DNA of 64,000 nucleotides from Myxococcales bacterium (lineage in GTDB: Bacteria; Myxococcota_A; Polyangia; Polyangiales; DASUME01), in assembly GCA_047601445.1 (NCBI GenBank), contig JASGJH010000001.1:7744001-7808000 (forward strand), given 5' to 3'. A program made the translations under genes and the position numbers. Under the pieces are notes generated by a model. The model searched no databases. It was not told where the DNA came from and saw only the letters and a list, made by a program, of their open reading frames with translations. Of the stretch, positions 1-64,000 are shown piece by piece. How positions within the stretch are numbered: position 1 is the first letter of the stretch; each line of letters begins with the position of its first letter.

Positions 1-264
1 CTGCGAGAAATTACAGAGTCGGGGACAGTGGTCTGCGCGCGTAGTGCGATCCCGGTCCGAGCGGTGCAAGGGCGTGCGCGACGCCTAGCCTCTTCGAGCT
101 TCGACCCCTAACGAGGACGAGTAAGGTGCAGCGCGCGAGCGCGCAATGAGGCCCAGTCCCCCCGTTGGGGAGCTGCACGAGTTACCCAACTGATCAGCAA
201 AAGCCAGCGCCTTGGCCCACGGGGCGATCGACATGGCCGGCGGAGCGATTGGTTCGACCACGCG

Positions 265-1614
265 TCAGAGCTTGGTCTTCATGGTGACGAACTCCTCGGC
301 TGCGGTCGGGTGGATTCCGACCGTGCTGTCGAAGTCCGCCTTGGTGGCTCCGAGCTTCATGGCCACCGCGAAACCTTGCACGATCTCGCCGGCGTGATCG
401 CCAATCATGTGCAGTCCCACCACGCGCTGGCTCTCGGCATCCACCAGGAGCTTCATCAGCGTGCGCTTCTCGCGGCGCGTCAGGGCGTGCTTGAGAGCGC
501 GGAAGTTGCTCTTGTAGACATCGACGCGGGCATAGCGCGCGCGCGCCTCGGCCTCGCTGAGTCCCACCGTGCCGACGTTGGGATGGCTAAAGACCGCGCT
601 GGGGACATTTTCGTAGTCCACGCGGGTAGGGGTGCCCTGGAATAGCGTACGCGCGAGGGCCGAGGCTTCGGCGATGGCCACCGGCGTGAGGGCTCGACGA
701 TCGGTCACGTCGCCCACCGCGTAGACATGGTCCGCCGAGGTCTTCGAATAGGCGTCGACGCAAATGGCGCCGCGGGCCCCGAGCTGCACGTTCAGCCGCT
801 CGAGTCCGAAACCCTGGCTGCGCGGCACGCGTCCGGTGGCGAACAACACCTGGTCGGCGAGCAGGAGCTCTCCTCCGTTGAGCGTGACGACGACGTCGGT
901 GCCGTCTTTGTGCAGCCTACTTACCGTGCGCTTCGCATGGACGCGCACGCCGTCGCGGCTCAGCTCTGCCGTGAGGTGCGAGCGCATGTCTTCGTCGAAG
1001 CCGCGTAGCACCAGCTCTTCGCGCAGCACCAGATCGACCTGTGCGCCGAGCCCCGCGAAGATGCCGGCGAACTCCACGGCGATGTAGCCGCCGCCCACGA
1101 TGGTGATGCGCTCGGGCATGCTCTTGAGGGCGAACGCTTGATCCGAGCTGATGCCGAGCTCGTGTCCGGGGATCTCGGGGATAAAGGGCACTCCACCGGT
1201 GGCGACCAGGATGGTGCGCGCGCTCAAGCGCTGATCACCCACCAACACGTCGTGGCCGCCGAGCAGCTCGGCACGTGCCTGATAGAGCGTGACCCCGGCC
1301 TTCTCGAGCAGCTGGCGGTAGATCGCGTTGAGGCGCAGGATCTCCAGGTCCATGTTGTCGACGAGCGTACGAAACGAGTGCTCGCTGCCTGAGCTGGACC
1401 AGCCGAAGCCCGCAGCGTCCTGCAGGTCGCGGCCGAGCTCGGAGGCGTAGGCCAACAGCTTCTTCGGGATGCACCCCACGTTGACGCAGGTGCCGCCCAG
1501 ACGGTTGTACTCGGCCAGCGCCACCTTGGCGCCGAACTCCGCGGCCATGCGTGCTGCACGCACGCCGCCCGAACCGCCGCCGATCACCAGGAGGTCGTAG
1601 TCGTGGCTTTGCAT
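265..1614 (-). CDS. gor: Glutathione-disulfide reductase
   Basis: FAD-binding GGGSGG, redox motif GGTCVNVGCIPKK, NADPH-binding GGGYIAVE, C-terminal HPTAAEE dimer motif. Confidence 0.93.
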   Translation of the reverse strand: MQSHDYDLLVIGGGSGGVRAARMAAEFGAKVALAEYNRLGGTCVNVGCIPKKLLAYASELGRDLQDAAGFGWSSSGSEHSFRTLVDNMDLEILRLNAIYRQLLEKAGVTLYQARAELLGGHDVLVGDQRLSARTILVATGGVPFIPEIPGHELGISSDQAFALKSMPERITIVGGGYIAVEFAGIFAGLGAQVDLVLREELVLRGFDEDMRSHLTAELSRDGVRVHAKRTVSRLHKDGTDVVVTLNGGELLLADQVLFATGRVPRSQGFGLERLNVQLGARGAICVDAYSKTSADHVYAVGDVTDRRALTPVAIAEASALARTLFQGTPTRVDYENVPSAVFSHPNVGTVGLSEAEARARYARVDVYKSNFRALKHALTRREKRTLMKLLVDAESQRVVGLHMIGDHAGEIVQGFAVAMKLGATKADFDSTVGIHPTAAEEFVTMKTKL

Positions 1615-1623
1615 CCGGGAAAT

Positions 1624-3462
1624 TTAGCCGATTAGCGTGAGCAAGCCCGAGCCGTCGATGGCCGGCTCGAAGACGCCCCCCACCGCGAGCCCGCTCGGCG
1701 TGCGCTTGAGCTCCACCATCAGCGAGACCGCCTTCAACACGGCGTCGGCTCCGCCTGCTCGTTCCAGGGCGATGAGCGCGTCCTTGGCCGAGCGCTGCTC
1801 GAAGCTCACCAGGCTTCCCTCGTGGTGCAACGAGAGCTTGCTCAGCAGCGTGGGAAGTTCGCTCTCGCGCGGCGTGTGGATCAACAGGCGCTCCGGGCGG
1901 AAGTGCCGCACCCGGTCGAGCAATGTCTCGATGTCCACCGTGCCCAACCGCAGGCACACCGACGAGCGCTCGCCCACCGCGATCTCCGGAGAGCGCTCGA
2001 ACAGTGCTACGCGCTCCTCGGCGTCGCACGCGTGCAGCGCGCCCGAGACGAGGCGGGCCAGTTCGCCGCTGCCTGGTCCCACGAACCAGACCTGGCGCTT
2101 GTTGCGCACGGCTTCCTGGATCGCACTCGCATGGTCGTTGGTGAGTAGACCGCTCTGGGCCAGCTCCGAGAGTGATTTGAGCTGGGCCGGGCGCCGCTGC
2201 ACCGACAGCACGGGTCCCTCGCTGGTGGCCGCCTTGAGCACGGCCACCACATGCAGACCGTTGGGCAGGGAGAGCTCCACGCTGTCCGGGAGACTTCCGA
2301 CGAGCCCGCCTTGGGCGCACAAGCGGCGCAGGCACGTGAGCACGGCCTGGGGCGCCGAGAAGACCACGGACTCGGGGCTCAGACCCTGGCCGCGGTCGGC
2401 GCGGATGCGGTCGAAGCGCTCCACCACGATGTGAAACACGTGGGCGTCGGCCAGCAAGCTGTCGATGGGTCCGAGGCCCACCGCCTCGTGCAGAGCCGCC
2501 TTGCCCAGGCCCAGGCGATCGCGGAAACGCGTGGGTTGTTCGTTCGCGAGCTCGGCGAGCTTGTTGTGGATCAAGCGCTCGGCCTTTTGCCAGCGTCGCT
2601 CGTCCACGAACGAGCTCGGATCGGCGTCGTCGAGATCGAACTCGCGGCCGATCCGCAGCATGAGCAAGCGCAGGTCGCTCTGTCCGCCCGGGCTCGGCGC
2701 GCCCGGAGGCAACGCTACGCGCGCAGGAGGCGGGGTCTGACGGCGCGGGGCAGGGCCACCGAGCGAAGTTGGAGCCAGGACGCGCGACACAGGCGAGCCA
2801 TCGGCGAGCACGCCCTCCTGGGGCGTAGACGGTCCCTCGATGCCCTCGGCGGGCGGGCGCTCGCTGACGGTGTCCAGACCACCGATGACCGGGGGCATGC
2901 TCGGCGCGGTGCGCGACGGAGGCATCACGGATGGCGGTGGCGGGGCGCTCGTGTGGGGCCCAAGGGGGGCCGACATGCTCGGCGAATTGCCCCGCAGCAC
3001 CAGCGGGATGTCGTCCATGCCGGGGCGGGCCTCCACGATGGGCTCGGGGGCCCGGCTCGGCAGCGGCGGCACGGGCGAATGACCGGAGATGGGCGCGGGG
3101 CCACCGAGCGGCAGGTCCTGCCGCGACACAGGCGGACGCATGGAACCCGAGGCACTCATGTCGCCCTCGAGCGTCAGCACGAAGTCGCCGATGTAGATCT
3201 TGTCACCCTCTTTGACGACGAGCGGAGAGGTGATCTTGCGGCCGTTGACGTAGGTGCCGTTGGTGCTCTTGAGGTCCACCACGATGAAGCGGTTGTCCTT
3301 GAGCACGATGCGCGAGTGGCGCTTGGATACATTGCCCTTGGGCAGGACCACATCGTTGCCGGGGACTCGACCGATGGTGACTTCAGGCTCGCCGAAGGAG
3401 AGGCGCTTCTGGGCACCGGTTTTCTCGGTGATCACGACGGTGAACATGGGCCCGCGCATCAT
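1624..3462 (-). CDS. FHA domain + Pro-rich linker + degenerate CpaF/TadA-like (VirB11 family) ATPase domain
   Basis: FHA motifs IGR, VSKRH, DLKSTNGTYVNG; C-terminal half follows the CpaF pattern (EAVGLGPIDSLLAD, ERVALFE, RPERLLI) but the Walker A lysine is missing. Confidence 0.8.
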   Translation of the reverse strand: MMRGPMFTVVITEKTGAQKRLSFGEPEVTIGRVPGNDVVLPKGNVSKRHSRIVLKDNRFIVVDLKSTNGTYVNGRKITSPLVVKEGDKIYIGDFVLTLEGDMSASGSMRPPVSRQDLPLGGPAPISGHSPVPPLPSRAPEPIVEARPGMDDIPLVLRGNSPSMSAPLGPHTSAPPPPSVMPPSRTAPSMPPVIGGLDTVSERPPAEGIEGPSTPQEGVLADGSPVSRVLAPTSLGGPAPRRQTPPPARVALPPGAPSPGGQSDLRLLMLRIGREFDLDDADPSSFVDERRWQKAERLIHNKLAELANEQPTRFRDRLGLGKAALHEAVGLGPIDSLLADAHVFHIVVERFDRIRADRGQGLSPESVVFSAPQAVLTCLRRLCAQGGLVGSLPDSVELSLPNGLHVVAVLKAATSEGPVLSVQRRPAQLKSLSELAQSGLLTNDHASAIQEAVRNKRQVWFVGPGSGELARLVSGALHACDAEERVALFERSPEIAVGERSSVCLRLGTVDIETLLDRVRHFRPERLLIHTPRESELPTLLSKLSLHHEGSLVSFEQRSAKDALIALERAGGADAVLKAVSLMVELKRTPSGLAVGGVFEPAIDGSGLLTLIG

Positions 3463-3500
3463 ACATGCGGCAGCGGGCCCCGGGCTATCACCATGTCACC

Positions 3501-3612
3501 GGGCAGGTCACGCGACCTTCCCCCGTCGCCGCCAAGCCGTGCCAGGGGTTGACTCAGGGCCCACCCCATTGACTCAGGGTCCACCCTACCGGGCGCGGTT
3601 CGCTTCGCTCAC
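3501..3612 (+). repeat. Dispersed REP-like repeat, copy A (contains internal tandem TTGACTCAGGGYCCACCC x2)
   Basis: Starts with hairpin GGGCAGGTCACGCGACCTTCCC and ends GGTTCGCTTCGCTCAC; similar to 15854-15932 and 18196-18313. Confidence 0.7.
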
Positions 3613-6488
3613 TGTTCCAGGCGCAAACCGGTCGGCAGGGACTCGCCGAACACGCGGCCTCGGTCGGCCTCGCTCAGCTCGCCCCCCTCGCGAACTAGTC
3701 GCACCCAGGTTTCGTTGCCCTGCACACGGGCCAGTGCCGAGGCTGCACGCTCGCGCAGGGGGGGTGAAAGGTCCCGGGCCCGGTCGTGCGTGAGGCGCGC
3801 TAGCTGGGCCACCGCGAACGCGCTTTGTTCCACGCTGGCCAGGTCGAGACTCAGGGCTCGCTCCAGCCAGCGACTGGCCACGTCCGTGGGCACCGTGGTG
3901 TGGGCGCTGCCATGCAGAGGTGCGCGTGCCCCCAGGCGACCCACGCTCCACCAGATGGACCCAACGGAGATTTCACCCTTGCCCAGGCGGGCCAGGAGCC
4001 AATCGCCCACCTGTACTTTTCGAGCCGCAGGCACACGCTCGAGCGCACCCGCGAGGCGCACCATGTCCTCGAGGCCGAGGGCACGCGGACCCTTGGGGCG
4101 GGGCTTCGGGCGGGGGCCCTGGGGCTCCAGGTAGTACGCGAGGTCGTCGAGCAAACGCAGCTGTTGCTCGTCCGCGAGGCCGCCCGCGATGCGCCGCCAC
4201 ATGACCCACCATTGGCTCCAGATCTGGGGATCGGGCGAGAACTGCAGTCCTTCGCCATAGAGCGCCCAGAGCTGTTCGACCCGGAAATCGTCCAGCGGAT
4301 AGCCGTAGCCGGGCCGCAGGGTGTACCCCGTGAGGTTGAGCCACAAACGTTCGTGATCGGCCGAACGCCGCCGCCGCTTGGCTCCGGCCAACAGGGCTCC
4401 GAAGAGCTCACGCAGGAGGGCCGTATCCCAGCCGTCGCGCTCGCCGAGGATGCGCTCGAGGTCGTTGCGCAGGGTCTTGATCTTTTTGCCCTCGAGCTCC
4501 TTGTTGGACTTGCCGAAGTAGCTCTGGATCAGGGCCGTCGCCTGGGCGAAACGCGGGTGCAGTTGAGTGACTCGCTGCACGGCAGGGCGCTCGCTCAGGC
4601 GGCCCTCGGGCGCGTAGGAGTCGCGCGAGGCTTCGCGCAGGGCGAACTCGAGCTTGTAGCGTCGATTGGGGTCGTCGACGGCCACCGAGCTCATTTCCAG
4701 CGTGCCCACTTCGGTGAGGCCCGTGTGCAGCTCCACGCGTAGCTCGTTGCTGTCGCCGGGCTTGGCCTCCAGCACCGCGGCGATTTCGGGCAACTCATGG
4801 AAGCTGTCATCGAGGCGCACCAGCTCGCCTGGACGATGGGTGCTGTCCGCGGTGCTGGTGAAGAGGCGAAAGCGCACGGGCTGACCCACGCGCAGCAAGA
4901 ACGTGCGGCCCTTGAGCGTGAGCTCTTCGCCCTCTTCCGCACCGCGCGGCAACACGCAGAGTCCCGTGCCGCCCTCGGCTCCACCCTCGACCAGCAAGTA
5001 GTAGCTGCGCGGTGAGCCGCCGCCGATGCGTAGCCCGACGCCGCGACGGGCGAGACCGTAGGCGACGGCTCCGCGCGCCACCGCCAATTCGGGCTCGCGG
5101 TTGTCGAGCTCCGTGAGCGGGGCGCCGCGCAGCCCGGCGAGCACCTGCGCCAGGCGCTCCTTGAGGCTCGTCGCGCGGAACACGCCGCCGTTGAACAGCA
5201 CTGCGTCCGGCATCACGCGTGCGGGCTCGGCTTGGGCCTCCTCGAGCGAGACACCGAGCGCTTCGGCGGCCACCGCGCGGTGGCGCTCGAGGAACGCGGC
5301 GATGTGCCGCGTGATGCCCGGATCGGCCACGAAGGGCAGGCCGAACTCCACCAGGCCCGTGCGACGCAGCTCGGGCCGGTCGCCGCCCTGCACGCGCGGA
5401 AAGAAGCCGTCGACGATGAGCTCGGCCACGCGTTCGCGCGTGAGGCTGGTGGACTTGGTGCCGCCGATCAGTTTGGAGCCACTGCCGAGCACGCTGAGCG
5501 TGGCCTGAGCCGGAGCCTGCTCGCTGAGCAAGAGCTCCTTGGCCGCGCGGCTCTGCTCCACCAGCTGGGTAAAGCGTGCTGGCGGAAGGCGCCCGTCGGC
5601 GCCCGCGAGGCCCGCTTCGCTGACGCGTGCCAGCGTGAGGTCCATGTTGTCGCCGCCGAGCATCAGGTGGTCGCCCACCGCGATGCGCGTGAGGCGCGGG
5701 CCGCTCTCGCGCAGCTCCACGTGAATGAGCGTGAGATCCGTGGTGCCGCCGCCGACGTCGACCACGAGCGCCAGACGCACGCCCTGCGCCGCCAGGTCTT
5801 CGGCCAGCGTGTCGCGATGGCGGTCGAGCCAGTCGTAGAACGCCGCCTGAGGTTCCTCCAGCAAGCGCAGCTTGGGCAGACCTGCGCGCTGGGCCGCTTC
5901 GAGCGTGAGCGCGCGCGCGGCCTCGTCGAACGAAGCGGGCACCGTCAGTACCACTTCCTGGGCCGACAAGGGATGCTTGGGGTGTGCGTCGTCCCAGCTC
6001 TTGCGCACGTGGGCCAAATAGCTCGCGCTGGCGTCGATAGGGGACACCTTGGCGACCCCCTCGGCGGCGCCCCACGGTAAGATGGCCGCGCGTCGATCGA
6101 CCGCTGCGTGACACAGCCAGCTCTTGGCGCTCGCCACCAGGCGTCCCGGGACTTTGCTGCCCAGGTTCTGCGCCAGCCGACCCACCACACCGGCGGGCAG
6201 TCGCGACAGAGCAGCTGAGCCCGCTGCTTGCTCGCGCGCGAGATCCTCGGCGCTCAGTTCGCCCTCCGCGGCGTGGTAGCGGAACGAGGGCAAGAGCGGC
6301 TCGGCCGCCACTTCGCCGGGCGCCACCAGCTGCGGCACATGGAAGACCTCGATTCGCGGCCTGGTCTGTTCGGTGGCTTCGCCCCCTGGTGCGTCATGGG
6401 CCCGCAGGGTGTCCACCACGCCGACGACGGTATGGGTGGTTCCGAGATCGATGCCTACGATGTAACGCGCGCGCTTTTCACTGCTCAT
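3609..6488 (-). CDS. Hsp70-family protein with C-terminal DUF3731-type alpha-helical domain
   Basis: GIDLGTT, TVPASFD, EEPQAA, VDVGGGTTD, LGGDNMD, LFNGGVF; C-terminal WLNLTGYTLRPGYGYPLDDFR and FGESLPTGL motifs. Confidence 0.88.
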   Translation of the reverse strand: MSSEKRARYIVGIDLGTTHTVVGVVDTLRAHDAPGGEATEQTRPRIEVFHVPQLVAPGEVAAEPLLPSFRYHAAEGELSAEDLAREQAAGSAALSRLPAGVVGRLAQNLGSKVPGRLVASAKSWLCHAAVDRRAAILPWGAAEGVAKVSPIDASASYLAHVRKSWDDAHPKHPLSAQEVVLTVPASFDEAARALTLEAAQRAGLPKLRLLEEPQAAFYDWLDRHRDTLAEDLAAQGVRLALVVDVGGGTTDLTLIHVELRESGPRLTRIAVGDHLMLGGDNMDLTLARVSEAGLAGADGRLPPARFTQLVEQSRAAKELLLSEQAPAQATLSVLGSGSKLIGGTKSTSLTRERVAELIVDGFFPRVQGGDRPELRRTGLVEFGLPFVADPGITRHIAAFLERHRAVAAEALGVSLEEAQAEPARVMPDAVLFNGGVFRATSLKERLAQVLAGLRGAPLTELDNREPELAVARGAVAYGLARRGVGLRIGGGSPRSYYLLVEGGAEGGTGLCVLPRGAEEGEELTLKGRTFLLRVGQPVRFRLFTSTADSTHRPGELVRLDDSFHELPEIAAVLEAKPGDSNELRVELHTGLTEVGTLEMSSVAVDDPNRRYKLEFALREASRDSYAPEGRLSERPAVQRVTQLHPRFAQATALIQSYFGKSNKELEGKKIKTLRNDLERILGERDGWDTALLRELFGALLAGAKRRRRSADHERLWLNLTGYTLRPGYGYPLDDFRVEQLWALYGEGLQFSPDPQIWSQWWVMWRRIAGGLADEQQLRLLDDLAYYLEPQGPRPKPRPKGPRALGLEDMVRLAGALERVPAARKVQVGDWLLARLGKGEISVGSIWWSVGRLGARAPLHGSAHTTVPTDVASRWLERALSLDLASVEQSAFAVAQLARLTHDRARDLSPPLRERAASALARVQGNETWVRLVREGGELSEADRGRVFGESLPTGLRLEQ

Positions 6489-8302
6489 GATGTGGCTCGG
6501 GTATCGAGCTCCACTTTCCAGCGTGCCTGGCCGCTGCGCGAGACGGCCTGGAGTTCCAAGGTGCCGACTTCGCTGATGCCTGCCTGCAGCTGCACCGTGA
6601 CGACCTCTCCCGGCGTGTGTCCATCGGCCGGCAGCATGGCCTCGACTTCCGGCAGCTCGACGAGCTCTTCGCCGCTCCAGCGGTCGAGCAGGTCGCCCGC
6701 GCGGTCATCGCGTCGCACCGAAGAGCCGAAGAAGCGAAAGCGCACCGGCTCGCCCACGACCAGGCCGAACTCGGCGCTCGGCATCTCTGCCTGCGTGCCT
6801 TCTTCGAGCCCGAACGGTGCCACGCACAGAGCCGAGAGTGGTGGCGGCATGCCCGGCACGGCTGGCATCGCGCTCTCCACGCCGACGTAGTAGGCCTGCG
6901 CGCTGCCGCCGCGGATACGGATGCCCTGACCCGCGCGCACGTACCCGTAGTAAGCCGCGCCGCGCGCCACCGCGAGGTCGAGGTCCGCGCCCGACAGCAC
7001 GCGTACCTCGGGCGCGCCGCTGCTGGCGAGCCAGCGGTCGAGCACCTTCACCACCCGTGCTTGCAACAGGGGCGACTTGAACACGCCGCCGTTGAACAAG
7101 AGGGCCGTGGGCTGCGCGAAGCCGTGATCGTTCTGGCCCAGCGCGTTCGCCTGGCGCGCCAGGAACGCTGCCAGGTGACGCGTGATGCCGGCGTCTTGAG
7201 CATAGGGAAGGCCGAGCTGCGTAAGCGCGCCGCGGGCGCGGCTCTGCGGGCGCGCCGAGGCCTCTACTTCGGGAAAGAAGCCCTCGAGCAGGATGCGCGT
7301 GAGGTCATCGCGCGTGAGCTCGCACTTGAGGGAGCCGCCGATCAGCTTGGAGCCGCGCCCCGGGATGACCACGGGGGCCGAGGTCTCGTCCGCGAACGTC
7401 AGCAGGCGCTCCTTGGCCGCGCGCGCCGCCTGCGTGAGCGTGGCTAGCTGGACCGGATCGAGCGAGTGTCCCTCCTGCTCGAGCACCACCTTGAGGTGAT
7501 ACGCGAGGGCCAGATCCATGTTGTCGCCACCGAGCAGAATATGCTCGCCCACCGCCAGGCGCTCGAGCGCCAGCTCCCCGTCCTGCTCGCGCACGGCGAT
7601 CAGGGAAAAGTCGCTGGTGCCGCCGCCCACGTCGACCACCAGGATCACGTCGCCGACCCGTACCTGCTCGCGCCAGGCGCCTTCGGTATTCGAGAGCCAG
7701 CTGTAGAGCGCCGCCTGGGGCTCTTCCAGCAGCACCGCGTGCCCGAGGCCCGCCCTGCGCGCCGCCTCCGCGGTCAGCTCGCGAGCCGAGGGATCGAACG
7801 AGGCTGGCACCGTGATGGTGAGGGCTTGCTCGGACAGCGGCGCGTCCGGGTTCTCCGCGTCCCAGGCGTTGCGCAGGTGCTCGAGGTAGTGCGTGCTGGC
7901 ATCGAGCGGCGAGAGCTTGGGAATTTCGGCCGCCGAGCCGGGCGGCAGAATGGCCGCGTGACGATCCACGGCCGCGTGACCAAGCCAGCTCTTGGCGCTC
8001 GACACGAGTCGCGCCGCGCTCTTGGTGCCGAGCGCGCGCGCCGCTTCGCCGACCACGAAGCCCGACGGGAAACCTGTCCAGGGCAAGGTCAGTGCGTCCG
8101 GCGCCAGCTCGCTCGGGTGTGGCAGATAGAGGAAAGACGGCAGCAGGGCTTGGCGCTCCACTTGCCCTGGCGCCACCACCTGCGCAATGCCCAGGCCGCT
8201 CTGCGCCACCTGCTCGCCCTCCGAGAGCTCGAGATCGATGCTCGAGAGCGCGCAGTGCGTGGTGCCCAGGTCGATGCCTACCGAATGCACGGGCGCACTC
8301 AC
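6485..8302 (-). CDS. Hsp70-family protein (short paralogue)
   Basis: Same Hsp70 ATPase motifs; likely GTG start at 8302 overlapping the upstream stop (GTGA); stop overlaps the next ATG. Confidence 0.88.
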   Translation of the reverse strand: MSAPVHSVGIDLGTTHCALSSIDLELSEGEQVAQSGLGIAQVVAPGQVERQALLPSFLYLPHPSELAPDALTLPWTGFPSGFVVGEAARALGTKSAARLVSSAKSWLGHAAVDRHAAILPPGSAAEIPKLSPLDASTHYLEHLRNAWDAENPDAPLSEQALTITVPASFDPSARELTAEAARRAGLGHAVLLEEPQAALYSWLSNTEGAWREQVRVGDVILVVDVGGGTSDFSLIAVREQDGELALERLAVGEHILLGGDNMDLALAYHLKVVLEQEGHSLDPVQLATLTQAARAAKERLLTFADETSAPVVIPGRGSKLIGGSLKCELTRDDLTRILLEGFFPEVEASARPQSRARGALTQLGLPYAQDAGITRHLAAFLARQANALGQNDHGFAQPTALLFNGGVFKSPLLQARVVKVLDRWLASSGAPEVRVLSGADLDLAVARGAAYYGYVRAGQGIRIRGGSAQAYYVGVESAMPAVPGMPPPLSALCVAPFGLEEGTQAEMPSAEFGLVVGEPVRFRFFGSSVRRDDRAGDLLDRWSGEELVELPEVEAMLPADGHTPGEVVTVQLQAGISEVGTLELQAVSRSGQARWKVELDTRATS

Positions 8303-8862
8303 AGCTCCACCTCCGCCGGGGCCAGCACTTTGAGGTCCGCGCCGTCGCTCAGCTGGGGGAGCTCGATGCGCTTCACGCGCCATCCCGCGTGGGTCAGCGT
8401 GCCCTGAAAGGGGGCCTCGCCCACCACGTTCCCGGTCAGGCGCACCTCGTTGGCGGAGAAGCCCTTGGGCACGCTCACCCGCGAGCCCTCGTTCTCACCG
8501 CGTACGCGCTCGAGCTCCAGGTGGTTCTTGAGCGCCTTGCGGACACTCTCGTGCACCACGCGTGCAGCGGCCCCGATCTCGGCGTCCGAGAAATTCGCGA
8601 CGTCTTCCTGCACGAAGTCGATCAAGCGACCCTCGCGCTGCAGGAGCCCCAGCAGCTGGAGCGCGCTGTCGGTGGGCGCCGAGCGCAACTTGGGCGCCTC
8701 GGGCTTGGGGGCGGCGACGGGAGTCGCGGGCGCTTGCGGCGCCGTCTCGCCGCTGCCGAGACGGGCCACCCGACCGGCGAAGGGCGCGTTGAACAGCACG
8801 CGGAAAAAGGCGGCGAAAGCCAGGCCGATGCGTGCGAAGAACGAGGGATCAGAGACGGTCAC
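8299..8862 (-). CDS. DUF2760-domain protein (putatively GrpE-like)
   Basis: ALQLLGLLQREGRLIDF, IGAAARVVH and VLAPAEVEL motifs; N-terminal hydrophobic segment; first gene of the Hsp70 operon. Confidence 0.82.
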   Translation of the reverse strand: MTVSDPSFFARIGLAFAAFFRVLFNAPFAGRVARLGSGETAPQAPATPVAAPKPEAPKLRSAPTDSALQLLGLLQREGRLIDFVQEDVANFSDAEIGAAARVVHESVRKALKNHLELERVRGENEGSRVSVPKGFSANEVRLTGNVVGEAPFQGTLTHAGWRVKRIELPQLSDGADLKVLAPAEVEL

Positions 8863-8914
8863 GGGGCACCTTTCGCGAGCTCCCGCGGACGGGGGCTGGT
8901 CGAGCAGCCTCGAA

Positions 8915-8954
8915 TTAGCACTCCGGGACCGCTTGGGGTGCCCGGGAGTGACAA
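8915..8954. promoter_or_regulatory. CIRCE-like inverted repeat with non-canonical 22-nt spacer
   Basis: TTAGCACTC (8915-8923), 22-nt spacer, GAGTGACAA (8946-8954); lies between the divergent Hsp70 operon and Smr gene. Confidence 0.35.
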
Positions 8955-9004
8955 AGGCGGCCGCGGGCCCGCGCGCCGGGGCGGGCCTGTGCTAGCAGAG
9001 GAGG

Positions 9005-9805
9005 GTGGGCAAGAAGAAGAAGCCGAGGGGCCCGCTGCCTCCCCCGTTCGGGAGCAGCATCGAGGACGCAGAGGAAGCCGAGCCCAAGCCGGTTCTGCCG
9101 CGTGCACCGGAGCGTCTCGCCTCGCCTTTCAAGCAAGCGCTGTCGGGTCTGAAGAAGGAACTCGACGAGCGCGCCAAGGCGGCACAAACCAAGCCCAAGG
9201 CACCCGTACCCCCACCCGTGGCACGGCCCATCAAGCGCGACAAGACGCTGCCCGAGGACGACGCCATGGCCCTGAGCCTCGCCATGCAGGGGGTCAAGCG
9301 ACTCGATGACAAGCAGGCCGGACGGGTCTCGGCCAACGCGCCCAAGTTCGCCAGTCGCACGGCCCAGGTGGTGCCGTTTGGGGAGAGCGCGGAGGATCAG
9401 GCCCGCGCCCGCCTGCAGGCCCTGGTGGCGCAGGACGTTCGCTTTCGCATCGAAGGCGACCGTGACTTCGTGAGCGGGTCACGCATCGACGCCGACGCGC
9501 GCGTGGTGCGTGAGCTGCGCCGGCGTACGCGCGCGGCGGAGACCCTCGACCTGCACGGCATGAATCAGCGCGAGAGTCGCGAGGCCGTGGTCAGCTTCAT
9601 CCGTCGCTGCCACACCAAGGGCATCGACATCGTATGCATCGTTCACGGCAAGGGCCAGCACAGCGAGGCGGGACTCGGTGTGCTGCGAGACACCGCGGTA
9701 AAGGCGCTTACGGAAACCGGTGCCGCTCCCCTGGTGCGAGCCTTCGTTACGGCGCCCGACGTGCTCGGCGGAGCCGGCGCGCTCTTGGTCGAGCTCAAGC
9801 GCTGA
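9005..9805 (+). CDS. Smr/MutS2-domain protein (putative endonuclease)
   Basis: LDLHG, IVHGKGQHS and GGAGALLV motifs; RBS GAGGAGG. Confidence 0.88.
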   Translation: MGKKKKPRGPLPPPFGSSIEDAEEAEPKPVLPRAPERLASPFKQALSGLKKELDERAKAAQTKPKAPVPPPVARPIKRDKTLPEDDAMALSLAMQGVKRLDDKQAGRVSANAPKFASRTAQVVPFGESAEDQARARLQALVAQDVRFRIEGDRDFVSGSRIDADARVVRELRRRTRAAETLDLHGMNQRESREAVVSFIRRCHTKGIDIVCIVHGKGQHSEAGLGVLRDTAVKALTETGAAPLVRAFVTAPDVLGGAGALLVELKR

Positions 9806-9864
9806 GCCTCACAGTCACCCCAGCGGTGTGAGCCATCCGGCACTGCTGACGGCCCTGCGAGACG

Positions 9865-10968
9865 TTGCGACCGATTCGTCTAGCCGGGCTCCTCTTCGCG
9901 CTCGTGTTGTTCAGCGCGCCCTGCGCTCTCGCCGATGGAGGTACGCCGGCGCCGCGCCTGCGGGAGCGCTTCGGCATGCGATTCAGCGCTTACCTCTCGC
10001 TGTTCGTGAGCAGCGATCAGACCGATCAACTCGGCTTCGATCGCTTCGGCTTGCTCGGCGACTTGAGCATGACCGTCAACCTGCTGCCCTGGCTCACCAC
10101 CGAGCTGGGCGGCACCGGCGGCAGCTTCCTCATCAAGAAGGGGGCCGAGTTCGTCACGTACCAGCTCCACGTCAAACCGAACGGCGGCCTGTTGGCGCCC
10201 ACGCTCGGCGTGCGCGTGCACGCACCCAATCGCCAGCTCTCGCCCTTCGTTGCCTTCAGCGCTGGGCCCGCGTTCACGGGCGAGCTCATCCGCCCGCTCC
10301 TGCAGGCGAGCTTCGGGCTCGACATCGCCGTGAGGCGTGGCGTGACCCTCGGGCCTTACTTCGGGTACGGTCGGGTGCTGCAGAAGAACGGTCCGGAGTA
10401 CACGACCGACGCCAGCTACTTCTCGGTGGGCATCACCATGGCCTATCGGCCTCTGCCCCCTCAGAAACCGCGCGTGGTGCGAACCCATTCCATCGAGCGC
10501 GTGGTGGAGCGCATCCACACCCACAGCGAGAGTCCGCCGCGTGAGCCCCCAGTCGATGACAAGGAGCTCGATCAGCTGCTCGATCAAGCGCTGCCCCCCG
10601 CGCGCACCGACCGCATGGAGCTGCTGGCGCCCGTGCTCTTCGCCTTCGACTCCGATCAGCTCGAGCCAGTGGGAGTCGCCATGCTCCACGAAGTCGCAAG
10701 CCTGCTCAAGCAGCGTCCCGACATCGAGCTCCTGGCCATTCTGGGCTTCGCTGACAAGCGTGGATCCAGCACTTACAACCTCGACCTCTCCACGCGGCGC
10801 GCCGAGCGTGTGCGCGCCTGGCTGATCGAACACGGCATCGAGGGACAGCGCCTCGAGGTTCAAACCCAGGGAGCCACGAACTTCGTCGAGGCCGGCGAGA
10901 GCGAGGCGGAGCACGAGCAGAACCGCCGCGTGATCTTCCGTGTGTTGCGCCTGAGGAGCTCTCCATGA
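9865..10968 (+). CDS. OmpA-family protein (N-terminal beta-barrel, C-terminal peptidoglycan-binding domain)
   Basis: Signal peptide; FAFDSD, GFADKRGSSTYNLDLSTRRA, NRRV motifs. Confidence 0.85.
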   Translation: MRPIRLAGLLFALVLFSAPCALADGGTPAPRLRERFGMRFSAYLSLFVSSDQTDQLGFDRFGLLGDLSMTVNLLPWLTTELGGTGGSFLIKKGAEFVTYQLHVKPNGGLLAPTLGVRVHAPNRQLSPFVAFSAGPAFTGELIRPLLQASFGLDIAVRRGVTLGPYFGYGRVLQKNGPEYTTDASYFSVGITMAYRPLPPQKPRVVRTHSIERVVERIHTHSESPPREPPVDDKELDQLLDQALPPARTDRMELLAPVLFAFDSDQLEPVGVAMLHEVASLLKQRPDIELLAILGFADKRGSSTYNLDLSTRRAERVRAWLIEHGIEGQRLEVQTQGATNFVEAGESEAEHEQNRRVIFRVLRLRSSP

Positions 10969-12089
10969 GTCTTACCCGAAGAGCACGCGCCCTGTGCGTC
11001 GCACTCGCGTTTGGCGCGCTGGGGGCGGATTGCCGCTTGGGCCGCCAGGTGGTGGACCAGCTGCCGACCAAAGAGATCCCGAGCTTTTGCGCGCCCAAGC
11101 CGTGCGAGCTCCCCTCTCCGCCCACCTTCGAGTTGCCCCAGTTCTTGGCGGCCACCTCGGTTTGCCCCGAGGATTCGTGCGCTCAAGTCGCGCCCGAGAG
11201 TGTGGTCGATGGGACTCAGCGGAACTCCGTACGGATCTCCTACGCCACACGAGATCCCATCGACGTCACACTCTCGGGCATCACGCTCTCCGACATGTCG
11301 CTCGAGCTGTCGGGGCCCGTGACCTTGCGCATCGTGGGCCAGAGCGTCCTGCTACGTACGCACATCACACTCACGCGCACGCCGGACGGTACGCCGCGTC
11401 TGTCGTTCGAGGAGTCCGAGCTGCACACGGTGACGATCGAAGATCAGGGCGCCAACGCCGGACTCGCTGCCGGCAGGGTCGAGCTCGTCCGCTGCACGCT
11501 CGACGCAATGCATGCCGCGGTGGAAGAACTCTCGCTGCACAGCTGTCAATCCAACGGCCTGAGCCTGAGGAACCTGTTCTTCGAGGCCGTGGACACCAAC
11601 ATCGCAAGCGCCGAGATGTCGTTCGAAGAGGCCTTCTTGGCTTCGGTCAAGGCAGTCAACGTACGGACTCGTGCGTGCGGCGACTTGACCACGGCCCTCA
11701 CCAGCTTCGTTGGCGACGCCTCGGAGATCGGGCCCTGTCAGAGCCTGCGTTTGCAGCGCAGCAGCGTGACTCATGGCCTTCTGGACGGCCCCGTGCACGG
11801 CGAGACCGCGATGGTAGAGAGCGTGCTGATCGGGAGCCGCGCGCCCACCAACCTGGACCTCTGGGAGGGCCTCGTGAATTCCAGTGTGTTCTGTGCGCAG
11901 GCGGGAGCGCTACGCATGGACAACAGCACCGCCGTGCGCTGCTCGAGTTGTGAAGGCGCGCCCGCTCTCTCCGCGTGCTTCCTCGCTGAGTTCCCCTCGC
12001 AGGACTTCGTGAATCCCTGTGAGCGGCTCCAGGCGCTCGAGCTCCTGTCGTGTCAGCCGCCATGGCCCATGGCCACCTATCCGAACTAG
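10965..12089 (+). CDS. Hypothetical exported/lipoprotein, Cys-rich, probably beta-rich
   Basis: ATGA overlap with ompA; hydrophobic N-terminus ending LGADC; many Cys residues. Confidence 0.6.
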   Translation: MSLTRRARALCVALAFGALGADCRLGRQVVDQLPTKEIPSFCAPKPCELPSPPTFELPQFLAATSVCPEDSCAQVAPESVVDGTQRNSVRISYATRDPIDVTLSGITLSDMSLELSGPVTLRIVGQSVLLRTHITLTRTPDGTPRLSFEESELHTVTIEDQGANAGLAAGRVELVRCTLDAMHAAVEELSLHSCQSNGLSLRNLFFEAVDTNIASAEMSFEEAFLASVKAVNVRTRACGDLTTALTSFVGDASEIGPCQSLRLQRSSVTHGLLDGPVHGETAMVESVLIGSRAPTNLDLWEGLVNSSVFCAQAGALRMDNSTAVRCSSCEGAPALSACFLAEFPSQDFVNPCERLQALELLSCQPPWPMATYPN

Positions 12090-12100
12090 GGCACCGCGCC

Positions 12101-13552
12101 CTAGCTCGCGTCGACACGTTCGTGGGCCGCGAGCGGCGCCGCGATCTGCTCGAGCGAGCGCTGTTCGGCTGCCACCGCGAGCTTGAAGGCCACCAGCGCT
12201 GCGGTGAGCATCAAGCCCGCTCCGAGCCCGTAGCCCAAGAACACCTCCGAACGACTGCCGCGATCGATCAAGAAGCCGAATAGCGCCGGCGCCGCGAGAC
12301 CGCCCATGGCCGTGCCGATGGAGTAGAACAGCGCGATCGCGCGTGCCCTGATCTCGAGCGGGAACAGCTCGCTCACCGTGAGGTAGGCCGAGCTCGCGGC
12401 TGCGGAGCCGAAGAAGAACACCACCGCCCAGGCCACCGTCTGCGTGGTCGCGTTCAACAGCCCTGCCTTGAACAGCCAGCCCGTCAGCAAAAGCAAGATG
12501 CCTGATGCCGCGTAGGTCGTGACGATCAAGGGCCTGCGTCCCACCGTGTCGAACATGCGTCCGAGCAGCAAAGGGCCCGTGAAGTTGGCGAGCGCGAACA
12601 CGATCAGCGAGTAGCCCACGTGCTCGGCCTCCACGCCGAAGAAGCGCGTCAGGATCAACGCGTAGGTAAAGAAGATGGCGTTGTAGAAGAAGGCCTGCGC
12701 CACCATCAACGTGAGCCCCAGCACCGCGCGCTCTCGGTAGCGCCCGAAGATCACGCGCAGCGCCTGCGCATAGCCCACCTTTTGACCCGGCCAGAGCGTG
12801 ATCCAGTGTTCCACCGGCGCCAGCTCGCCGCACGCCGCGCGTGCGCGCTCCTCGATGCCTTCCACCACCAGGCGGGCCTCGCTCTCTCTTCCGTGCAAGA
12901 TCAGCCAGCGCGGGCTCTCGGGCACGTAGTGGCGCACCAACGCGACCGCCACCGTGAGCACGGCGCCCGCGCCGAAGGCGAGACGCCAGCCCAGGGATTC
13001 TGGGACGATCTGCGGATCGAGCAGCACCACCGTGAGCACGGCGCCGAGCGCGGTGCCGAGCCAGTAGCTGCCGTTGATCGCGAGGTCCACGAAGCCGCGC
13101 ACGCGCGCCGGCAAGAGCTCGTCGATGGCCGAGTTGATGGCCGCGTACTCCCCACCGATGGCGGCCCCGGTGAGCAGCCGAAAACAAGCGAACGAATAGA
13201 AGTCCCACGACGCAGCCGTGAGGACGGTGGCGATCACGTACAGACCCAGCGTCACCAGGAACAGCCGCTTGCGTCCGAAGTGATCCGTGAGGTGTCCGAA
13301 CAGCAACGAGCCCGCGATGGCCCCGGTCAAATAGGCCGTGGCCGCGCCGCCGATCTGCGTGCTGGTCAGGCCCAGCGTGGTCGGTCGTTCGAGCACGCTG
13401 GCCACCGCGCTCACCATGGTGACCTCGAGCCCGTCGAGGACCCAGGTAATGCCCAGCGCGAGCACCACCAGCCAGTGGAAGCCGAACCACGGCAGGCGAT
13501 CGAGCCTGGTCGGCAGGTCCGTTTCGATGGCTGTGGCGCCCGCGCCAGTCAC
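12101..13552 (-). CDS. MFS transporter (sugar/metabolite porter-like)
   Basis: GHLTDHFGRKR, ELLPARVRG, PESPRWL, SELFPLEIRA motifs; about 12 hydrophobic segments. Confidence 0.9.
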   Translation of the reverse strand: MTGAGATAIETDLPTRLDRLPWFGFHWLVVLALGITWVLDGLEVTMVSAVASVLERPTTLGLTSTQIGGAATAYLTGAIAGSLLFGHLTDHFGRKRLFLVTLGLYVIATVLTAASWDFYSFACFRLLTGAAIGGEYAAINSAIDELLPARVRGFVDLAINGSYWLGTALGAVLTVVLLDPQIVPESLGWRLAFGAGAVLTVAVALVRHYVPESPRWLILHGRESEARLVVEGIEERARAACGELAPVEHWITLWPGQKVGYAQALRVIFGRYRERAVLGLTLMVAQAFFYNAIFFTYALILTRFFGVEAEHVGYSLIVFALANFTGPLLLGRMFDTVGRRPLIVTTYAASGILLLLTGWLFKAGLLNATTQTVAWAVVFFFGSAAASSAYLTVSELFPLEIRARAIALFYSIGTAMGGLAAPALFGFLIDRGSRSEVFLGYGLGAGLMLTAALVAFKLAVAAEQRSLEQIAAPLAAHERVDAS

Positions 13553-13881
13553 TAGCTGTTCATTCGCGGACTGCCGATACGAGCGCAGTGTTGGAGCTCT
13601 TGCAGCCGCTCATCGTCGATGCCGGGTACCCGTCGCCGGACGTCCTCCCAGCTGAGGAAGTGCCCGTACAAGGTCCGGTGCACCACGATGGCGCGGGCCT
13701 CGTACTCGCCGATGGATTCTATCTCCATGAGTTGTTCACGTGTCGCGTGGTTGAGGTCGATGCTTTGAGTGAGCGCCGCGTTGCCGTCTGCGCCGGGGGC
13801 CGTTTCGCCTTGCCATAGTGGACCGTGCCGTTTGCGGGACTGCTCCTGAGCATTGGCGCGATTTCTGTTCACGTTGTGCAT
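13552..13881 (-). CDS. Small helix-hairpin-helix (ComEA-like) DNA-binding protein
   Basis: IDLNHATREQLMEIESIG...ARAIV...G.F.SWEDV..VPGI pattern; ATG 13881 with AGGAG RBS. Confidence 0.75.
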   Translation of the reverse strand: MHNVNRNRANAQEQSRKRHGPLWQGETAPGADGNAALTQSIDLNHATREQLMEIESIGEYEARAIVVHRTLYGHFLSWEDVRRRVPGIDDERLQELQHCARIGSPRMNS

Positions 13882-14127
13882 CGCTACTCCTAGGTGATGT
13901 CCATCAACTAACGCATTCGTCCAGTCGAACCGCCGGGCTCCCCTCCTTGTTCTGGGCTGCGCACCGAATTGCGCCGGCCCCGCCCGCGATCCGCTGCAAT
14001 GCGTCAGAAGTAGGCACCGCACGAGCCCATGCTCGTATGTTCTTGCGGACCCGCGAGCGCCTCAAACGGGGGCGTTCCTTTGACGCAGTCCGGAAACTCG
14101 GGCGACGTCACGTCGGGATACGGGAGC

Positions 14128-14883
14128 TCAGTCGAGTGAGCCGTCGCCGGTGATCGCCACGAGAGCGCGCGCGATCGAACCATGATCCCGCACCAGATCG
14201 TGCGGCCGGGCCTCGTGGAGCAAGCGTCCTCGGCTCACCATCCAGACCCAGTCGGCGCTCTCCTCGACATGCTTGAAATCACTGCACACCACGACCGCCG
14301 CCCCGCCCTGGGACCGGTGCTCCGCGAGGGCGCGCCACAACGTCTCCTGGGCAGCCTCGTCGAGGCCCACGAACGGTTCGTCGAGCAACCACAGGAGGGG
14401 GCTGTGCAGCATGCTGAGTGCCACGTGCAGTCGTTGCTGCACGCCGGCGGTCTCCGACTCCACCAAATCGTCCAGGGATTCCACCAGGCCGAGCTGGCGG
14501 GCAACACGCTCGATACGCGGCGCTCGGTCGGCCTCGGGCAGCTTGGCGATCGCCGCGAATAGGCTCAGGTGATCGTGGACGCTGAGATCGGGCGCTAGCT
14601 CCGGTCGCTGCGCGCAATAGCCGATGTTGTGGGCCCGCGCTTCGTTACTCTGCCCTAGCGAGAGCCCGTAGCGTATCAGCCCGGCCACCGGCATCAGCCG
14701 CCCCGCCAGCAGGCGCAGCAGGTCACTCTTGCCAGCTCCCTTCGCCCCCAACAGCGCGTAGATTTGGCCCGGTTGCACGCGCAGGCTCACGCGGGCGAGC
14801 GGCGCGTGGTCTTCGCGTCCTGGCACGAGCCGGGTGCTCACCTCTTCGAGTGTCACCACGGGCTCTGTCTCTGGCAGGCTCAC
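14128..14883 (-). CDS. ABC transporter ATP-binding protein (degenerate signature)
   Basis: Walker A GAKGAGKS, Walker B LLDEPFVGLD; signature reads ETAGVQQR. Confidence 0.8.
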   Translation of the reverse strand: MSLPETEPVVTLEEVSTRLVPGREDHAPLARVSLRVQPGQIYALLGAKGAGKSDLLRLLAGRLMPVAGLIRYGLSLGQSNEARAHNIGYCAQRPELAPDLSVHDHLSLFAAIAKLPEADRAPRIERVARQLGLVESLDDLVESETAGVQQRLHVALSMLHSPLLWLLDEPFVGLDEAAQETLWRALAEHRSQGGAAVVVCSDFKHVEESADWVWMVSRGRLLHEARPHDLVRDHGSIARALVAITGDGSLD

Positions 14884-14993
14884 GCGCTTCCGTTCCCCCT
14901 GGCGGCTGAGCGTGCCATTGCGTCACCACTGCTGGCAAGCAGGCGCGCCCACTCGGAGTGGTCCGGATCCATTCGTGCTGCTAGCTTGGCACG

Positions 14994-15827
14994 ATGCTTG
15001 ACGCGCTCGAAGTGGAGTTGAAGGCAGCCAAGGCGCTCGCGCTGGAGGCAGGCCGCATCCTGCTGTCCATTTACGCCAAGGACTTTTCGGTTGCCTACAA
15101 GGGCACGAACAACCCGGTCACCGAGGCCGACCAACAGGTCAACACGTTCCTGGTGCGCGAGTTGCGTCAGCGCTTCCCCGAAGACGGCATCGTCGCCGAG
15201 GAGACGGACGACCAGAGTGAGGCCCAGCACAAGCGGCGCTGCTGGTTCGTCGATCCGCTCGATGGCACCAAGGAGTTCATCGCCAAGAATGGCGAGTTTT
15301 CCGTGATGATCGGCCTGGCGGTCGATGGGGCCAGTCAGCTTGGGGTGGTGTATCAGCCATCCCTGGACAAGCTCTACGCCGGGGTCGTGGGACGCGGCGC
15401 CACGCTCACGCAGCAGGGCAGCGAGCGAGCTCTTCGCGTGAGCGAGCAGAGCGACCCGCGTGAGTTGCGCCTCGTGGTATCGCGTTCGCATCGCCCGGAG
15501 AGCATCGAGCAAATCATGCAAAGGCTCGGTGCCAGTCGCGAGATGCCAAGTGGCTCGGTGGGCGTGAAGGTGGGGCTCATCGCCGAGCAGAGCGCAGACC
15601 TCTACGTGCACGTATCGGACAAGAGCTCGCTCTGGGACGCTTGTGGGCCTGAGGCCATCTTGAAGGCTGCCGGCGGACGCTTCAGCCACGTGGATGGTTC
15701 CCAGGTGAACTACCGCGCGCGGGAGATGGCCAATCAGAAGGGCATTCTTGCCTGCAACAGCGCGAGCTACGCACCCGTCCTCGAGGCAGTGCGCGACGTC
15801 TCGCGCAGCATCGGCTTCATTCAGTAG
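14994..15827 (+). CDS. cysQ: 3'(2'),5'-bisphosphate nucleotidase CysQ / inositol monophosphatase family
   Basis: PVTEAD, WFVDPLDGTKEFI, SRSH, WDACGPEAIL motifs. Confidence 0.85.
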   Translation: MLDALEVELKAAKALALEAGRILLSIYAKDFSVAYKGTNNPVTEADQQVNTFLVRELRQRFPEDGIVAEETDDQSEAQHKRRCWFVDPLDGTKEFIAKNGEFSVMIGLAVDGASQLGVVYQPSLDKLYAGVVGRGATLTQQGSERALRVSEQSDPRELRLVVSRSHRPESIEQIMQRLGASREMPSGSVGVKVGLIAEQSADLYVHVSDKSSLWDACGPEAILKAAGGRFSHVDGSQVNYRAREMANQKGILACNSASYAPVLEAVRDVSRSIGFIQ

Positions 15828-15853
15828 CTGGGCGGATTCCCGCGAGCACACGC

Positions 15854-15932
15854 GTGAGCGTAGCGAACCTCGCTGTGGGGTGGGTCCCGACGCAGCTTTG
15901 CTGCGACGGGCAGGGAGGTCGCGTGACCTCCC
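15854..15932 (-). repeat. Dispersed REP-like repeat, copy B
   Basis: Minus strand: GGGAGGTCACGCGACCTCCC...GCAGCAAAGCTGC...CCCACCCCAC...AGGTTCGCTACGCTCAC; lies between convergent genes. Confidence 0.75.
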
Positions 15933-15939
15933 CGTTCAA

Positions 15940-16608
15940 TTAATTCAGATCGGCGCGGCGGGTGTTGCGACCGCGGCCCTTGCCCACTAGCTGCAAGGTC
16001 GGCGGCTTGAGCGCGGACAAGTTGGGCTGAAACGCCTTGCCTGGCCGACGCTCCTTGAGCCACAGCATCGCCTCTTTCAGCATCAGCTTGTTGGAGATGG
16101 CGAGTTGCTGCGTGAGATCGGTGAGGTCGAGCGTGGAGAACAGCGTATCGCCGAGCGCGAACGGAAACATGCTCGGGACGTTGCCGCGCGCATACTCGAG
16201 CAGCCATGCACCCGGCCGCAGCTTGGAACCGTTGGCGACTCCGGGCTGGAGGCACGCGAGATCTCCGGCGCGATGTACCTGGCGATCGAACCTACCCGCC
16301 TGGTAGGTCCACAATTCGCCGCTCATCACGGCGTCATAGACCGTGGCGCGGTGGCGTCCGCTGTGACCTTCGCTGCCGATGGCCGTGCCGCAGAACAGCA
16401 AGTACTCGTTGAGGCTCACGTGCAGCGGGCTGACGGAGCACATGATCCCGCCCGCGGTGCTCCACATCCAGGGCTGCCCCGGATTCACGTGGTCACCGTA
16501 GATTTTCTTGAGTGTCTGCGAGATCGCCTCGACCTGTTCCTCGACGGGCAAATCCAGGTGCATGCGCACCACTTGAGCGAGAACTTCAGGGTCGAACAGG
16601 TAGCGCAT
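15940..16608 (-). CDS. ERG2 / sigma-1 receptor family protein (C-8 sterol isomerase-like)
   Basis: AGG.M, LH.SL.EY, GTAIGSEGHSGRH, W.LEYARG..PSM.PFAL.DT.FSTLD motifs as in ERG2/SIGMAR1. Confidence 0.9.
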   Translation of the reverse strand: MRYLFDPEVLAQVVRMHLDLPVEEQVEAISQTLKKIYGDHVNPGQPWMWSTAGGIMCSVSPLHVSLNEYLLFCGTAIGSEGHSGRHRATVYDAVMSGELWTYQAGRFDRQVHRAGDLACLQPGVANGSKLRPGAWLLEYARGNVPSMFPFALGDTLFSTLDLTDLTQQLAISNKLMLKEAMLWLKERRPGKAFQPNLSALKPPTLQLVGKGRGRNTRRADLN

Positions 16609-16772
16609 AGGTAAGGATTCCCTACCCCAAAGCGGTGCCCCTCGTCCAGTGCCCTAGGTCCAGCTCAGCGTGTCATGTGTAACAGGGTGAGCGCGCTGTC
16701 CGCGCAGCCACGTGCCGACGCCGAGCGAGCTCGAACTGTTCGGCACACTTCGGCAGCACTGGCGGCCGAGGG

Positions 16773-18113
16773 TCAGTCCGGCTGGAAGACTCGGTTTTGA
16801 GTGCGATCGTCGTCATAGAACCGCTGGCTCCGATCGAAGGTCGCCGCGCCGAACGCGTTGACCGCTACCGCGAAGACCAGGCACGCATAGAAACCCACGC
16901 GAAAGCGCCGCGCCCCCAGCGCCAGCAAGACGAACATGAAGGCCATGTAGTCGAGCGCGAAGCGATAGCCGAACTGAACCCAGCCGCTGTTCTGGTAACA
17001 CAGGTTGGCGAGACCCACCGCAGCCACCGCCAGGATGAGCCCCACCATGCGCGCGTCCACGCGCTTGGGCCACAGCAGCCAGAGCAGAGCTGGTGTGGTG
17101 AACCACAGTGCGAGCCCGTGTCGACTGATGGTCACGTAGGGCGGGGTGTCGGAAAGCCAGGGCAGGCTCGCCAGGAACACCGCCAGGTTCTTGCTGAAGT
17201 AGTGGTAGTGAAACAGTCCCCAGCGGTCGATGCGCCCCTTCCAACGGATTTGGAGGTACTCGTGTCCAAACACGAAGGGATCGCCGAAACGCGCCGCGTT
17301 GAACCAGAGGTAAAGCCCGAAGAGTGCCGCCATCGGCAGAGCGAACAGGACCAGGCGAGGTAGGGCTGCCTTGAAGTCGGTGGCGAGCACCCAGCGCATG
17401 GCTCGCGTGAGCGGGTGGGGCACGTCGCTATCCGCGGCGTTGCTGCCGATCTCGGTGGGCGCGTGGCCGGCTCTCTGATGGGCCCGCAGCAACTCGACCA
17501 CGAAGAAGGAGCCCGCTAGCAGGGTCGTCGGGCGACAGCCCCAGGCGAGCCCGAGGCACAGCCCTGCCAACAACGGATGGGCAGCATCCAAGCTCGCGAG
17601 CACGAACAGCAAGAGCAGCACGGACGCCACCACATGGGCCGAGAACCAGACGCTGCCCTGCACGCTCGTGTAGAAGAACACGGTGCCGAAGGCGAAGAGC
17701 CCGGTCAGGACCAGGTTCTCGCGCCGCCCACGCGGGCTATCCCCGCGCCGAGATAGGCGCTCCAGCAGCACGAACAGCAAGGCCGGGGCTACCCCCGCCA
17801 GGATTGCCCAAATTAGCCGGTCCGGGGTCGCCAGGTCCCAAATGGCCACGGCGGGCAAGAGCACCAGCGCCGGCACGGGGGGAAATGTGACGTACCAAGT
17901 GCCGTTGTAGAGCGCCCAGTCGTTGTTGCCCGGGGGCCGGTTCCCGACCACCGAGAGCTGGCCATTCAAGAAGCTGCGGGCCAGGTGGACATAGTGGTTG
18001 TTGGGGGAGGGGCTGAGCGGTGCTTCACCCAAAAAAAGCACGTACACGCAGGCGCAGACGAGAAAGATGGCGACTGGCAAGGCGGCACGGCGGGCCATGG
18101 GTGGGCGCAGCAT
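16773..18113 (-). CDS. Polytopic membrane protein, possibly a GT-C-fold glycosyltransferase
   Basis: Many TM segments; LARSFLNGQL, YVTFPP.P, NAARFGDPF.FG, QFGYRFALD motifs. Confidence 0.55.
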   Translation of the reverse strand: MLRPPMARRAALPVAIFLVCACVYVLFLGEAPLSPSPNNHYVHLARSFLNGQLSVVGNRPPGNNDWALYNGTWYVTFPPVPALVLLPAVAIWDLATPDRLIWAILAGVAPALLFVLLERLSRRGDSPRGRRENLVLTGLFAFGTVFFYTSVQGSVWFSAHVVASVLLLLFVLASLDAAHPLLAGLCLGLAWGCRPTTLLAGSFFVVELLRAHQRAGHAPTEIGSNAADSDVPHPLTRAMRWVLATDFKAALPRLVLFALPMAALFGLYLWFNAARFGDPFVFGHEYLQIRWKGRIDRWGLFHYHYFSKNLAVFLASLPWLSDTPPYVTISRHGLALWFTTPALLWLLWPKRVDARMVGLILAVAAVGLANLCYQNSGWVQFGYRFALDYMAFMFVLLALGARRFRVGFYACLVFAVAVNAFGAATFDRSQRFYDDDRTQNRVFQPD

Positions 18114-18153
18114 AGCCGAGGGGCAGAAGGCAGTGCTTCTTTTGGCGATTCAT

Positions 18154-18313
18154 CGGGAGGGCACGAGCCCTCCCGCCCAGCGCGGCTTTGTTCACGGGGA
18201 GGTCACGCGACCTCCCCACCGGTCGCCGCGAGGCTGCGCGGCTCCCGCCCCACCGCGAGTTCGCCGCGCTCACCGCGCTGGGCCCCACCCACCGCGAGGT
18301 TCGCTGCGCTCAC
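18154..18313 (+). repeat. Dispersed REP-like repeat, copy C (extra hairpin variant and duplicated 3' module)
   Basis: CGGGAGGGCACGAGCCCTCCCG (18154-18175), GGGGAGGTCACGCGACCTCCCC (18196-18217), then two modules ending GTTCGC(C/T)GCGCTCAC at 18273 and 18313. Confidence 0.75.
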
Positions 18314-18447
18314 CCGGCAGCTTGGCTTCAACGTTTGGCGGTTCTCGGGCCACAGCCCGTGCCCTTCCTTGACCGTGCCCGAGCGCCGCCTTATCCCATC
18401 GCTCAGCCGCGCGCGTCGCCTGCGGCATCCAAGGAGTTTGCCTCGTC

Positions 18448-19554
18448 ATGTCTGCGCTCACGCGCGAAGCGGTCCTCGAAGCCCTGGCCAAGGTCGAAGA
18501 CCCCGCCTTTAACCGTTCCATGCTGGAACTCGGCACCCTCCTCGACGTGGTGGTCGAGAACGGCAGCGTGCGGGCCAGCGTGCGATTGTCAGCGCCCAGC
18601 GACGAGCTCCAGCTCACGATTCGAGAGCGTATCCACAAGGCGCTCGCGCCCCTCGGCGTGGACCAGGTGATCCTCGACTGGGACCTCCAGGTCTCCATGC
18701 GCGACGTGGGTCCCGAGGACCCCATCCCCCACGTGCGCAACGTGGTTCTGGTGATGAGCGGCAAGGGCGGCGTGGGCAAGAGCACCACGGCGGTGAACCT
18801 GGCGCTGGCCCTCAAGCGCGCCGGCGCGCGCGTGGGGTTGCTCGACGCGGATATTTACGGTCCTTCCATCCCGACCATGTTCGGCATCCAGGGCTTCCCC
18901 ACCAGCGAAGACGGCAAGACCATCGAGCCGCTCGAGCGCTTCGGCATCAAGCTGATGAGCATCGGCTTCCTGATGGAGGACACCAAGGCCGCCATCGTCT
19001 GGCGTGGTCCCATGCTGCACGGCGCGCTCCAGCAGTTCTTGGGCGACGTGCACTGGGGTGAGCTCGACTACCTGGTGCTCGACCTGCCGCCGGGCACGGG
19101 CGACGTGGCGTTGAGTCTGGCGCAGAAGATGAAGGTGACGGGCGCCGTCATCGTGACGACACCCCAAGAGGTGGCGTTGCAGGACGTCTACAAGAGCGTC
19201 TCCATGTGCGAGAAACTCAACCTGCCCATCCTCGGCGTGGTCGAGAACATGAGCTACTTCGTGGATCCTGCTGGCCTCAAGCACCACCTGTTCGGTGAGG
19301 GGGGTGGTCAGCGTGTGGCCGAGTTCTCGAAGGCTCCACTGCTTGGCCACGTGCCGCTCGAGCCCAAGGTCCGCGAGTGGGGCGATAACGGCACGCCCAT
19401 CGTGCAGGCCGTTCCCAACAGCGAATCGGCTCAGGCTTTCTCGCGCATCGCCGACAAGCTCACCGCGCTGATCGCGCAGCGCCACTTCGCGCGCGCCGGC
19501 GGAGACAAGCTGCCCAGCAGCAGCGGCCCGCGTCGCCTCAAGATCGTGAGGTAG
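18448..19554 (+). CDS. mrp: Mrp/ApbC/NBP35 Fe-S cluster carrier ATPase with N-terminal DUF59-like domain
   Basis: SGKGGVGKST, DADIYGPSIP, WRGPM, DLPPGTGD, VVENMS motifs. Confidence 0.9.
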   Translation: MSALTREAVLEALAKVEDPAFNRSMLELGTLLDVVVENGSVRASVRLSAPSDELQLTIRERIHKALAPLGVDQVILDWDLQVSMRDVGPEDPIPHVRNVVLVMSGKGGVGKSTTAVNLALALKRAGARVGLLDADIYGPSIPTMFGIQGFPTSEDGKTIEPLERFGIKLMSIGFLMEDTKAAIVWRGPMLHGALQQFLGDVHWGELDYLVLDLPPGTGDVALSLAQKMKVTGAVIVTTPQEVALQDVYKSVSMCEKLNLPILGVVENMSYFVDPAGLKHHLFGEGGGQRVAEFSKAPLLGHVPLEPKVREWGDNGTPIVQAVPNSESAQAFSRIADKLTALIAQRHFARAGGDKLPSSSGPRRLKIVR

Positions 19555-19556
19555 GC

Positions 19557-19988
19557 TCAGCTGGGTGGCGGTTGGAGCGTGGGCTGATCGCGTCGGCCGC
19601 TGCGCGCCGCCCGGGCGCCGCCTACCAGCACGAAACTCCCGGGGCCGGCGTCGAGGGCCAGGTAGATCATTCCGTGGGGTCCCACCCAGCAGCTGGCGTG
19701 TTCACCCCGCAGGCCGCTCGGGAACCCGTGTTCCCCTGCGCTGCCGGCAAATGTAGGCTCACCGCGTAATTCACGTACACCTGCCACAGCCCGCGCATAG
19801 CGCTGCTCGTACTCTTCGCGCAGCACAAGAAAATCATCGTTTTCCGCGCTCACGGCCTGGGCGAGCTGGATCTCTGCGCCGCCTTCGTCTGCGGTGAGCA
19901 GGAGGTCCTCGAGCAGCTCGGCGAGTGGCCTGATCTCCACGGAGGCCCAGAGCTTAGCAATTCGAAACTTCCGTTCGGGCCGTCTCAC
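19557..19988 (-). CDS. Hypothetical protein
   Basis: Fills the gap between mrp and the next gene; protein-like composition; no motif recognised. Confidence 0.5.
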   Translation of the reverse strand: MRRPERKFRIAKLWASVEIRPLAELLEDLLLTADEGGAEIQLAQAVSAENDDFLVLREEYEQRYARAVAGVRELRGEPTFAGSAGEHGFPSGLRGEHASCWVGPHGMIYLALDAGPGSFVLVGGARAARSGRRDQPTLQPPPS

Positions 19989-20064
19989 GCCCGCTTGGTG
20001 GGCTCGCTTGCAGATGTCATACGAGGTCTTCGCCTTGGGCTAGCTAACGACCCCTTCCGGTCAG

Positions 20065-20853
20065 GTGGGTGATAACCTGTTCTCCCTGGATCGGTATGCT
20101 AAAAGCCGAAACCGAGGCATGGGCGTGACTTCAGCAATCCAGCGCAAGCTCGACCCGGAGGGCATTGCCACAAAGGTCGTGGTTCGCCTGATCGAAGAGC
20201 TTGCGTGCGTGTCCATCACGCCCGACAGCCCGGCTTGGCAAGACCTCATCGCGCAAGGCAAGCGAGTCGGCGAGCTGCGTGTCTATCGCGGTCGCGGTCG
20301 CGTGCAGAAGATCGTGTGCACCAGCTTCAGCGTCGGCAATCCCGCCGTCGACTCGCAGAGCGTCATCGTGTTGACGGATCCTTCGAGTCCGGTGCCACAC
20401 CTGGTGCTCGACACCATGCACGTGGGTCCGCGCGTGAGCTTGCATCTCGACCTACTGCCCAAGCGCGACCTGGGCGTGTCGCTCGGCTACCTCGATCGCT
20501 GCTACGTCCCCCTCAGCGAGGTGCGCGGCGATCTCGACGCCGACGAGCGTTTCTCCGCGGCGCAGCTCTCGCGTCGCCTGCGTTCCTTGCTCTCACCGTG
20601 GAACGTGGCGCATACGGTGGACGTGTCCGACCTCGACGCGGCGGGCGCCTACGTCGATCGCTACGTGAGCCACTGGGCCGCGTTGATCAAGAGCGACGCC
20701 CCGGAGCTTCAGTCCGCGCCCGAGATCGCCTCGCGCGACGTTCAGCATCGGCGGCTCCTCTTCAGTCGTGGCGTGGACCCGGTCTGGGACGTGCTCGACC
20801 GCCTGCTCGACCGCAACGCCGTGGACATGCTGATCTCCGCGCTATCCGGCTGA
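20065..20853 (+). CDS. Red chlorophyll catabolite reductase / ferredoxin-dependent bilin reductase-like protein
   Basis: GELRVYRG, PHLVLD and LDLLPKRDL....YLDRCY match the RCCR pattern; start may be ATG 20119. Confidence 0.6.
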   Translation: MGDNLFSLDRYAKSRNRGMGVTSAIQRKLDPEGIATKVVVRLIEELACVSITPDSPAWQDLIAQGKRVGELRVYRGRGRVQKIVCTSFSVGNPAVDSQSVIVLTDPSSPVPHLVLDTMHVGPRVSLHLDLLPKRDLGVSLGYLDRCYVPLSEVRGDLDADERFSAAQLSRRLRSLLSPWNVAHTVDVSDLDAAGAYVDRYVSHWAALIKSDAPELQSAPEIASRDVQHRRLLFSRGVDPVWDVLDRLLDRNAVDMLISALSG

Positions 20854-20934
20854 GCTCGGGTCGAACCCGTACGGTCGCGCCAATCAGCGCCCACTTGCGC
20901 TCGCCTCTTTCCGCGCGAGCGGTAGAGTGAGCCC

Positions 20935-21354
20935 ATGCGACAGGTGCAACGCAGCTTCACCGTGGACACACGCGGCAAGGGCCTCTACGACGTGACCCAG
21001 GAGGTGGCGCGTGTGGTCGCGGAGAGCGACATCGGGCTCGGACTCGCCACCGTGTTCATCGCCCACACCTCGGCCAGCCTGTTGATCCAGGAGAATGCCG
21101 ACGTGGAGGTGCAGCGCGACCTCGAGCGCTTCTTCGCGCGCCTCGTGCCCGACGGCGACCCGCTGTTCTTGCACGTGGAGGAAGGGCCCGACGACATGCC
21201 CGCCCACGTTCGCGCGGCGCTGACGCAGACCTCGATCGGCATCCCGCTGCGCGAGGGCAAGCTGGCACTCGGCGTGTGGCAGGGGCTCTACGTGTTCGAA
21301 CACCGCAATCGGCCGCACCAGCGCAAGCTCATCGTGCACGTGGTGGGCGAGTAA
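20935..21354 (+). CDS. yjbQ: YjbQ/UPF0047 family protein
   Basis: HTSASLLIQENAD, EGPDDMPAHV, LGVWQGLYVFEHR motifs. Confidence 0.9.
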   Translation: MRQVQRSFTVDTRGKGLYDVTQEVARVVAESDIGLGLATVFIAHTSASLLIQENADVEVQRDLERFFARLVPDGDPLFLHVEEGPDDMPAHVRAALTQTSIGIPLREGKLALGVWQGLYVFEHRNRPHQRKLIVHVVGE

Positions 21355-21363
21355 GCGCTCAGC

Positions 21364-22530
21364 TCAACCGACCTCGCGGGCCACGTGCTGCGTCAGTCGC
21401 GCCACGCCCTCGCTGAAGTGCGCGTCCTCGGTGATCAGGCTCAACACGAGGTGCGTGCCGCGCGTGAGATCGTAGAAGAAGCCAGGTTGCACCAGGACGC
21501 CCTCCCGCTCGAGCAGGGAGATGGCCCACTCTTCGTCGGTGTGGAGCGCGGGCACGCGAACGATGCCGTACCAGCCGCCCTCCACACCGAGCACGTCGAG
21601 CGTGCTGTGCTCGCAGGCCTTCGTGAGCTGCGCGAGATTGCGTCGGGTCCGCGCCGCCACGCGTTCGCGCGCTGCGCTGCCGTGTCGGAGCAGGCTGGGA
21701 AGGGCGAGTTGCACAGGGGTGGCCACCGAGAGGTAACTGTCTGCGATGTGCTGTAGGCGCTCGCAGGCCTCGGCTGCGCCCGGGCCGGCGATGGCCGTCC
21801 ACGCCAGTTTGAGCTGCGGCAGCGCCACCGACTTGCTCAGACCTCCGAGCCGGAACACCAACGCGCGCTCACTCACTTCGAGCGCCGAGTGTGCCCGGCG
21901 CGGGTCCGCCGTGAATGCGTACTCCGCGAAGACCTCGTCGCTGATCAGCGGGAGCTGCAGGCTGGCGAGCTCTTGCAACTCGTCGCGCTTGAGGAAGGAG
22001 CCGGTGGGATTGTTCGGATGCACAAGCAAGATAGCGCGTGAGCGTGCATCGAGGGCAGCGCGCACGCTGGCCAAGTCCACGTGCCACTCGCCATCGTAGG
22101 CCAGCTGGTAGGGGCGCAGCTGCACGCCCTCCAGGGAGGCCAGGACGTCGAACAGCGGATAGCTGGGGGAGGGCACCAGCACGTTGTCACCGGCATCGCA
22201 CAAGAGCTTGAACAGAAAGCCGTAGGCTTCGCTGGTGCTCGCCGTGAGCATCAAGCGTTCTGCCGGCACCTCGAGCCCACTCGAGGCTAGATGTGCACTC
22301 AAGGCCCCGCGCACCGCGAGCAGGCCGAACGGGTCGGGCTGATATTCGGCGATGCCCGGGTGCGTGAGCGCGTGCGCCAGCTCCGCGTGGGGCCAGGCGA
22401 GTCCCACGCTCGTGGGATTGCTCTCGGCCAGGCTCAGCACGGGCCGGCCCTCGGCGCGCCGCCGGTCCAGGGCCTGCGTGAGCGCGTTGGTTTCGGTGCC
22501 GAGCGTCGAGCGGTGTGAGAAGCCCTGCAT
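21364..22530 (-). CDS. PLP-dependent class I/II aminotransferase
   Basis: HPNNPTG, ISDEVF, GLSKS (PLP lysine) motifs. Confidence 0.88.
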   Translation of the reverse strand: MQGFSHRSTLGTETNALTQALDRRRAEGRPVLSLAESNPTSVGLAWPHAELAHALTHPGIAEYQPDPFGLLAVRGALSAHLASSGLEVPAERLMLTASTSEAYGFLFKLLCDAGDNVLVPSPSYPLFDVLASLEGVQLRPYQLAYDGEWHVDLASVRAALDARSRAILLVHPNNPTGSFLKRDELQELASLQLPLISDEVFAEYAFTADPRRAHSALEVSERALVFRLGGLSKSVALPQLKLAWTAIAGPGAAEACERLQHIADSYLSVATPVQLALPSLLRHGSAARERVAARTRRNLAQLTKACEHSTLDVLGVEGGWYGIVRVPALHTDEEWAISLLEREGVLVQPGFFYDLTRGTHLVLSLITEDAHFSEGVARLTQHVAREVG

Positions 22531-22589
22531 GGGTCAGACCTAGATCGGATTTCTGCCCCAGGCACGCGCTACACTGGTCCGAGTTCTTC

Positions 22590-23267
22590 ATGGCGGAAGC
22601 CCGCGTCTATCCTCCGAGTGAGCACAGGATCGCCGAAGCCCGGCGAGCCGGCCTCGCGCCGCGCACGAGCTTCGTGGCGCTGGCCGCGGGACTCGCCGTC
22701 GGGGGGCTCTGGTTCGAGTACTGGGGCGGCGCGCTGTTGCAGGGGCTGAGTCAGCTCTGGCGCGTCCAGCTCGCTGCCTTCGAGCGTGCCGAGGTCCCGG
22801 ACGCGGGCGCGGCGTTGCGGTCGCAGCTGCCGCAGCTCCTGTGGCCCCTCGCGTGCGCCTTCGTGGTGTATTTCGTGTTGGCTCTCGGTCTCTCCTTCGT
22901 GGCCCAGGGCAGCGCGCGCTTCTTGCCGATGCGCCGGCGCACGCGCGCGTTCCCGCCTGTGCCAGCACCGGCCAGTGGCAAGGCGCTATGGGTGCTCGCG
23001 GTGTTCCTGGCGAGCTTGGGCGCGCTCCATGAATGGGTTCGCGTGCGTCCCGACACGGCTCACTTGCTCGCGGCGCGCTGGTGGTTCCGACTCAGCGCGC
23101 TGGCCGCGCTCATCGGCGTCTTCGACGCGCTGCTCGCGCGCCTCGTGTTCGTGCGCGCGCTGTGGCTCACGCGTCGTGAGCACCTCGACGAGCAGCGCGA
23201 AGCCTACGGCGCGCCCGAGCTGCGCACCGCGCGCGCCCGGGCGCGACACGCGAGCGACGCCCCATGA
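22590..23267 (+). CDS. FlhB/SctU-like membrane protein lacking the cytoplasmic autocleavage domain
   Basis: N-terminal PPSEHRIAEARRAGLAPRT and post-TM LTRREHLDEQREAYGAPELR resemble FlhB PT.KKL..AR..GQ.PRS and MTKQE.K.E.K..EG.PE.K; 4 TM segments; no NPTH. Confidence 0.6.
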   Translation: MAEARVYPPSEHRIAEARRAGLAPRTSFVALAAGLAVGGLWFEYWGGALLQGLSQLWRVQLAAFERAEVPDAGAALRSQLPQLLWPLACAFVVYFVLALGLSFVAQGSARFLPMRRRTRAFPPVPAPASGKALWVLAVFLASLGALHEWVRVRPDTAHLLAARWWFRLSALAALIGVFDALLARLVFVRALWLTRREHLDEQREAYGAPELRTARARARHASDAP

Positions 23268-25570
23268 ACGAGCTGGAGCTCAGCGCGGCAACGCTGCCCA
23301 CCAAGAGCCATGGCTATGTCGAAGTGGCCCTGCCGGTTCCCCTGCGCAAGCTGTTCACCTACCGCGTGCCCGCGGGCTTGAACCTCACGCGCGGCATGCG
23401 CGTGGCGGTGCCGTTCTCGGGCCAGAAGCTGCCCGGCATCGTGATGGGGTCACGCGACGAGGCCCCGAGCGGCGTGAAGCGCGTACTCAGCGTGGCCGGC
23501 CTGTTCGAGCCCGAAGCGCTCTTTCCGGAGGAGCTCCTGCGCTTCCTCGAGCGTGCAGCAGACTACTACCTCGCACCGCTCGGTGAGGTCCTGAAAGCCG
23601 CCGCACCGGCGCTGCCCAAGGAGGCTTTTCGCGCGCTCAAGGCCAGCGGCTTCGTGGCCGACGAAGCCGAGCTCAAGGGCCGCCGCATGGCCACCCAGAC
23701 CACCTGGCGCGTCCGCAAGGTCCCCGAGGCCGTGGAGCCTGCGCGGCTCGGCGTGCGCCAGCGCGCGGCCCTGGCGCTGATCGAGGAGCGCGATCACATG
23801 TTGCTCAGCGAGCTCTCCCAGCTCCTGCCCAACGCCCGCGGCCTGGTGCGAGGACTGGTTGAGAAGGGCATCTTGAGCACCGAGGACGTGGAGGTCGTGA
23901 GCGACCCCTTCTTCTCCGCCAGCCTGCCCCGTGAAGAACCCTTCCGCGCCAACCCGGAGCAGCGCGCGGCCATCGATCGCCTTTCCAGCGCGCTGAGTCC
24001 CGAGACCAAGGGCACCTTCTTGCTCCATGGCGTCACCGGCTCCGGCAAGACCGAGGTCTACCTTCAGGTGGTGGCCGAGGCGCTCGCGCGCGGACTCGGC
24101 GCGCTCGTGCTGGTCCCCGAGATCGCGCTCACTCCCCAGCTCGTCGCTCGCTTCCGCGCACGCTTCGGCGAGGCCATCGCGGTGCTACACAGCGGGCTCG
24201 GCGATCGCGAGCGACACCAGGCCTGGCGCTCCCTGCGTCGCTCCGAGGTGCGGCTGGCCATCGGCGCACGCTCCGCCCTGTTCGCGCCCGTGCCCAACCT
24301 CGGTGTGGTCATCGTCGACGAAGAGCACGACCCCTCGTTCAAGCAGGAGGAGGGCTTCCGCTACAACGCGCGCGACATGGCGATGCTGCGAGCGCACATG
24401 GCTTCGGCAGTCTGCATCCTGGGCAGCGCCACGCCGTCCCTCGAGAGCTACTACCTGAGCGAGCGAAAGCGCGTCGAGCGCCTGGTGCTCAAGGAGCGCG
24501 CCCAAAGGCAGCTCATGCCCGAGGTCGAGGTCGTCGACCTCGCGCGCAACCAGGGGCTCGGGCCCACCGGCAACCCCCTGATCAGCGCCCCGTTGTACCG
24601 CGCCCTTGAGCGCTGCCTGAGCGCGGGCGATCAGGCCATCCTGTTCCTCAATCGTCGCGGCTTCGCGCCGAGCCTGCACTGCGCGAGCTGCGCCAAGCCG
24701 CTCAGCTGCCCGGCCTGCAGCGTGACGCTCACGGAGCACAAGCGGGCCGGTGCCCTGCGCTGCCACTACTGTGATTTCGCGATGCCCCTCACGCAGGCAT
24801 GTCCGAGCTGCGGGGCCCTATCGCTCGAGCGTGTGGGCGTGGGCACCGAGCGCATCGAGGAGGGACTCGAGCAGGCCTTCCCGCAGGCACGTATCGGACG
24901 CCTCGATCGCGACACGGCCTCGGGCAGCGGCGTGGAGGAAGTGCTCGCCAAGATGCGCGCGCGCGAGCTCGACGTGTTGGTGGGCACCCAGATGGTCACC
25001 AAGGGACACGACTTGCCGAGCGTGACCTTGGTGGGTGTGCTGCTCGCCGATCAGAGCCTGGCGTTCCCGGACTTCCGCGCCGCCGAGCGTACCTTCCAGC
25101 TCTTGGCCCAGGTTGCGGGTCGTGCCGGCCGCGGTGATCGCCCAGGGCGCGTGCTCTTGCAGACCTACCAGCCCAATCACTTCGCGGTGCGCTACGCCCT
25201 CCACCACGACTATCGCGGCTTCTACGATGAGGAGATCGCCGCCCGTGCGGAGCTGGGTTACGTGCCCCTCTCGCGTCTGGTGGCGGTGCGGGCCGACGCA
25301 GGCGACGAGGACGTGGTGCGCGGCGTGATGCGGGAGCTAGCGCTGGCGGCTTCGGCCACGCCGGAGGTTCGGGCGGGCAGGGTGCAGCTCTTGGGTCCGG
25401 CGCCCGCGCCCATCGCGCGCCTCAGGGGCCGCTATCGCATGCGCTTCCTGCTACGCGGCCGGGTGCGCGAGGACGTGCGCAAGGTCGCGGAAGCCGTGGT
25501 GTCTCGCATCGAAGCGGGCATTGCCCCGGCCCGCGCTAGCGTCGACGTCGATCCGGTCTCCATGATGTAG
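23264..25570 (+). CDS. priA: Primosomal protein N'
   Basis: GVTGSGKTEVY, LVPEIALTPQ, DEEHD, SATPSLES, four CxxC Zn motifs, GTQMVTKG. Confidence 0.96.
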   Translation: MNELELSAATLPTKSHGYVEVALPVPLRKLFTYRVPAGLNLTRGMRVAVPFSGQKLPGIVMGSRDEAPSGVKRVLSVAGLFEPEALFPEELLRFLERAADYYLAPLGEVLKAAAPALPKEAFRALKASGFVADEAELKGRRMATQTTWRVRKVPEAVEPARLGVRQRAALALIEERDHMLLSELSQLLPNARGLVRGLVEKGILSTEDVEVVSDPFFSASLPREEPFRANPEQRAAIDRLSSALSPETKGTFLLHGVTGSGKTEVYLQVVAEALARGLGALVLVPEIALTPQLVARFRARFGEAIAVLHSGLGDRERHQAWRSLRRSEVRLAIGARSALFAPVPNLGVVIVDEEHDPSFKQEEGFRYNARDMAMLRAHMASAVCILGSATPSLESYYLSERKRVERLVLKERAQRQLMPEVEVVDLARNQGLGPTGNPLISAPLYRALERCLSAGDQAILFLNRRGFAPSLHCASCAKPLSCPACSVTLTEHKRAGALRCHYCDFAMPLTQACPSCGALSLERVGVGTERIEEGLEQAFPQARIGRLDRDTASGSGVEEVLAKMRARELDVLVGTQMVTKGHDLPSVTLVGVLLADQSLAFPDFRAAERTFQLLAQVAGRAGRGDRPGRVLLQTYQPNHFAVRYALHHDYRGFYDEEIAARAELGYVPLSRLVAVRADAGDEDVVRGVMRELALAASATPEVRAGRVQLLGPAPAPIARLRGRYRMRFLLRGRVREDVRKVAEAVVSRIEAGIAPARASVDVDPVSMM

Positions 25571-25676
25571 CCGACCTGTCGCCGATTCTTCTGTTTTGTC
25601 GCACACTTGTGGGCTGGCTGTCGGTCGCCCTGTGCTTGCGACCAGCGTTCAATGGTGGTACATGTGGCCGTTGACC

Positions 25677-26195
25677 ATGGCCATTCGAAGAATCCTCCAC
25701 TACCCCGACAAGCGGCTGCGCATTCCGGCTGAGCCCGTGACGGACTTCGGACCCGAGCTCCAGACGCTCGTGGACGACATGGCCGAGACCATGTACGCGG
25801 CCCCAGGTGTCGGCCTGGCCGCTCCCCAAATCGGCGTCTCCAAGCGCCTGTTCATCATCGACATCTCCAGCGGCGACGGTCCCACGGACCTGCGCGTCTT
25901 CATCAACCCCACCATCGTGAAGACGGAGGGGGAGGTTGGCTGGGAAGAGGGCTGCCTGTCGTTCCCCGGGGTGCACCAGGAGATCCAGCGCGCCGAGCGC
26001 GTGAAGGTGAAAGCCCAGGATCGCCACGGGAACTGGTTCGAGCTCGAGACCAACGAGCTGATGGCCATCGCCGTGCAGCACGAGAACGATCACATCGAAG
26101 GTCGCCTGATGATCGACCACTTGAGCCCGCTCAAGCGTCGCATCGTGCACCGCGCCATGCAGAAGCGCGCCAACCAAGGCGCGGCCGCCGAATAG
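25677..26195 (+). CDS. def: Peptide deformylase
   Basis: GVGLAAPQ, EGCLS, QHENDH motifs. Confidence 0.96.
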   Translation: MAIRRILHYPDKRLRIPAEPVTDFGPELQTLVDDMAETMYAAPGVGLAAPQIGVSKRLFIIDISSGDGPTDLRVFINPTIVKTEGEVGWEEGCLSFPGVHQEIQRAERVKVKAQDRHGNWFELETNELMAIAVQHENDHIEGRLMIDHLSPLKRRIVHRAMQKRANQGAAAE

Positions 26196-26286
26196 CCACC
26201 ATCCAGTCAGGTGCCCGTGGGCACCTGGGCCCGCCGAGCACGCGGCCAGTGCGCCGAGCGTGCAGGCGCAGCGATCCGGAGCACAC

Positions 26287-27258
26287 ATGACGTCCGTTTC
26301 CCCTCGCAAGCCGCGCGCTGCGTTCATGGGTACGCCCGATTTCGCGGTCCCCTGTCTGGAAGCGCTGCTCGATGTGGCCGACGTGCCGCTGGTGGTCACG
26401 CAGCCCGACAAGGCTCAAGGCCGTGGCCTCGAGCTCGCACCGCCGCCCGTCAAGCTGCTGGCGCAGTCTCGCGGCATCCCGGTTTTTCAGCCGCTCAAGG
26501 CGCGCGACGGCGCGCTGCGCGATCGACTGCGTGAGCTCGACTTGGACTTCGCGCTGGTGGTTGCCTACGGGAAGATCCTGCCCCAGGACGTGTTGGACGC
26601 CCCGCGCCTCGGCTGCCTCAACGTGCACGGCTCGCTGCTACCGCGTTGGCGTGGCGCGGCCCCCATCCAGTGGTCCGTCGTGAGCGGAGATCGCGAGACG
26701 GGCGTCTGCCTGATGCAGATGGACGCGGGCATGGATACGGGGCCGGTGCTGCTGCGGGAAGTCGTGGCCATTGCTCCGAGCGAGACGGGCGGCGAGCTCT
26801 TCGAGCGCTTGTCGAAGCTGTCCGGGGAGCTCGTGCGGAACTCGATCCCGCGCTTCATGGCAGGCGAGCTCCTGCCCGAAGCCCAGAGTACGGAGGGGGT
26901 AACCCACGCGCGCATGATCGAGAAGTCCGACGGTGCCCTCGACTTCTCGCACAGTGCCCAGGCGGTACACGACCGGGCGCGCGGGTTCTATCCCTGGCCT
27001 GGTGCCTACACCGCGCTGGCTGGAAAGCGCATCAAGATCCATCGCACCGAGGTGGCGCGCAGCGAGGGGAGTCCGGCTGAGCCGGGCACCGTGTTGGTCG
27101 CTGACGCGAGCGGCATCGAGGTGGCTTGTGCCCAGGGCACGGTGCGCTTGCTCGAGCTGCAGCCCGAGGGCAAGAAGCGGATGGCTGCGGCGGCCTTCCT
27201 TGCGGGTCATCCCATTCCCAAGGGCGCACGCTTCGCGAACCACCAGGAACTCCTATGA
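26287..27258 (+). CDS. fmt: Methionyl-tRNA formyltransferase
   Basis: FMGTPDFA, VVTQPD, NVHGSLLPRWRGAAPIQ, MDAGMDTG; follows def. Confidence 0.96.
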   Translation: MTSVSPRKPRAAFMGTPDFAVPCLEALLDVADVPLVVTQPDKAQGRGLELAPPPVKLLAQSRGIPVFQPLKARDGALRDRLRELDLDFALVVAYGKILPQDVLDAPRLGCLNVHGSLLPRWRGAAPIQWSVVSGDRETGVCLMQMDAGMDTGPVLLREVVAIAPSETGGELFERLSKLSGELVRNSIPRFMAGELLPEAQSTEGVTHARMIEKSDGALDFSHSAQAVHDRARGFYPWPGAYTALAGKRIKIHRTEVARSEGSPAEPGTVLVADASGIEVACAQGTVRLLELQPEGKKRMAAAAFLAGHPIPKGARFANHQELL

Positions 27259-27815
27259 AGATCTACACCAAGACCGGGGACCGAGGAGACACGGGGTTGT
27301 TCGGGGGCGCGCGCGTCTCCAAGTCCAGCCTGCGCGTGGAAGCGTACGGCGAGATCGACGAGCTCAACAGCGTGGTCGGCTTGGTCCGCACGGAGCCCTT
27401 CGACGCCGACGTGGACGCGCTCTTGGCACTCGTGCAGAGCCGCTTGTTCGACCTCGGGGCGGAGCTCGCCACGGCGCCGGACAGCAAGGTGGCCCTGGGC
27501 ATTCCCCTGGTGAGCGAGTCCGAGGTCGAGCGCCTCGAGCAAGCCATCGATCAGGCCGAGACGGAGCTCGCGCCGCTGAAGACCTTCGTGCTGCCGGGGG
27601 GCTCACGCGCCGCCGCGTACCTGCACCTGGCCCGCACGGTGTGTCGCCGCGCCGAGCGCAAGCTGGTGCTGCTCGCGCAGTCCGAGCCGGTGCGAGAGCT
27701 GTGCATCCACTACGTGAACCGCTTGAGCGACACCTTCTTCGTACTGGCGCGCCTGGCCAACCACCGCGCAGGCATCGCGGACGTGCCGTGGGTTGGCGCG
27801 GGTCGCAACGCTTAG
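27255..27815 (+). CDS. PduO-type ATP:cob(I)alamin adenosyltransferase
   Basis: MKIYTKTGD.G.T, AYG.IDELNS, F.LPGG, RTVCRRAER, NRLSD motifs; ATGA overlap with fmt. Confidence 0.93.
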   Translation: MKIYTKTGDRGDTGLFGGARVSKSSLRVEAYGEIDELNSVVGLVRTEPFDADVDALLALVQSRLFDLGAELATAPDSKVALGIPLVSESEVERLEQAIDQAETELAPLKTFVLPGGSRAAAYLHLARTVCRRAERKLVLLAQSEPVRELCIHYVNRLSDTFFVLARLANHRAGIADVPWVGAGRNA

Positions 27816-27823
27816 GCGCGCGT

Positions 27824-27853
27824 AAAAAAGGCGCCGGGAGTAAACCCGACGCC
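27824..27853 (-). terminator. Rho-independent terminator of the 6S RNA gene (may also terminate the convergent priA operon)
   Basis: Minus strand GGCGTCGGG-TTTACT-CCCGGCGCC followed by TTTTTT. Confidence 0.85.
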
Positions 27854-27861
27854 GAAAATAA

Positions 27862-28056
27862 AGAGGTTCTTACCGCTAGAACGTGGGCAGAAACTGTGAA
27901 CCCCTAGCGATTGCTAGGTGGGCGTGGGTGTCGCTTGCTTCAGGCTTCCCGGAGAAGTTCGCCGGGCGTGCACACCGCAATCGAGATTCACTCCCGAGTT
28001 CAATGCTTGTAAGGGATTCTTTCGCTTCCGTTCCCACGTGTCCTGCAGAGGAACCA
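27862..28056 (-). ncRNA. ssrS: 6S RNA
   Basis: About 195 nt; complementary ends (GGTTC..ACGTGGG / CCCACGT..GAACC); core CGGTGTGCACGCCCGG...CCGGGAAGCCTGAAG...CACC-hairpin-GGTTCA resembles E. coli 6S; flanked by promoter and terminator. Confidence 0.85.
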
Positions 28057-28064
28057 CGACTCTC

Positions 28065-28093
28065 AACCTAAGCGCCCCGATCGATCGGGTCAA
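28065..28093 (-). promoter_or_regulatory. Sigma70-type promoter of the 6S RNA gene
   Basis: TTGACC-N17-TAGGTT immediately upstream of the 6S 5' end. Confidence 0.7.
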
Positions 28094-28121
28094 GCGCGCC
28101 CGAGCGATTGCGCGAGCAGGA

Positions 28122-29858
28122 CTACCCTTTGGCTGGAGTGGCCTTGAGCGCTGCTTTTCCGGCCTTGACATAGACAGAAAAGCGGACGTCTTTGGTATCC
28201 GGACGCGAGGCGAGAATCTGGTCGCGGTTCTTGCGCAGGGTGACGACGAACTTTTCGAACGCGAGCTCTGCGGTGGTTTCGCCGCACTGCCTACGAACTT
28301 CGACGTACTGCGCGAAGACCTCCCGATAGTGCCCCTCGTCCTCGCGTGTGGCCTCACGCAACTCCTCGGAAATGTCGGACATCACCGTGGCCTCGTCGTT
28401 TTGGCTCGAGGCTGCTGCGGGCGTTTGCATCGGCGTGAAGCCGCGCGCTGGTGCGCCACCATTCGAAGGACGTGCGGGTGCGGGCGCAGGGGCGGGCGGC
28501 GGCGGAAGCTTGGGGCCCGAGGGCTGCGGCATCGCGGCGCGCACGGGCGCGATGTTGTTGTGCGACGGAGTCTTGGGTGCGGGCATCGGCATGGGAGCCG
28601 GCATGGCCATCGGCTGCGGCGTGCTGCGCGCGGCGCCGTCGTCGCTGCCAAAGCTGAAGGCAGAGCTGGTCAGCGCCTCGGGCGTGGGGCCCAGGAGCTG
28701 ATCGAGGTTGGCCTTCTGCTGGCGGGACTTGCCGCCGCCCTTCTCGAGCAACACCAGGATGCCCTTGTGCACGCCCTCGCCAATCTTGCGGTGGGCCTTG
28801 CTCAGGGCGGCGAGGTCGAGCTCTTCGGTCTGGCCGGCCGCCAGCTTGTCGACTTCCCTCTGGAACAGAGCCAGCGGACGGTCGCGCTCCAGGTACATGA
28901 TGCCCATGCCGATGGCGAAGAGGAGCACCAGCGCGCCCACCAGCGCCGCCGTGGGCAGCGCGTTCATGTCTTCCTTGGTGGCCTGGTCGAAGATGGCCCA
29001 GGGGCTCGGCATGGTGGGGTAGGGGCGTGCGATGGCGTAGCCGACCTGGGCCGCCGAGGCGCTGCCCGCCACGAGTGAGAACACGGCGCGCCCCTTGCCG
29101 CCGAGGTCGAAGGCCTCGGTGCGTTCGCCCTTCTTGAGGCGCTCATCCGTCAGCACGTTGGCCAAGAGGGGCGCGAGCTCCGCTTGGGTCGGTGCACCGG
29201 GTACGTCGGCCGGGACGTAGCTCGAGACCATCTGGTCGCGCAGGAAGAAGCCCACCGTGGCGCCGCCCAGACGCTCGCTCAGGCGTTGCGCGAGCGTGCC
29301 GTCGAGCTTTTGACCGTGGATGAGGGCGCCCACGTACTGGCCGCGGTCCACGATCGGGCGTGCCGCCATGCGGTACACGGCGCCGTCGTAGATCCACACG
29401 TCGTCCCCGAGGAAACCGCCCAGGGCCTGTTCCACCAGCGGCACCTTGCCGAGACCGGCGCCAGCACGCGCCGGCTTCTTGCCCTCTTGGGCCAAGATCA
29501 CGCCCTGGTTGTCCACGGCGATCATGATGTCGGCGCGCAGCTCCTCGAGCTGCTGGTTCATGGTGCGCAGGCGGTCCTTGAGGGCCTTGGGGCCGTCCTG
29601 ACCGTCGACCTTGTCTTTGCCCTTGGTCCGCACGGCTTCGCGCACCGTGCCGTCGGCGGCGATCGGCGCCAGGGCGTCGATGCGGGCGCGTGCGTCGAGC
29701 TTCATCAAGGACTCGAGCTCGAAACGGTCGCGACGCAGCCCCTCGTCGGCATGGACGATCTCGCCGCGGTTGAACATTCCGCGTGCGAGGAGGGCGGTCG
29801 AGAGACCGAGGATGGCGGCAACCGCCAAGAGGAGAACCCAGAATCGTGAAAGCAGCAT
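28122..29858 (-). CDS. MXAN_5187-family membrane protein (periplasmic Cache-like region, Pro-rich linker, conserved C-terminal domain)
   Basis: Two TM segments; C-terminal YVEVRRQCGE...FEKF...LRKNRDQI...VRFSVYVKAGKAALKATP. Confidence 0.7.
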   Translation of the reverse strand: MLLSRFWVLLLAVAAILGLSTALLARGMFNRGEIVHADEGLRRDRFELESLMKLDARARIDALAPIAADGTVREAVRTKGKDKVDGQDGPKALKDRLRTMNQQLEELRADIMIAVDNQGVILAQEGKKPARAGAGLGKVPLVEQALGGFLGDDVWIYDGAVYRMAARPIVDRGQYVGALIHGQKLDGTLAQRLSERLGGATVGFFLRDQMVSSYVPADVPGAPTQAELAPLLANVLTDERLKKGERTEAFDLGGKGRAVFSLVAGSASAAQVGYAIARPYPTMPSPWAIFDQATKEDMNALPTAALVGALVLLFAIGMGIMYLERDRPLALFQREVDKLAAGQTEELDLAALSKAHRKIGEGVHKGILVLLEKGGGKSRQQKANLDQLLGPTPEALTSSAFSFGSDDGAARSTPQPMAMPAPMPMPAPKTPSHNNIAPVRAAMPQPSGPKLPPPPAPAPAPARPSNGGAPARGFTPMQTPAAASSQNDEATVMSDISEELREATREDEGHYREVFAQYVEVRRQCGETTAELAFEKFVVTLRKNRDQILASRPDTKDVRFSVYVKAGKAALKATPAKG

Positions 29859-29872
29859 CGGAGTCCTGCCTC

Positions 29873-30562
29873 TTACTTTCCGTTTACTTCGACGCTGATG
29901 GGATCGATCACGAACTCACGCTTGTCGGCGACTTCGAGCGTCGTGGAGCTGACCTCGGCGCCACCGCGAAACACCTTGAGCGTGTAGTTGCCCGGCGCGA
30001 CGTCCTCGAATTTGAAGGTGCCGTCGCTCTGAGGATTGGCCAGCTTGCTGATCTTCGGCAGCACGTGCAGATGGCCTTTTACGTAGGGAGCCAGTCGGTC
30101 GAGGATGGGAAAGCTACCCTCTTGATCCACCTGGAGTTGGCGGGCCTGGCCGGCGCTGGTCTCCACGGCGTCGAACTGGGAGAGACCTTCGGCGAAGAGT
30201 TGATGGGTGAAGTCGTCGTCGTTGCGCACGCGCAGCGCGCTGCCCTTCTGCATCACCACGGTGCTCGGGGACAGCGTCCCATCCTGCATCGTCACGGTGA
30301 CGGCGTCTTTCATCGCTTCGTCCCCGATCAGCACCACGGCCACCTCGCGGCTCAGATCGGCGCTGCTCTTCTTGGGCTCGATGAACCCGTTCCACTCGTG
30401 CCAGTAGGGGCCACGCACGGTCTCGACCGCCTTCGGCTTCGAGTCGCCGCCCTTCACGCTCCCGCGTACGTCGACGGCCAATGCATGGGCCGACATCAAG
30501 GCCGCGCCGCATACCGCGAGCCCGAGTACGCCGAGTCCCACAGCTCGATTGTCTCTTTTCAT
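29873..30562 (-). CDS. Exported cupredoxin-like / carboxypeptidase-regulatory-like domain protein
   Basis: Signal peptide; VRNDDDFTHQL and DGTFKFEDVAPGNYTLKV motifs; canonical Cu ligands absent. Confidence 0.6.
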   Translation of the reverse strand: MKRDNRAVGLGVLGLAVCGAALMSAHALAVDVRGSVKGGDSKPKAVETVRGPYWHEWNGFIEPKKSSADLSREVAVVLIGDEAMKDAVTVTMQDGTLSPSTVVMQKGSALRVRNDDDFTHQLFAEGLSQFDAVETSAGQARQLQVDQEGSFPILDRLAPYVKGHLHVLPKISKLANPQSDGTFKFEDVAPGNYTLKVFRGGAEVSSTTLEVADKREFVIDPISVEVNGK

Positions 30563-30690
30563 GCAACCCCTAAGTCGAGGCACGCCGATGCGCGCGCCAG
30601 CAAAGCCCCTCGGAGGTGGCGACCGGCCCACCTCAGGTGTGTGACGAGATGGCCACACGCGGCGAAATTAGTGGATCTGAAAGCGCGAGG

Positions 30691-31836
30691 TCAATCGGCG
30701 CCGACTGGGGGTGGGGCGTAATAGTCGACGACCTCGATTGGGTTCGCGAGCCGCGCGCGCACCAGCGTACGTCGTCCGACTACATCTCCGCCCACCTGCA
30801 GGGCCATCGGGGTCTCGTAGTGAATGGAGATGTTCTCGCAGAGGAAATCGTGAACGGTGCGTTCATTGCGGTATTTACCGCGCCAAATCGACCCGATGTT
30901 GGCCGCCACCTCCACCGAGGTCACGTCGCATACCCGCAGGGCGAAGCGGTCGTCGCGCTCGTCGGCGAAGGGGAAGATGCGGGCCCCGAAGCCCCAGTAA
31001 GGGATGGTGGACATGGCCACGAGGCGGGATGGACCGTCGTAGAGGATGGCCCCCTGAGGATGCTCACTCACGGGGCGATCGTCGGGGCCCAGGCGGACGC
31101 AGGGGGACCCCTCGTTGACGATGCGGACCCACGGATGACTGCGCAGTAAGAATTCGGGCAGGCTGCGCCCGAGGGTCGAGATCATGTAAGCAGCTGGGCC
31201 GGTGGCGAAGGGGCGGGTCAGGGGCGAGAGTGAGAGCGTCCGCTTCGTCTCGTTGTAGTGCTCCAGGCAAATGGCATCGATTCCCAGCCCCGCAAAGGGC
31301 GTCAGCGAGCCCTCCACGTCGAGCAGGCGCAGGGTGCTGCGACCCCCTTCGGTGGCGATGCGCTTGAGGTCGGAGACGACTCCGGGCCGCCCCTTGCCCG
31401 CCTGGTTGCCGAGCACCCAGGCCAGCGCGTTGCCGGTGCCGAGCTTGAGCATGCCGAAGCGCGGCGGGTGGCGGCCGAGCTCCTGGGAGGCCCGCACGAT
31501 GAGGGTCACCATCAGCACGAAGGTGCCGTCGCCGCCCCCCGTGAGCACCGTGCGATAGCCGGCCTGGACAATGGCGCGCGCGATGGGCTCGGCCTCCTCC
31601 AGGCTGCGTGAGACGAACAGGTCCCCGGGATGGACGACGCGCTCGAGCTGCCCGACCAGGGCCTCCGTGACCCGGCGCGCGTTGCCGTTGATCACCACCG
31701 CTACGCGCTCGACAGGTGCTCGCCGCGCAGCGTCCATCGGTGGAGCGTCGAGGGACAGCCCACGCTCAGGCGTGGAGCCGACCGATTCGGGCGTCGTCGT
31801 CACGTTGGAGAGGTAGGCGCGTCGGTCGGGCGGCAT
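30691..31836 (-). CDS. Diacylglycerol/lipid kinase family protein
   Basis: VVINGNA, GGGDGT, LGTGNAL, GLGIDA motifs; start uncertain. Confidence 0.8.
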   Translation of the reverse strand: MPPDRRAYLSNVTTTPESVGSTPERGLSLDAPPMDAARRAPVERVAVVINGNARRVTEALVGQLERVVHPGDLFVSRSLEEAEPIARAIVQAGYRTVLTGGGDGTFVLMVTLIVRASQELGRHPPRFGMLKLGTGNALAWVLGNQAGKGRPGVVSDLKRIATEGGRSTLRLLDVEGSLTPFAGLGIDAICLEHYNETKRTLSLSPLTRPFATGPAAYMISTLGRSLPEFLLRSHPWVRIVNEGSPCVRLGPDDRPVSEHPQGAILYDGPSRLVAMSTIPYWGFGARIFPFADERDDRFALRVCDVTSVEVAANIGSIWRGKYRNERTVHDFLCENISIHYETPMALQVGGDVVGRRTLVRARLANPIEVVDYYAPPPVGAD

Positions 31837-31908
31837 CGTGGGAGCTGCCGCTGGGACAGCGCTGGGAGCCTAACTTGCGACCCGATGAGACGCTGCTTTT
31901 TCGCGCGG

Positions 31909-31991
<83 letters not shown>

Positions 31992-32008
31992 GGGCTGTAA
32001 CGGGCCGC

Positions 32009-32037
32009 AACGTAGCCGCTCCCGGGGGAGCGGGCAA
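32009..32037 (-). promoter_or_regulatory. Sigma70-type promoter of tRNA-Leu
   Basis: TTGCCC-N17-TACGTT just upstream of the tRNA. Confidence 0.55.
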
Positions 32038-32061
32038 CGTCGTTTCGCAAGGCTTGCCGCT

Positions 32062-33852
32062 TCAGACTGCTGCAGGGGTCTGCTGGGACTGTGCCGCGAG
32101 CTTGGAGATCACGCTGGTGTTCGACGCGGCCTCGAGCTCCTCGATCAGCTCGCGACACTCGGGGCGCGCGCGCAGATGGGTCAGCAGCAGGTTCGTGGCC
32201 GCCATGAAGCCCTGCTCGTAGCCGAGCGCCTCGCGCACGCGCGTAGCGATGCGTTCGCGTCCTGCGGCGAGGTCGTTCTCGAGCGCGTCGCCGTAGCGCG
32301 AGAGCTGGGCGCGCAGCTCGTCGATCTGGCGGCGCAGGTCGCGGGCGGCCTCTTCACGGGTCTGGGCGCGCCCTTCGTGGCGTTGAGAGAGGCGCGTGAG
32401 CTCCTCCACCTGGGCGCGAGCCGCCCCGGCTTCCTCGAACGCCTTGCGCAGGATCGCTAGATCGCGGCTCTCCTTGGCGGCTTGCTCGGCGCGATTCGAA
32501 GCCTCCACCGAGCGCCGCTCGGCCGTGCTCTTGGTGGCCATGATGCGCTCGGCTTCCTCGCGCTCCGCCGACGCCTCGCGCAGCACACGCGACTCCTCGC
32601 TGGCGAGCTCCTCCACCTTACGGCCGATTTCAGCGCGTAGCGCGCGTCCCCGGCGTTCGATCGCATCCAGCTTGCGCGAGTGGCTCGAGAGCTCTCCTTC
32701 CAGGCGCGATGCGCGCGCCGCGAGCTCCCAGCACTTGTCGGCGGCCTGCTGCACCTCGGCGGGCGCCTTTCCGTTCGGATACGCCCGCGCGACCATGCGC
32801 CCGAAGTGCGCTGCCCGCGTGCCCCACTCGATAACGTGCGGGGTGGAGGCAGGCGGCGGCGGCGGCGGTGCCTGAGGCGTCTCCTGCACCGTGGAGGACT
32901 GGGAGTCCCAGGGCGTCTGCGGCAGCGAGCGCTGGAACGCCTTGAGTTCCTCCTGCAGATGGTGGCCGTCGCGGAAGCGCTTGCGGTTCTCCTTCTCGAG
33001 GAGCTTGAGGATGATGTTCTCGGCCGCCTGGGGCAGGTCTGGGCGCAGCTGGCGCGGACGCGGAGGCGGTGCGCTGCGCTGCATCTCGAGCAGCGTCTCG
33101 CGGTCGTTCGAACGGAACGGGAGCTGTCCCGTGGTCATCTCGAAGAACAAAATGCCGAGCGCGTAGAGATCGCTCTGCGCCGTCGCGTCCTCACCGCGCG
33201 CCTGCTCCGGCGACATGTACTCGGGGGTCCCGAATACCGCACCCTTGGGCGCCAGCCGTGGATCGCGAGCGAGGGCCGCCAGACCGAAGTCGAGGATCTT
33301 CACGAAGTCACGGCGACCGCCGCGCGTGGTGAGCATGATGTTGTCGCTCTTGAGATCGCGGTGCACCACGCCGAGGTCGTGCGCGCGCGCCAAGGCGGCG
33401 CACATTTGCTCGAGCACGTCGACCGCACGCGCGAGGGGCATGGGACCCTTTGCGCACTCGTGCGAGAGCGAGGTGCCGGTAAGGTATTCCATCACCAAGT
33501 ACAGCTCACCGTCCTCGGTCTCGCCTACGTCGTGGATGTCCACGATGTGCGCGTGATCCACGCGGTTGGCGGCGCGGGCTTCGCGCAACATCCACGCGCG
33601 CAGGTGAGTCTCGCCACGCAAGTCCGGACGAATCAGCTTCAACGCGACCACGCGGTCGATCAGCACGTGACGCGCTCGATAGACGACGCCCATGCCTCCT
33701 TCGCCAAGCAACGTTTCCAGGCGATAGCGGCCTGCTACCACCTTGCCGATGTACTCGTCCTGTTGCGAGCGGCGGGATGAACCCTTAATCGCACCCATAC
33801 TTTGTCCGGAAGCTCCCCTCTGGGTAACGCCGAGCGACTCCTTTGCCATCAT
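32062..33852 (-). CDS. Ser/Thr protein kinase with C-terminal coiled coil
   Basis: GEGGMG, VALK, HRDLKSDN, DFGLA, GTPEYMSPEQ; heptad-rich tail. Confidence 0.93.
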   Translation of the reverse strand: MMAKESLGVTQRGASGQSMGAIKGSSRRSQQDEYIGKVVAGRYRLETLLGEGGMGVVYRARHVLIDRVVALKLIRPDLRGETHLRAWMLREARAANRVDHAHIVDIHDVGETEDGELYLVMEYLTGTSLSHECAKGPMPLARAVDVLEQMCAALARAHDLGVVHRDLKSDNIMLTTRGGRRDFVKILDFGLAALARDPRLAPKGAVFGTPEYMSPEQARGEDATAQSDLYALGILFFEMTTGQLPFRSNDRETLLEMQRSAPPPRPRQLRPDLPQAAENIILKLLEKENRKRFRDGHHLQEELKAFQRSLPQTPWDSQSSTVQETPQAPPPPPPASTPHVIEWGTRAAHFGRMVARAYPNGKAPAEVQQAADKCWELAARASRLEGELSSHSRKLDAIERRGRALRAEIGRKVEELASEESRVLREASAEREEAERIMATKSTAERRSVEASNRAEQAAKESRDLAILRKAFEEAGAARAQVEELTRLSQRHEGRAQTREEAARDLRRQIDELRAQLSRYGDALENDLAAGRERIATRVREALGYEQGFMAATNLLLTHLRARPECRELIEELEAASNTSVISKLAAQSQQTPAAV

Positions 33853-34099
33853 ACACAGGACAGGTGCCGCTCAAGAGCGGCATTGCGAGTGTTTGCGCGT
33901 TAGGTTCTCGCCCGAAAGGTATGACCTAGTCGACCTTGGGTGTAGGTGTGCGAGTCTAGAACGTGGATGAGCGCTTGAGCTGAGGCCTAAACGTTACGTA
34001 TCCTCGGGGTTCAGGTCGATTGCGCGCGGGCAGGCCCGCTGGAAAACGCCCGCATCGACACTTTGATGGACGCGTGCGCGAGCCCGGGGGATCACGCTT

Positions 34100-36052
34100 T
34101 TGGGGACACGGACCGACGAGCCTTATCTGATTGAACGACGCCTGGCAGCAGGCGGCATGGCCGAGGTGTTCATCGCGAAGCGCCGGGGGCCCCACGGCTT
34201 CCAGAAGCGGGTGGCGCTCAAGCGCATCCTGCCGCAGTTCGCCGCCGAGCCGGATTTCGTCCACATGTTCATCGACGAGGCGCGCCTGGCCGCACGGCTC
34301 GACCACGCGAACATCGTCCAGGTCTTCGATTTCGGCCAACACTCGGGCAGTTTCTTCATCGCCATGGAGCTGATCAACGGCTCCAACGTGAACCAGCTCT
34401 TGCGGGCCGTAGCCGCCCGCGACGAGGCGGTCCCGCTGGACGTGGCGCTCCACATCGCCACCGAGGCGGCCATGGCGCTCGCCTACGCGCACTCGCTGCG
34501 TGACGACGAGGGCGAGCCCCTGCGCGTCGTGCATCGCGATGTAAGCCCTGCCAACTTGCTGCTCACCCGCGACGGCCACATCAAGTTGAGCGACTTCGGC
34601 ATCGCCCGCGCGGCGAGCTTCGAGGCGCGCACCCAGACGGGTCAGCTGCGCGGCAAGCTGGGCTACATGTCCCCGGAGCAAGTGCTGGGGCGGGAGCTCG
34701 ACGGTCGCAGCGACGTGTTCACCCTAAGCACGGTGCTGTGCGAGATGCTGATCGCGGAGCCCTTGTTCGGAAAAGGCCAGGACCTCGATGTGTTGATGCG
34801 CATCCGCGACGTCGACCTGTCGGTCCTCAACAACTCGAAGCGCCGCGTGCCCCAGGACATCCGCGCTTTGATCGCCTGCGGCCTCTCCAAGAATCGCGAG
34901 GAGCGGCCCGACTCGGTGACCTTCCTGCGCATGCTGCTGGAGATCGCCGTGCGTCGGGGCATCGCCGCCGCGCCCTCGCGGCTCGCGCGCCTCTTGGCCC
35001 GCCTGGAGTTGGTGGAGCCGCGCCCGGGAGACGAACTCGCCCTGGAAGCGGGCGCCAAACCCACCAACTATCTGGACGTCTCCTACGCCGAAGGTTCCGA
35101 CGACGCGTCGCTGCCGCCCATCGAGGTGGTGAGCTATCGCGTGCGGAGTGAGCGCGGCCTGATGGGACCACTCTCCTACTCCCAGGTCGCCGAGCTCGTC
35201 TTGAGCGGCATGATCGACGGCGACGCCATGGTCAGTCGCACGGGCTCGCCCTTCGAGCGTGCGGCCAACATCGACGAACTCCGGCGCTTCGTGAGCTCCC
35301 CAGCCCTGCAATGGCGGGAGCGCGACCTGGCTCACCCCACCTTCCGCGGCGGCCTCGCCCATGCGTCCTTGTTGCCCGTGGTCCATCGCATCGCGCGCTC
35401 CCACGAGACCGGCGTGCTGCACATGCGCGAAGGCGGGCGCCAAAAGAAGCTCTACTTCATCGAGGGACGGCCCGACTTCATTTCTTCGACCGACCGCAAC
35501 GAGCTCCTCGGCGAACATCTGGTGGCCACCAACGTCTGCTTGCGCATGGAGGTCGACATGGCCTTGGCCGTGCTCCATCGCTACGACGGCCGCCTGGGCG
35601 ATGCCCTCGTCGGGCTCGGCGTCTTGCGTCCGGTGGCGCTCGTGCGCGCGGTGCAAGACCAGGTGCGGCGGCGCTTCCTGGAGGCTTTCCGGTGGCGCGC
35701 GGGCGAATGGCGCTTCGTGCGCGGCGCGCGCAGCGAGGAGGAGACCTTCTCGGTGCAGCAGGACCCGTGCGAGCTGTTTCGCGACGCTGCCCGTGAAGCC
35801 CACCCCGCCGAGCTCGAGGCGGCCCTCGAGCCCGTCCGCGAGCGCGTGCTGGTGAGGACGTCGGCGCCCCCCATGCCGCTCGCTGCCTATCGGCTCCCCA
35901 CCGCCTGGTCCAGCTTGCTTCAGCAGGTCAACGGCCAAAGCACGCTGGGGTCTATCGTTGCGCGCGAATCGGCGCGGCGCGGGGCGGAGGTCGAGGACGT
36001 CTACCGTGCGCTGTACCTCGGGCTCTCCTGCGAACTGCTGCGCACGGCTTGA
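34100..36052 (+). CDS. Ser/Thr protein kinase with GYF_2-like and DUF4388-like domains
   Basis: GGMAEVF, HRDVSPAN, DFGIA, GKLGYMSPEQ; GPLSYSQV..LV..G, ETGVL, KKLYFIEG, LGEHLV, LGDALV motifs. Confidence 0.88.
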   Translation: MGTRTDEPYLIERRLAAGGMAEVFIAKRRGPHGFQKRVALKRILPQFAAEPDFVHMFIDEARLAARLDHANIVQVFDFGQHSGSFFIAMELINGSNVNQLLRAVAARDEAVPLDVALHIATEAAMALAYAHSLRDDEGEPLRVVHRDVSPANLLLTRDGHIKLSDFGIARAASFEARTQTGQLRGKLGYMSPEQVLGRELDGRSDVFTLSTVLCEMLIAEPLFGKGQDLDVLMRIRDVDLSVLNNSKRRVPQDIRALIACGLSKNREERPDSVTFLRMLLEIAVRRGIAAAPSRLARLLARLELVEPRPGDELALEAGAKPTNYLDVSYAEGSDDASLPPIEVVSYRVRSERGLMGPLSYSQVAELVLSGMIDGDAMVSRTGSPFERAANIDELRRFVSSPALQWRERDLAHPTFRGGLAHASLLPVVHRIARSHETGVLHMREGGRQKKLYFIEGRPDFISSTDRNELLGEHLVATNVCLRMEVDMALAVLHRYDGRLGDALVGLGVLRPVALVRAVQDQVRRRFLEAFRWRAGEWRFVRGARSEEETFSVQQDPCELFRDAAREAHPAELEAALEPVRERVLVRTSAPPMPLAAYRLPTAWSSLLQQVNGQSTLGSIVARESARRGAEVEDVYRALYLGLSCELLRTA

Positions 36053-36190
36053 GGCACTGCCCAGGCCCCTCGGCGGTCTACACGGGGCCCCTTCTTCAGC
36101 AATTTCAAGCTAGTGCCATTCCAGGGGGAGCTGGGGCTGCGGCGCGGTCCGTGCTGGCGTTCGGGCCCCGGAAGGGCTAAGGCCTTGGGC

Positions 36191-37015
36191 ATGTCAGTGC
36201 TGGAATTTCAGGCTCCCGAGCACGGGCGGACGCCCGTCCTGGTCGAGGTTCCGCACGCTGGCCTGAATATTCCGGCCGCGCTGCGCGGGGAGATCCTCGC
36301 CACGCCCGAGGCGCTCAAGCGAGACGCCGACCTGCACGTGAACCTGCTCTACCAGTCGGTGCCCGAGGTGGGCGCGGGCTTGCTGACCGCGCTCCTATCC
36401 CGCTACGTGGTCGATTTGAATCGTGCGCCGGACGACATCGATCTCGAGTCCGGTCAGGGTGCGCGGGTCGGGCAGCCACGCGGCGTGGTCTGGCGGGTGA
36501 CCACCGAGGGGCAACCGGTCCTGCGCAAGCCCCTCGACGTCGGCGGCATCCAGCAGCGCGTGGACCTCTATCACGCCCCCTACCACGCCCGCCTACGCGC
36601 GGAACTCGACGCCATCAAATCGCGCTTTGGTTTCGCCATCCTGGTGGCCGGGCACTCCATGCCCTCGGCGGTCCGACGCGGAGCCCGCGAGGTGGAGAGA
36701 CGCGCCGACGTGGTGCCGGGCTCCCTTTCGCGGACCAGCGCCGACCCCCGGGTCATCGATCTGGTGGAGACCGTCTTTCGCGCTGCCGGGCTCAGCGTTC
36801 GGCACGATGAACCCTATCGGGGTGGCTTCACCACGGCCCACTACGGGCGCCCCAACGAAGGCATCCATGCGATTCAGATCGAGGTCAATCGCGCGCTCTA
36901 TATGGACGAGCTGACCTGCGAAGTGAAGCCGGGTGATTTCGAGAAGTTACAAATCATCCTCAAGGATCTGGTGGAGCGCCTCGGGCAGCTCGACCTGGGA
37001 CCCGGCCGGAGCTGA
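36191..37015 (+). CDS. N-formylglutamate amidohydrolase family protein
   Basis: VPHAG, SRYVVDLNR, YHAPYH, HSMPS, PYRGGFTT.HYG.P, IQIEVNRALY motifs. Confidence 0.9.
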   Translation: MSVLEFQAPEHGRTPVLVEVPHAGLNIPAALRGEILATPEALKRDADLHVNLLYQSVPEVGAGLLTALLSRYVVDLNRAPDDIDLESGQGARVGQPRGVVWRVTTEGQPVLRKPLDVGGIQQRVDLYHAPYHARLRAELDAIKSRFGFAILVAGHSMPSAVRRGAREVERRADVVPGSLSRTSADPRVIDLVETVFRAAGLSVRHDEPYRGGFTTAHYGRPNEGIHAIQIEVNRALYMDELTCEVKPGDFEKLQIILKDLVERLGQLDLGPGRS

Positions 37016-37140
37016 GCACGCAAGCGCCCGCCGTCGCGCATGCGGCCGAAGTGTTCGCTCACACCGAATGAATGCGCCCCTAACACTGTTGGCCGACGAT
37101 CCCGCTTTTTCGCCCGGGGCCCCTGTGCTAGTTTCTCCGT

Positions 37141-37398
37141 GTGGAGGTCGTACTGCGCAAGGTGGGGCGTAAGCCCGGGCGAGCCGTCATGGGCCGTCTC
37201 TTGCGAGCACCGCGCAAGGGTGCCGTAGTCGTGATCGAGTTCCCTGATGGGCTCCACGAGTACGTCACTACGCCGGTGAAGCGCATTCTTCGTTTGGCCG
37301 GACGCGAGGTGTACTACCTCCAGACGGCCAACAGCCGCTATCGGCTCGAAGTGCGGTCCGACGCCGCTCCGCTCGCCGAAGCACCAGCAGCTCACTGA
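37141..37398 (+). CDS. Small hypothetical protein (85 aa, basic, beta-rich)
   Basis: Protein-like ORF in the intergenic space; TGCTAGTTT -10-like element just upstream. Confidence 0.6.
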   Translation: MEVVLRKVGRKPGRAVMGRLLRAPRKGAVVVIEFPDGLHEYVTTPVKRILRLAGREVYYLQTANSRYRLEVRSDAAPLAEAPAAH

Positions 37399-37677
37399 GC
37401 TCGGCCTGGACTTTCAAGCTAGGCGACCCTAGGCATCTGCCGGGGGCGTCCCCGTGCATTTTCGCTTCGCGACTTGGTCTGCGTCCGGACGGCTTCGAAC
37501 GAAGGTCGTTGCCTGGGAGCTCGACGGGCGCAGCGAGCGGCAGCCGGGCGTCGTGCTGATCGGCGTTCAGTTGGTCACTCAAGACAGGTCAGGCAGGCGC
37601 GGCAAACTGCCGCGGCAAGCCTGCGGGCAAATCTGCAGATTGCGCTGAATTAACGAAGAAAGACGCGGTTTTTGGGC

Positions 37678-37694
37678 GGGCATAGGCCCTGCAT
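37678..37694 (+). promoter_or_regulatory. Putative sigma54 (-24/-12) promoter of the RpoH-like sigma gene
   Basis: GGGCAT-AGGCC-CTGCAT with GG-N10-GC spacing, AT-rich stretch upstream, about 30 nt before the ATG. Confidence 0.45.
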
Positions 37695-37724
37695 TTGGGG
37701 GCCAGCAAGAGGAGGTCCCCGCCC

Positions 37725-38525
37725 ATGCTCCGAACCGGTCTCGACGAGTATCTCGACTCTCTGCGAGGAGTCGCTCCGATCGACGCGGAATCCGAACGCG
37801 ATTTGGCGCGCGCGTACCGCGCCGGCGACCGGCAGGCCGGAGACAGGTTGATCGCGGCTTGCCTGCCTTTCGTGGTGCGCATCGCGGTCGAGTACCGACG
37901 TTGGGGCGTCGCGCTCGAAGATGTGGTGCAGCAGGGGAACCTGGGCCTGCTCAAGGCCGCCGCCAAGTTCGACGCGGACAAGGACGTTCGCCTGATCACC
38001 TACGCGGTGTACTGGATTCGCGCCGAGATCCGCGACTACGTGGTGCGCAGCTACCGCATCGTGCGCCTCGGCACCACCCGCTCCGAGCGTCGCGCTCTGC
38101 GAGCCTTCCGGCGCGAGGGCGTGGAGAACGCTACCGAGCTCGCGGCTCGCAGCGGCATGCCCATCGCTCGCTGCGAAATGCTGTGGCCGGTGTTGGCCCA
38201 CGCGGATACCTCCCTCGACGTCACCTACGATGATCAGCGTGGACCCGTGGTGGAGCGCATGCCGGGCGTCATTCCGAGCCCCGAGGAGCTCGCCCTCTCT
38301 CGCACCGAGCACGAAGAGGCACGGAGCGCCGTGCGCTCCGCCATGCGTCGCCTCGACAAGCGTGAACGTCGCATCGCGCACGCCCGCTTCCTCTCCGACG
38401 ACCCTTGTACGCTCGAGCAGCTCGGGAAGGAGCTTGGTGTGAGCAAGGAGCGCGTGCGTCAGCTCGAGGTGCGCGTGCGCGACAAGCTCAAGGGCGCACT
38501 CAGCGAGTTCGCACCGGCGGCGTAA
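37725..38525 (+). CDS. Sigma-70 family RNA polymerase sigma factor, RpoH/sigma-32-like
   Basis: QQGNLGLLKAAAKFD, TYAVYWIRAEI, IVRLGTT (RpoH-box region), TLEQLG.ELGVSKERVRQLE; RBS AGGAGG. Confidence 0.88.
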   Translation: MLRTGLDEYLDSLRGVAPIDAESERDLARAYRAGDRQAGDRLIAACLPFVVRIAVEYRRWGVALEDVVQQGNLGLLKAAAKFDADKDVRLITYAVYWIRAEIRDYVVRSYRIVRLGTTRSERRALRAFRREGVENATELAARSGMPIARCEMLWPVLAHADTSLDVTYDDQRGPVVERMPGVIPSPEELALSRTEHEEARSAVRSAMRRLDKRERRIAHARFLSDDPCTLEQLGKELGVSKERVRQLEVRVRDKLKGALSEFAPAA

Positions 38526-38650
38526 GCCCGAGTCGGGGTGAAGTCTTTCATCGCAGGTCACCGTTGAGTGCAAAAAGGGTCTGCTAGACAGGCTCCGTGG
38601 TCTCTGGTCGCTGGTTCGATTGGAGAGAGCTGTGAGCGCCGTGAGTTCGG

Positions 38651-39577
38651 CTAGTCGCCGCGATAGACGACCTTCCAATCGCGCTTCATGTCCACCACGA
38701 GCCAACCGGCCTCGGGCGCCAAGTCCAGGGCACGGTCGAGCTTTCCGACGAGCGCGTGCCTGTCGTAGGCCCACTCGCGTTCGTCGTCCGTATGGTGCAG
38801 CAAGACGCCCAAGCTAGGCCGCTTTGACGTGGTCCACTGCAGCATCTGGAGATCCCCGTCGGAGTTGCCGAAGGCCAAGAGCGGCCGGCATCCGATATGC
38901 GACTGAATGCCTTCCGGCTTGCCGGCGCCGTCGTTGACGAAGGAAACCTCGGGCAGTCGCTTGAGCACGGGCGCGCCCTTGCTGGTCTCGAAGCGAGTCT
39001 TGATGCTGCTGCCCACCACTCGTTCGGGCGGAATGCCGTACACCGCTCGCGCCCACGGGCGCAAGAACTCGATGCCGCCACCGGAGACGATGAAGGTCTT
39101 GAAGTCGTGGTAGCGCAGGTACGCGAGCAACTCGAGCATGGGTTGGTAGACCATCTCCGTGTACAGGAGCTTCGTGCGCGGGTGGCGAGCCTGGGCGATC
39201 CAATCGCGCACCAGTTTCTCGAACTCCTCCGTGGTCATCCCCGCGTGGGTGGCCATCACCAGCTCGACCAGGGCCTTCTCACCGCCGCGAGAAAGCACGC
39301 GCTGGTCGTTCTTGAGCAGCGACGCGAACGGTTCGGTGTGCGTCCACTCCGGGTGCTGCGGTGCGAGCGCGCGAATGCGATCCAGCACGAAGAAGGCCTG
39401 TACGTAGGTCGGCTGCTCACTCCATAGCGTGCCGTCGTTGTCGAACACCGCGATGCGCGCTTCGGGCTCCACGTGGTCTGCGCTGCCAGGCTGCGTCACG
39501 CGCGTCACGAACGAGATCAACGCGCGGCGGGTAGGTCCGTCGCTCCACGATGGCAATGTGGACCTCGCATCGCTCAT
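38651..39577 (-). CDS. HAD-superfamily phosphatase
   Basis: AVFDNDGTLWSEQP, IVSGGG, GNSDGD motifs. Confidence 0.88.
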   Translation of the reverse strand: MSDARSTLPSWSDGPTRRALISFVTRVTQPGSADHVEPEARIAVFDNDGTLWSEQPTYVQAFFVLDRIRALAPQHPEWTHTEPFASLLKNDQRVLSRGGEKALVELVMATHAGMTTEEFEKLVRDWIAQARHPRTKLLYTEMVYQPMLELLAYLRYHDFKTFIVSGGGIEFLRPWARAVYGIPPERVVGSSIKTRFETSKGAPVLKRLPEVSFVNDGAGKPEGIQSHIGCRPLLAFGNSDGDLQMLQWTTSKRPSLGVLLHHTDDEREWAYDRHALVGKLDRALDLAPEAGWLVVDMKRDWKVVYRGD

Positions 39578-39590
39578 GTTCGCGAAGAAG

Positions 39591-39607
39591 ATGCACTTCG
39601 CGAGCCA
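39591..39607 (-). promoter_or_regulatory. Possible sigma54 promoter of the HAD phosphatase
   Basis: Minus strand TGGCTC-GCGAA-GTGCAT, GG-N10-GC spacing. Confidence 0.35.
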
Positions 39608-39656
39608 GCTAGAGCTTGCACAACTGCGCCGCACGAAAGCGCACCTCGGCAGCGCG

Positions 39657-39672
39657 TGGCGCGGCGCTTGCT
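39657..39672 (+). promoter_or_regulatory. Putative sigma54 promoter of the arylsulfatase
   Basis: TGGCGC-GGCGC-TTGCT, close to the TGGCAC-N5-TTGCW consensus, 40 nt before the ATG. Confidence 0.55.
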
Positions 39673-39711
39673 CACTTGAGCGCTTGCGACGAACTACAGG
39701 AAGGCAGCTGC

Positions 39712-41259
39712 ATGGCACACGGCAAGAAGCCCAACATACTCGTGATATTCGGGGACGACATCGGGATGTGGAACCTGTCCTGCTACAGCGCGGGCATGAT
39801 GGGCTACCACACGCCCAACATCGATCGCATCGCCAAGGAAGGCATGCGCTTCACGGATTGCTACGGCGAACAGAGCTGCACAGCGGGGCGTGCCTCGTTC
39901 ATCACCGGCCAATCCGGCTTCCGCACTGGGCTCACCAAGGTCGGATTTCCCGGAGCGCCCGTGGGCTTGCAGCCCGAGGATCCGACCATCGCGGAGCTAC
40001 TCAAGCCGCAGGGCTATGCCACCGGGCAGTTCGGCAAGAATCACTTCGGCGACCAGAACCGCTTCCTGCCCACGGCGCACGGCTTCGATGAATTCTTCGG
40101 CAACCTTTACCATCTGAACGCAGAGGAAGACCCCGAGGATCCGGACTACCCGAACCCCAAGGACTTCCCCAAGTTCAAGGAGACCTACGGTCCGCGCGGG
40201 GTGCTCCATACCTGGGCTACGGACAAGGAAGACACGACCGATCAGCCGCGCTGGGGCAAGGTGGGCAAGCAGAAGATCCAGGACACCGGGCCGCTCACGC
40301 GCGAACGCATGAAGACCTGTGACGACGAGTTCGTGCACGCGGCCAAGGATTGGATCAAGCGACAGCACAAGGCGAACAAGCCCTGGTTCTGCTGGCTCAA
40401 CACCACGCACATGCATCTGCGCACCCACACCAAGCCGGAGAGCATCGGGCAGGCGGGGCGCTGGCAGTCGCCCTATCACGACACGATGATCGACCACGAC
40501 AAGAACGTGGGGGAGATGCTCGAGCTGCTGGACCAGCTCAACATCGCGAACGACACCATCGTGGTGTACAGCACGGACAACGGCCCGCACATGAACACGT
40601 GGCCGGACGGCGCCATGACGCCATTCCGCAGCGAGAAGAACACCAACTGGGAGGGTGCGTTCCGAGTGCCCTTGGTCATGCGTTGGCCGGGCAAGATCGC
40701 CGCGGGCAGCGTCTCCAACGAGATCATCGCGCACCACGACTGGCTGCCCACTTTTCTGGCGGCCGCCGGGGAGCCCCACATCAAGGAGAAGCTGCTCACC
40801 GGGCACGACGCGGCTAGCAAGCACTTCAAGGTCCACATCGATGGCTTCAACCTGCTGCCCTACCTCACCGGCAAGGAACAGAAGAGCCCGCGTGAAGGCT
40901 TCATCTACTTCAGTGACGACGGTGACCTGGTGGCCATGCGCTACGACAACTGGAAGATGGTCTTCATGGAGCAGCGCTGCGAGGGCAAGCTCCAGGTCTG
41001 GGCCGAGCCTTTCACCAAGCTACGTGTGCCCAAGCTCTTCAACTTGCGCACCGATCCGTTCGAGCGCGCCGACGTGACCTCGAACACGTACTGGGATTGG
41101 TACTTGAGCAAAGCCTACATGATCATGGCGTCGCAGGGACTGGTCACGCGCTTCTTGAGTACCTTCAAGGATTACCCGCCACGCCAGCGCGCCGCGAGCT
41201 TCACCATCGACCAGGCACTCGAGTCCATGGAGCGCTCGATCAGCGGCGCCGGTCGCTGA
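39712..41259 (+). CDS. Arylsulfatase (Cys-type, formylglycine-dependent)
   Basis: KPNILVIFGDD, SCTAGRASFITG, GYATGQFGKNHFG, TDNG, WEGAFRVP motifs. Confidence 0.92.
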   Translation: MAHGKKPNILVIFGDDIGMWNLSCYSAGMMGYHTPNIDRIAKEGMRFTDCYGEQSCTAGRASFITGQSGFRTGLTKVGFPGAPVGLQPEDPTIAELLKPQGYATGQFGKNHFGDQNRFLPTAHGFDEFFGNLYHLNAEEDPEDPDYPNPKDFPKFKETYGPRGVLHTWATDKEDTTDQPRWGKVGKQKIQDTGPLTRERMKTCDDEFVHAAKDWIKRQHKANKPWFCWLNTTHMHLRTHTKPESIGQAGRWQSPYHDTMIDHDKNVGEMLELLDQLNIANDTIVVYSTDNGPHMNTWPDGAMTPFRSEKNTNWEGAFRVPLVMRWPGKIAAGSVSNEIIAHHDWLPTFLAAAGEPHIKEKLLTGHDAASKHFKVHIDGFNLLPYLTGKEQKSPREGFIYFSDDGDLVAMRYDNWKMVFMEQRCEGKLQVWAEPFTKLRVPKLFNLRTDPFERADVTSNTYWDWYLSKAYMIMASQGLVTRFLSTFKDYPPRQRAASFTIDQALESMERSISGAGR

Positions 41260-41403
41260 CGGAGTACTCGCTTCGAAGCCCCAAAGCGCTTGGTACGCGT
41301 GCCCGTGCAAGGACAGGATCTTCCGTTTCCGTGAAGCCGCGCAGCGCCAAGGCACCAGCACGCCTATGCGAGCGTTTTGCCCCAGCTGTGCACCTTAAGT
41401 GCG

Positions 41404-41452
41404 CGTGCCCGTGACCCGATCCGAAGAGAAGATCGGGTACGGGCACGGGCAC
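41404..41452. repeat. GC-rich palindromic hairpin (GTGCCC/GGGCAC-type) between convergent genes; possible terminator
   Basis: CGTGCCCGTGACCCGATC...GATCGGGTACGGGCACG(GGCACG). Confidence 0.6.
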
Positions 41453-41486
41453 GTTTACGTGGGCGTTTTGCCCTGGCTGGGAACGT

Positions 41487-44306
41487 CTAGAGCTTCCCGA
41501 GGTACTCGTCGGTGTTCTTGCGGACGCGGGCGGCGCGCTCGGCCGGGTCCTCTACCACGGCCTTCTCGTCGGGCGTGACCTTGAACAGGGGCTGGCCCTT
41601 CTGCACGATGGCGCCGCTCTGATCCACGAGGACCTCGTCGATGGTCCCGGCGAACGAGGCGTTCACCTTGTTGAACATCTTCATGACCTCGATGATGTAG
41701 AGGGGGTCGCCCACGTTGAAGTGCGAGCCCTTCAGCACGAAGTGCGGCATGCCAGGCGCTTCCTGCGCGTAGTACATGCCGCCCATGGCGGCGACGATCT
41801 CGTCGCTCTTGGTGACGGGCGGCGGAACCAGGACCTTCTTCATCGCCGCCTGCAGCTCGGCGTTGAGCAGGTTCTCCGGGATCACCACGGTCATGTCGTC
41901 CTTGACCTTGAGGTCGTAGAAGCCGACCTTCTTGGCGAGCAAGGGCAGCACGCTCAAGATCTCGAGCCCGAGCTGATGGCCCGCGTGAGCGGCGCGCACC
42001 TTGGCCCATTCCTCGTCACCGAAGCCGAAGCTCGGCTTGGAGGAGGCGAGGGCGGCACTCAGGCCCTGGAAGTCCAGGCCCTCCGGAGCGCGCGCGGTGA
42101 GCTTGGCGTAGAAGGACAGACCGGTCTCGAGCAGCTCCCGATCGTGCGGCCAAATCACGTAGGCCGCCGGAGCGCCGGGCTGATCGTCCATGTGCAAGAG
42201 GTGATAGGTCTCGGCGAGAACCTGCAGCGGGTTCTTCTTCCAGAGCACCTTGTTGCCGTCGCAGCTGAAGTCCAGGCGATGCTGGCTCAGCCAAGCGGAC
42301 AAGAAGTGCGGCTCCTCCACCAGCTTCTCGAGCGGGCGCGCCAGCAGGGTCTCCTTGAGCTCCAGCGCTTTGCGCACGGCGTCGGAGGCCGGCTTGCCGG
42401 CGTCCTTCACCTTGGCCATGGCGTTCTTCTGGATGCCCGCGAGGGCGTAGGACAGGTCGATGGCCGAGGCCTCCTGCTTCAGCAGGCCCACCAGCGTCAG
42501 GTACGGCACCACGAACTTGGTGGTCGGCTTGGCCCACACGCCGTTCGAGAGGAACCAGCTCACCAGGCCGAAGTGGAACTCCAGGTTGGTCGCCAGGTCC
42601 TGGCCGCGCAGCTTGGTGCAACGCAGGATCTCCGCGCACTGGAAGTAGCTCTCGTGGCGATCGCTACCGGTGGCGAGCAGCAGCGCGATGTTGGAGTCGT
42701 AGGCGCCGGCCAGGCGGTAGCGCATGAAGAGGCCCGTGTCCGGGTTCTTGATGCTGATCCCCTGATCGTCGCGCACCTCGCCCTGAATCGGGTTGGACCA
42801 GGAGACGATCACGCCGCCCGCGTGGGGCGACAGCGAGCGGTCGGTGGCGTTGAGGCGGGCTTCCACCGCGGCACCCTCGCGCAGCACACGCGTGGGCTTG
42901 GGCAGTGCACCGCGGAACTTCGCGATCAGCGCCATGGCTTCGACCAGCGAGTGCACGTCGAAGAAGTCCTTGGCGTCGGCCGGGTTGGCGAACCGCAGGG
43001 CGTAACACAGCTCGGAGACGCGGTGCTCCACCTGGATGCGCGTGTTCACTTCCATGAAGAAGTGACGCGGGCCCTCCACGATGCACTCGAAGGTGGAGGC
43101 TGAGTCGAGCTTCACGGCGCGACCGAAACGCTCGGCCTCGGCTTCCATGCGCTTGAGCGTGTTCAGGTCCATCTCCAGCGCGCTGGCCTCGTTGTCGCGG
43201 CCGCTCTCCTTGGCGCGCGCGATGGCCTTGCCCAGAGCTTCCTGTGTGGACGACACCTCGAGCAGCTTCTGCTCGTGCATCTGCAGCGAGCAGTCGCGAC
43301 CGCCGAGCGTCACGCACCACTCACCATTGCCCAGCATCTGGATCTCGTTGTGGCGCGTTTGCTCGATGTTGAGCTCGAGCAGGATGTTCTTGTTGTCGCC
43401 GACGCCGGTGGCCTTGACCTCCTGGAGGATCTCGCGCACCAGGCCCGGCACCTTGGCCGGTTCGTTGAAGATGCGCTGGCCCTTGCCGCCGCCGCCGCCG
43501 ATGGCCTTGAGGCGCACGCGGCTGCCGGTGTACTCGCCGAGCATCTTGACGGCTTCGTCGCGCAGGGTCGCGCCGAGCTCCTCGATGCTGTAGAGGTCGA
43601 TGCCCTTGGCGTAGGACGCGGCGAGCACGCCGTCGGCCACTTCCTCGAGCGAGGCCTTGTCGTTCTTGAATTCGGGGACGTCGAGGCCCTCGCTCTTGGC
43701 GAGCTTCTCGAGCGCGGCCTTGTCCTTGTGCTTGCGCAGCAGCGTGAGCACGGTGCCGTTGTTCACGCCGGGCGTGACCGACACGTCGTTCTCGAGGGCG
43801 GTGCGCTTGGCCTCGTCCTTCTTGCCGGCGGCTTCCTGCGTATAGGAGCAGGGGCCCATGAAGGTGAGCCCGGCCTGCTCGATGGCGCGCACGAAGTCCG
43901 CGTCCTCGGCCATGAAGCCGTAGCCGGCGAACACGTAGCGGTAGCTGTTCTTGCGGCAGATCTCCACCATCTGCTGCACGCGCAACATGCGCTCCTCGCG
44001 CGTGGTCCCGGTGTAGTCGGGCACACGGTGCACGTGCTTGGGATCCATGCTGCGCAGCTCGGGCGCCAGCGCGCGCGGGTAGGTGATGCTGTCGCGCTCG
44101 GAGAGCAGGATGCCGATCTTCGTCATGCCCATCTCGCGGAAGACATCGATGGCTTCCTTGCGGATGGGGCCGCGACAGACGATGAGCACGCTCATGTCTT
44201 CGGCGGCGAATGAACGCACCCAGGCCGAACTCGAGAGCCCGAGCCGACGGTCGCGGTGGATCAGCGGGTTGTTGGTGTAGGCGTTGTAGGGCTTGGACTC
44301 GGACAT
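41487..44306 (-). CDS. Biotin carboxylase-biotin carrier fusion subunit of an acyl-CoA carboxylase
   Basis: AGYGFMAE, KAIGGGGGKG, RDCSLQ..EQK, FMEVNTRIQVEH, YDSNIA; C-terminal EVMKM biotinylation site. Confidence 0.9.
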   Translation of the reverse strand: MSESKPYNAYTNNPLIHRDRRLGLSSSAWVRSFAAEDMSVLIVCRGPIRKEAIDVFREMGMTKIGILLSERDSITYPRALAPELRSMDPKHVHRVPDYTGTTREERMLRVQQMVEICRKNSYRYVFAGYGFMAEDADFVRAIEQAGLTFMGPCSYTQEAAGKKDEAKRTALENDVSVTPGVNNGTVLTLLRKHKDKAALEKLAKSEGLDVPEFKNDKASLEEVADGVLAASYAKGIDLYSIEELGATLRDEAVKMLGEYTGSRVRLKAIGGGGGKGQRIFNEPAKVPGLVREILQEVKATGVGDNKNILLELNIEQTRHNEIQMLGNGEWCVTLGGRDCSLQMHEQKLLEVSSTQEALGKAIARAKESGRDNEASALEMDLNTLKRMEAEAERFGRAVKLDSASTFECIVEGPRHFFMEVNTRIQVEHRVSELCYALRFANPADAKDFFDVHSLVEAMALIAKFRGALPKPTRVLREGAAVEARLNATDRSLSPHAGGVIVSWSNPIQGEVRDDQGISIKNPDTGLFMRYRLAGAYDSNIALLLATGSDRHESYFQCAEILRCTKLRGQDLATNLEFHFGLVSWFLSNGVWAKPTTKFVVPYLTLVGLLKQEASAIDLSYALAGIQKNAMAKVKDAGKPASDAVRKALELKETLLARPLEKLVEEPHFLSAWLSQHRLDFSCDGNKVLWKKNPLQVLAETYHLLHMDDQPGAPAAYVIWPHDRELLETGLSFYAKLTARAPEGLDFQGLSAALASSKPSFGFGDEEWAKVRAAHAGHQLGLEILSVLPLLAKKVGFYDLKVKDDMTVVIPENLLNAELQAAMKKVLVPPPVTKSDEIVAAMGGMYYAQEAPGMPHFVLKGSHFNVGDPLYIIEVMKMFNKVNASFAGTIDEVLVDQSGAIVQKGQPLFKVTPDEKAVVEDPAERAARVRKNTDEYLGKL

Positions 44307-45982
44307 CAGAAGAACTCCCGCTGGACGGACTGCATGGGGCCTGGCTGATAGCGACGCAGCAAGAGCTCGAGGCTCTTGCCGAGCGTGGCGCGCAGGTCGG
44401 TGGGCATCACGATCTCGGAGATCGAGCCGAGCGACAGGGCCTCACGCGGGTTCATCAGTTCGCGCTCGTAGCGCTGGTTGAACTTGGCTTCCTCGGCCTT
44501 GAGCCAGTCGGCGGCTTCCTTCTCGCTACCGCTCTTGGCCTTGGCCTTGGCCTCTTCACGCACCTTGCGGAGCTCGCTCTTGTACACGTACTCCTTGCCG
44601 GCGGGACCCATCACGGCCACGCGGGTGGTCGGCAGCGCGAGCACCACGTCGGCGCCGGTGGAGTAGGGGTTGAACGCCGCGTAGGCGCCACCGAAGGCGT
44701 TGCGGATGATCAGCAGGATGCGCGGCGTGCGCACGTCGATGATCGAGTCGAGCATGGCGCGACCGGCCTGCACGATGCCGCGGCTCTCCTGATCGCGACC
44801 GGGCAGGAAGCCAGTGGTGTCTTCGAGGAAGATCAGCGGGATGTTGTAGATGTTGCAGAAGCGCACGAAGCGCGCGATCTTGTAGGACGCATCGATGTCG
44901 ATCTGACCGCTGGCCACCGCGGAGTTGTTGGCCACGAAGCCCACGACGTTGCCGCCCAGGCGACCGAACGCGGTGATGGCGTTCTTGGCACGCTCGGGCT
45001 GCAGCTCGAAGAAGTCACCGTGGTCGCAGATCTGCTGGATGATGATGCTCACGTCCAAGGGCGTGTTGAAGCCCGTTGGGGAGTTGAAGGCCTTGCGCAG
45101 GAGCGTGTCGATCTCCGTGGTGCGACGCTCGAGCGGGTCGCTGGTCTTCTCGAAGGCGGGCGCTTCGCGGTTGCAGTTCGGCAGGTAGCTCAGCAGTCGC
45201 TGGGCCGTACGCAGCGCGCCGACTTCGTCGGGCACGGTGAGGTCCGCCACGCCGCTGCCGCCGTGGACCTTGGGTCCGCCGAGCTCGTCGGGGGTCACGT
45301 CTTCGCCGAGCACGCTCTTCACGACGCCGGCGCCGGTGAGGCCGAAGAAGGTGTTCGCCGGCTGGATCACGAAGCTGCCCTGGCGCGGCAGGTAGGAGCC
45401 GCCGCCCGCGTTGTATCCGAACATGCACATGATGCTGGGCACCACACCGCTGATCTTGCGCAGCGCCGTGAACGCCTCGGAGTAGCCGTCGAGGCCGCCG
45501 ACGCCGGCGGGCACGTAAGCGCCCGCGCTGTCGTTCATGCCGATCACGGGCAGACCCTTCTCACCGGCCAGACGCAGCAGGTTGGCCAGCTTGGAGCCGT
45601 TGGTGGCGTCCATGGAGCCGGCGCGAACGGTGAAGTCGTGGCCGTAGAGCGCCACGTCGCGTCCGTTGATGCGCAGCACGGCCGTGACCAGCGAGGCACC
45701 GTCGAGGTTGGGACCCCAGTTCTGGTAGAGGATCGCCGGCTTCTCACCCTTGTCCTGCAGGGTGTCGATGCGCTCCCAAACCGTCATGCGGTCCTTGGCG
45801 TGCTGGCGCATGACCTGCACGGTGCCGGACGCGGCCTTGGGTCGAGCGCGCAGCTCTTCGCCGTCGGCGAGGGCCAGGTCGTAGGGACCGGGAGCTGCGG
45901 CCAGCTCTTCGGGCTGGGCGGAAGCGGCAGCGCCCGCAATCGGGTCTTCGAGGGTCGGTATGAGAACTGGTTCGGTCGCCAT
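44306..45982 (-). CDS. Acyl-CoA carboxylase carboxyltransferase subunit (PccB-like)
   Basis: [39 protein letters not shown] motifs. Confidence 0.92.
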
Positions 45983-46408
45983 AGATTGACAGCCCCTTTG
46001 GACAGCAGGTGCATCGCCGCAACGAGGGTTCGGCGGAGCTCGACGTCGACTCGGCAGACGCGGCCCCGCTTCTGCTACGAGGACGTGCGCCGGCCGATGA
46101 CCTCGAGCGGGTGCCAGCGTCTAAACGGAAAATGCCCCTCAGGCCAGCGGAATTACGATTAAAAGGTGACAAAAAACCGGGCTTCACCGCGGCTTCATGG
46201 TGCCTCTCGTGCGGGGGGCTCCAAGAGGGCCCGCAAGGCCCCGGACAACCCCCCGGACAAAGGAGCTTTTTGGCGCTGCGTATCGCACGTGATGTGGAGT
46301 CGCGACGCTGCGATTGCCCCATCCTGGGGGCTCATACGAGTTGGTTGCTGTGGCCCGAGCAACACTTGACTTGACCGCGGCCGAGCAAGCGACTCAATTG
46401 AAAGCTAC

Positions 46409-47464
46409 ATGACGCGGATCACGTATTTGATTTCAGGGGTTTGTGCCGCCAGCCTGGGGCTCGGTTGCAACGACCTCGGTGATTGCACCGACGCTGCCAA
46501 GGGGCGTTACCCGGTCCTGGTGGGCACACAAGTGATGTACGCGGGGCAAGCGATCATCGCGACGTCGTGCGCCGCGGGTAGCTGCCACACGGAGCTCAGC
46601 TCCCGTGCGAATCGCTACGGCGCGCCGGCTGGGCTCGATTTCGACATCAAGCCGGTGGTCGCCAGTGGCATGACGACCACGGTCGACGGCCGCGAGATCG
46701 CGGAGATCAGCGATGAGGACCTGGCGCGGCTCAAGAAGCATCAGCGCAAGGTCTTCGATTCCCGTCATGACATCTGGGAGCAGGTCGAGCGCGGCCTGAT
46801 GCCGCCAGAGGGCGTCGGCAAGCCCTGGCGCGAGGCAAGCGCGGGACAGCTCATCGATGTAAGCGGCGGCGGTTGCACGGCGACGGGCGCACTCGCGCCC
46901 ATCACCGACAAGCAGACGCGCGAGATCTTGCGTGGCTGGCTCGCATGCGGTTCGCCCATCGTGGAGGCCAACGTGACGGGCCTGGCGCAGCCTGTCGGCG
47001 GCACCGTGGGCGATCAGTTTCCCGCCTGCGCGCCGCCCGGCGACCCTACCTTCGACAACTTGTACGCCACCGTCATCAGCCCCACCTGCGTGAACGGCTG
47101 CCATGAGCCGGGCGGCTCGCGCGAGCAGTTCGACCTCAGCACGCCCGAGATCGCTTTTGCGTCGCTGATGGGGGCCGATGGCACGGGGGGAGTTCCCTCG
47201 GGCTGCTCGACCAACAAGGACCCCATGGTCACGCCGAACAAGCCCGAGGATTCCTACTTCTACGCCCAGGTCGGCGGCACGGGCGGCAGCATTTGTTCGC
47301 CCGTCATGCCTTTCGGTAGCGTCGACGGCCTGGAGCCCGCCTCACTCGACCTGGTCAAGCGCTGGATCGAAGCCGGAGCGCCTGCACCGGGTGTGGCCGT
47401 GGGCGATGCCGGGGTTGGCGACGATGCGGGCGCTGGCGACGGTGGGCTAGACGCCGGGACCTGA
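46409..47464 (+). CDS. Lipoprotein with two atypical c-type heme-binding motifs
   Basis: Lipobox LGLGC; CAAGSCH and CVNGCH, each followed by an MP motif and W-x-x-x-G; low-complexity DAG tail. Confidence 0.6.
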   Translation: MTRITYLISGVCAASLGLGCNDLGDCTDAAKGRYPVLVGTQVMYAGQAIIATSCAAGSCHTELSSRANRYGAPAGLDFDIKPVVASGMTTTVDGREIAEISDEDLARLKKHQRKVFDSRHDIWEQVERGLMPPEGVGKPWREASAGQLIDVSGGGCTATGALAPITDKQTREILRGWLACGSPIVEANVTGLAQPVGGTVGDQFPACAPPGDPTFDNLYATVISPTCVNGCHEPGGSREQFDLSTPEIAFASLMGADGTGGVPSGCSTNKDPMVTPNKPEDSYFYAQVGGTGGSICSPVMPFGSVDGLEPASLDLVKRWIEAGAPAPGVAVGDAGVGDDAGAGDGGLDAGT

Positions 47465-47551
47465 GCGTTCCTGGCGCGCTTGCCTCGGCCCGGCTTGCTC
47501 GCCTGGGTGGGGAGCGTTGCTAGCCGTCGTGCTGCGCGGTAGGCCTGCGGC

Positions 47552-49444
47552 ATGTCTGAACAAGTTGCGGCGCGTCCCGAGGCCTTCCGGTCAGCGCTCC
47601 GCGAAGGCGGCCTCGTGTTCGACGGGGCCATGGGAACCTCTCTCTACGAACGCGGCAACCTCTACACGGCGTGCTTCGACGAACTGAACCTGTCCCGCCC
47701 CGACCAAGTTCGGCAGGTGCACCAGGGGTTCGTCGACGCCGGCGCCCAGGTCATCGAGACCAATACCTTCGGCGGCAACCGCTTCCGTTTGGCCCACCAC
47801 GGCTTCGACAAGCTGGTGCGCGAGATCAACAAGGCCGGTGTGGCGCTGGCGCGCGAGGCCGCCCAGCGGCGGGCCTTCGTGGCGGGCTCGGTGGGACCCA
47901 CCGGACTGCTGTTCGAGACCACGCCCGAGGAGTTGCTCAAGGAGGTCAAGCAGGCCTTTCTCGATCAGTGCCACGCGTTGGTCGAAGGGGGCGTCGATGC
48001 GCTCCTGCTGGAGACCTTTCGCCATCCCACCGAGCTGCGCTTGGCCGTGGAGGCCGCCCGCGAGGCTGGCGAAGGCAAGGTGCCAGTCATCGCGTGCGTC
48101 TCCTTCGACGAGGCGGGCACCACGGCCGATGGGCGCCAGCCCGAGCAGGTGGCCGAGCTTCTCGCGAGCTTCAAGGCGGACGCCATCGGCGTGAACTGCG
48201 CCACCGGGCCGGCGGGTGTGTTCGAGATGGTCACGCGCATGCGCGGGCCGGGACTGCCCCTGGTGGCGATCCCCAACGCAGGCATGCCGCAGAAGATCGA
48301 GGGCCGCTTCGCTTACATGGCGACGCCCGAATACTTTCAGCTCTACGCGCGACGTCTGTTCAAGGCAGGCGTACACGGCGTGGGCGGCTGCTGTGGCACT
48401 ACCCCCGAGCACGTACGCAAGATCGTGGCGGCGGCGCGCATGATCTCTGCGGGCCACGGGCATCAAACGCTGGAGGGCAGCGGCGGTGGCATGCGCGAGG
48501 ACTCGTTGCCGCCTGCGGCGCAGGTAGCGCCGGGCGTCCAGGTCGTGGAGATGCGCGACAAGGGGCCCATCGGCGCCAAACTCGGGCAGAAATTCTTGGT
48601 CTCGGTGGAGGTCAATCCGCCGCCCGGGCTCTCCATCGAGGCCGCGCTGAACGGTGCGCGCGTGCTCAAGGAGGGCGGCGTCGACGTCATCAATGTCGCC
48701 GATGGCGCGCGCGCTCAGGCTCGCATGGGCAACCTGGCGCTGTGCTTGCGCATTCAGGAAGAGGTGGGACTGCCCGCTCTGATGCACGTGACCTCCCGTG
48801 ATCGCAACTTGCTCGGGCAAGTGGCCTATCTGCTCGCAGCGCACGAGCTGGGGGTCCGCAACCTGGTGGTGATCACCGGCGATCCGCCGAAGATGGGCGA
48901 CTTCCCGAATGCCACGCCCGTTTACGACACCGACTCGGTGGGCCTGTTGCGCCTGGTGAGCGCGATGAATCGCGGCTTCGATCCGGGCGGTAAGCCGCTC
49001 GGGGGCGCCACGCAGTTCCTGTGTGCGACGGGGGCCGAGCCTGCAGCCGCGGACTTCCAGCACGAGGTGGATCGCCTGCGTCAAAAGCGCGACGCCGGTG
49101 CCGAGCTGGTGATGACGCAGCCCGTCTACGACCCGGACGTGCTCGACCGCATGCTGCGTGCGATCGAACCGCTCGGGATCCCGGTGCTGGTGGGGCTGTT
49201 GCCCCTGGCGAGCTACCGCAACGCGGAGTTCTTGCACAACGAGGTGCCCGGCATGCAGATCCCGGAGCACATCCGCGAGCGCATGCGCAAGGCGGGCTCG
49301 GGCGATCACGGGCGCCACGAGGGCATCGCGATCGCGCGCGAAATGCTCGAACAAGTGAAGGACCGCGTGGCAGGTGCCTACGTGATGCCGCCCTTCGGTC
49401 GCCACGAGCTGGCGCTGCGAGTCATCGAGGGCATCGTCCGATGA
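47552..49444 (+). CDS. Bifunctional homocysteine S-methyltransferase / methylenetetrahydrofolate reductase (YitJ-like)
   Basis: DGAMGT, ETNTFG, GVNC, PNAG.P, GGCCGTTPEH; C-terminal MTHFR motifs SRDRN, TGDPP, TQPVYD, FLHNEVPG. Confidence 0.92.
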   Translation: MSEQVAARPEAFRSALREGGLVFDGAMGTSLYERGNLYTACFDELNLSRPDQVRQVHQGFVDAGAQVIETNTFGGNRFRLAHHGFDKLVREINKAGVALAREAAQRRAFVAGSVGPTGLLFETTPEELLKEVKQAFLDQCHALVEGGVDALLLETFRHPTELRLAVEAAREAGEGKVPVIACVSFDEAGTTADGRQPEQVAELLASFKADAIGVNCATGPAGVFEMVTRMRGPGLPLVAIPNAGMPQKIEGRFAYMATPEYFQLYARRLFKAGVHGVGGCCGTTPEHVRKIVAAARMISAGHGHQTLEGSGGGMREDSLPPAAQVAPGVQVVEMRDKGPIGAKLGQKFLVSVEVNPPPGLSIEAALNGARVLKEGGVDVINVADGARAQARMGNLALCLRIQEEVGLPALMHVTSRDRNLLGQVAYLLAAHELGVRNLVVITGDPPKMGDFPNATPVYDTDSVGLLRLVSAMNRGFDPGGKPLGGATQFLCATGAEPAAADFQHEVDRLRQKRDAGAELVMTQPVYDPDVLDRMLRAIEPLGIPVLVGLLPLASYRNAEFLHNEVPGMQIPEHIRERMRKAGSGDHGRHEGIAIAREMLEQVKDRVAGAYVMPPFGRHELALRVIEGIVR

Positions 49445-50310
49445 GGCTCGCTCAGGCACTCGGGGCGAGGACCGCTACCGGTGGGTGCGGCGGCCCGCGT
49501 CGCGTGCAGCTCGTGTCCGCGCTGGCGTTGCTGTTCGCGTTCGCGGGCGGCTGCCGCAGTGCAGGCAAATGTCCGGCCCAGCTGCTCACCGATCCCGCGC
49601 GCGCTCTCTCGGCGCAGCAGGTCCAGAGCGCCCAGCTGCGCACGTTGCGGGCGGAGGCCAAGGTCGATCAGCGCGGCAAGGAAGGGCGCATCAAGGGGCG
49701 CGTGATGATGTTCGTGGAGCGCCCCGACCGCGTACGCTTCGACGCCGTCACACAGTTCGGACCTGCGCTCACGCTGACCAGCGACGGCGAGACCTTCGCG
49801 CTCAGCGACTTCAAGAGCAATCGCTTCCTGACCGGCCCCGCCTGCGAGCAGAACATCGCGCGCATGATCGGCGTGGCCCTGTCCGGTCGCGACGTGGCCA
49901 GCGTGATGATGGGCGGGAGTCCCCTGATCCAGGCCAGCTCCGAGAGCATGGTCTGCCAGGGCGGGAGCTACGTGCTCACGCGCAAAGCGGCCGACGGCGG
50001 ACGCCAGGAGCTCGAGCTACGTGTGCACGAGCAAGACACCGGAAAGCCGGCCGAACAGCAGCGGCTCTACCTCACGCGCGCCAGCTTCTGGAACGCCGCT
50101 GGAAAGCAGCTCTATCAGGTCCGCTACGAGGACTATCAGCCCGCCGGCAAGGTGGAGTTGCCGCGTACCGTGCGCATCGACGACTACGTGAACCAGGCCG
50201 ACGCCTTGCTGCGTTTCTCCTCCATCGACGTGGATGTCAACGTTCCGCCCGATGCGTTCTCGCAGGAGCCGCGCGCTGGGTTGACGGTAGAGGAGATCGT
50301 CTGCGAATGA
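49441..50310 (+). CDS. DUF4292 / LolA-LolB-like lipoprotein
   Basis: Lipobox [14 protein letters not shown] motif; beta-rich; ATGA overlap with the upstream gene. Confidence 0.6.
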
Positions 50311-50365
50311 CGCCACCCCCCTGTCTTTGGGGGCCCACGGGCATTTCCTGATATGGTTCTGGGCG

Positions 50366-51363
<998 letters not shown>

Positions 51364-51367
<4 letters not shown>

Positions 51368-52353
51368 GTCGCCCGCTGCTCGAGGTCCAGGGGGTGTCCA
51401 AGGAGTTCCCGGTCGGCCGCGGCTGGCTCGGACGCCCCACGCGCAGCCTGCACGCGCTGAGCGACGTGAGCTTCACGCTCGCCCCGGGGGAGACCCTCGG
51501 CCTGGTGGGGGAGAGCGGCTCCGGCAAGAGCACCCTCGGCCGCTGCGTATTGCAGCTCCTGGCCCCCACCCGCGGCAGCGTGCGCTTCGAGGGACAAGAG
51601 CTCACCACGCTCAGCCCGCGCGCCATGCGCCCTGTGCGCCGCCGGCTCCAGATCGTCTTCCAGGATCCCTACGGCTCCCTGAACCCCCGCCTCACCGTGC
51701 GCCAGACCCTGGGCGAGCCCCTGCGGCTGCACGGCCTGGCGACCAGCCCGAGCGACGAGGAAGCCCAGGTGGCCGAGCTACTGCGCCGCGTGGGGCTCCG
51801 GCCGGAGCACGCAGATCGCTACCCCCACGAGTTCTCCGGTGGCCAGCGCCAGCGTATCGGCATCGCCCGCGCCCTGTCGGTGCGCCCCCAGTTGGTGGTG
51901 TGTGACGAGCCCGTCAGTGCCCTCGATGTGTCGGTGCAGGCCCAAATCGTCAATCTCCTGCGCGACCTCTCGGACGAGCTTGGGCTCGGTTACCTGTTCA
52001 TCGCTCACGACCTGTCCGTAGTGCGGTTCATGAGCCAGCGAGTGGCCGTGATGTACCTGGGGCGCATCGTCGAGCTCGGGCCGGCCGCCGCGCTCTACGA
52101 GACCCCCCGCCACCCGTACACCAAGGCGCTGCTGCGGGCCGTGCCCCGGATCGCCACCGTCCGACCCGGCGCCAGCGATCTGCAACGGCGCCGGCTACCC
52201 CTGCTCGGCGAAGTGCCGAGCCCGCTCGCTCCGCCTGCAGGCTGCCCCTTCCATCCGCGCTGCCCGGAGGCCCAACCAGGGCTGTGCGACCGTGAACGTC
52301 CCCTGCTCCGTTCTGCCGGAGACGCGCACGAAGCCGCATGTCACCTGATGTAG
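51364..52353 (+). CDS. Oligopeptide/dipeptide ABC ATP-binding protein (OppF/DppF-like)
   Basis: [46 protein letters not shown]. Confidence 0.93.
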
Positions 52354-52637
52354 GTATCATTACATTTCCTGTGTTTCCGCGTGTTTGCGCGATTTGTCCA
52401 CGCAGGGCTCCGTCACCCCCCGCTCAGCTTCGATCGACTCCGCTCGGACGCGAACTTTTCATGTCCCACGGCAGGGACTATTTTGAGACTGCTTTCGCAA
52501 GGTTGCCTGCGGGTGTCGGCGGGTCGACAGGGCGCTGATCTCGCGGAACCCTGTCGGAGGAGTTGGTGTTGACCTTCCGCGGGGATACCGGTAAATCACC
52601 CCCCGACTTGCCATCCGAGGGGACGCTGGCTTCATTC

Positions 52638-53429
52638 ATGCGCGTCGACAGTCGCAGCGTTGCAGTGACCAGCCTTGCATTGGCCCTTTCGGCCTGTGGC
52701 GCCACCGCGTCCGCCGAGAACGCCATGCGTGCCCAAAAGGAGTACGAGCTGGCGGTGGGCCTGCTGGAGGAGAAGAACACCCCGGCGGCCTTCGAGCATC
52801 TGTTCAAGGCCATCGAGTTGGACGCCAAGAACCCTGAGCCGCACCAGCTCCTGGGCAGCCTATACCTGTTCCGGGGCGACTTGGCTCAGGCCGAGAAAGA
52901 GCTGCTCACCGCCAAGGAACTGGCGGTAAAGAACGAGAAATACGGGCCGCCCTTCGTGGCCGACGTCGAGAACACCCTGGGCGTCGTGTACTTGCACCAG
53001 CAGCGCTACGACGAAGCCATCCAGGTCCTTCGTGAGGCCGCTACCAACATCGTCAACCGCACGCCTTTCCTGGCGTGGGGAAACCTCGGTTGGGCTTACT
53101 ATGAGAAGGGCCAGTACACGGACGCGGTCTCGGCGCTCACCCAGTCGGTGCGCCAGCAGAGCCGCTTCTGCGTGGGCTACTACCGTCTCGGGAAGACCTA
53201 CCTGGCCTTGCGGGAGTTCGCGCGGGCCGAAGAAGCATTGACACACGCCTTGGAAGTCCCTGATGAGGAATGCAAGAATCTTCAGGACGCTTGGCACTTA
53301 CGCGGGGAAGCCAGGGCACAGCTCGGGCTCCGCCAGGACGCAATCGCGGATTTCGAGCGATGCGTGGAGCTGTCTGCAGACAGCGAGGCGGGGCGCGCAT
53401 GCCAGGGCTACCTCGAGGCGACGCACTAA
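52638..53429 (+). CDS. tgl: TPR lipoprotein, Tgl/PilF-like type IV pilus pilotin
   Basis: Lipobox LSAC, multiple TPR repeats (NTLGVVY, WGNLGWAY), paired Cys; adjacent to rodZ-like gene and recO. Confidence 0.7.
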   Translation: MRVDSRSVAVTSLALALSACGATASAENAMRAQKEYELAVGLLEEKNTPAAFEHLFKAIELDAKNPEPHQLLGSLYLFRGDLAQAEKELLTAKELAVKNEKYGPPFVADVENTLGVVYLHQQRYDEAIQVLREAATNIVNRTPFLAWGNLGWAYYEKGQYTDAVSALTQSVRQQSRFCVGYYRLGKTYLALREFARAEEALTHALEVPDEECKNLQDAWHLRGEARAQLGLRQDAIADFERCVELSADSEAGRACQGYLEATH

Positions 53430-53441
53430 GGAGTGAGGGGA

Positions 53442-53879
53442 ATGGATTCGATTGGGGCTTACCTGCGCCGAGAACGCGAGCTGCGCCATGTGTCGCTCGA
53501 GGAGCTCGTGCAGATCACACGCGTTCCCCTGAAGATGTTGCAGCGCATCGAAGACGACCGCTTCGATGAGCTCCCGGGAGAGGTTTTTGCCCGCGGTTTC
53601 CTGCGTTCTTACGCACGCGCGCTGAACCTCGATTGCGAAGACGTGCTCGCGCGATTCGGTGAAGGACGCAAAGTGGAAGAGCCGGTGCCCGCCCCCCTCC
53701 TGGCATCCGTGCAGACTCCCGAACGTGGTCGTCGTTTCGGCATCGCAATCGCCCTCGTCATCCTCGGCATCCTGTTTACGCTCGCGCTCTCGATCGTCTT
53801 CAACGCGCGCCAGCGAAATACGCCCCTCGAGTTGTCCTCGCGCGAGGCCCGCAACGTGCCCGCGCGCGTGTTCAGCTGA
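53442..53879 (+). CDS. RodZ-like HTH membrane protein (short, no periplasmic domain)
   Basis: GAYLRRERE, LPGEVFARGFLRSYARAL; single TM near the C-terminus. Confidence 0.8.
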   Translation: MDSIGAYLRRERELRHVSLEELVQITRVPLKMLQRIEDDRFDELPGEVFARGFLRSYARALNLDCEDVLARFGEGRKVEEPVPAPLLASVQTPERGRRFGIAIALVILGILFTLALSIVFNARQRNTPLELSSREARNVPARVFS

Positions 53880-53897
53880 GACGGACGCGGCCCTCGC

Positions 53898-54656
53898 ATG
53901 ACCGGGGCGCGCACGAGTAGCAGCGGCGGCCAAGCCTGCGAAGCCCTGCTCATGCGTGCCGTGGACTACCGGGACAGCGACCGCGTCGTCACCTTGTTCA
54001 CCCAGGAGCTCGGCAAGCTCAGCGCCCTGGCGCGCGGGGCACGCAGCTCCAAGCGCCGCTTCGCGGGTGCGCTCGAGCCCTACGCTGTGATCCGCGTGGA
54101 GCTCACGCCGAGCCGCGGCGAGCTGTGGAACCTCGGCGCGGCCAGCATCTCGCGTAGCTTCCCGGGCATCCTGCAGGACCTCGCGCGCATGGAGGTGGCG
54201 GCCGCCGCGCTACTGCTGGTGCGTGAGACCCAGCCTCCTCGGGAGCCCGACCCGGCCTTGTTCTTGGCCCTCGTGCAATATCTCACGCTCGTGGACGTGG
54301 CAGGCGACGCCACCCGGGTAGGTCTGCTCGCCTTTGCGCTGCGGGCGCTAGCTCGCTTGGGTCTCGCGCCCCGCCTGGATGCTTGCGGGCGTTCGGGGGA
54401 GCGTGTGCCCGAGGAGCGGCCCGCCTATTTCGATCCGGCGCTCGGATCCGTGGTGGCGCGCAAATTCGGGGGCGGTCCGTTTCTGCTCTCCGCCGTCGTG
54501 AGGCATCGGCTGATGCTGGCGCAGGGGGATGGCTGGCTAGCCATCGCGCGTGAAGAGTGGGAGCCCGAGGAGCTGAGCCTCGCACGGGCCGCGCTCGCGG
54601 CCTTCGTCGCTGCCCACGTTCCAGGAGATGTGGGAGCTCGGCTCTTTCCGCCCTGA
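53898..54656 (+). CDS. recO: DNA repair protein RecO
   Basis: YRDSDRVVTLFT..LGK...LARGAR.SKRRF.GALEP motif. Confidence 0.88.
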   Translation: MTGARTSSSGGQACEALLMRAVDYRDSDRVVTLFTQELGKLSALARGARSSKRRFAGALEPYAVIRVELTPSRGELWNLGAASISRSFPGILQDLARMEVAAAALLLVRETQPPREPDPALFLALVQYLTLVDVAGDATRVGLLAFALRALARLGLAPRLDACGRSGERVPEERPAYFDPALGSVVARKFGGGPFLLSAVVRHRLMLAQGDGWLAIAREEWEPEELSLARAALAAFVAAHVPGDVGARLFPP

Positions 54657-54769
54657 GCGCGGGGGCGCGCCGAGACGAGCGTGACAACTGCTCGCGATCG
54701 TTGCCCACGATCTTTCAAAGCAATTGGTGGTTACGATACGATTCACGCTGGCCTGAGGAGGCAAGCGCC

Positions 54770-55159
54770 GTGTCCAACCGGGTATTGGTAGTTGAGGATT
54801 CCCCTGCGATGCGGGCGTTCGTTCGCGCGGCCCTCGAAGAAGGCGGCTTCGACGTCACCGAAGCAGGCAATGGCTTCGAGGCGCTGCGTCTCTTGCCGCG
54901 TGAGCGCTACGACCTCGTGGTCACCGACATCAACATGCCGGACATCCACGGGCTCGAGTTGATCGCCTTCATGCGCAAGAGCGACGTGCACCGCACCACG
55001 CCCGTGATCATCGTGAGCACCGAAGGGGCCGCCCGCGACCGCGACCGCGGGCTCGCGCTGGGTGCCAACGCGTACATCACCAAGCCCTTCGATCCGGAGG
55101 CGCTGCGCGCTACCGCTCGCAAGGTGCTGGGCCAGGCTGACAAGCACGGAACTCAGTGA
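54770..55159 (+). CDS. cheY: CheY-like single-domain response regulator
   Basis: VVEDS, TDINMP, ST, KPF; GTG start with GAGGAGG RBS. Confidence 0.9.
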   Translation: MSNRVLVVEDSPAMRAFVRAALEEGGFDVTEAGNGFEALRLLPRERYDLVVTDINMPDIHGLELIAFMRKSDVHRTTPVIIVSTEGAARDRDRGLALGANAYITKPFDPEALRATARKVLGQADKHGTQ

Positions 55160-55168
55160 GGGGGCGGC

Positions 55169-57274
55169 TTGGCTGGTTCCGGCGATAACGAAAGCGTTCG
55201 CGAGGAGTTCCTGTCCGAGGCCCAGGAGATCGTCGAGACCCTCTCGCGCGATCTACTCCTGCTCGAGCAGGGCCAGAAGGACGGCAAGACCGATCCCGAT
55301 CTGCTGAACGACATCTTCCGTGCGGTGCACACGCTCAAGGGCCTGGCCGGCATGTTCGGCATGCTGTCCCTGTCGAACCTGTCGCACACGCTCGAGAACC
55401 TGCTGGACGACCTGCGCCTCGGGCGGGTCGAGATCTCGCACGACACGCTGGACGTGCTGTTCGACGGCGTGGAGCGCATCCAGCGCATCCTGTCCAACGA
55501 CGAGAACGAGGCGGAGGCCGTGGCGGCCTTTAGCGTGCAGCCAGCGAAGGTGTCCGAGAAGCCCGCGGAAGAGCACGACGTGCTGAAGGAGTTCGAGCTC
55601 AACGACAGCGTGCTGTCGGTGCTCACGGAATACGAAGAGCACCGCCTGCGGCAGAACATTGCGCAGGGCTTCCTGCTCTATCGACTACGCGTGAGCTTCG
55701 CCCTATCGTCCATCGACACCGCGCTCGAGGACCTCAAGGCGCGCGCGCGACCGCTCGGTGAGATCATCACGTACCTGCCCAGCCTGGGCGGGGGCACCGA
55801 CGACATGATCGAGCTCGAGGTGCTGCTTGCGAGCCGCGCCGACGCCGAGCACCTGCGCGAGGCGCTGTGCAATGACGACGCGGCGCTCGAAGTAGTGCCG
55901 CGTCGGGCACCCGAGAAGCGGGCCACGCTGATTCCGAGCCAGCCTGAGCAGCCGCCGGAGCCTCCCCGCGTGATCGATGCTGGCGGCACGCCTTCGGTGG
56001 CGCCCACGGCGCTCGACCGCTCGGGTGCGGACGCGCTCTCGCTGCGCTCGGTGGCCAACACGGTGCGCGTGAACATTCAAAAGCTCGACCACTTGATGAA
56101 CGTGGTGGGCGAGCTGGCGATCGTGCGCGGCGCGGTGGCTCAAATCACGGAGAAACTGCGGGAAAATCCCGAGCTCCGCTACATGTCCGCGGAGCTGCAC
56201 CGCATCTCGCGCAGCTTCGAGCGCAATCTCACCGAGCTCCAGGACGGCATCCTGGACGTGCGCATGGTCCCGCTGGGGCAGGTGTTCGACAAGCTCGCGC
56301 GCGTGGTGCGACAGACAGCGCGTGACGCCAAGAAAGAGATCCGTCTCGAGGTGAAGGGTGCGGAGACCGAGGTCGACAAGCTGATCGTCGAGGAGCTCAG
56401 CGATCCGCTGATGCACCTGATCCGCAACGCCATCGATCACGGCGTGGAGCAGAAGGAACGCCGCAAGAAGCTCAACAAGCCTTCCGCGGGCCTGCTCTCG
56501 CTGGTGGCCTATCAGAAGGGTAACCACGTCCTCATCGAGGTGCGCGACGACGGCGCCGGCATGGACCCGAAGAAGCTCCTGGCGAAGGCTGTCGAGCGCG
56601 GGATCTTGAGCGCCGACGACGCCAAGGAGGCCTCGCGCGAGGACGCCTTCAACTTGATCTTCATGCCTGGCTTCAGCACGCGCGAGGAGGTCACGGACCT
56701 CTCCGGGCGCGGCGTCGGCATGGACGTGGTGAAGACCAACATCTCCAAGCTAGGCGGTGTCGTCGACCTGGAGAGCGAGGTCGACAAGGGGACGACGTTC
56801 ACCATCACGCTCCCCATCACGCTGGCCATCATCAGCGCTCTGGTGGTGCGCGTGTGCGGGCAGGCCTATGCCATCCCGCTCTCCAACGTCCACGAGGCAT
56901 TGATGCTCGACCCCAAGGCCATCCGCACGGTGGAGGGCCGCGAGGTAATGACCCTGCGCGGCGGCACCTTGCCGCTGTGTCGACTCCAGGAGCTGTTCCG
57001 GCTCGAAGAGCCCGCGGGCAGCGCGCGCTCGCGCAAGTTCGTGGTGGTGAGTCAGCTGGGCAATCGGCGCCTGGGCATGGTGGTCGACGTGCTGCTCGGG
57101 CAGCAGGACATCGTGATCAAGGCCCTGGGCAAGAGCCTCGCTTCCGTGCGCGGCTTCGCCGGTGCCACCGACCTCGGTGACCAGACCGTGACCCTGGTGC
57201 TCGATACGCCGCAGATCCTCGAGGAGATGCTGGCGTCCTCCGATCGCACGCGTTCACTGGAGGCGAGCCCGTGA
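55169..57274 (+). CDS. cheA: Chemotaxis histidine kinase CheA
   Basis: Hpt FRAVHTLKG, dimer KLDHLMNVVGEL, HLIRNAIDHG, DDGAGMD, PGFST, SGRGVGMDVV; C-terminal CheW-like domain. Confidence 0.95.
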   Translation: MAGSGDNESVREEFLSEAQEIVETLSRDLLLLEQGQKDGKTDPDLLNDIFRAVHTLKGLAGMFGMLSLSNLSHTLENLLDDLRLGRVEISHDTLDVLFDGVERIQRILSNDENEAEAVAAFSVQPAKVSEKPAEEHDVLKEFELNDSVLSVLTEYEEHRLRQNIAQGFLLYRLRVSFALSSIDTALEDLKARARPLGEIITYLPSLGGGTDDMIELEVLLASRADAEHLREALCNDDAALEVVPRRAPEKRATLIPSQPEQPPEPPRVIDAGGTPSVAPTALDRSGADALSLRSVANTVRVNIQKLDHLMNVVGELAIVRGAVAQITEKLRENPELRYMSAELHRISRSFERNLTELQDGILDVRMVPLGQVFDKLARVVRQTARDAKKEIRLEVKGAETEVDKLIVEELSDPLMHLIRNAIDHGVEQKERRKKLNKPSAGLLSLVAYQKGNHVLIEVRDDGAGMDPKKLLAKAVERGILSADDAKEASREDAFNLIFMPGFSTREEVTDLSGRGVGMDVVKTNISKLGGVVDLESEVDKGTTFTITLPITLAIISALVVRVCGQAYAIPLSNVHEALMLDPKAIRTVEGREVMTLRGGTLPLCRLQELFRLEEPAGSARSRKFVVVSQLGNRRLGMVVDVLLGQQDIVIKALGKSLASVRGFAGATDLGDQTVTLVLDTPQILEEMLASSDRTRSLEASP

Positions 57275-57819
57275 GCAATCCGACGCACTCGATCGTCCCG
57301 GGCTTCGTGCCCACGGCGCCGCGCGCCGAAGAGCACCGCCCGCGCTCGGACGACACCGCCTATGAGTTCTTGGCGTTTCGGCTGGCGAGCGAGACCTACG
57401 CCGTGCCGCTTTCGGGGGTGCAGGAGATCCTCAAGCCCCCTCGCATCACGCCCATGCCGCGCGCGGCCTACGAGATTCTCGGCATCGTTTCGGTGCGCGG
57501 TCGGGTCACCACGGTGATCGATCTGCGCCGGCGCCTGCGCGTGACGGAGGCTCCGGTGGACAAGCACACCCGCGTGCTCCTGGTGGACGCCGGCGAGGAA
57601 GTGCTCGGACTTTTGGTCGATTCGGTGCTCCAGGTCTATCGGCTCTACGAAGACGAGGTGGAGCTCGCCTCGACGCTGGGCGGCGACTTGAACGAGTACG
57701 TGATGGGCATCGGTCGCCCGCGCGCGGTCCGCACGCTCGGACGTTCCACGTCGCAGGATCGCGACGACCCCAACGACATCCTCATCCTTTTGGCCATCGA
57801 GCCCCTGCTCAAACGATGA
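57271..57819 (+). CDS. cheW: CheW adaptor
   Basis: FLAFRL..ETYAV, LGIVSVRG.V..VIDLR, GLLVDSV. Confidence 0.9.
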   Translation: MSNPTHSIVPGFVPTAPRAEEHRPRSDDTAYEFLAFRLASETYAVPLSGVQEILKPPRITPMPRAAYEILGIVSVRGRVTTVIDLRRRLRVTEAPVDKHTRVLLVDAGEEVLGLLVDSVLQVYRLYEDEVELASTLGGDLNEYVMGIGRPRAVRTLGRSTSQDRDDPNDILILLAIEPLLKR

Positions 57820-58328
57820 AACGTCGCACTGCAGCCAGCCGTCAACGCAGCGATCATGCCAAGAACCTGGTGAGCTTCTTGGTGGGCGACGTGCGTTACG
57901 CCATCGAGATCGCGCGCGTGCGGGAGATCGTGAACCCGCTTCCGACCGTGAGCTTGCCGCACGCGCCCGCAGAGGTGGTGGGCGTGGCCGATCATCGCGG
58001 CGACGTGCTGCCCGTGGTGGACCTGCGCGTGCGCTTCGGCGTCAACACCGACCTCACGCGGCGGACCAAGTGGATCATCGTGCGGGTCCAGGAGCGTATC
58101 AGCGCGGTGGCCCTCGTCGTCGATGCCGTGACCGAGGTGTTCGGCGCGGGCGCCGAGGATCAGCGCAGCGTGCCGGAGATCGGCAGCGGCTCCGGGCGGC
58201 GCGGAATCTCGAGCGTCTATGCCTACCAGGGCGGATTGGTGTTCGTGGTGGACACCTCCATCATCAGCTCGGCCGCGAGCCAGATCGATCCCAAGACGCT
58301 GCCGCCATTGCTCGGGGGTGGAACATGA
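57816..58328 (+). CDS. cheW: CheW adaptor (second)
   Basis: LVSFLVG..RYAI.I..VREI, VVGV..HRG.VLPVVDLR.RFG, LVVDAV.EV. Confidence 0.9.
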   Translation: MKRRTAASRQRSDHAKNLVSFLVGDVRYAIEIARVREIVNPLPTVSLPHAPAEVVGVADHRGDVLPVVDLRVRFGVNTDLTRRTKWIIVRVQERISAVALVVDAVTEVFGAGAEDQRSVPEIGSGSGRRGISSVYAYQGGLVFVVDTSIISSAASQIDPKTLPPLLGGGT

Positions 58329-60376
58329 GCGCCGAGAAATTGTGGCAAGGGCTCGCGGATGTCGATCCCGAGGTGCGCCGTCGCGCGGTGTTGCTCAGCG
58401 CGGAGATGCAGGATCCCGAGCTCGGCGAGCCCCTGATGAAGGCGCTCGGCGACTCTGACTGGCGTGTGCGCAAGGAGGCCGTGCAGGTCTCTATCGCGCG
58501 TGCTCAGCAGTTCGACATGATCGAGGCGTTGGTGCGCGCGATCTGCCAGGGCGAGAACGTGGGCCTGCGCAATGCGGCGCTCGACGTGCTCGAGACGCTC
58601 GGGCAGGTCGCGGCGCCCGCGTTGATCGCGGCGCTACCCAACGTACCCGAGCACGCGCGCAAGTTCGTCGTCGAGGCGCTGGGAGAGTCGGGCGGTATCG
58701 AGGTGGTGGAAGAGCTCGCCAAGGCAGCGGTCTCGGAGGACGTGAACGTCGCTGGTGAGGCCATCGAAGCCTTGGCTCACATCCAGGGGCCTGCGGCGGA
58801 GCGCGTACTGCGGCAACGCTTGACCGCGAGCGACGCGTTTCTGCGCATGGCCGCCCTCGACGCGCTGAATCGGCGCGACGTGTCGATTCCGTGGCCGGAG
58901 CTCGAGCCGCTGCTGAAGGAGCGCCTCCTGCGACGCGTGGTGCTGTCCGCGCTCGGTCGCACGGGCAGCGTGGACGCGCTGGAGCCCCTGTTCGCAGCGC
59001 TCGAGGAGTCCACGTTGCACATCGTGGCATCCGCGGCCTTGGCTCTGGCGCGACTGATCGCGCACGGGGCCGAGATCGAAGAGGCCGCGCGTCCGCGCCT
59101 GCTCCAGCTCTCCGAGCGCGCTCGGGCGTGGCTGCGCGGCGTGCTCGCATCGGGCACCGACACCGAGGCACGTCGCGCGGCGACTGAGCTGCTCGTGCGC
59201 TCCCAGGACGTCGACGGGCTGGCCGCGGTGGTGGCGTATTTGGCCCACGAGGCTCCTTCGGCGCAGATCGTGGAGGCGCTGCGCAGCTGGGGTGCACAGT
59301 CGGTGGAGCCGCTCTTGCTCCTGCTGCCGCGCTTCGAGAGCGCCCAGGAGCGCGCCCTGGCGCTGGAGCTGGCCGCCGATCTCGCGATCGCCGACGAGAA
59401 CCCGAACTCGAGCGTGGTGGAGCGCGCGCGGGTGGCGCTGCGTCGTGCGCTGAGCGACCGCGAGTCGGCCGTCTTGCTGGCGGCGCTGCGCTGCTTCCCG
59501 CAGTGGGCCCAGGCGGAGGACGCGGCACCCTTGGTTGGGCACGCCCAGTCGCAGGACGGAAACGTCGCTCGGGCAGCGGCGCGGGCGCTCGAGGCCCTGG
59601 CCGAGCGTGCCCCCGAGGCGGTCGAGCGCGCGCTGTCCGGGGTGGATCTCGACGGCCCTCAGGGCGCCGTGCTGTCGCCGGTGGTCGCGACCCTGGGCGG
59701 CTCGCGTGCGCTCGACCTGCTGCAGGTACTCAACGCGGTCGATGATCGCGAAGTTCGTCGCGCTGCGCTGCTCGGCCTGGGACGTGTCGGCGGCGAGCGC
59801 GCGGCAGGACTGGTCGCGCTGGCGCTGGCCGACGAGGACGTCGACGTGCAGATCGTGGCGGCCCAGGTGCTCGGTCGCATTCGGGACGAGCAGGGTGGAT
59901 CGCCGGGAGTCTTCGGCCTGGTGAATGCCATCTCGTCCGAGTTCCCCCATGTGCGGACGGCGGTGGCGCGTGCGCTCGGGCAGACCAATTCGCCGCGCGC
60001 CGCCGCACCGTTGATGGAACTATTGCGCGACGCCGATGCCGGCGTGGCGATGACCGCGGTGGAGGCGCTCGGTCAGCTCAACCCCAGCGAGCTTGCGCAC
60101 AGCCTGCAGGATGCGCTGACCCACGCCGATAGCGAAGTGGTGAAGGCGGCCCTGCGTGCGCTCTCGAGCTGTCTCGATCCGGCGGCACCCGAGCAATTGA
60201 TCGCAGCCTTGCGCCATCCGGCCTGGGACGTGCGCAAACTCTCTGGTGAGCTGCTCGAGCAACTCGCGGTGGCCCATGCTCGGGAGCCACTGCAGCAAGC
60301 CCTCGAGCACGAGACCGACGACCTGGCCCGCGAGGCGCTGTCCCGGGCTCTCACCTCTCTCGAAGGACCTCGTTGA
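58325..60376 (+). CDS. HEAT/PBS-lyase repeat protein
   Basis: Repeated L...L.D.D..VR..A..ALG motifs along the length; ATGA overlap. Confidence 0.88.
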   Translation: MSAEKLWQGLADVDPEVRRRAVLLSAEMQDPELGEPLMKALGDSDWRVRKEAVQVSIARAQQFDMIEALVRAICQGENVGLRNAALDVLETLGQVAAPALIAALPNVPEHARKFVVEALGESGGIEVVEELAKAAVSEDVNVAGEAIEALAHIQGPAAERVLRQRLTASDAFLRMAALDALNRRDVSIPWPELEPLLKERLLRRVVLSALGRTGSVDALEPLFAALEESTLHIVASAALALARLIAHGAEIEEAARPRLLQLSERARAWLRGVLASGTDTEARRAATELLVRSQDVDGLAAVVAYLAHEAPSAQIVEALRSWGAQSVEPLLLLLPRFESAQERALALELAADLAIADENPNSSVVERARVALRRALSDRESAVLLAALRCFPQWAQAEDAAPLVGHAQSQDGNVARAAARALEALAERAPEAVERALSGVDLDGPQGAVLSPVVATLGGSRALDLLQVLNAVDDREVRRAALLGLGRVGGERAAGLVALALADEDVDVQIVAAQVLGRIRDEQGGSPGVFGLVNAISSEFPHVRTAVARALGQTNSPRAAAPLMELLRDADAGVAMTAVEALGQLNPSELAHSLQDALTHADSEVVKAALRALSSCLDPAAPEQLIAALRHPAWDVRKLSGELLEQLAVAHAREPLQQALEHETDDLAREALSRALTSLEGPR

Positions 60377-61258
60377 ATGCCGCTGCTTTTCGACAGCGGC
60401 CCACGCATCAAACCGGAGGAGTTCCGGTTGATCCGCGATCTGGTCAACGACTTCTGCGGCATCCGTTTCCCGGATGACATGCAGTTCGTGCTGGAGCGCA
60501 AGCTCAAGGAGCGGCTCGCCATCCTCGAAATTGCCGATTTTGCCGAGTATTATCACTACCTGCGCTACCACCCGGACGCGCGCACCGAGATCGAGCGCGC
60601 CATCGACGCGCTGACCACCAACGAGACCTACCTCTTCCGCGAGGAATATCAGTTGCGTGCGTTTCAGCACGAAGTGTTGCCGCTCTTGCACGAGCGTGGC
60701 GTGCGCCAGAAGCGCCTCTCGATTTGGAGCGCGGGCTGCTCCACCGGTGAAGAGGTCTACACCTTGGCCATCCTGATCCGCGAGTCCCGCATGTTCGAGG
60801 GCTGGGACGTGCGCGTGATCGGGAACGATATTTCGCGCCGCGTGTTACAGGTGGCCAGGCGTGCCACTTACGGCAACTCGAGCTTCCGCAGCATGCCCAG
60901 CAGCTACCAGGAGTATTTCTCGGAATCACCCGACGGTCGCACGGTGCGCGCGGACATTCGCGCGATGTGCAACTTTGCGCACCTCAATTTGCTCGATGCC
61001 GCACGCTACAGTGTGATCGGAGCGGTGGACGCCGTGTTCTGCCGGAACGTGCTCATCTACTTCGACACGGCCTCGCGCCGCAAAGTGATCGAAGGTTTTT
61101 ACGAGCGATTGCAGCCAGGGGGTTTCTTGTTTCTGGGTCACAGTGAATCCTTACTGAACGTATCCACTGCATTCGAGTTGGTGCACCTGTCTTCGGATCT
61201 CGTGTACCGCAGGCCGTTGTCCCACGTTCATTCTCCAGCTCGAGGCGGAACTCCATGA
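60377..61258 (+). CDS. cheR: Protein-glutamate O-methyltransferase CheR
   Basis: TTNETYLFRE, WSAGCSTGEE.Y, FCRNVLIYFD, LGHSESL. Confidence 0.95.
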   Translation: MPLLFDSGPRIKPEEFRLIRDLVNDFCGIRFPDDMQFVLERKLKERLAILEIADFAEYYHYLRYHPDARTEIERAIDALTTNETYLFREEYQLRAFQHEVLPLLHERGVRQKRLSIWSAGCSTGEEVYTLAILIRESRMFEGWDVRVIGNDISRRVLQVARRATYGNSSFRSMPSSYQEYFSESPDGRTVRADIRAMCNFAHLNLLDAARYSVIGAVDAVFCRNVLIYFDTASRRKVIEGFYERLQPGGFLFLGHSESLLNVSTAFELVHLSSDLVYRRPLSHVHSPARGGTP

Positions 61259-62334
61259 ACGACAAGCTGCGTGTGATGGTGGTCGATGACTCTGCCTTCA
61301 ACCGCCGCACCATCGGTGACCTGCTCGCCAACATGGACGGCGTGGAGGTGGTGGGGAAGGCCGCCGACGGCGACGAAGCACTGCGTCTGGCAGCGTCGTT
61401 GGCCCCCGATTTGATCACCCTGGATCTCGAGATGCCTCGCATGGACGGCTTCACGTTCTTGCGACTATTGATGGCTCGCCAGCCCACCCCCGTGATCGTG
61501 GTGAGCGGCAACTCGGCGCGTGAGAACGTGTTCCGCGCGCTCGAGCTGGGAGCGCTCGACTTCATCGCCAAGCCCACGCGGACCATCGCGACTGATTTGA
61601 CTGCCATTCAGCAGGAGCTGGCCCAGAAGGTCGCCATGGTGCGCATGCTGACACCTGCCGGGCGCGACCCGCGCAAGCGGGCCCTGCGCGGGGGCATGTT
61701 CTCCACGGCCACGGACCGCCACGCCGCGCTGCCGGGCATGCCCAGCAGCGAACGCGAGCTGCCGCTCGGCAAGCTACTGGTGATCGGCGCGTCTACCGGC
61801 GGACCGAGTGCCCTGGTGGAGATGTTCGCGCAGTTCAAGGCACACACCAACGCGGCCATCGTGGTGGCTCAGCACATGCCGGAACGGTTCACCAAAACCT
61901 TCGCCGAGCGGCTTCACAAGCTGGGCGGGGTCAAGGTCGCGGAAGCCCGGGAATTCGAGCCTCTGGCGCCGGGGCGCGCCTTCCTGTGCCCGGGCGGCAA
62001 ATGCATCGAGGTCGTGACCTATGGCGGCGGATTCGCCGTGAGTGTGGTGGATCCTGCGCCCGGAGACCGCTTCATCCCCTCCGTGGACCGGCTTTTCCGC
62101 AGTGCAGCCGAGGTTGCGGGGGAGCGTGTGGTGGGAGTGGTGCTGACTGGAATGGGTGATGACGGAGCGCGGGGCGTAGTCGCGATCAAGGCACGCGGGG
62201 GCATGGTGCTCGCCGAGGCTCCTGAAACTGCCGTCATCTACGGGATGCCGGGGGCTGCGATGCGGACCGGCGAGGTCGACAAGAGCTTGCCGCTGACCGC
62301 TCTGGCTACGCATGTGGCGGAACTGATTGTGTAA
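61255..62334 (+). CDS. cheB: Protein-glutamate methylesterase CheB (REC + esterase)
   Basis: VVDDS, LDLEMP; catalytic GASTGG, QHM, LTGMGDDG. Confidence 0.95.
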   Translation: MNDKLRVMVVDDSAFNRRTIGDLLANMDGVEVVGKAADGDEALRLAASLAPDLITLDLEMPRMDGFTFLRLLMARQPTPVIVVSGNSARENVFRALELGALDFIAKPTRTIATDLTAIQQELAQKVAMVRMLTPAGRDPRKRALRGGMFSTATDRHAALPGMPSSERELPLGKLLVIGASTGGPSALVEMFAQFKAHTNAAIVVAQHMPERFTKTFAERLHKLGGVKVAEAREFEPLAPGRAFLCPGGKCIEVVTYGGGFAVSVVDPAPGDRFIPSVDRLFRSAAEVAGERVVGVVLTGMGDDGARGVVAIKARGGMVLAEAPETAVIYGMPGAAMRTGEVDKSLPLTALATHVAELIV

Positions 62335-62346
62335 TCACGCCGGCCC

Positions 62347-63225
62347 GTGGGAACATCACTGCAAGCCGTGAAAACGATGGACGAGGACAATCCAAGCAAG
62401 ACCGCTCGACCGAGCCCCGCGGATATCACGCGGGAGCGCGAGAACTTCGTGCGCACCTTTTTGCGCAAGGGAGTCGAGTTTACCGAGGAGCTCCTGCGCG
62501 AGAACGATGACCTGCAAGCGCGCGTGGCCTTACTCGAGGCAGACAACGCCGCGCTGCGCACGCAGGTCAAGAGCGACGACGCCATGCGCGATGTGCTGCG
62601 CACCATCGAGCGCCTCGAGCAGGAGAAGCGCAGTTTGCTCGATCGCTCGAGCCAACTCGAGCAGCTCACCCGACGTCACGAGGGTCGCTACGCGGCCATC
62701 GAGCAAGAGCTCAACGACCTCGCCAACCTCTACGTGGCGAGCTTTCAGCTGCACTCCTCGCTCAAGCCGGGCGCCGTGCTGCAGCACATCAAAGAACTGC
62801 TCGCTCAGCTGGTGGGCGCAGAGCGCTTCTGCGTGTACGTGCTGAGCGACGATGGCAGCGAGGCCATCCCGGTGGGTTCGGAGGGGCTCCTCGAGAGCGA
62901 ACTCCTGCCCATCAAGGTCGGCCAGGGCTCGGTCGGTACGGTGTGCGCCACGGGCGTGTCCAGCGTGAAGCAGGGCGACCCGCTCGGCGAAGGCACGGTG
63001 GAGGCTCCCTTGGCGGTGCTCCCGATGCAGGTCGACGGACAGACGGTGGGTGTCATTTCCATCGTCGCGCTCCTCGAACAGAAACATGCTTGGGTTCAGG
63101 TCGATCAGGAGCTGTTCCACCTGCTCGGATCCCATGCAGCCGCGGCGTTGTTGGCGGCCCATCTTTATCAACGTCAACCCGATCTTCTCAGTGCGCTCGC
63201 CGGCCTCGGCGACGGCCTTAAGTGA
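62347..63225 (+). CDS. Coiled-coil + GAF-like domain protein
   Basis: N-terminal heptads, LANLYVASFQLH, then a GAF-type pattern (LVGAERFCVYV, G.VG.V...G, LAVLPM.V....VGVI); start may be ATG 62377. Confidence 0.75.
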   Translation: MGTSLQAVKTMDEDNPSKTARPSPADITRERENFVRTFLRKGVEFTEELLRENDDLQARVALLEADNAALRTQVKSDDAMRDVLRTIERLEQEKRSLLDRSSQLEQLTRRHEGRYAAIEQELNDLANLYVASFQLHSSLKPGAVLQHIKELLAQLVGAERFCVYVLSDDGSEAIPVGSEGLLESELLPIKVGQGSVGTVCATGVSSVKQGDPLGEGTVEAPLAVLPMQVDGQTVGVISIVALLEQKHAWVQVDQELFHLLGSHAAAALLAAHLYQRQPDLLSALAGLGDGLK

Positions 63226-63231
63226 GGCCCC

Positions 63232-63609
63232 ATGGCTCAGTATCGATGTCTCGTGGTCGAAGATTCGCCGATGATGAGGCAGCTGCTCGTGTTCGCTCTG
63301 CAGCGTGTGCGCGAGGTGGAGGTCACCGAAGCCGATGACGGCGTGGATGGCTTGCGCAAGCTGGCTGGGCAGCGCTTCGACTTGATCATCACCGACATCA
63401 ACATGCCCATCATGGACGGGCTCAAGCTGGTGAAGCGCATCCGCAGCGATGAAGTGCACAAGGACGTGCCCATCATCATCATCACCACCGAGGGGTCCCA
63501 GGAAGACCGCTCGCGGGCGCTGGCGCTCGGCGCCAACGCGTACATCACCAAGCCCATTCAGGCGCCCCAGGTGATCGCCAAGGTCAAGGAGTTGTTGAAG
63601 CTCGACTAG
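63232..63609 (+). CDS. cheY: CheY-like single-domain response regulator (second)
   Basis: VVEDS, TDINMP.MDG, TT, KP motifs. Confidence 0.9.
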   Translation: MAQYRCLVVEDSPMMRQLLVFALQRVREVEVTEADDGVDGLRKLAGQRFDLIITDINMPIMDGLKLVKRIRSDEVHKDVPIIIITTEGSQEDRSRALALGANAYITKPIQAPQVIAKVKELLKLD

Positions 63610-63698
63610 GCGCCGTTGCGAGTGTCGGGGATCGGGGGATCGCCGACCTTCGCGTAGACGTTTCTCGTCGGGGTCTCGGGGATGTGCCCTGCCTGTGT

Positions 63699-64000
63699 TC
63701 AGCTGCCCGAGGGCAACAACAGGAGTAGGGCGATCCCGAACAGGATGCGGTACACGGCGAACACATTGAAGGTGTGCGTCTGGATGTACTTCATCAACCA
63801 CTTCACCACGACGAAGGCGGTCACGGTGGAGACGACGAAGCCCAGGCCCAGGTCGGCCCAGTTCTCCTGGCCGACTCCGTGCTTGAGCTGCTTGAGGAGC
63901 GCGTAGGCACTGGCCGCGTACATGGTCGGGATGCCGAGCAGGAACGAGAACTCGGTGGCGGCCTTGCGGTCGCTGGTGCCGGAGAACATGGCAGCGAAGA
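63699..64000 (-). CDS. uppP: Undecaprenyl-diphosphate phosphatase (3' part; runs off the window edge)
   Basis: R.AATEFSFLLGIP and FAVYRI.FG motifs of BacA/UppP. Confidence 0.88.
   Translation of the reverse strand, partial: FAAMFSGTSDRKAATEFSFLLGIPTMYAASAYALLKQLKHGVGQENWADLGLGFVVSTVTAFVVVKWLMKYIQTHTFNVFAVYRILFGIALLLLLPSGS

Follow-up and report, generated by a model that had tools for sequence, protein, structure and literature searches.

DnaK relies on a J-protein and on GrpE. HscA, which is dedicated to a client in Fe-S assembly, retains the linker and the lid, and the genes for its J-protein and its client adjoin its own. According to PMC8215388, dependence on GrpE is determined by two salt bridges, K55-E267 and R56-E264, and HscA, which has lost them, consequently releases ADP 700-fold faster and is GrpE-independent. 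In the fungal RAC-Ssb system, as described in PMC7083937, Zuo1 inserts an LP motif as a pseudo-substrate. Here we describe a cassette of three genes, encoding a DUF2760 protein and two Hsp70-family proteins (Hsp70-A and Hsp70-B), which is a real variant of the Hsp70 system, as yet unstudied in its mechanism. Our main reading, to which we assign a probability of roughly one half, is that the trio works as one Hsp70-type remodelling machine that is self-contained, driven by ATP and devoted to a specific client, with DUF2760 as the cofactor of Hsp70-A.

Within the window (the whole 64,000-nt stretch of DNA that was analysed, from a myxobacterium-like genome), the cassette lies on the minus strand in the order DUF2760 (8299..8862; GTG start, 187 aa; PF10816, E 8.8e-53), Hsp70-A (6485..8302; GTG start, 605 aa; PF00012, E 1.4e-15) and Hsp70-B (3609..6488; 959 aa; PF00012, E 2.5e-15), the last carrying DUF3731 (PF12531) at residues 709-957 (E 5.4e-93). 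An earlier note on this DNA had described the three genes as translationally coupled, and both overlaps are indeed read in the sequence: GTGA between DUF2760 and Hsp70-A (8299-8302), and ATGA between Hsp70-A and Hsp70-B (6485-6488). A Shine-Dalgarno-like GGAGGTG (within 8303..8316, minus strand), 5' of the GTG of Hsp70-A, lies inside the codons for the AEVEL tail of DUF2760 and, judging by this arrangement, represents translational coupling to Hsp70-A. Among 56 coupled loci, 49 have GAG as the first Glu codon of AEVEL (background 0.55), against 7 of 12 separated loci (background 0.68). Conservation of AEVEL purely as a ribosome site was considered and rejected, because the motif is present by pattern in 11 of the 12 separated loci and lies three residues earlier in the twelfth. 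No sigma-70 consensus promoter was found for the cassette, and no Rfam families were found in window positions 1-20000.

The earlier note had also proposed a dedicated three-part module, and a gene-neighbourhood survey found the trio co-occurring across genomes. Of 151 genomes sampled from the host phylum, DUF2760 and DUF3731 exceed their cut-offs in an identical set of 26. Of 301 Pseudomonadota genomes, 23 have DUF2760 and 22 have DUF3731, and the single genome with DUF2760 and without DUF3731 has its locus 2 kb from a contig end. The cassette, always present as one copy per genome, occurs in myxobacteria, Burkholderiales, Vibrio and other Gammaproteobacteria. Hsp70-A lies directly 3' of DUF2760 in 79 of 80 loci, the remaining locus ending at a contig edge, and the two genes share a 4-base overlap in 50 of 68 loci. 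Hsp70-B is non-adjacent in 16 of the 68 loci having room downstream (DUF3731 is found elsewhere in the genome for 13 of 15 genomes with a non-adjacent Hsp70-B), and thus the link between A and B is looser than that between DUF2760 and A. The three genes almost certainly constitute one functional module.

Hsp70-A is a paralogue of Hsp70-B along its whole length. The two are closer to each other than to DnaK, as had been noticed earlier, with 43% identity over 629 columns (E 3e-135) versus 25-36% in local matches to the genome's other eight Hsp70-family proteins. A quick tree unites A and B in a single clade (SH-aLRT 99) distant from the genome's other Hsp70s; the Hsp70-A sequences form a clade of their own (SH-aLRT 100), and loci fall into similar sets in the A and B subtrees. 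No GrpE or J-domain match occurs in the 64,000 nt of the window, which agrees with the reported absence of dnaJ and grpE there; the host genome outside it contains one GrpE and nine J-domain matches, and canonical DnaKs are present in the genome. The nine J-domain proteins could act in trans on the cassette Hsp70s. A J-protein dedicated to the cassette was rejected as a candidate: J-domains lie near it in 5 of 80 loci, four of these in related Competibacteraceae with PF12339+DnaJ (one confirmed), PF12339 occurs in 13 of the 23 DUF2760 genomes of the Pseudomonadota sample and also in 31 genomes without DUF2760, and it was not found in the host genome.

For the ATPase domains, residue statistics come from 69 Hsp70-A and 43 Hsp70-B sequences in DnaK numbering, which is provisional outside residues 109-280 (for example at D8, T11 and K70). 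The motifs GIDLGTT, EEPQAA, DVGGGT and GGDNMD, noticed earlier, are present in both proteins, and the equivalents of D8, T11, K70, P143, E171, D194, T199, D201, K270 and G341-G342 are invariant in both sets. Together with PF00012 matches above cut-off, the catalytic residues identify both proteins by sequence as members of the Hsp70 superfamily; among NCBIfam models, those for HscA score best, at values well short of the cut-off. The DnaK linker (VLLLD/DVLLLD) is absent, with GIRIRGG in Hsp70-A and GLRIGGG in Hsp70-B. The K55-E267 and R56-E264 cleft salt bridges of canonical DnaK are lost: the E267 equivalent is Arg in 69/69 A and 43/43 B, the K55 equivalent is Arg in 69/69 A and 33/43 B, the E264 equivalent is His, Tyr or Gln in A, and the R56 position is variable. 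The paralogues differ at the R167 equivalent, which is Thr, Val or Ile in A and Arg or Lys in 36/43 B, and at the D148 equivalent, which is Pro or Ala in A and Glu in 41/43 B. Around the ribose and adenine, D231N and E267R are invariant and S274 is mostly Leu, so the nucleotide cycle could differ from the one proposed below; R71S is a further invariant change around the ribose and base.

Hsp70-A consists of the ATPase domain and a beta-sandwich, after which it stops without an alpha-helical lid. In Hsp70-B, the ATPase domain is followed by a beta-sandwich (~490-620), a flexible linker and a solenoid (~645-950); the large helical domain noticed in it earlier is the predicted ~300-residue DUF3731 (PF12531) solenoid. 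A predicted model of Hsp70-B residues 485-959 (pLDDT 88.7) has the DnaK substrate-binding domain (SBD) as its best Foldseek match (E 8.9e-4), and VIA-align against BiP 418-530 gave Z 10.2 and rmsd 3.4 with 110 aligned. On this model the beta-sandwich of B is an Hsp70 SBD and, through sequence homology to B, so is that of A. Alignment of the SBD with hhalign against four sequences gave no significant homology, and the assignment therefore rests on the structure search. The DUF3731 model matches importin-beta (Z 15.3, rmsd 4.5, 274 aligned) and designed armadillo proteins (Z 13-14), and HspBP1/Sil1 were not among the best 50 matches of its fold search. DUF3731 is thus a predicted armadillo/HEAT alpha-solenoid in the position of the lid, a generic fold that is neutral as to function; a possible origin of its first helices from a lid received a non-significant hhalign probability of 1.7.

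These proteins might instead not be chaperones at all, and serve as a scaffold or sensor with the actin/Hsp70 fold that is switched by nucleotide and whose Arg/Trp-rich solenoid binds nucleic acid or a phosphorylated ligand. The substitutions near the ribose and base (R71S, D231N, E267R and the Leu at S274) are consistent with such a role, as are the 17 Arg and 7 Trp among the 66 highly conserved solenoid residues and, by hand mapping, a Phe at the I438 position in 65/69 A and 42/43 B, which may narrow the peptide pocket. However, the beta-sandwich is kept in both paralogues at a conservation on par with that of the ATPase domain (0.78 vs 0.75 in A; 0.63 vs 0.68 in B), and the pathway from substrate to ATPase retains P143, R151, K70, G482 and L484. 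We consider this scaffold or sensor role unlikely.

DUF2760 comprises amphipathic N-terminal helices (8-36), a Pro/Ala linker, a conserved core (helices 64-114 and a small beta domain) and an extended tail, which carries a conserved L168-P169 and has APAEVEL as its final residues. Q75, R79, D82, F83, D93, R101, H104 and H158 are invariant across 150 aligned rows. In a separate count, 7,808 of 8,000 scored sequences were DUF2760 matches. The protein has no PF00226 J-domain match and no HPD motif, searches with its AlphaFold2 model (pLDDT 94.8, pTM 0.66) gave no clear fold match (best Z 5.5, rmsd 3.9, 56 aligned), and Atlas look-ups returned the DUF2760 and DUF3731 clusters alone.

The earlier note had cast DUF2760 as a membrane-associated partner of the Hsp70s. 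For Hsp70-A the partnership is weakly predicted: 1:1 complexes of A(4-603) with DUF2760(58-187) scored 0.58, versus 0.00 for the best of three controls, with at least 97% of contacts agreeing between runs and a partner pLDDT of at least 87. In a calibration made without user alignments, 116 of 157 solved complexes passed the mark, as did 2 of 215 mismatches; passes at 0.60 or below, the weak range into which the present score falls, comprised 18 of the 157 solved complexes and both false passes. The outcome is a binding score with no interface returned. Sequence searches turned up no solved relative of DUF2760, so that a pass by memorisation of a known structure is unlikely. Direct binding of DUF2760 to Hsp70-A is, on these models, probable. 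The membrane part of the claim is plausible and marginal, as the helix at the N-terminus is amphipathic and of borderline hydrophobicity, with a Kyte-Doolittle 19-residue maximum of 1.54 in the host protein and of at least 1.6 in 76 of 148 homologues; on sequence, we lean slightly towards DUF2760 being a membrane tether.

Could DUF2760 be a cryptic, membrane-anchored nucleotide exchange factor of the GrpE type, and the trio a diverged DnaK-GrpE system? The order of helix, helix and small beta domain in its model resembles the GrpE head in outline (GrpE layout from PMC4753570), and the weak predicted binding to Hsp70-A would suit such a factor. Yet the profile test for GrpE was null, the hhalign score against 30 GrpEs (12.7) falling within the range of block-shuffled controls (13.8 +/- 2.1, n=100). 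DUF2760 has no PF01025 match, its longest modelled helix has 22 residues and is no long stalk, and the cleft salt bridges, which create the need for GrpE, are missing from the cassette Hsp70s, all of which leaves this identity improbable. GrpE itself acts as a homodimer, opening the nucleotide cleft of its Hsp70; it was not listed among the best 50 matches of either DUF2760 fold search.

In Myxococcus xanthus, MXAN_5321 (DUF2760), MXAN_5322 (Hsp70, 620 aa) and MXAN_5323 (Hsp70, 925 aa) make up the same cassette. Their transcripts are near-equimolar at ~70/70/60 FPKM, ~6% of dnaK, and show no dnaK-like heat induction (PMC8265645 supplement). For MXAN_5323, qPCR likewise found no heat induction, the gene failed to complement E. 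coli dnaK, and its deletion caused mild defects, namely less sporulation and peroxide sensitivity, with no growth defect at high temperature (PMC8265645). The sporulation and peroxide phenotypes are common to all five non-essential M. xanthus hsp70 deletions (PMC8265645) and are therefore unspecific. The earlier statement that the trio has no established function thus stands for mechanism, and needs amending in that the M. xanthus Hsp70-B orthologue has a published deletion phenotype. In Vibrio cholerae, VC1375-1373 is a candidate for the same cassette, based on synteny with Vibrio rumoiensis and a divergent CHASE-GGDEF gene rather than on sequence comparison; published reports list VC1373-1375 as an operon with a DnaK-related protein, repressed in biofilm, and describe activation of the VC1375 promoter by HapR. 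A literature search, which covered neither subscription papers nor bioRxiv supplements, found nothing on DUF2760 or DUF3731; published work on the cassette consists of side observations, none of which treats the trio as a system.

Hsp70-A and Hsp70-B could also be co-chaperones of canonical DnaK, acting by Hsp110-like exchange or by boosting disaggregation through NBD-NBD contact and localised by DUF2760. Such a role has been proposed in general for bacterial DnaK derivatives (PMC13580251), and both the canonical DnaKs of the host genome and the peroxide sensitivity of the MXAN_5323 deletion would be compatible with it. However, the module invariably carries both of its paralogues, it lies beside dnaK or grpE in none of the 80 loci, and the M. 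xanthus data show neither heat co-induction with dnaK nor a high-temperature growth defect. We regard service to DnaK as doubtful, and still less expected than the preceding alternatives.

The flanks of the cassette contain varied housekeeping, metabolic and signalling genes. When 3,116 ORFs flanking 80 loci were clustered, the recurring groups were large generic families or reflected synteny within genera, with no fourth conserved gene or client, no neighbour recurs across these loci that would point to a client, and no family recurs in a Pfam scan of 66 downstream ORFs. No defence family recurs among the clustered ORFs or in Pfam scans of the 66 downstream and 6 upstream ORFs, and phage records gave no match to the cassette. 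An anti-phage defence system is very improbable: the patchy distribution (26/151 and 23/301 genomes) and a weak similarity of the ATPase region to the PADLOC entry PDC-M61B (E 1.2e-5 and 0.0072) would fit one, but that similarity spans ~90 residues of generic ATPase fold, the cassette is single-copy with varied non-defence flanks, and only 11 of 72,556 plasmid records match it, 7 of them megabase replicons.

We return to the reading of the trio as a remodelling machine. DUF2760 would bind Hsp70-A as a private cofactor, as weakly predicted, instead of the usual DnaJ/GrpE, and its amphipathic helix would hold Hsp70-A at the inner membrane. Both ATPases may release ADP rapidly without GrpE, as HscA does, and Hsp70-A, having lost the R167 and D148 equivalents, may make no use of ordinary J-proteins. 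Hsp70-A with DUF2760 could then be the activating or loading half, and Hsp70-B, which mostly keeps R167 and an acidic residue at 148, the working half, selecting its client or partner through the predicted armadillo-type solenoid that replaces the lid. Lidless substrate binding would be fast and transient. Direct contact between Hsp70-A and Hsp70-B, which the earlier note had suggested as a possible heterodimer, is somewhat favoured, and the machine likely serves a specific client rather than general stress refolding.

A more elaborate version is tentative and, as a whole, rather unlikely. DUF2760 would be a new class of co-chaperone, locking onto Hsp70-A, which has no lid, and anchoring it to the membrane; its LP/AEVEL tail would act as a pseudo-substrate, a convergent counterpart of Zuo1-Ssz1; the solenoid of Hsp70-B would grip Hsp70-A as a built-in, HspBP1-like exchange factor; and the whole would be an obligate two-ATPase relay, without J-protein or GrpE, serving a density- or development-controlled client.

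Should DUF2760 turn out to regulate the Hsp70s, a new class of co-chaperones would be defined, and a bacterial Hsp70 served by an armadillo solenoid would have its counterpart in a known eukaryotic design. The cassette offers a clean entry point, with three parts that are single-copy and always together, and an M. xanthus deletion mutant exists. What was annotated as function unknown can now be addressed as testable proposals: DUF2760 binding to A, GrpE-independent ADP release, and a division of labour between A and B.

Compared with DnaK-DnaJ-GrpE, the cassette shares the ATPase fold with all checked catalytic residues and the substrate-binding beta-sandwich, but consists of two paralogues in one operon, lacks the DVLLLD linker, the cleft salt bridges and any linked dnaJ or grpE, has no lid in A and a solenoid in B, and in M. 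xanthus shows neither heat induction nor, for MXAN_5323, complementation of dnaK. Like HspBP1/Fes1/Sil1, it ties an armadillo-type solenoid to an Hsp70 (PMC4753570); those are free-standing eukaryotic proteins, whereas DUF3731 forms part of a bacterial Hsp70 chain, and the structures it matches best are importins of a generic kind and armadillo proteins made by design. In HspBP1/Sil1 the concave side of the solenoid holds subdomain IIB of the Hsp70 and so releases ADP. HscA-HscB is likewise a specialised, non-heat-shock Hsp70 system without the K55-E267/R56-E264 latch (PMC8215388), but the cassette has a pair of ATPases and neither a J-domain nor a client gene linked to it. Unlike Zuo1, DUF2760 has no J-domain; Ssz1 does not hydrolyse ATP, whereas Hsp70-A keeps the catalytic residues; and RAC is ribosome-bound. 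By analogy with RAC-Ssb (Ssz1-Zuo1 plus Ssb; PMC7083937), the cassette nevertheless has a lidless, atypical Hsp70 with a candidate dedicated partner and a second Hsp70, and the LP motif of Zuo1 finds an analogue, with no homology claimed, in L168-P169 of the DUF2760 tail.

The three genes lie on the minus strand, and a reading of the window sequence confirmed them as ORFs joined by GTGA and ATGA overlaps. They encode a DUF2760 protein (187 aa, 8862-8299; Pfam PF10816), the shorter Hsp70-A (A; 605 aa from GTG, 8302-6485; PF00012) and Hsp70-B (B; 959 aa, 6488-3609; PF00012 and PF12531, or DUF3731). An ATG further upstream, given by the ORF lister as the start of A, is unsupported and would overlap DUF2760 by 85 bases. 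The trio has the same GC content as its flanks, and its only NCBIfam matches are to HscA and DnaK, all far under cut-off. In keeping with the earlier note, A and B are closer to each other (43% identity across 629 alignment columns) than to other Hsp70s of the host genome (25-36%, local hits). In a quick tree they group as a single clade (99), a long branch separating them from those other Hsp70s; A comes out as monophyletic (100), and B is not recovered as one clade. Besides canonical DnaKs, the host genome (9.5 Mb, one contig; nearest named homologues in Polyangiales) has nine J-domain matches and a single GrpE. Neither GrpE nor J-domain matches fall within the 64-kb window, where the earlier note likewise saw no dnaJ or grpE.

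A survey of gene neighbourhoods supports a dedicated three-gene system, a real and conserved module in co-occurrence, gene order and overlaps alike. DUF2760 and DUF3731 score above cut-offs in the identical 26 of 151 genomes of the host phylum (host counted), where they are adjacent in 19, 18 kb apart in one and on separate contigs in six. Among 301 Pseudomonadota genomes, which include a centre genome itself picked for carrying DUF2760, DUF2760 is present in 23 and DUF3731 in 22, adjacent in 18; in the lone exception, DUF2760 sits 2 kb from a contig end. Because related genomes are not independent, we give no P value for co-occurrence. Among the best 80 of at least 598 GTDB loci, A directly follows DUF2760 in 79, the remaining one stopping at a contig edge, and, of the 68 loci that leave 3 kb for it, 52 have B adjacent, as do 2 of the 12 shorter ones; one row of this set scored as having B elsewhere (locus L042) is an ordinary Hsp70. 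DUF3731 was found elsewhere in 13 of 15 genomes whose locus was without B. DUF2760 and A overlap by 4 bases in 50 of 68 loci. At this junction the AEVEL tail of DUF2760 (8303-8316, minus strand) is dual-coded, its codons forming the ribosome site of A; its GAG codon is enriched only at loci with coupled genes, and AEVEL is retained at the protein level where DUF2760 and A are separated.

No recurrent fourth gene was found around the cassette in these best 80 of at least 598 loci, which hold no GrpE and only five J-domain matches. A PF12339 J-protein was rejected as a dedicated partner, its distribution not tracking the cassette. One PF12339+DnaJ protein lies ~1.6 kb upstream of the cassette at L019:7706-8254, and related Competibacteraceae loci (L004, L006, L038) have similar J-domain matches, with no wider co-distribution. 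Two Bradyrhizobium plasmid records (H10, H11) match part of DUF2760 (query 81-187), and neither names an Hsp70 at the matched position.

In the confident DUF2760 model (pLDDT 94.8, pTM 0.66), a pair of N-terminal helices leads through a Pro/Ala linker to three more helices and a small beta domain, and the protein ends in an extended tail in which LP and APAEVEL are conserved. Its amphipathic N-terminal helix is a borderline case for a membrane span (Kyte-Doolittle 1.54 here; at least 1.6 in 76 of 148 homologues). Our starting idea was that DUF2760 is a cryptic GrpE, but it failed the GrpE profile test, and we now regard this as improbable. Complex prediction for A 4-603 with DUF2760 58-187 weakly supports an interaction, scoring 0.58 (runs 0.58, 0.55, 0.60) against 0.00 for the best of three controls, with contact agreement of at least 97% between runs and partner pLDDT of at least 87. 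Of 157 solved complexes, 116 reached the pass mark, as did 2 of 215 mismatches, but only 18 of those solved complexes and both mismatches did so at scores up to 0.60; these counts are only roughly valid with user-made alignments. Since gene coupling had already made binding likely, we consider that DUF2760 quite probably binds A directly. Residues 106-107 (8542-8547, minus strand), adjoining the invariant His104, are Ser-Val here and Gly-Cys in the family (G 142/150, C 131/150); a family metal site formed by this Cys, His104 and His158 is conceivable, the window copy being without the Cys.

Both Hsp70s are likely to be active ATPases, because the equivalents of DnaK D8, T11, K70, P143, R151, E171, D194, T199 and D201, as well as of G228-G229, K270 and G341-G342, show little or no variation across 69 A and 43 B sequences. 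DnaK numbering was taken from the alignment for 109-280, and outside that range follows the usual DnaK numbers. Family-wide changes from DnaK are R71S, Y145S, N170E, D231N, V218R and E267R, with S274 mostly Leu, and the linker reads GIRIRGG in A and GLRIGGG in B in place of VLLLD. R167 of DnaK touches both the J-domain HPD aspartate and the substrate-binding domain (SBD). Its equivalent is lost in A and is Arg/Lys in 36 of 43 B, and at the D148 position A has Pro or Ala and 41 of 43 B have Glu; judged from these alignments, the paralogues are asymmetric at both positions. Both salt bridges that latch the DnaK cleft are gone (E267R, K55R, R56 variable). According to the available part of PMC8215388, their absence accounts for the 700-fold faster ADP release of HscA and its GrpE independence.

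The C-terminal halves also bear out the earlier description: A stops after the beta-sandwich, and B adds a large helical DUF3731 domain, predicted to be an alpha-solenoid. In the model of B 485-959 (pLDDT 88.7), a beta-sandwich is followed by a disordered linker and then the solenoid. Foldseek hits to the sandwich are nearly all Hsp70 SBDs (best E 8.9e-4; against BiP, Z 10.2, rmsd 3.4, 110 aligned). The solenoid resembles importins and armadillo proteins (Z 15.3, rmsd 4.5, 274 aligned), although a Z of this size between repeat proteins reflects a common arrangement and says nothing on function. Of the 66 residues most conserved in the solenoid, 17 are Arg and 7 are Trp, as would fit a binding groove.

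DUF2760 and DUF3731 are absent from the main text of the literature searched, where the cassette, catalogued so far as two DUFs, is not studied as a system. The DUF2760-A contact predicted here is new, as are the loss of the cleft latch, the asymmetry between A and B and the assignment of DUF3731 to the armadillo type. Orthologues do appear under other names. As far as the available portions of Pan et al. 2021 (PMC8265645) extend, deletion of M. xanthus MXAN_5323 (925 aa) lowered sporulation and peroxide resistance, like other hsp70 deletions there, and left motility, predation and heat growth normal; the gene failed to complement E. coli dnaK and is cited from another study as up-regulated during development. 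The adjacent MXAN_5321 (DUF2760), 5322 and 5323 stand at ~70, 70 and 60 FPKM versus ~1,100 for dnaK, and after heat at ~81, 116 and 40 versus 6,000. The text calls MXAN_5323 an exception to 'unchanged or decreased', whereas its table has 5322 up and 5323 down; in Data Set S2, two heat-shock values for MXAN_5323 share trailing digits with untreated ones (59.8918148..., 39.8918148...), and this row needs caution. The paper's primers encode the same terminal peptides as B of locus L050, a record titled Comamonas sp. KCTC 72670, whose cassette sizes and terminal peptides match M. xanthus and whose flanking genes are shared with Archangium; this record may be mislabelled or come from a mixed genome. 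Pseudomonadota A and B nest among myxobacterial sequences, beside the window's lineage, in the quick tree, hinting at possible transfer from myxobacteria. In V. cholerae, the quorum regulator HapR activates the VC1375 promoter (PMC10328515, in part), and VC1373-1375, which by synteny may be the same genes, are in a list of in-biofilm-repressed genes (PMC9201469, in part). The accessible part of a 2026 review (PMC13580251) suggests Hsp110-like roles for DnaK derivatives generally and does not name the cassette.

Downstream of B by 147 bases, on the same strand, lies a gene (1624-3462) for a 612-aa fusion of FHA and TadA/CpaF-like ATPase domains. Its Walker A has no lysine (GPGSGELA), so the protein is possibly an inactive Tad-type ATPase. 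It has one copy in the host genome and, among the best 80 of at least 598 loci, only L001 and L002, the two closest from Polyangiales, have it beside the trio. Divergent and upstream, on the plus strand, are genes for a Smr-domain protein (9005-9805), an OmpA-domain protein (9865-10968; both by Pfam) and, overlapping the latter, a 374-aa protein with no Pfam matches (10965-12089).

We put the probability that the trio is a self-contained remodeller at about one half. DUF2760 would bind A and keep it near the membrane, A and B would both run their ATPase cycle without GrpE, and B would pick the client or partner via its solenoid. That the three proteins instead form a non-chaperone switch seems as doubtful as a cryptic GrpE, and that they are helpers of DnaK slightly more so. 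A defence system is very unlikely. As a self-contained remodeller, the trio would come closest in working to HscA, likewise a dedicated, unlatched Hsp70, and in layout it resembles the fungal Ssz1-Zuo1-Ssb triad, as described in the available part of PMC7083937; it belongs to neither of them, nor to the canonical DnaK systems.
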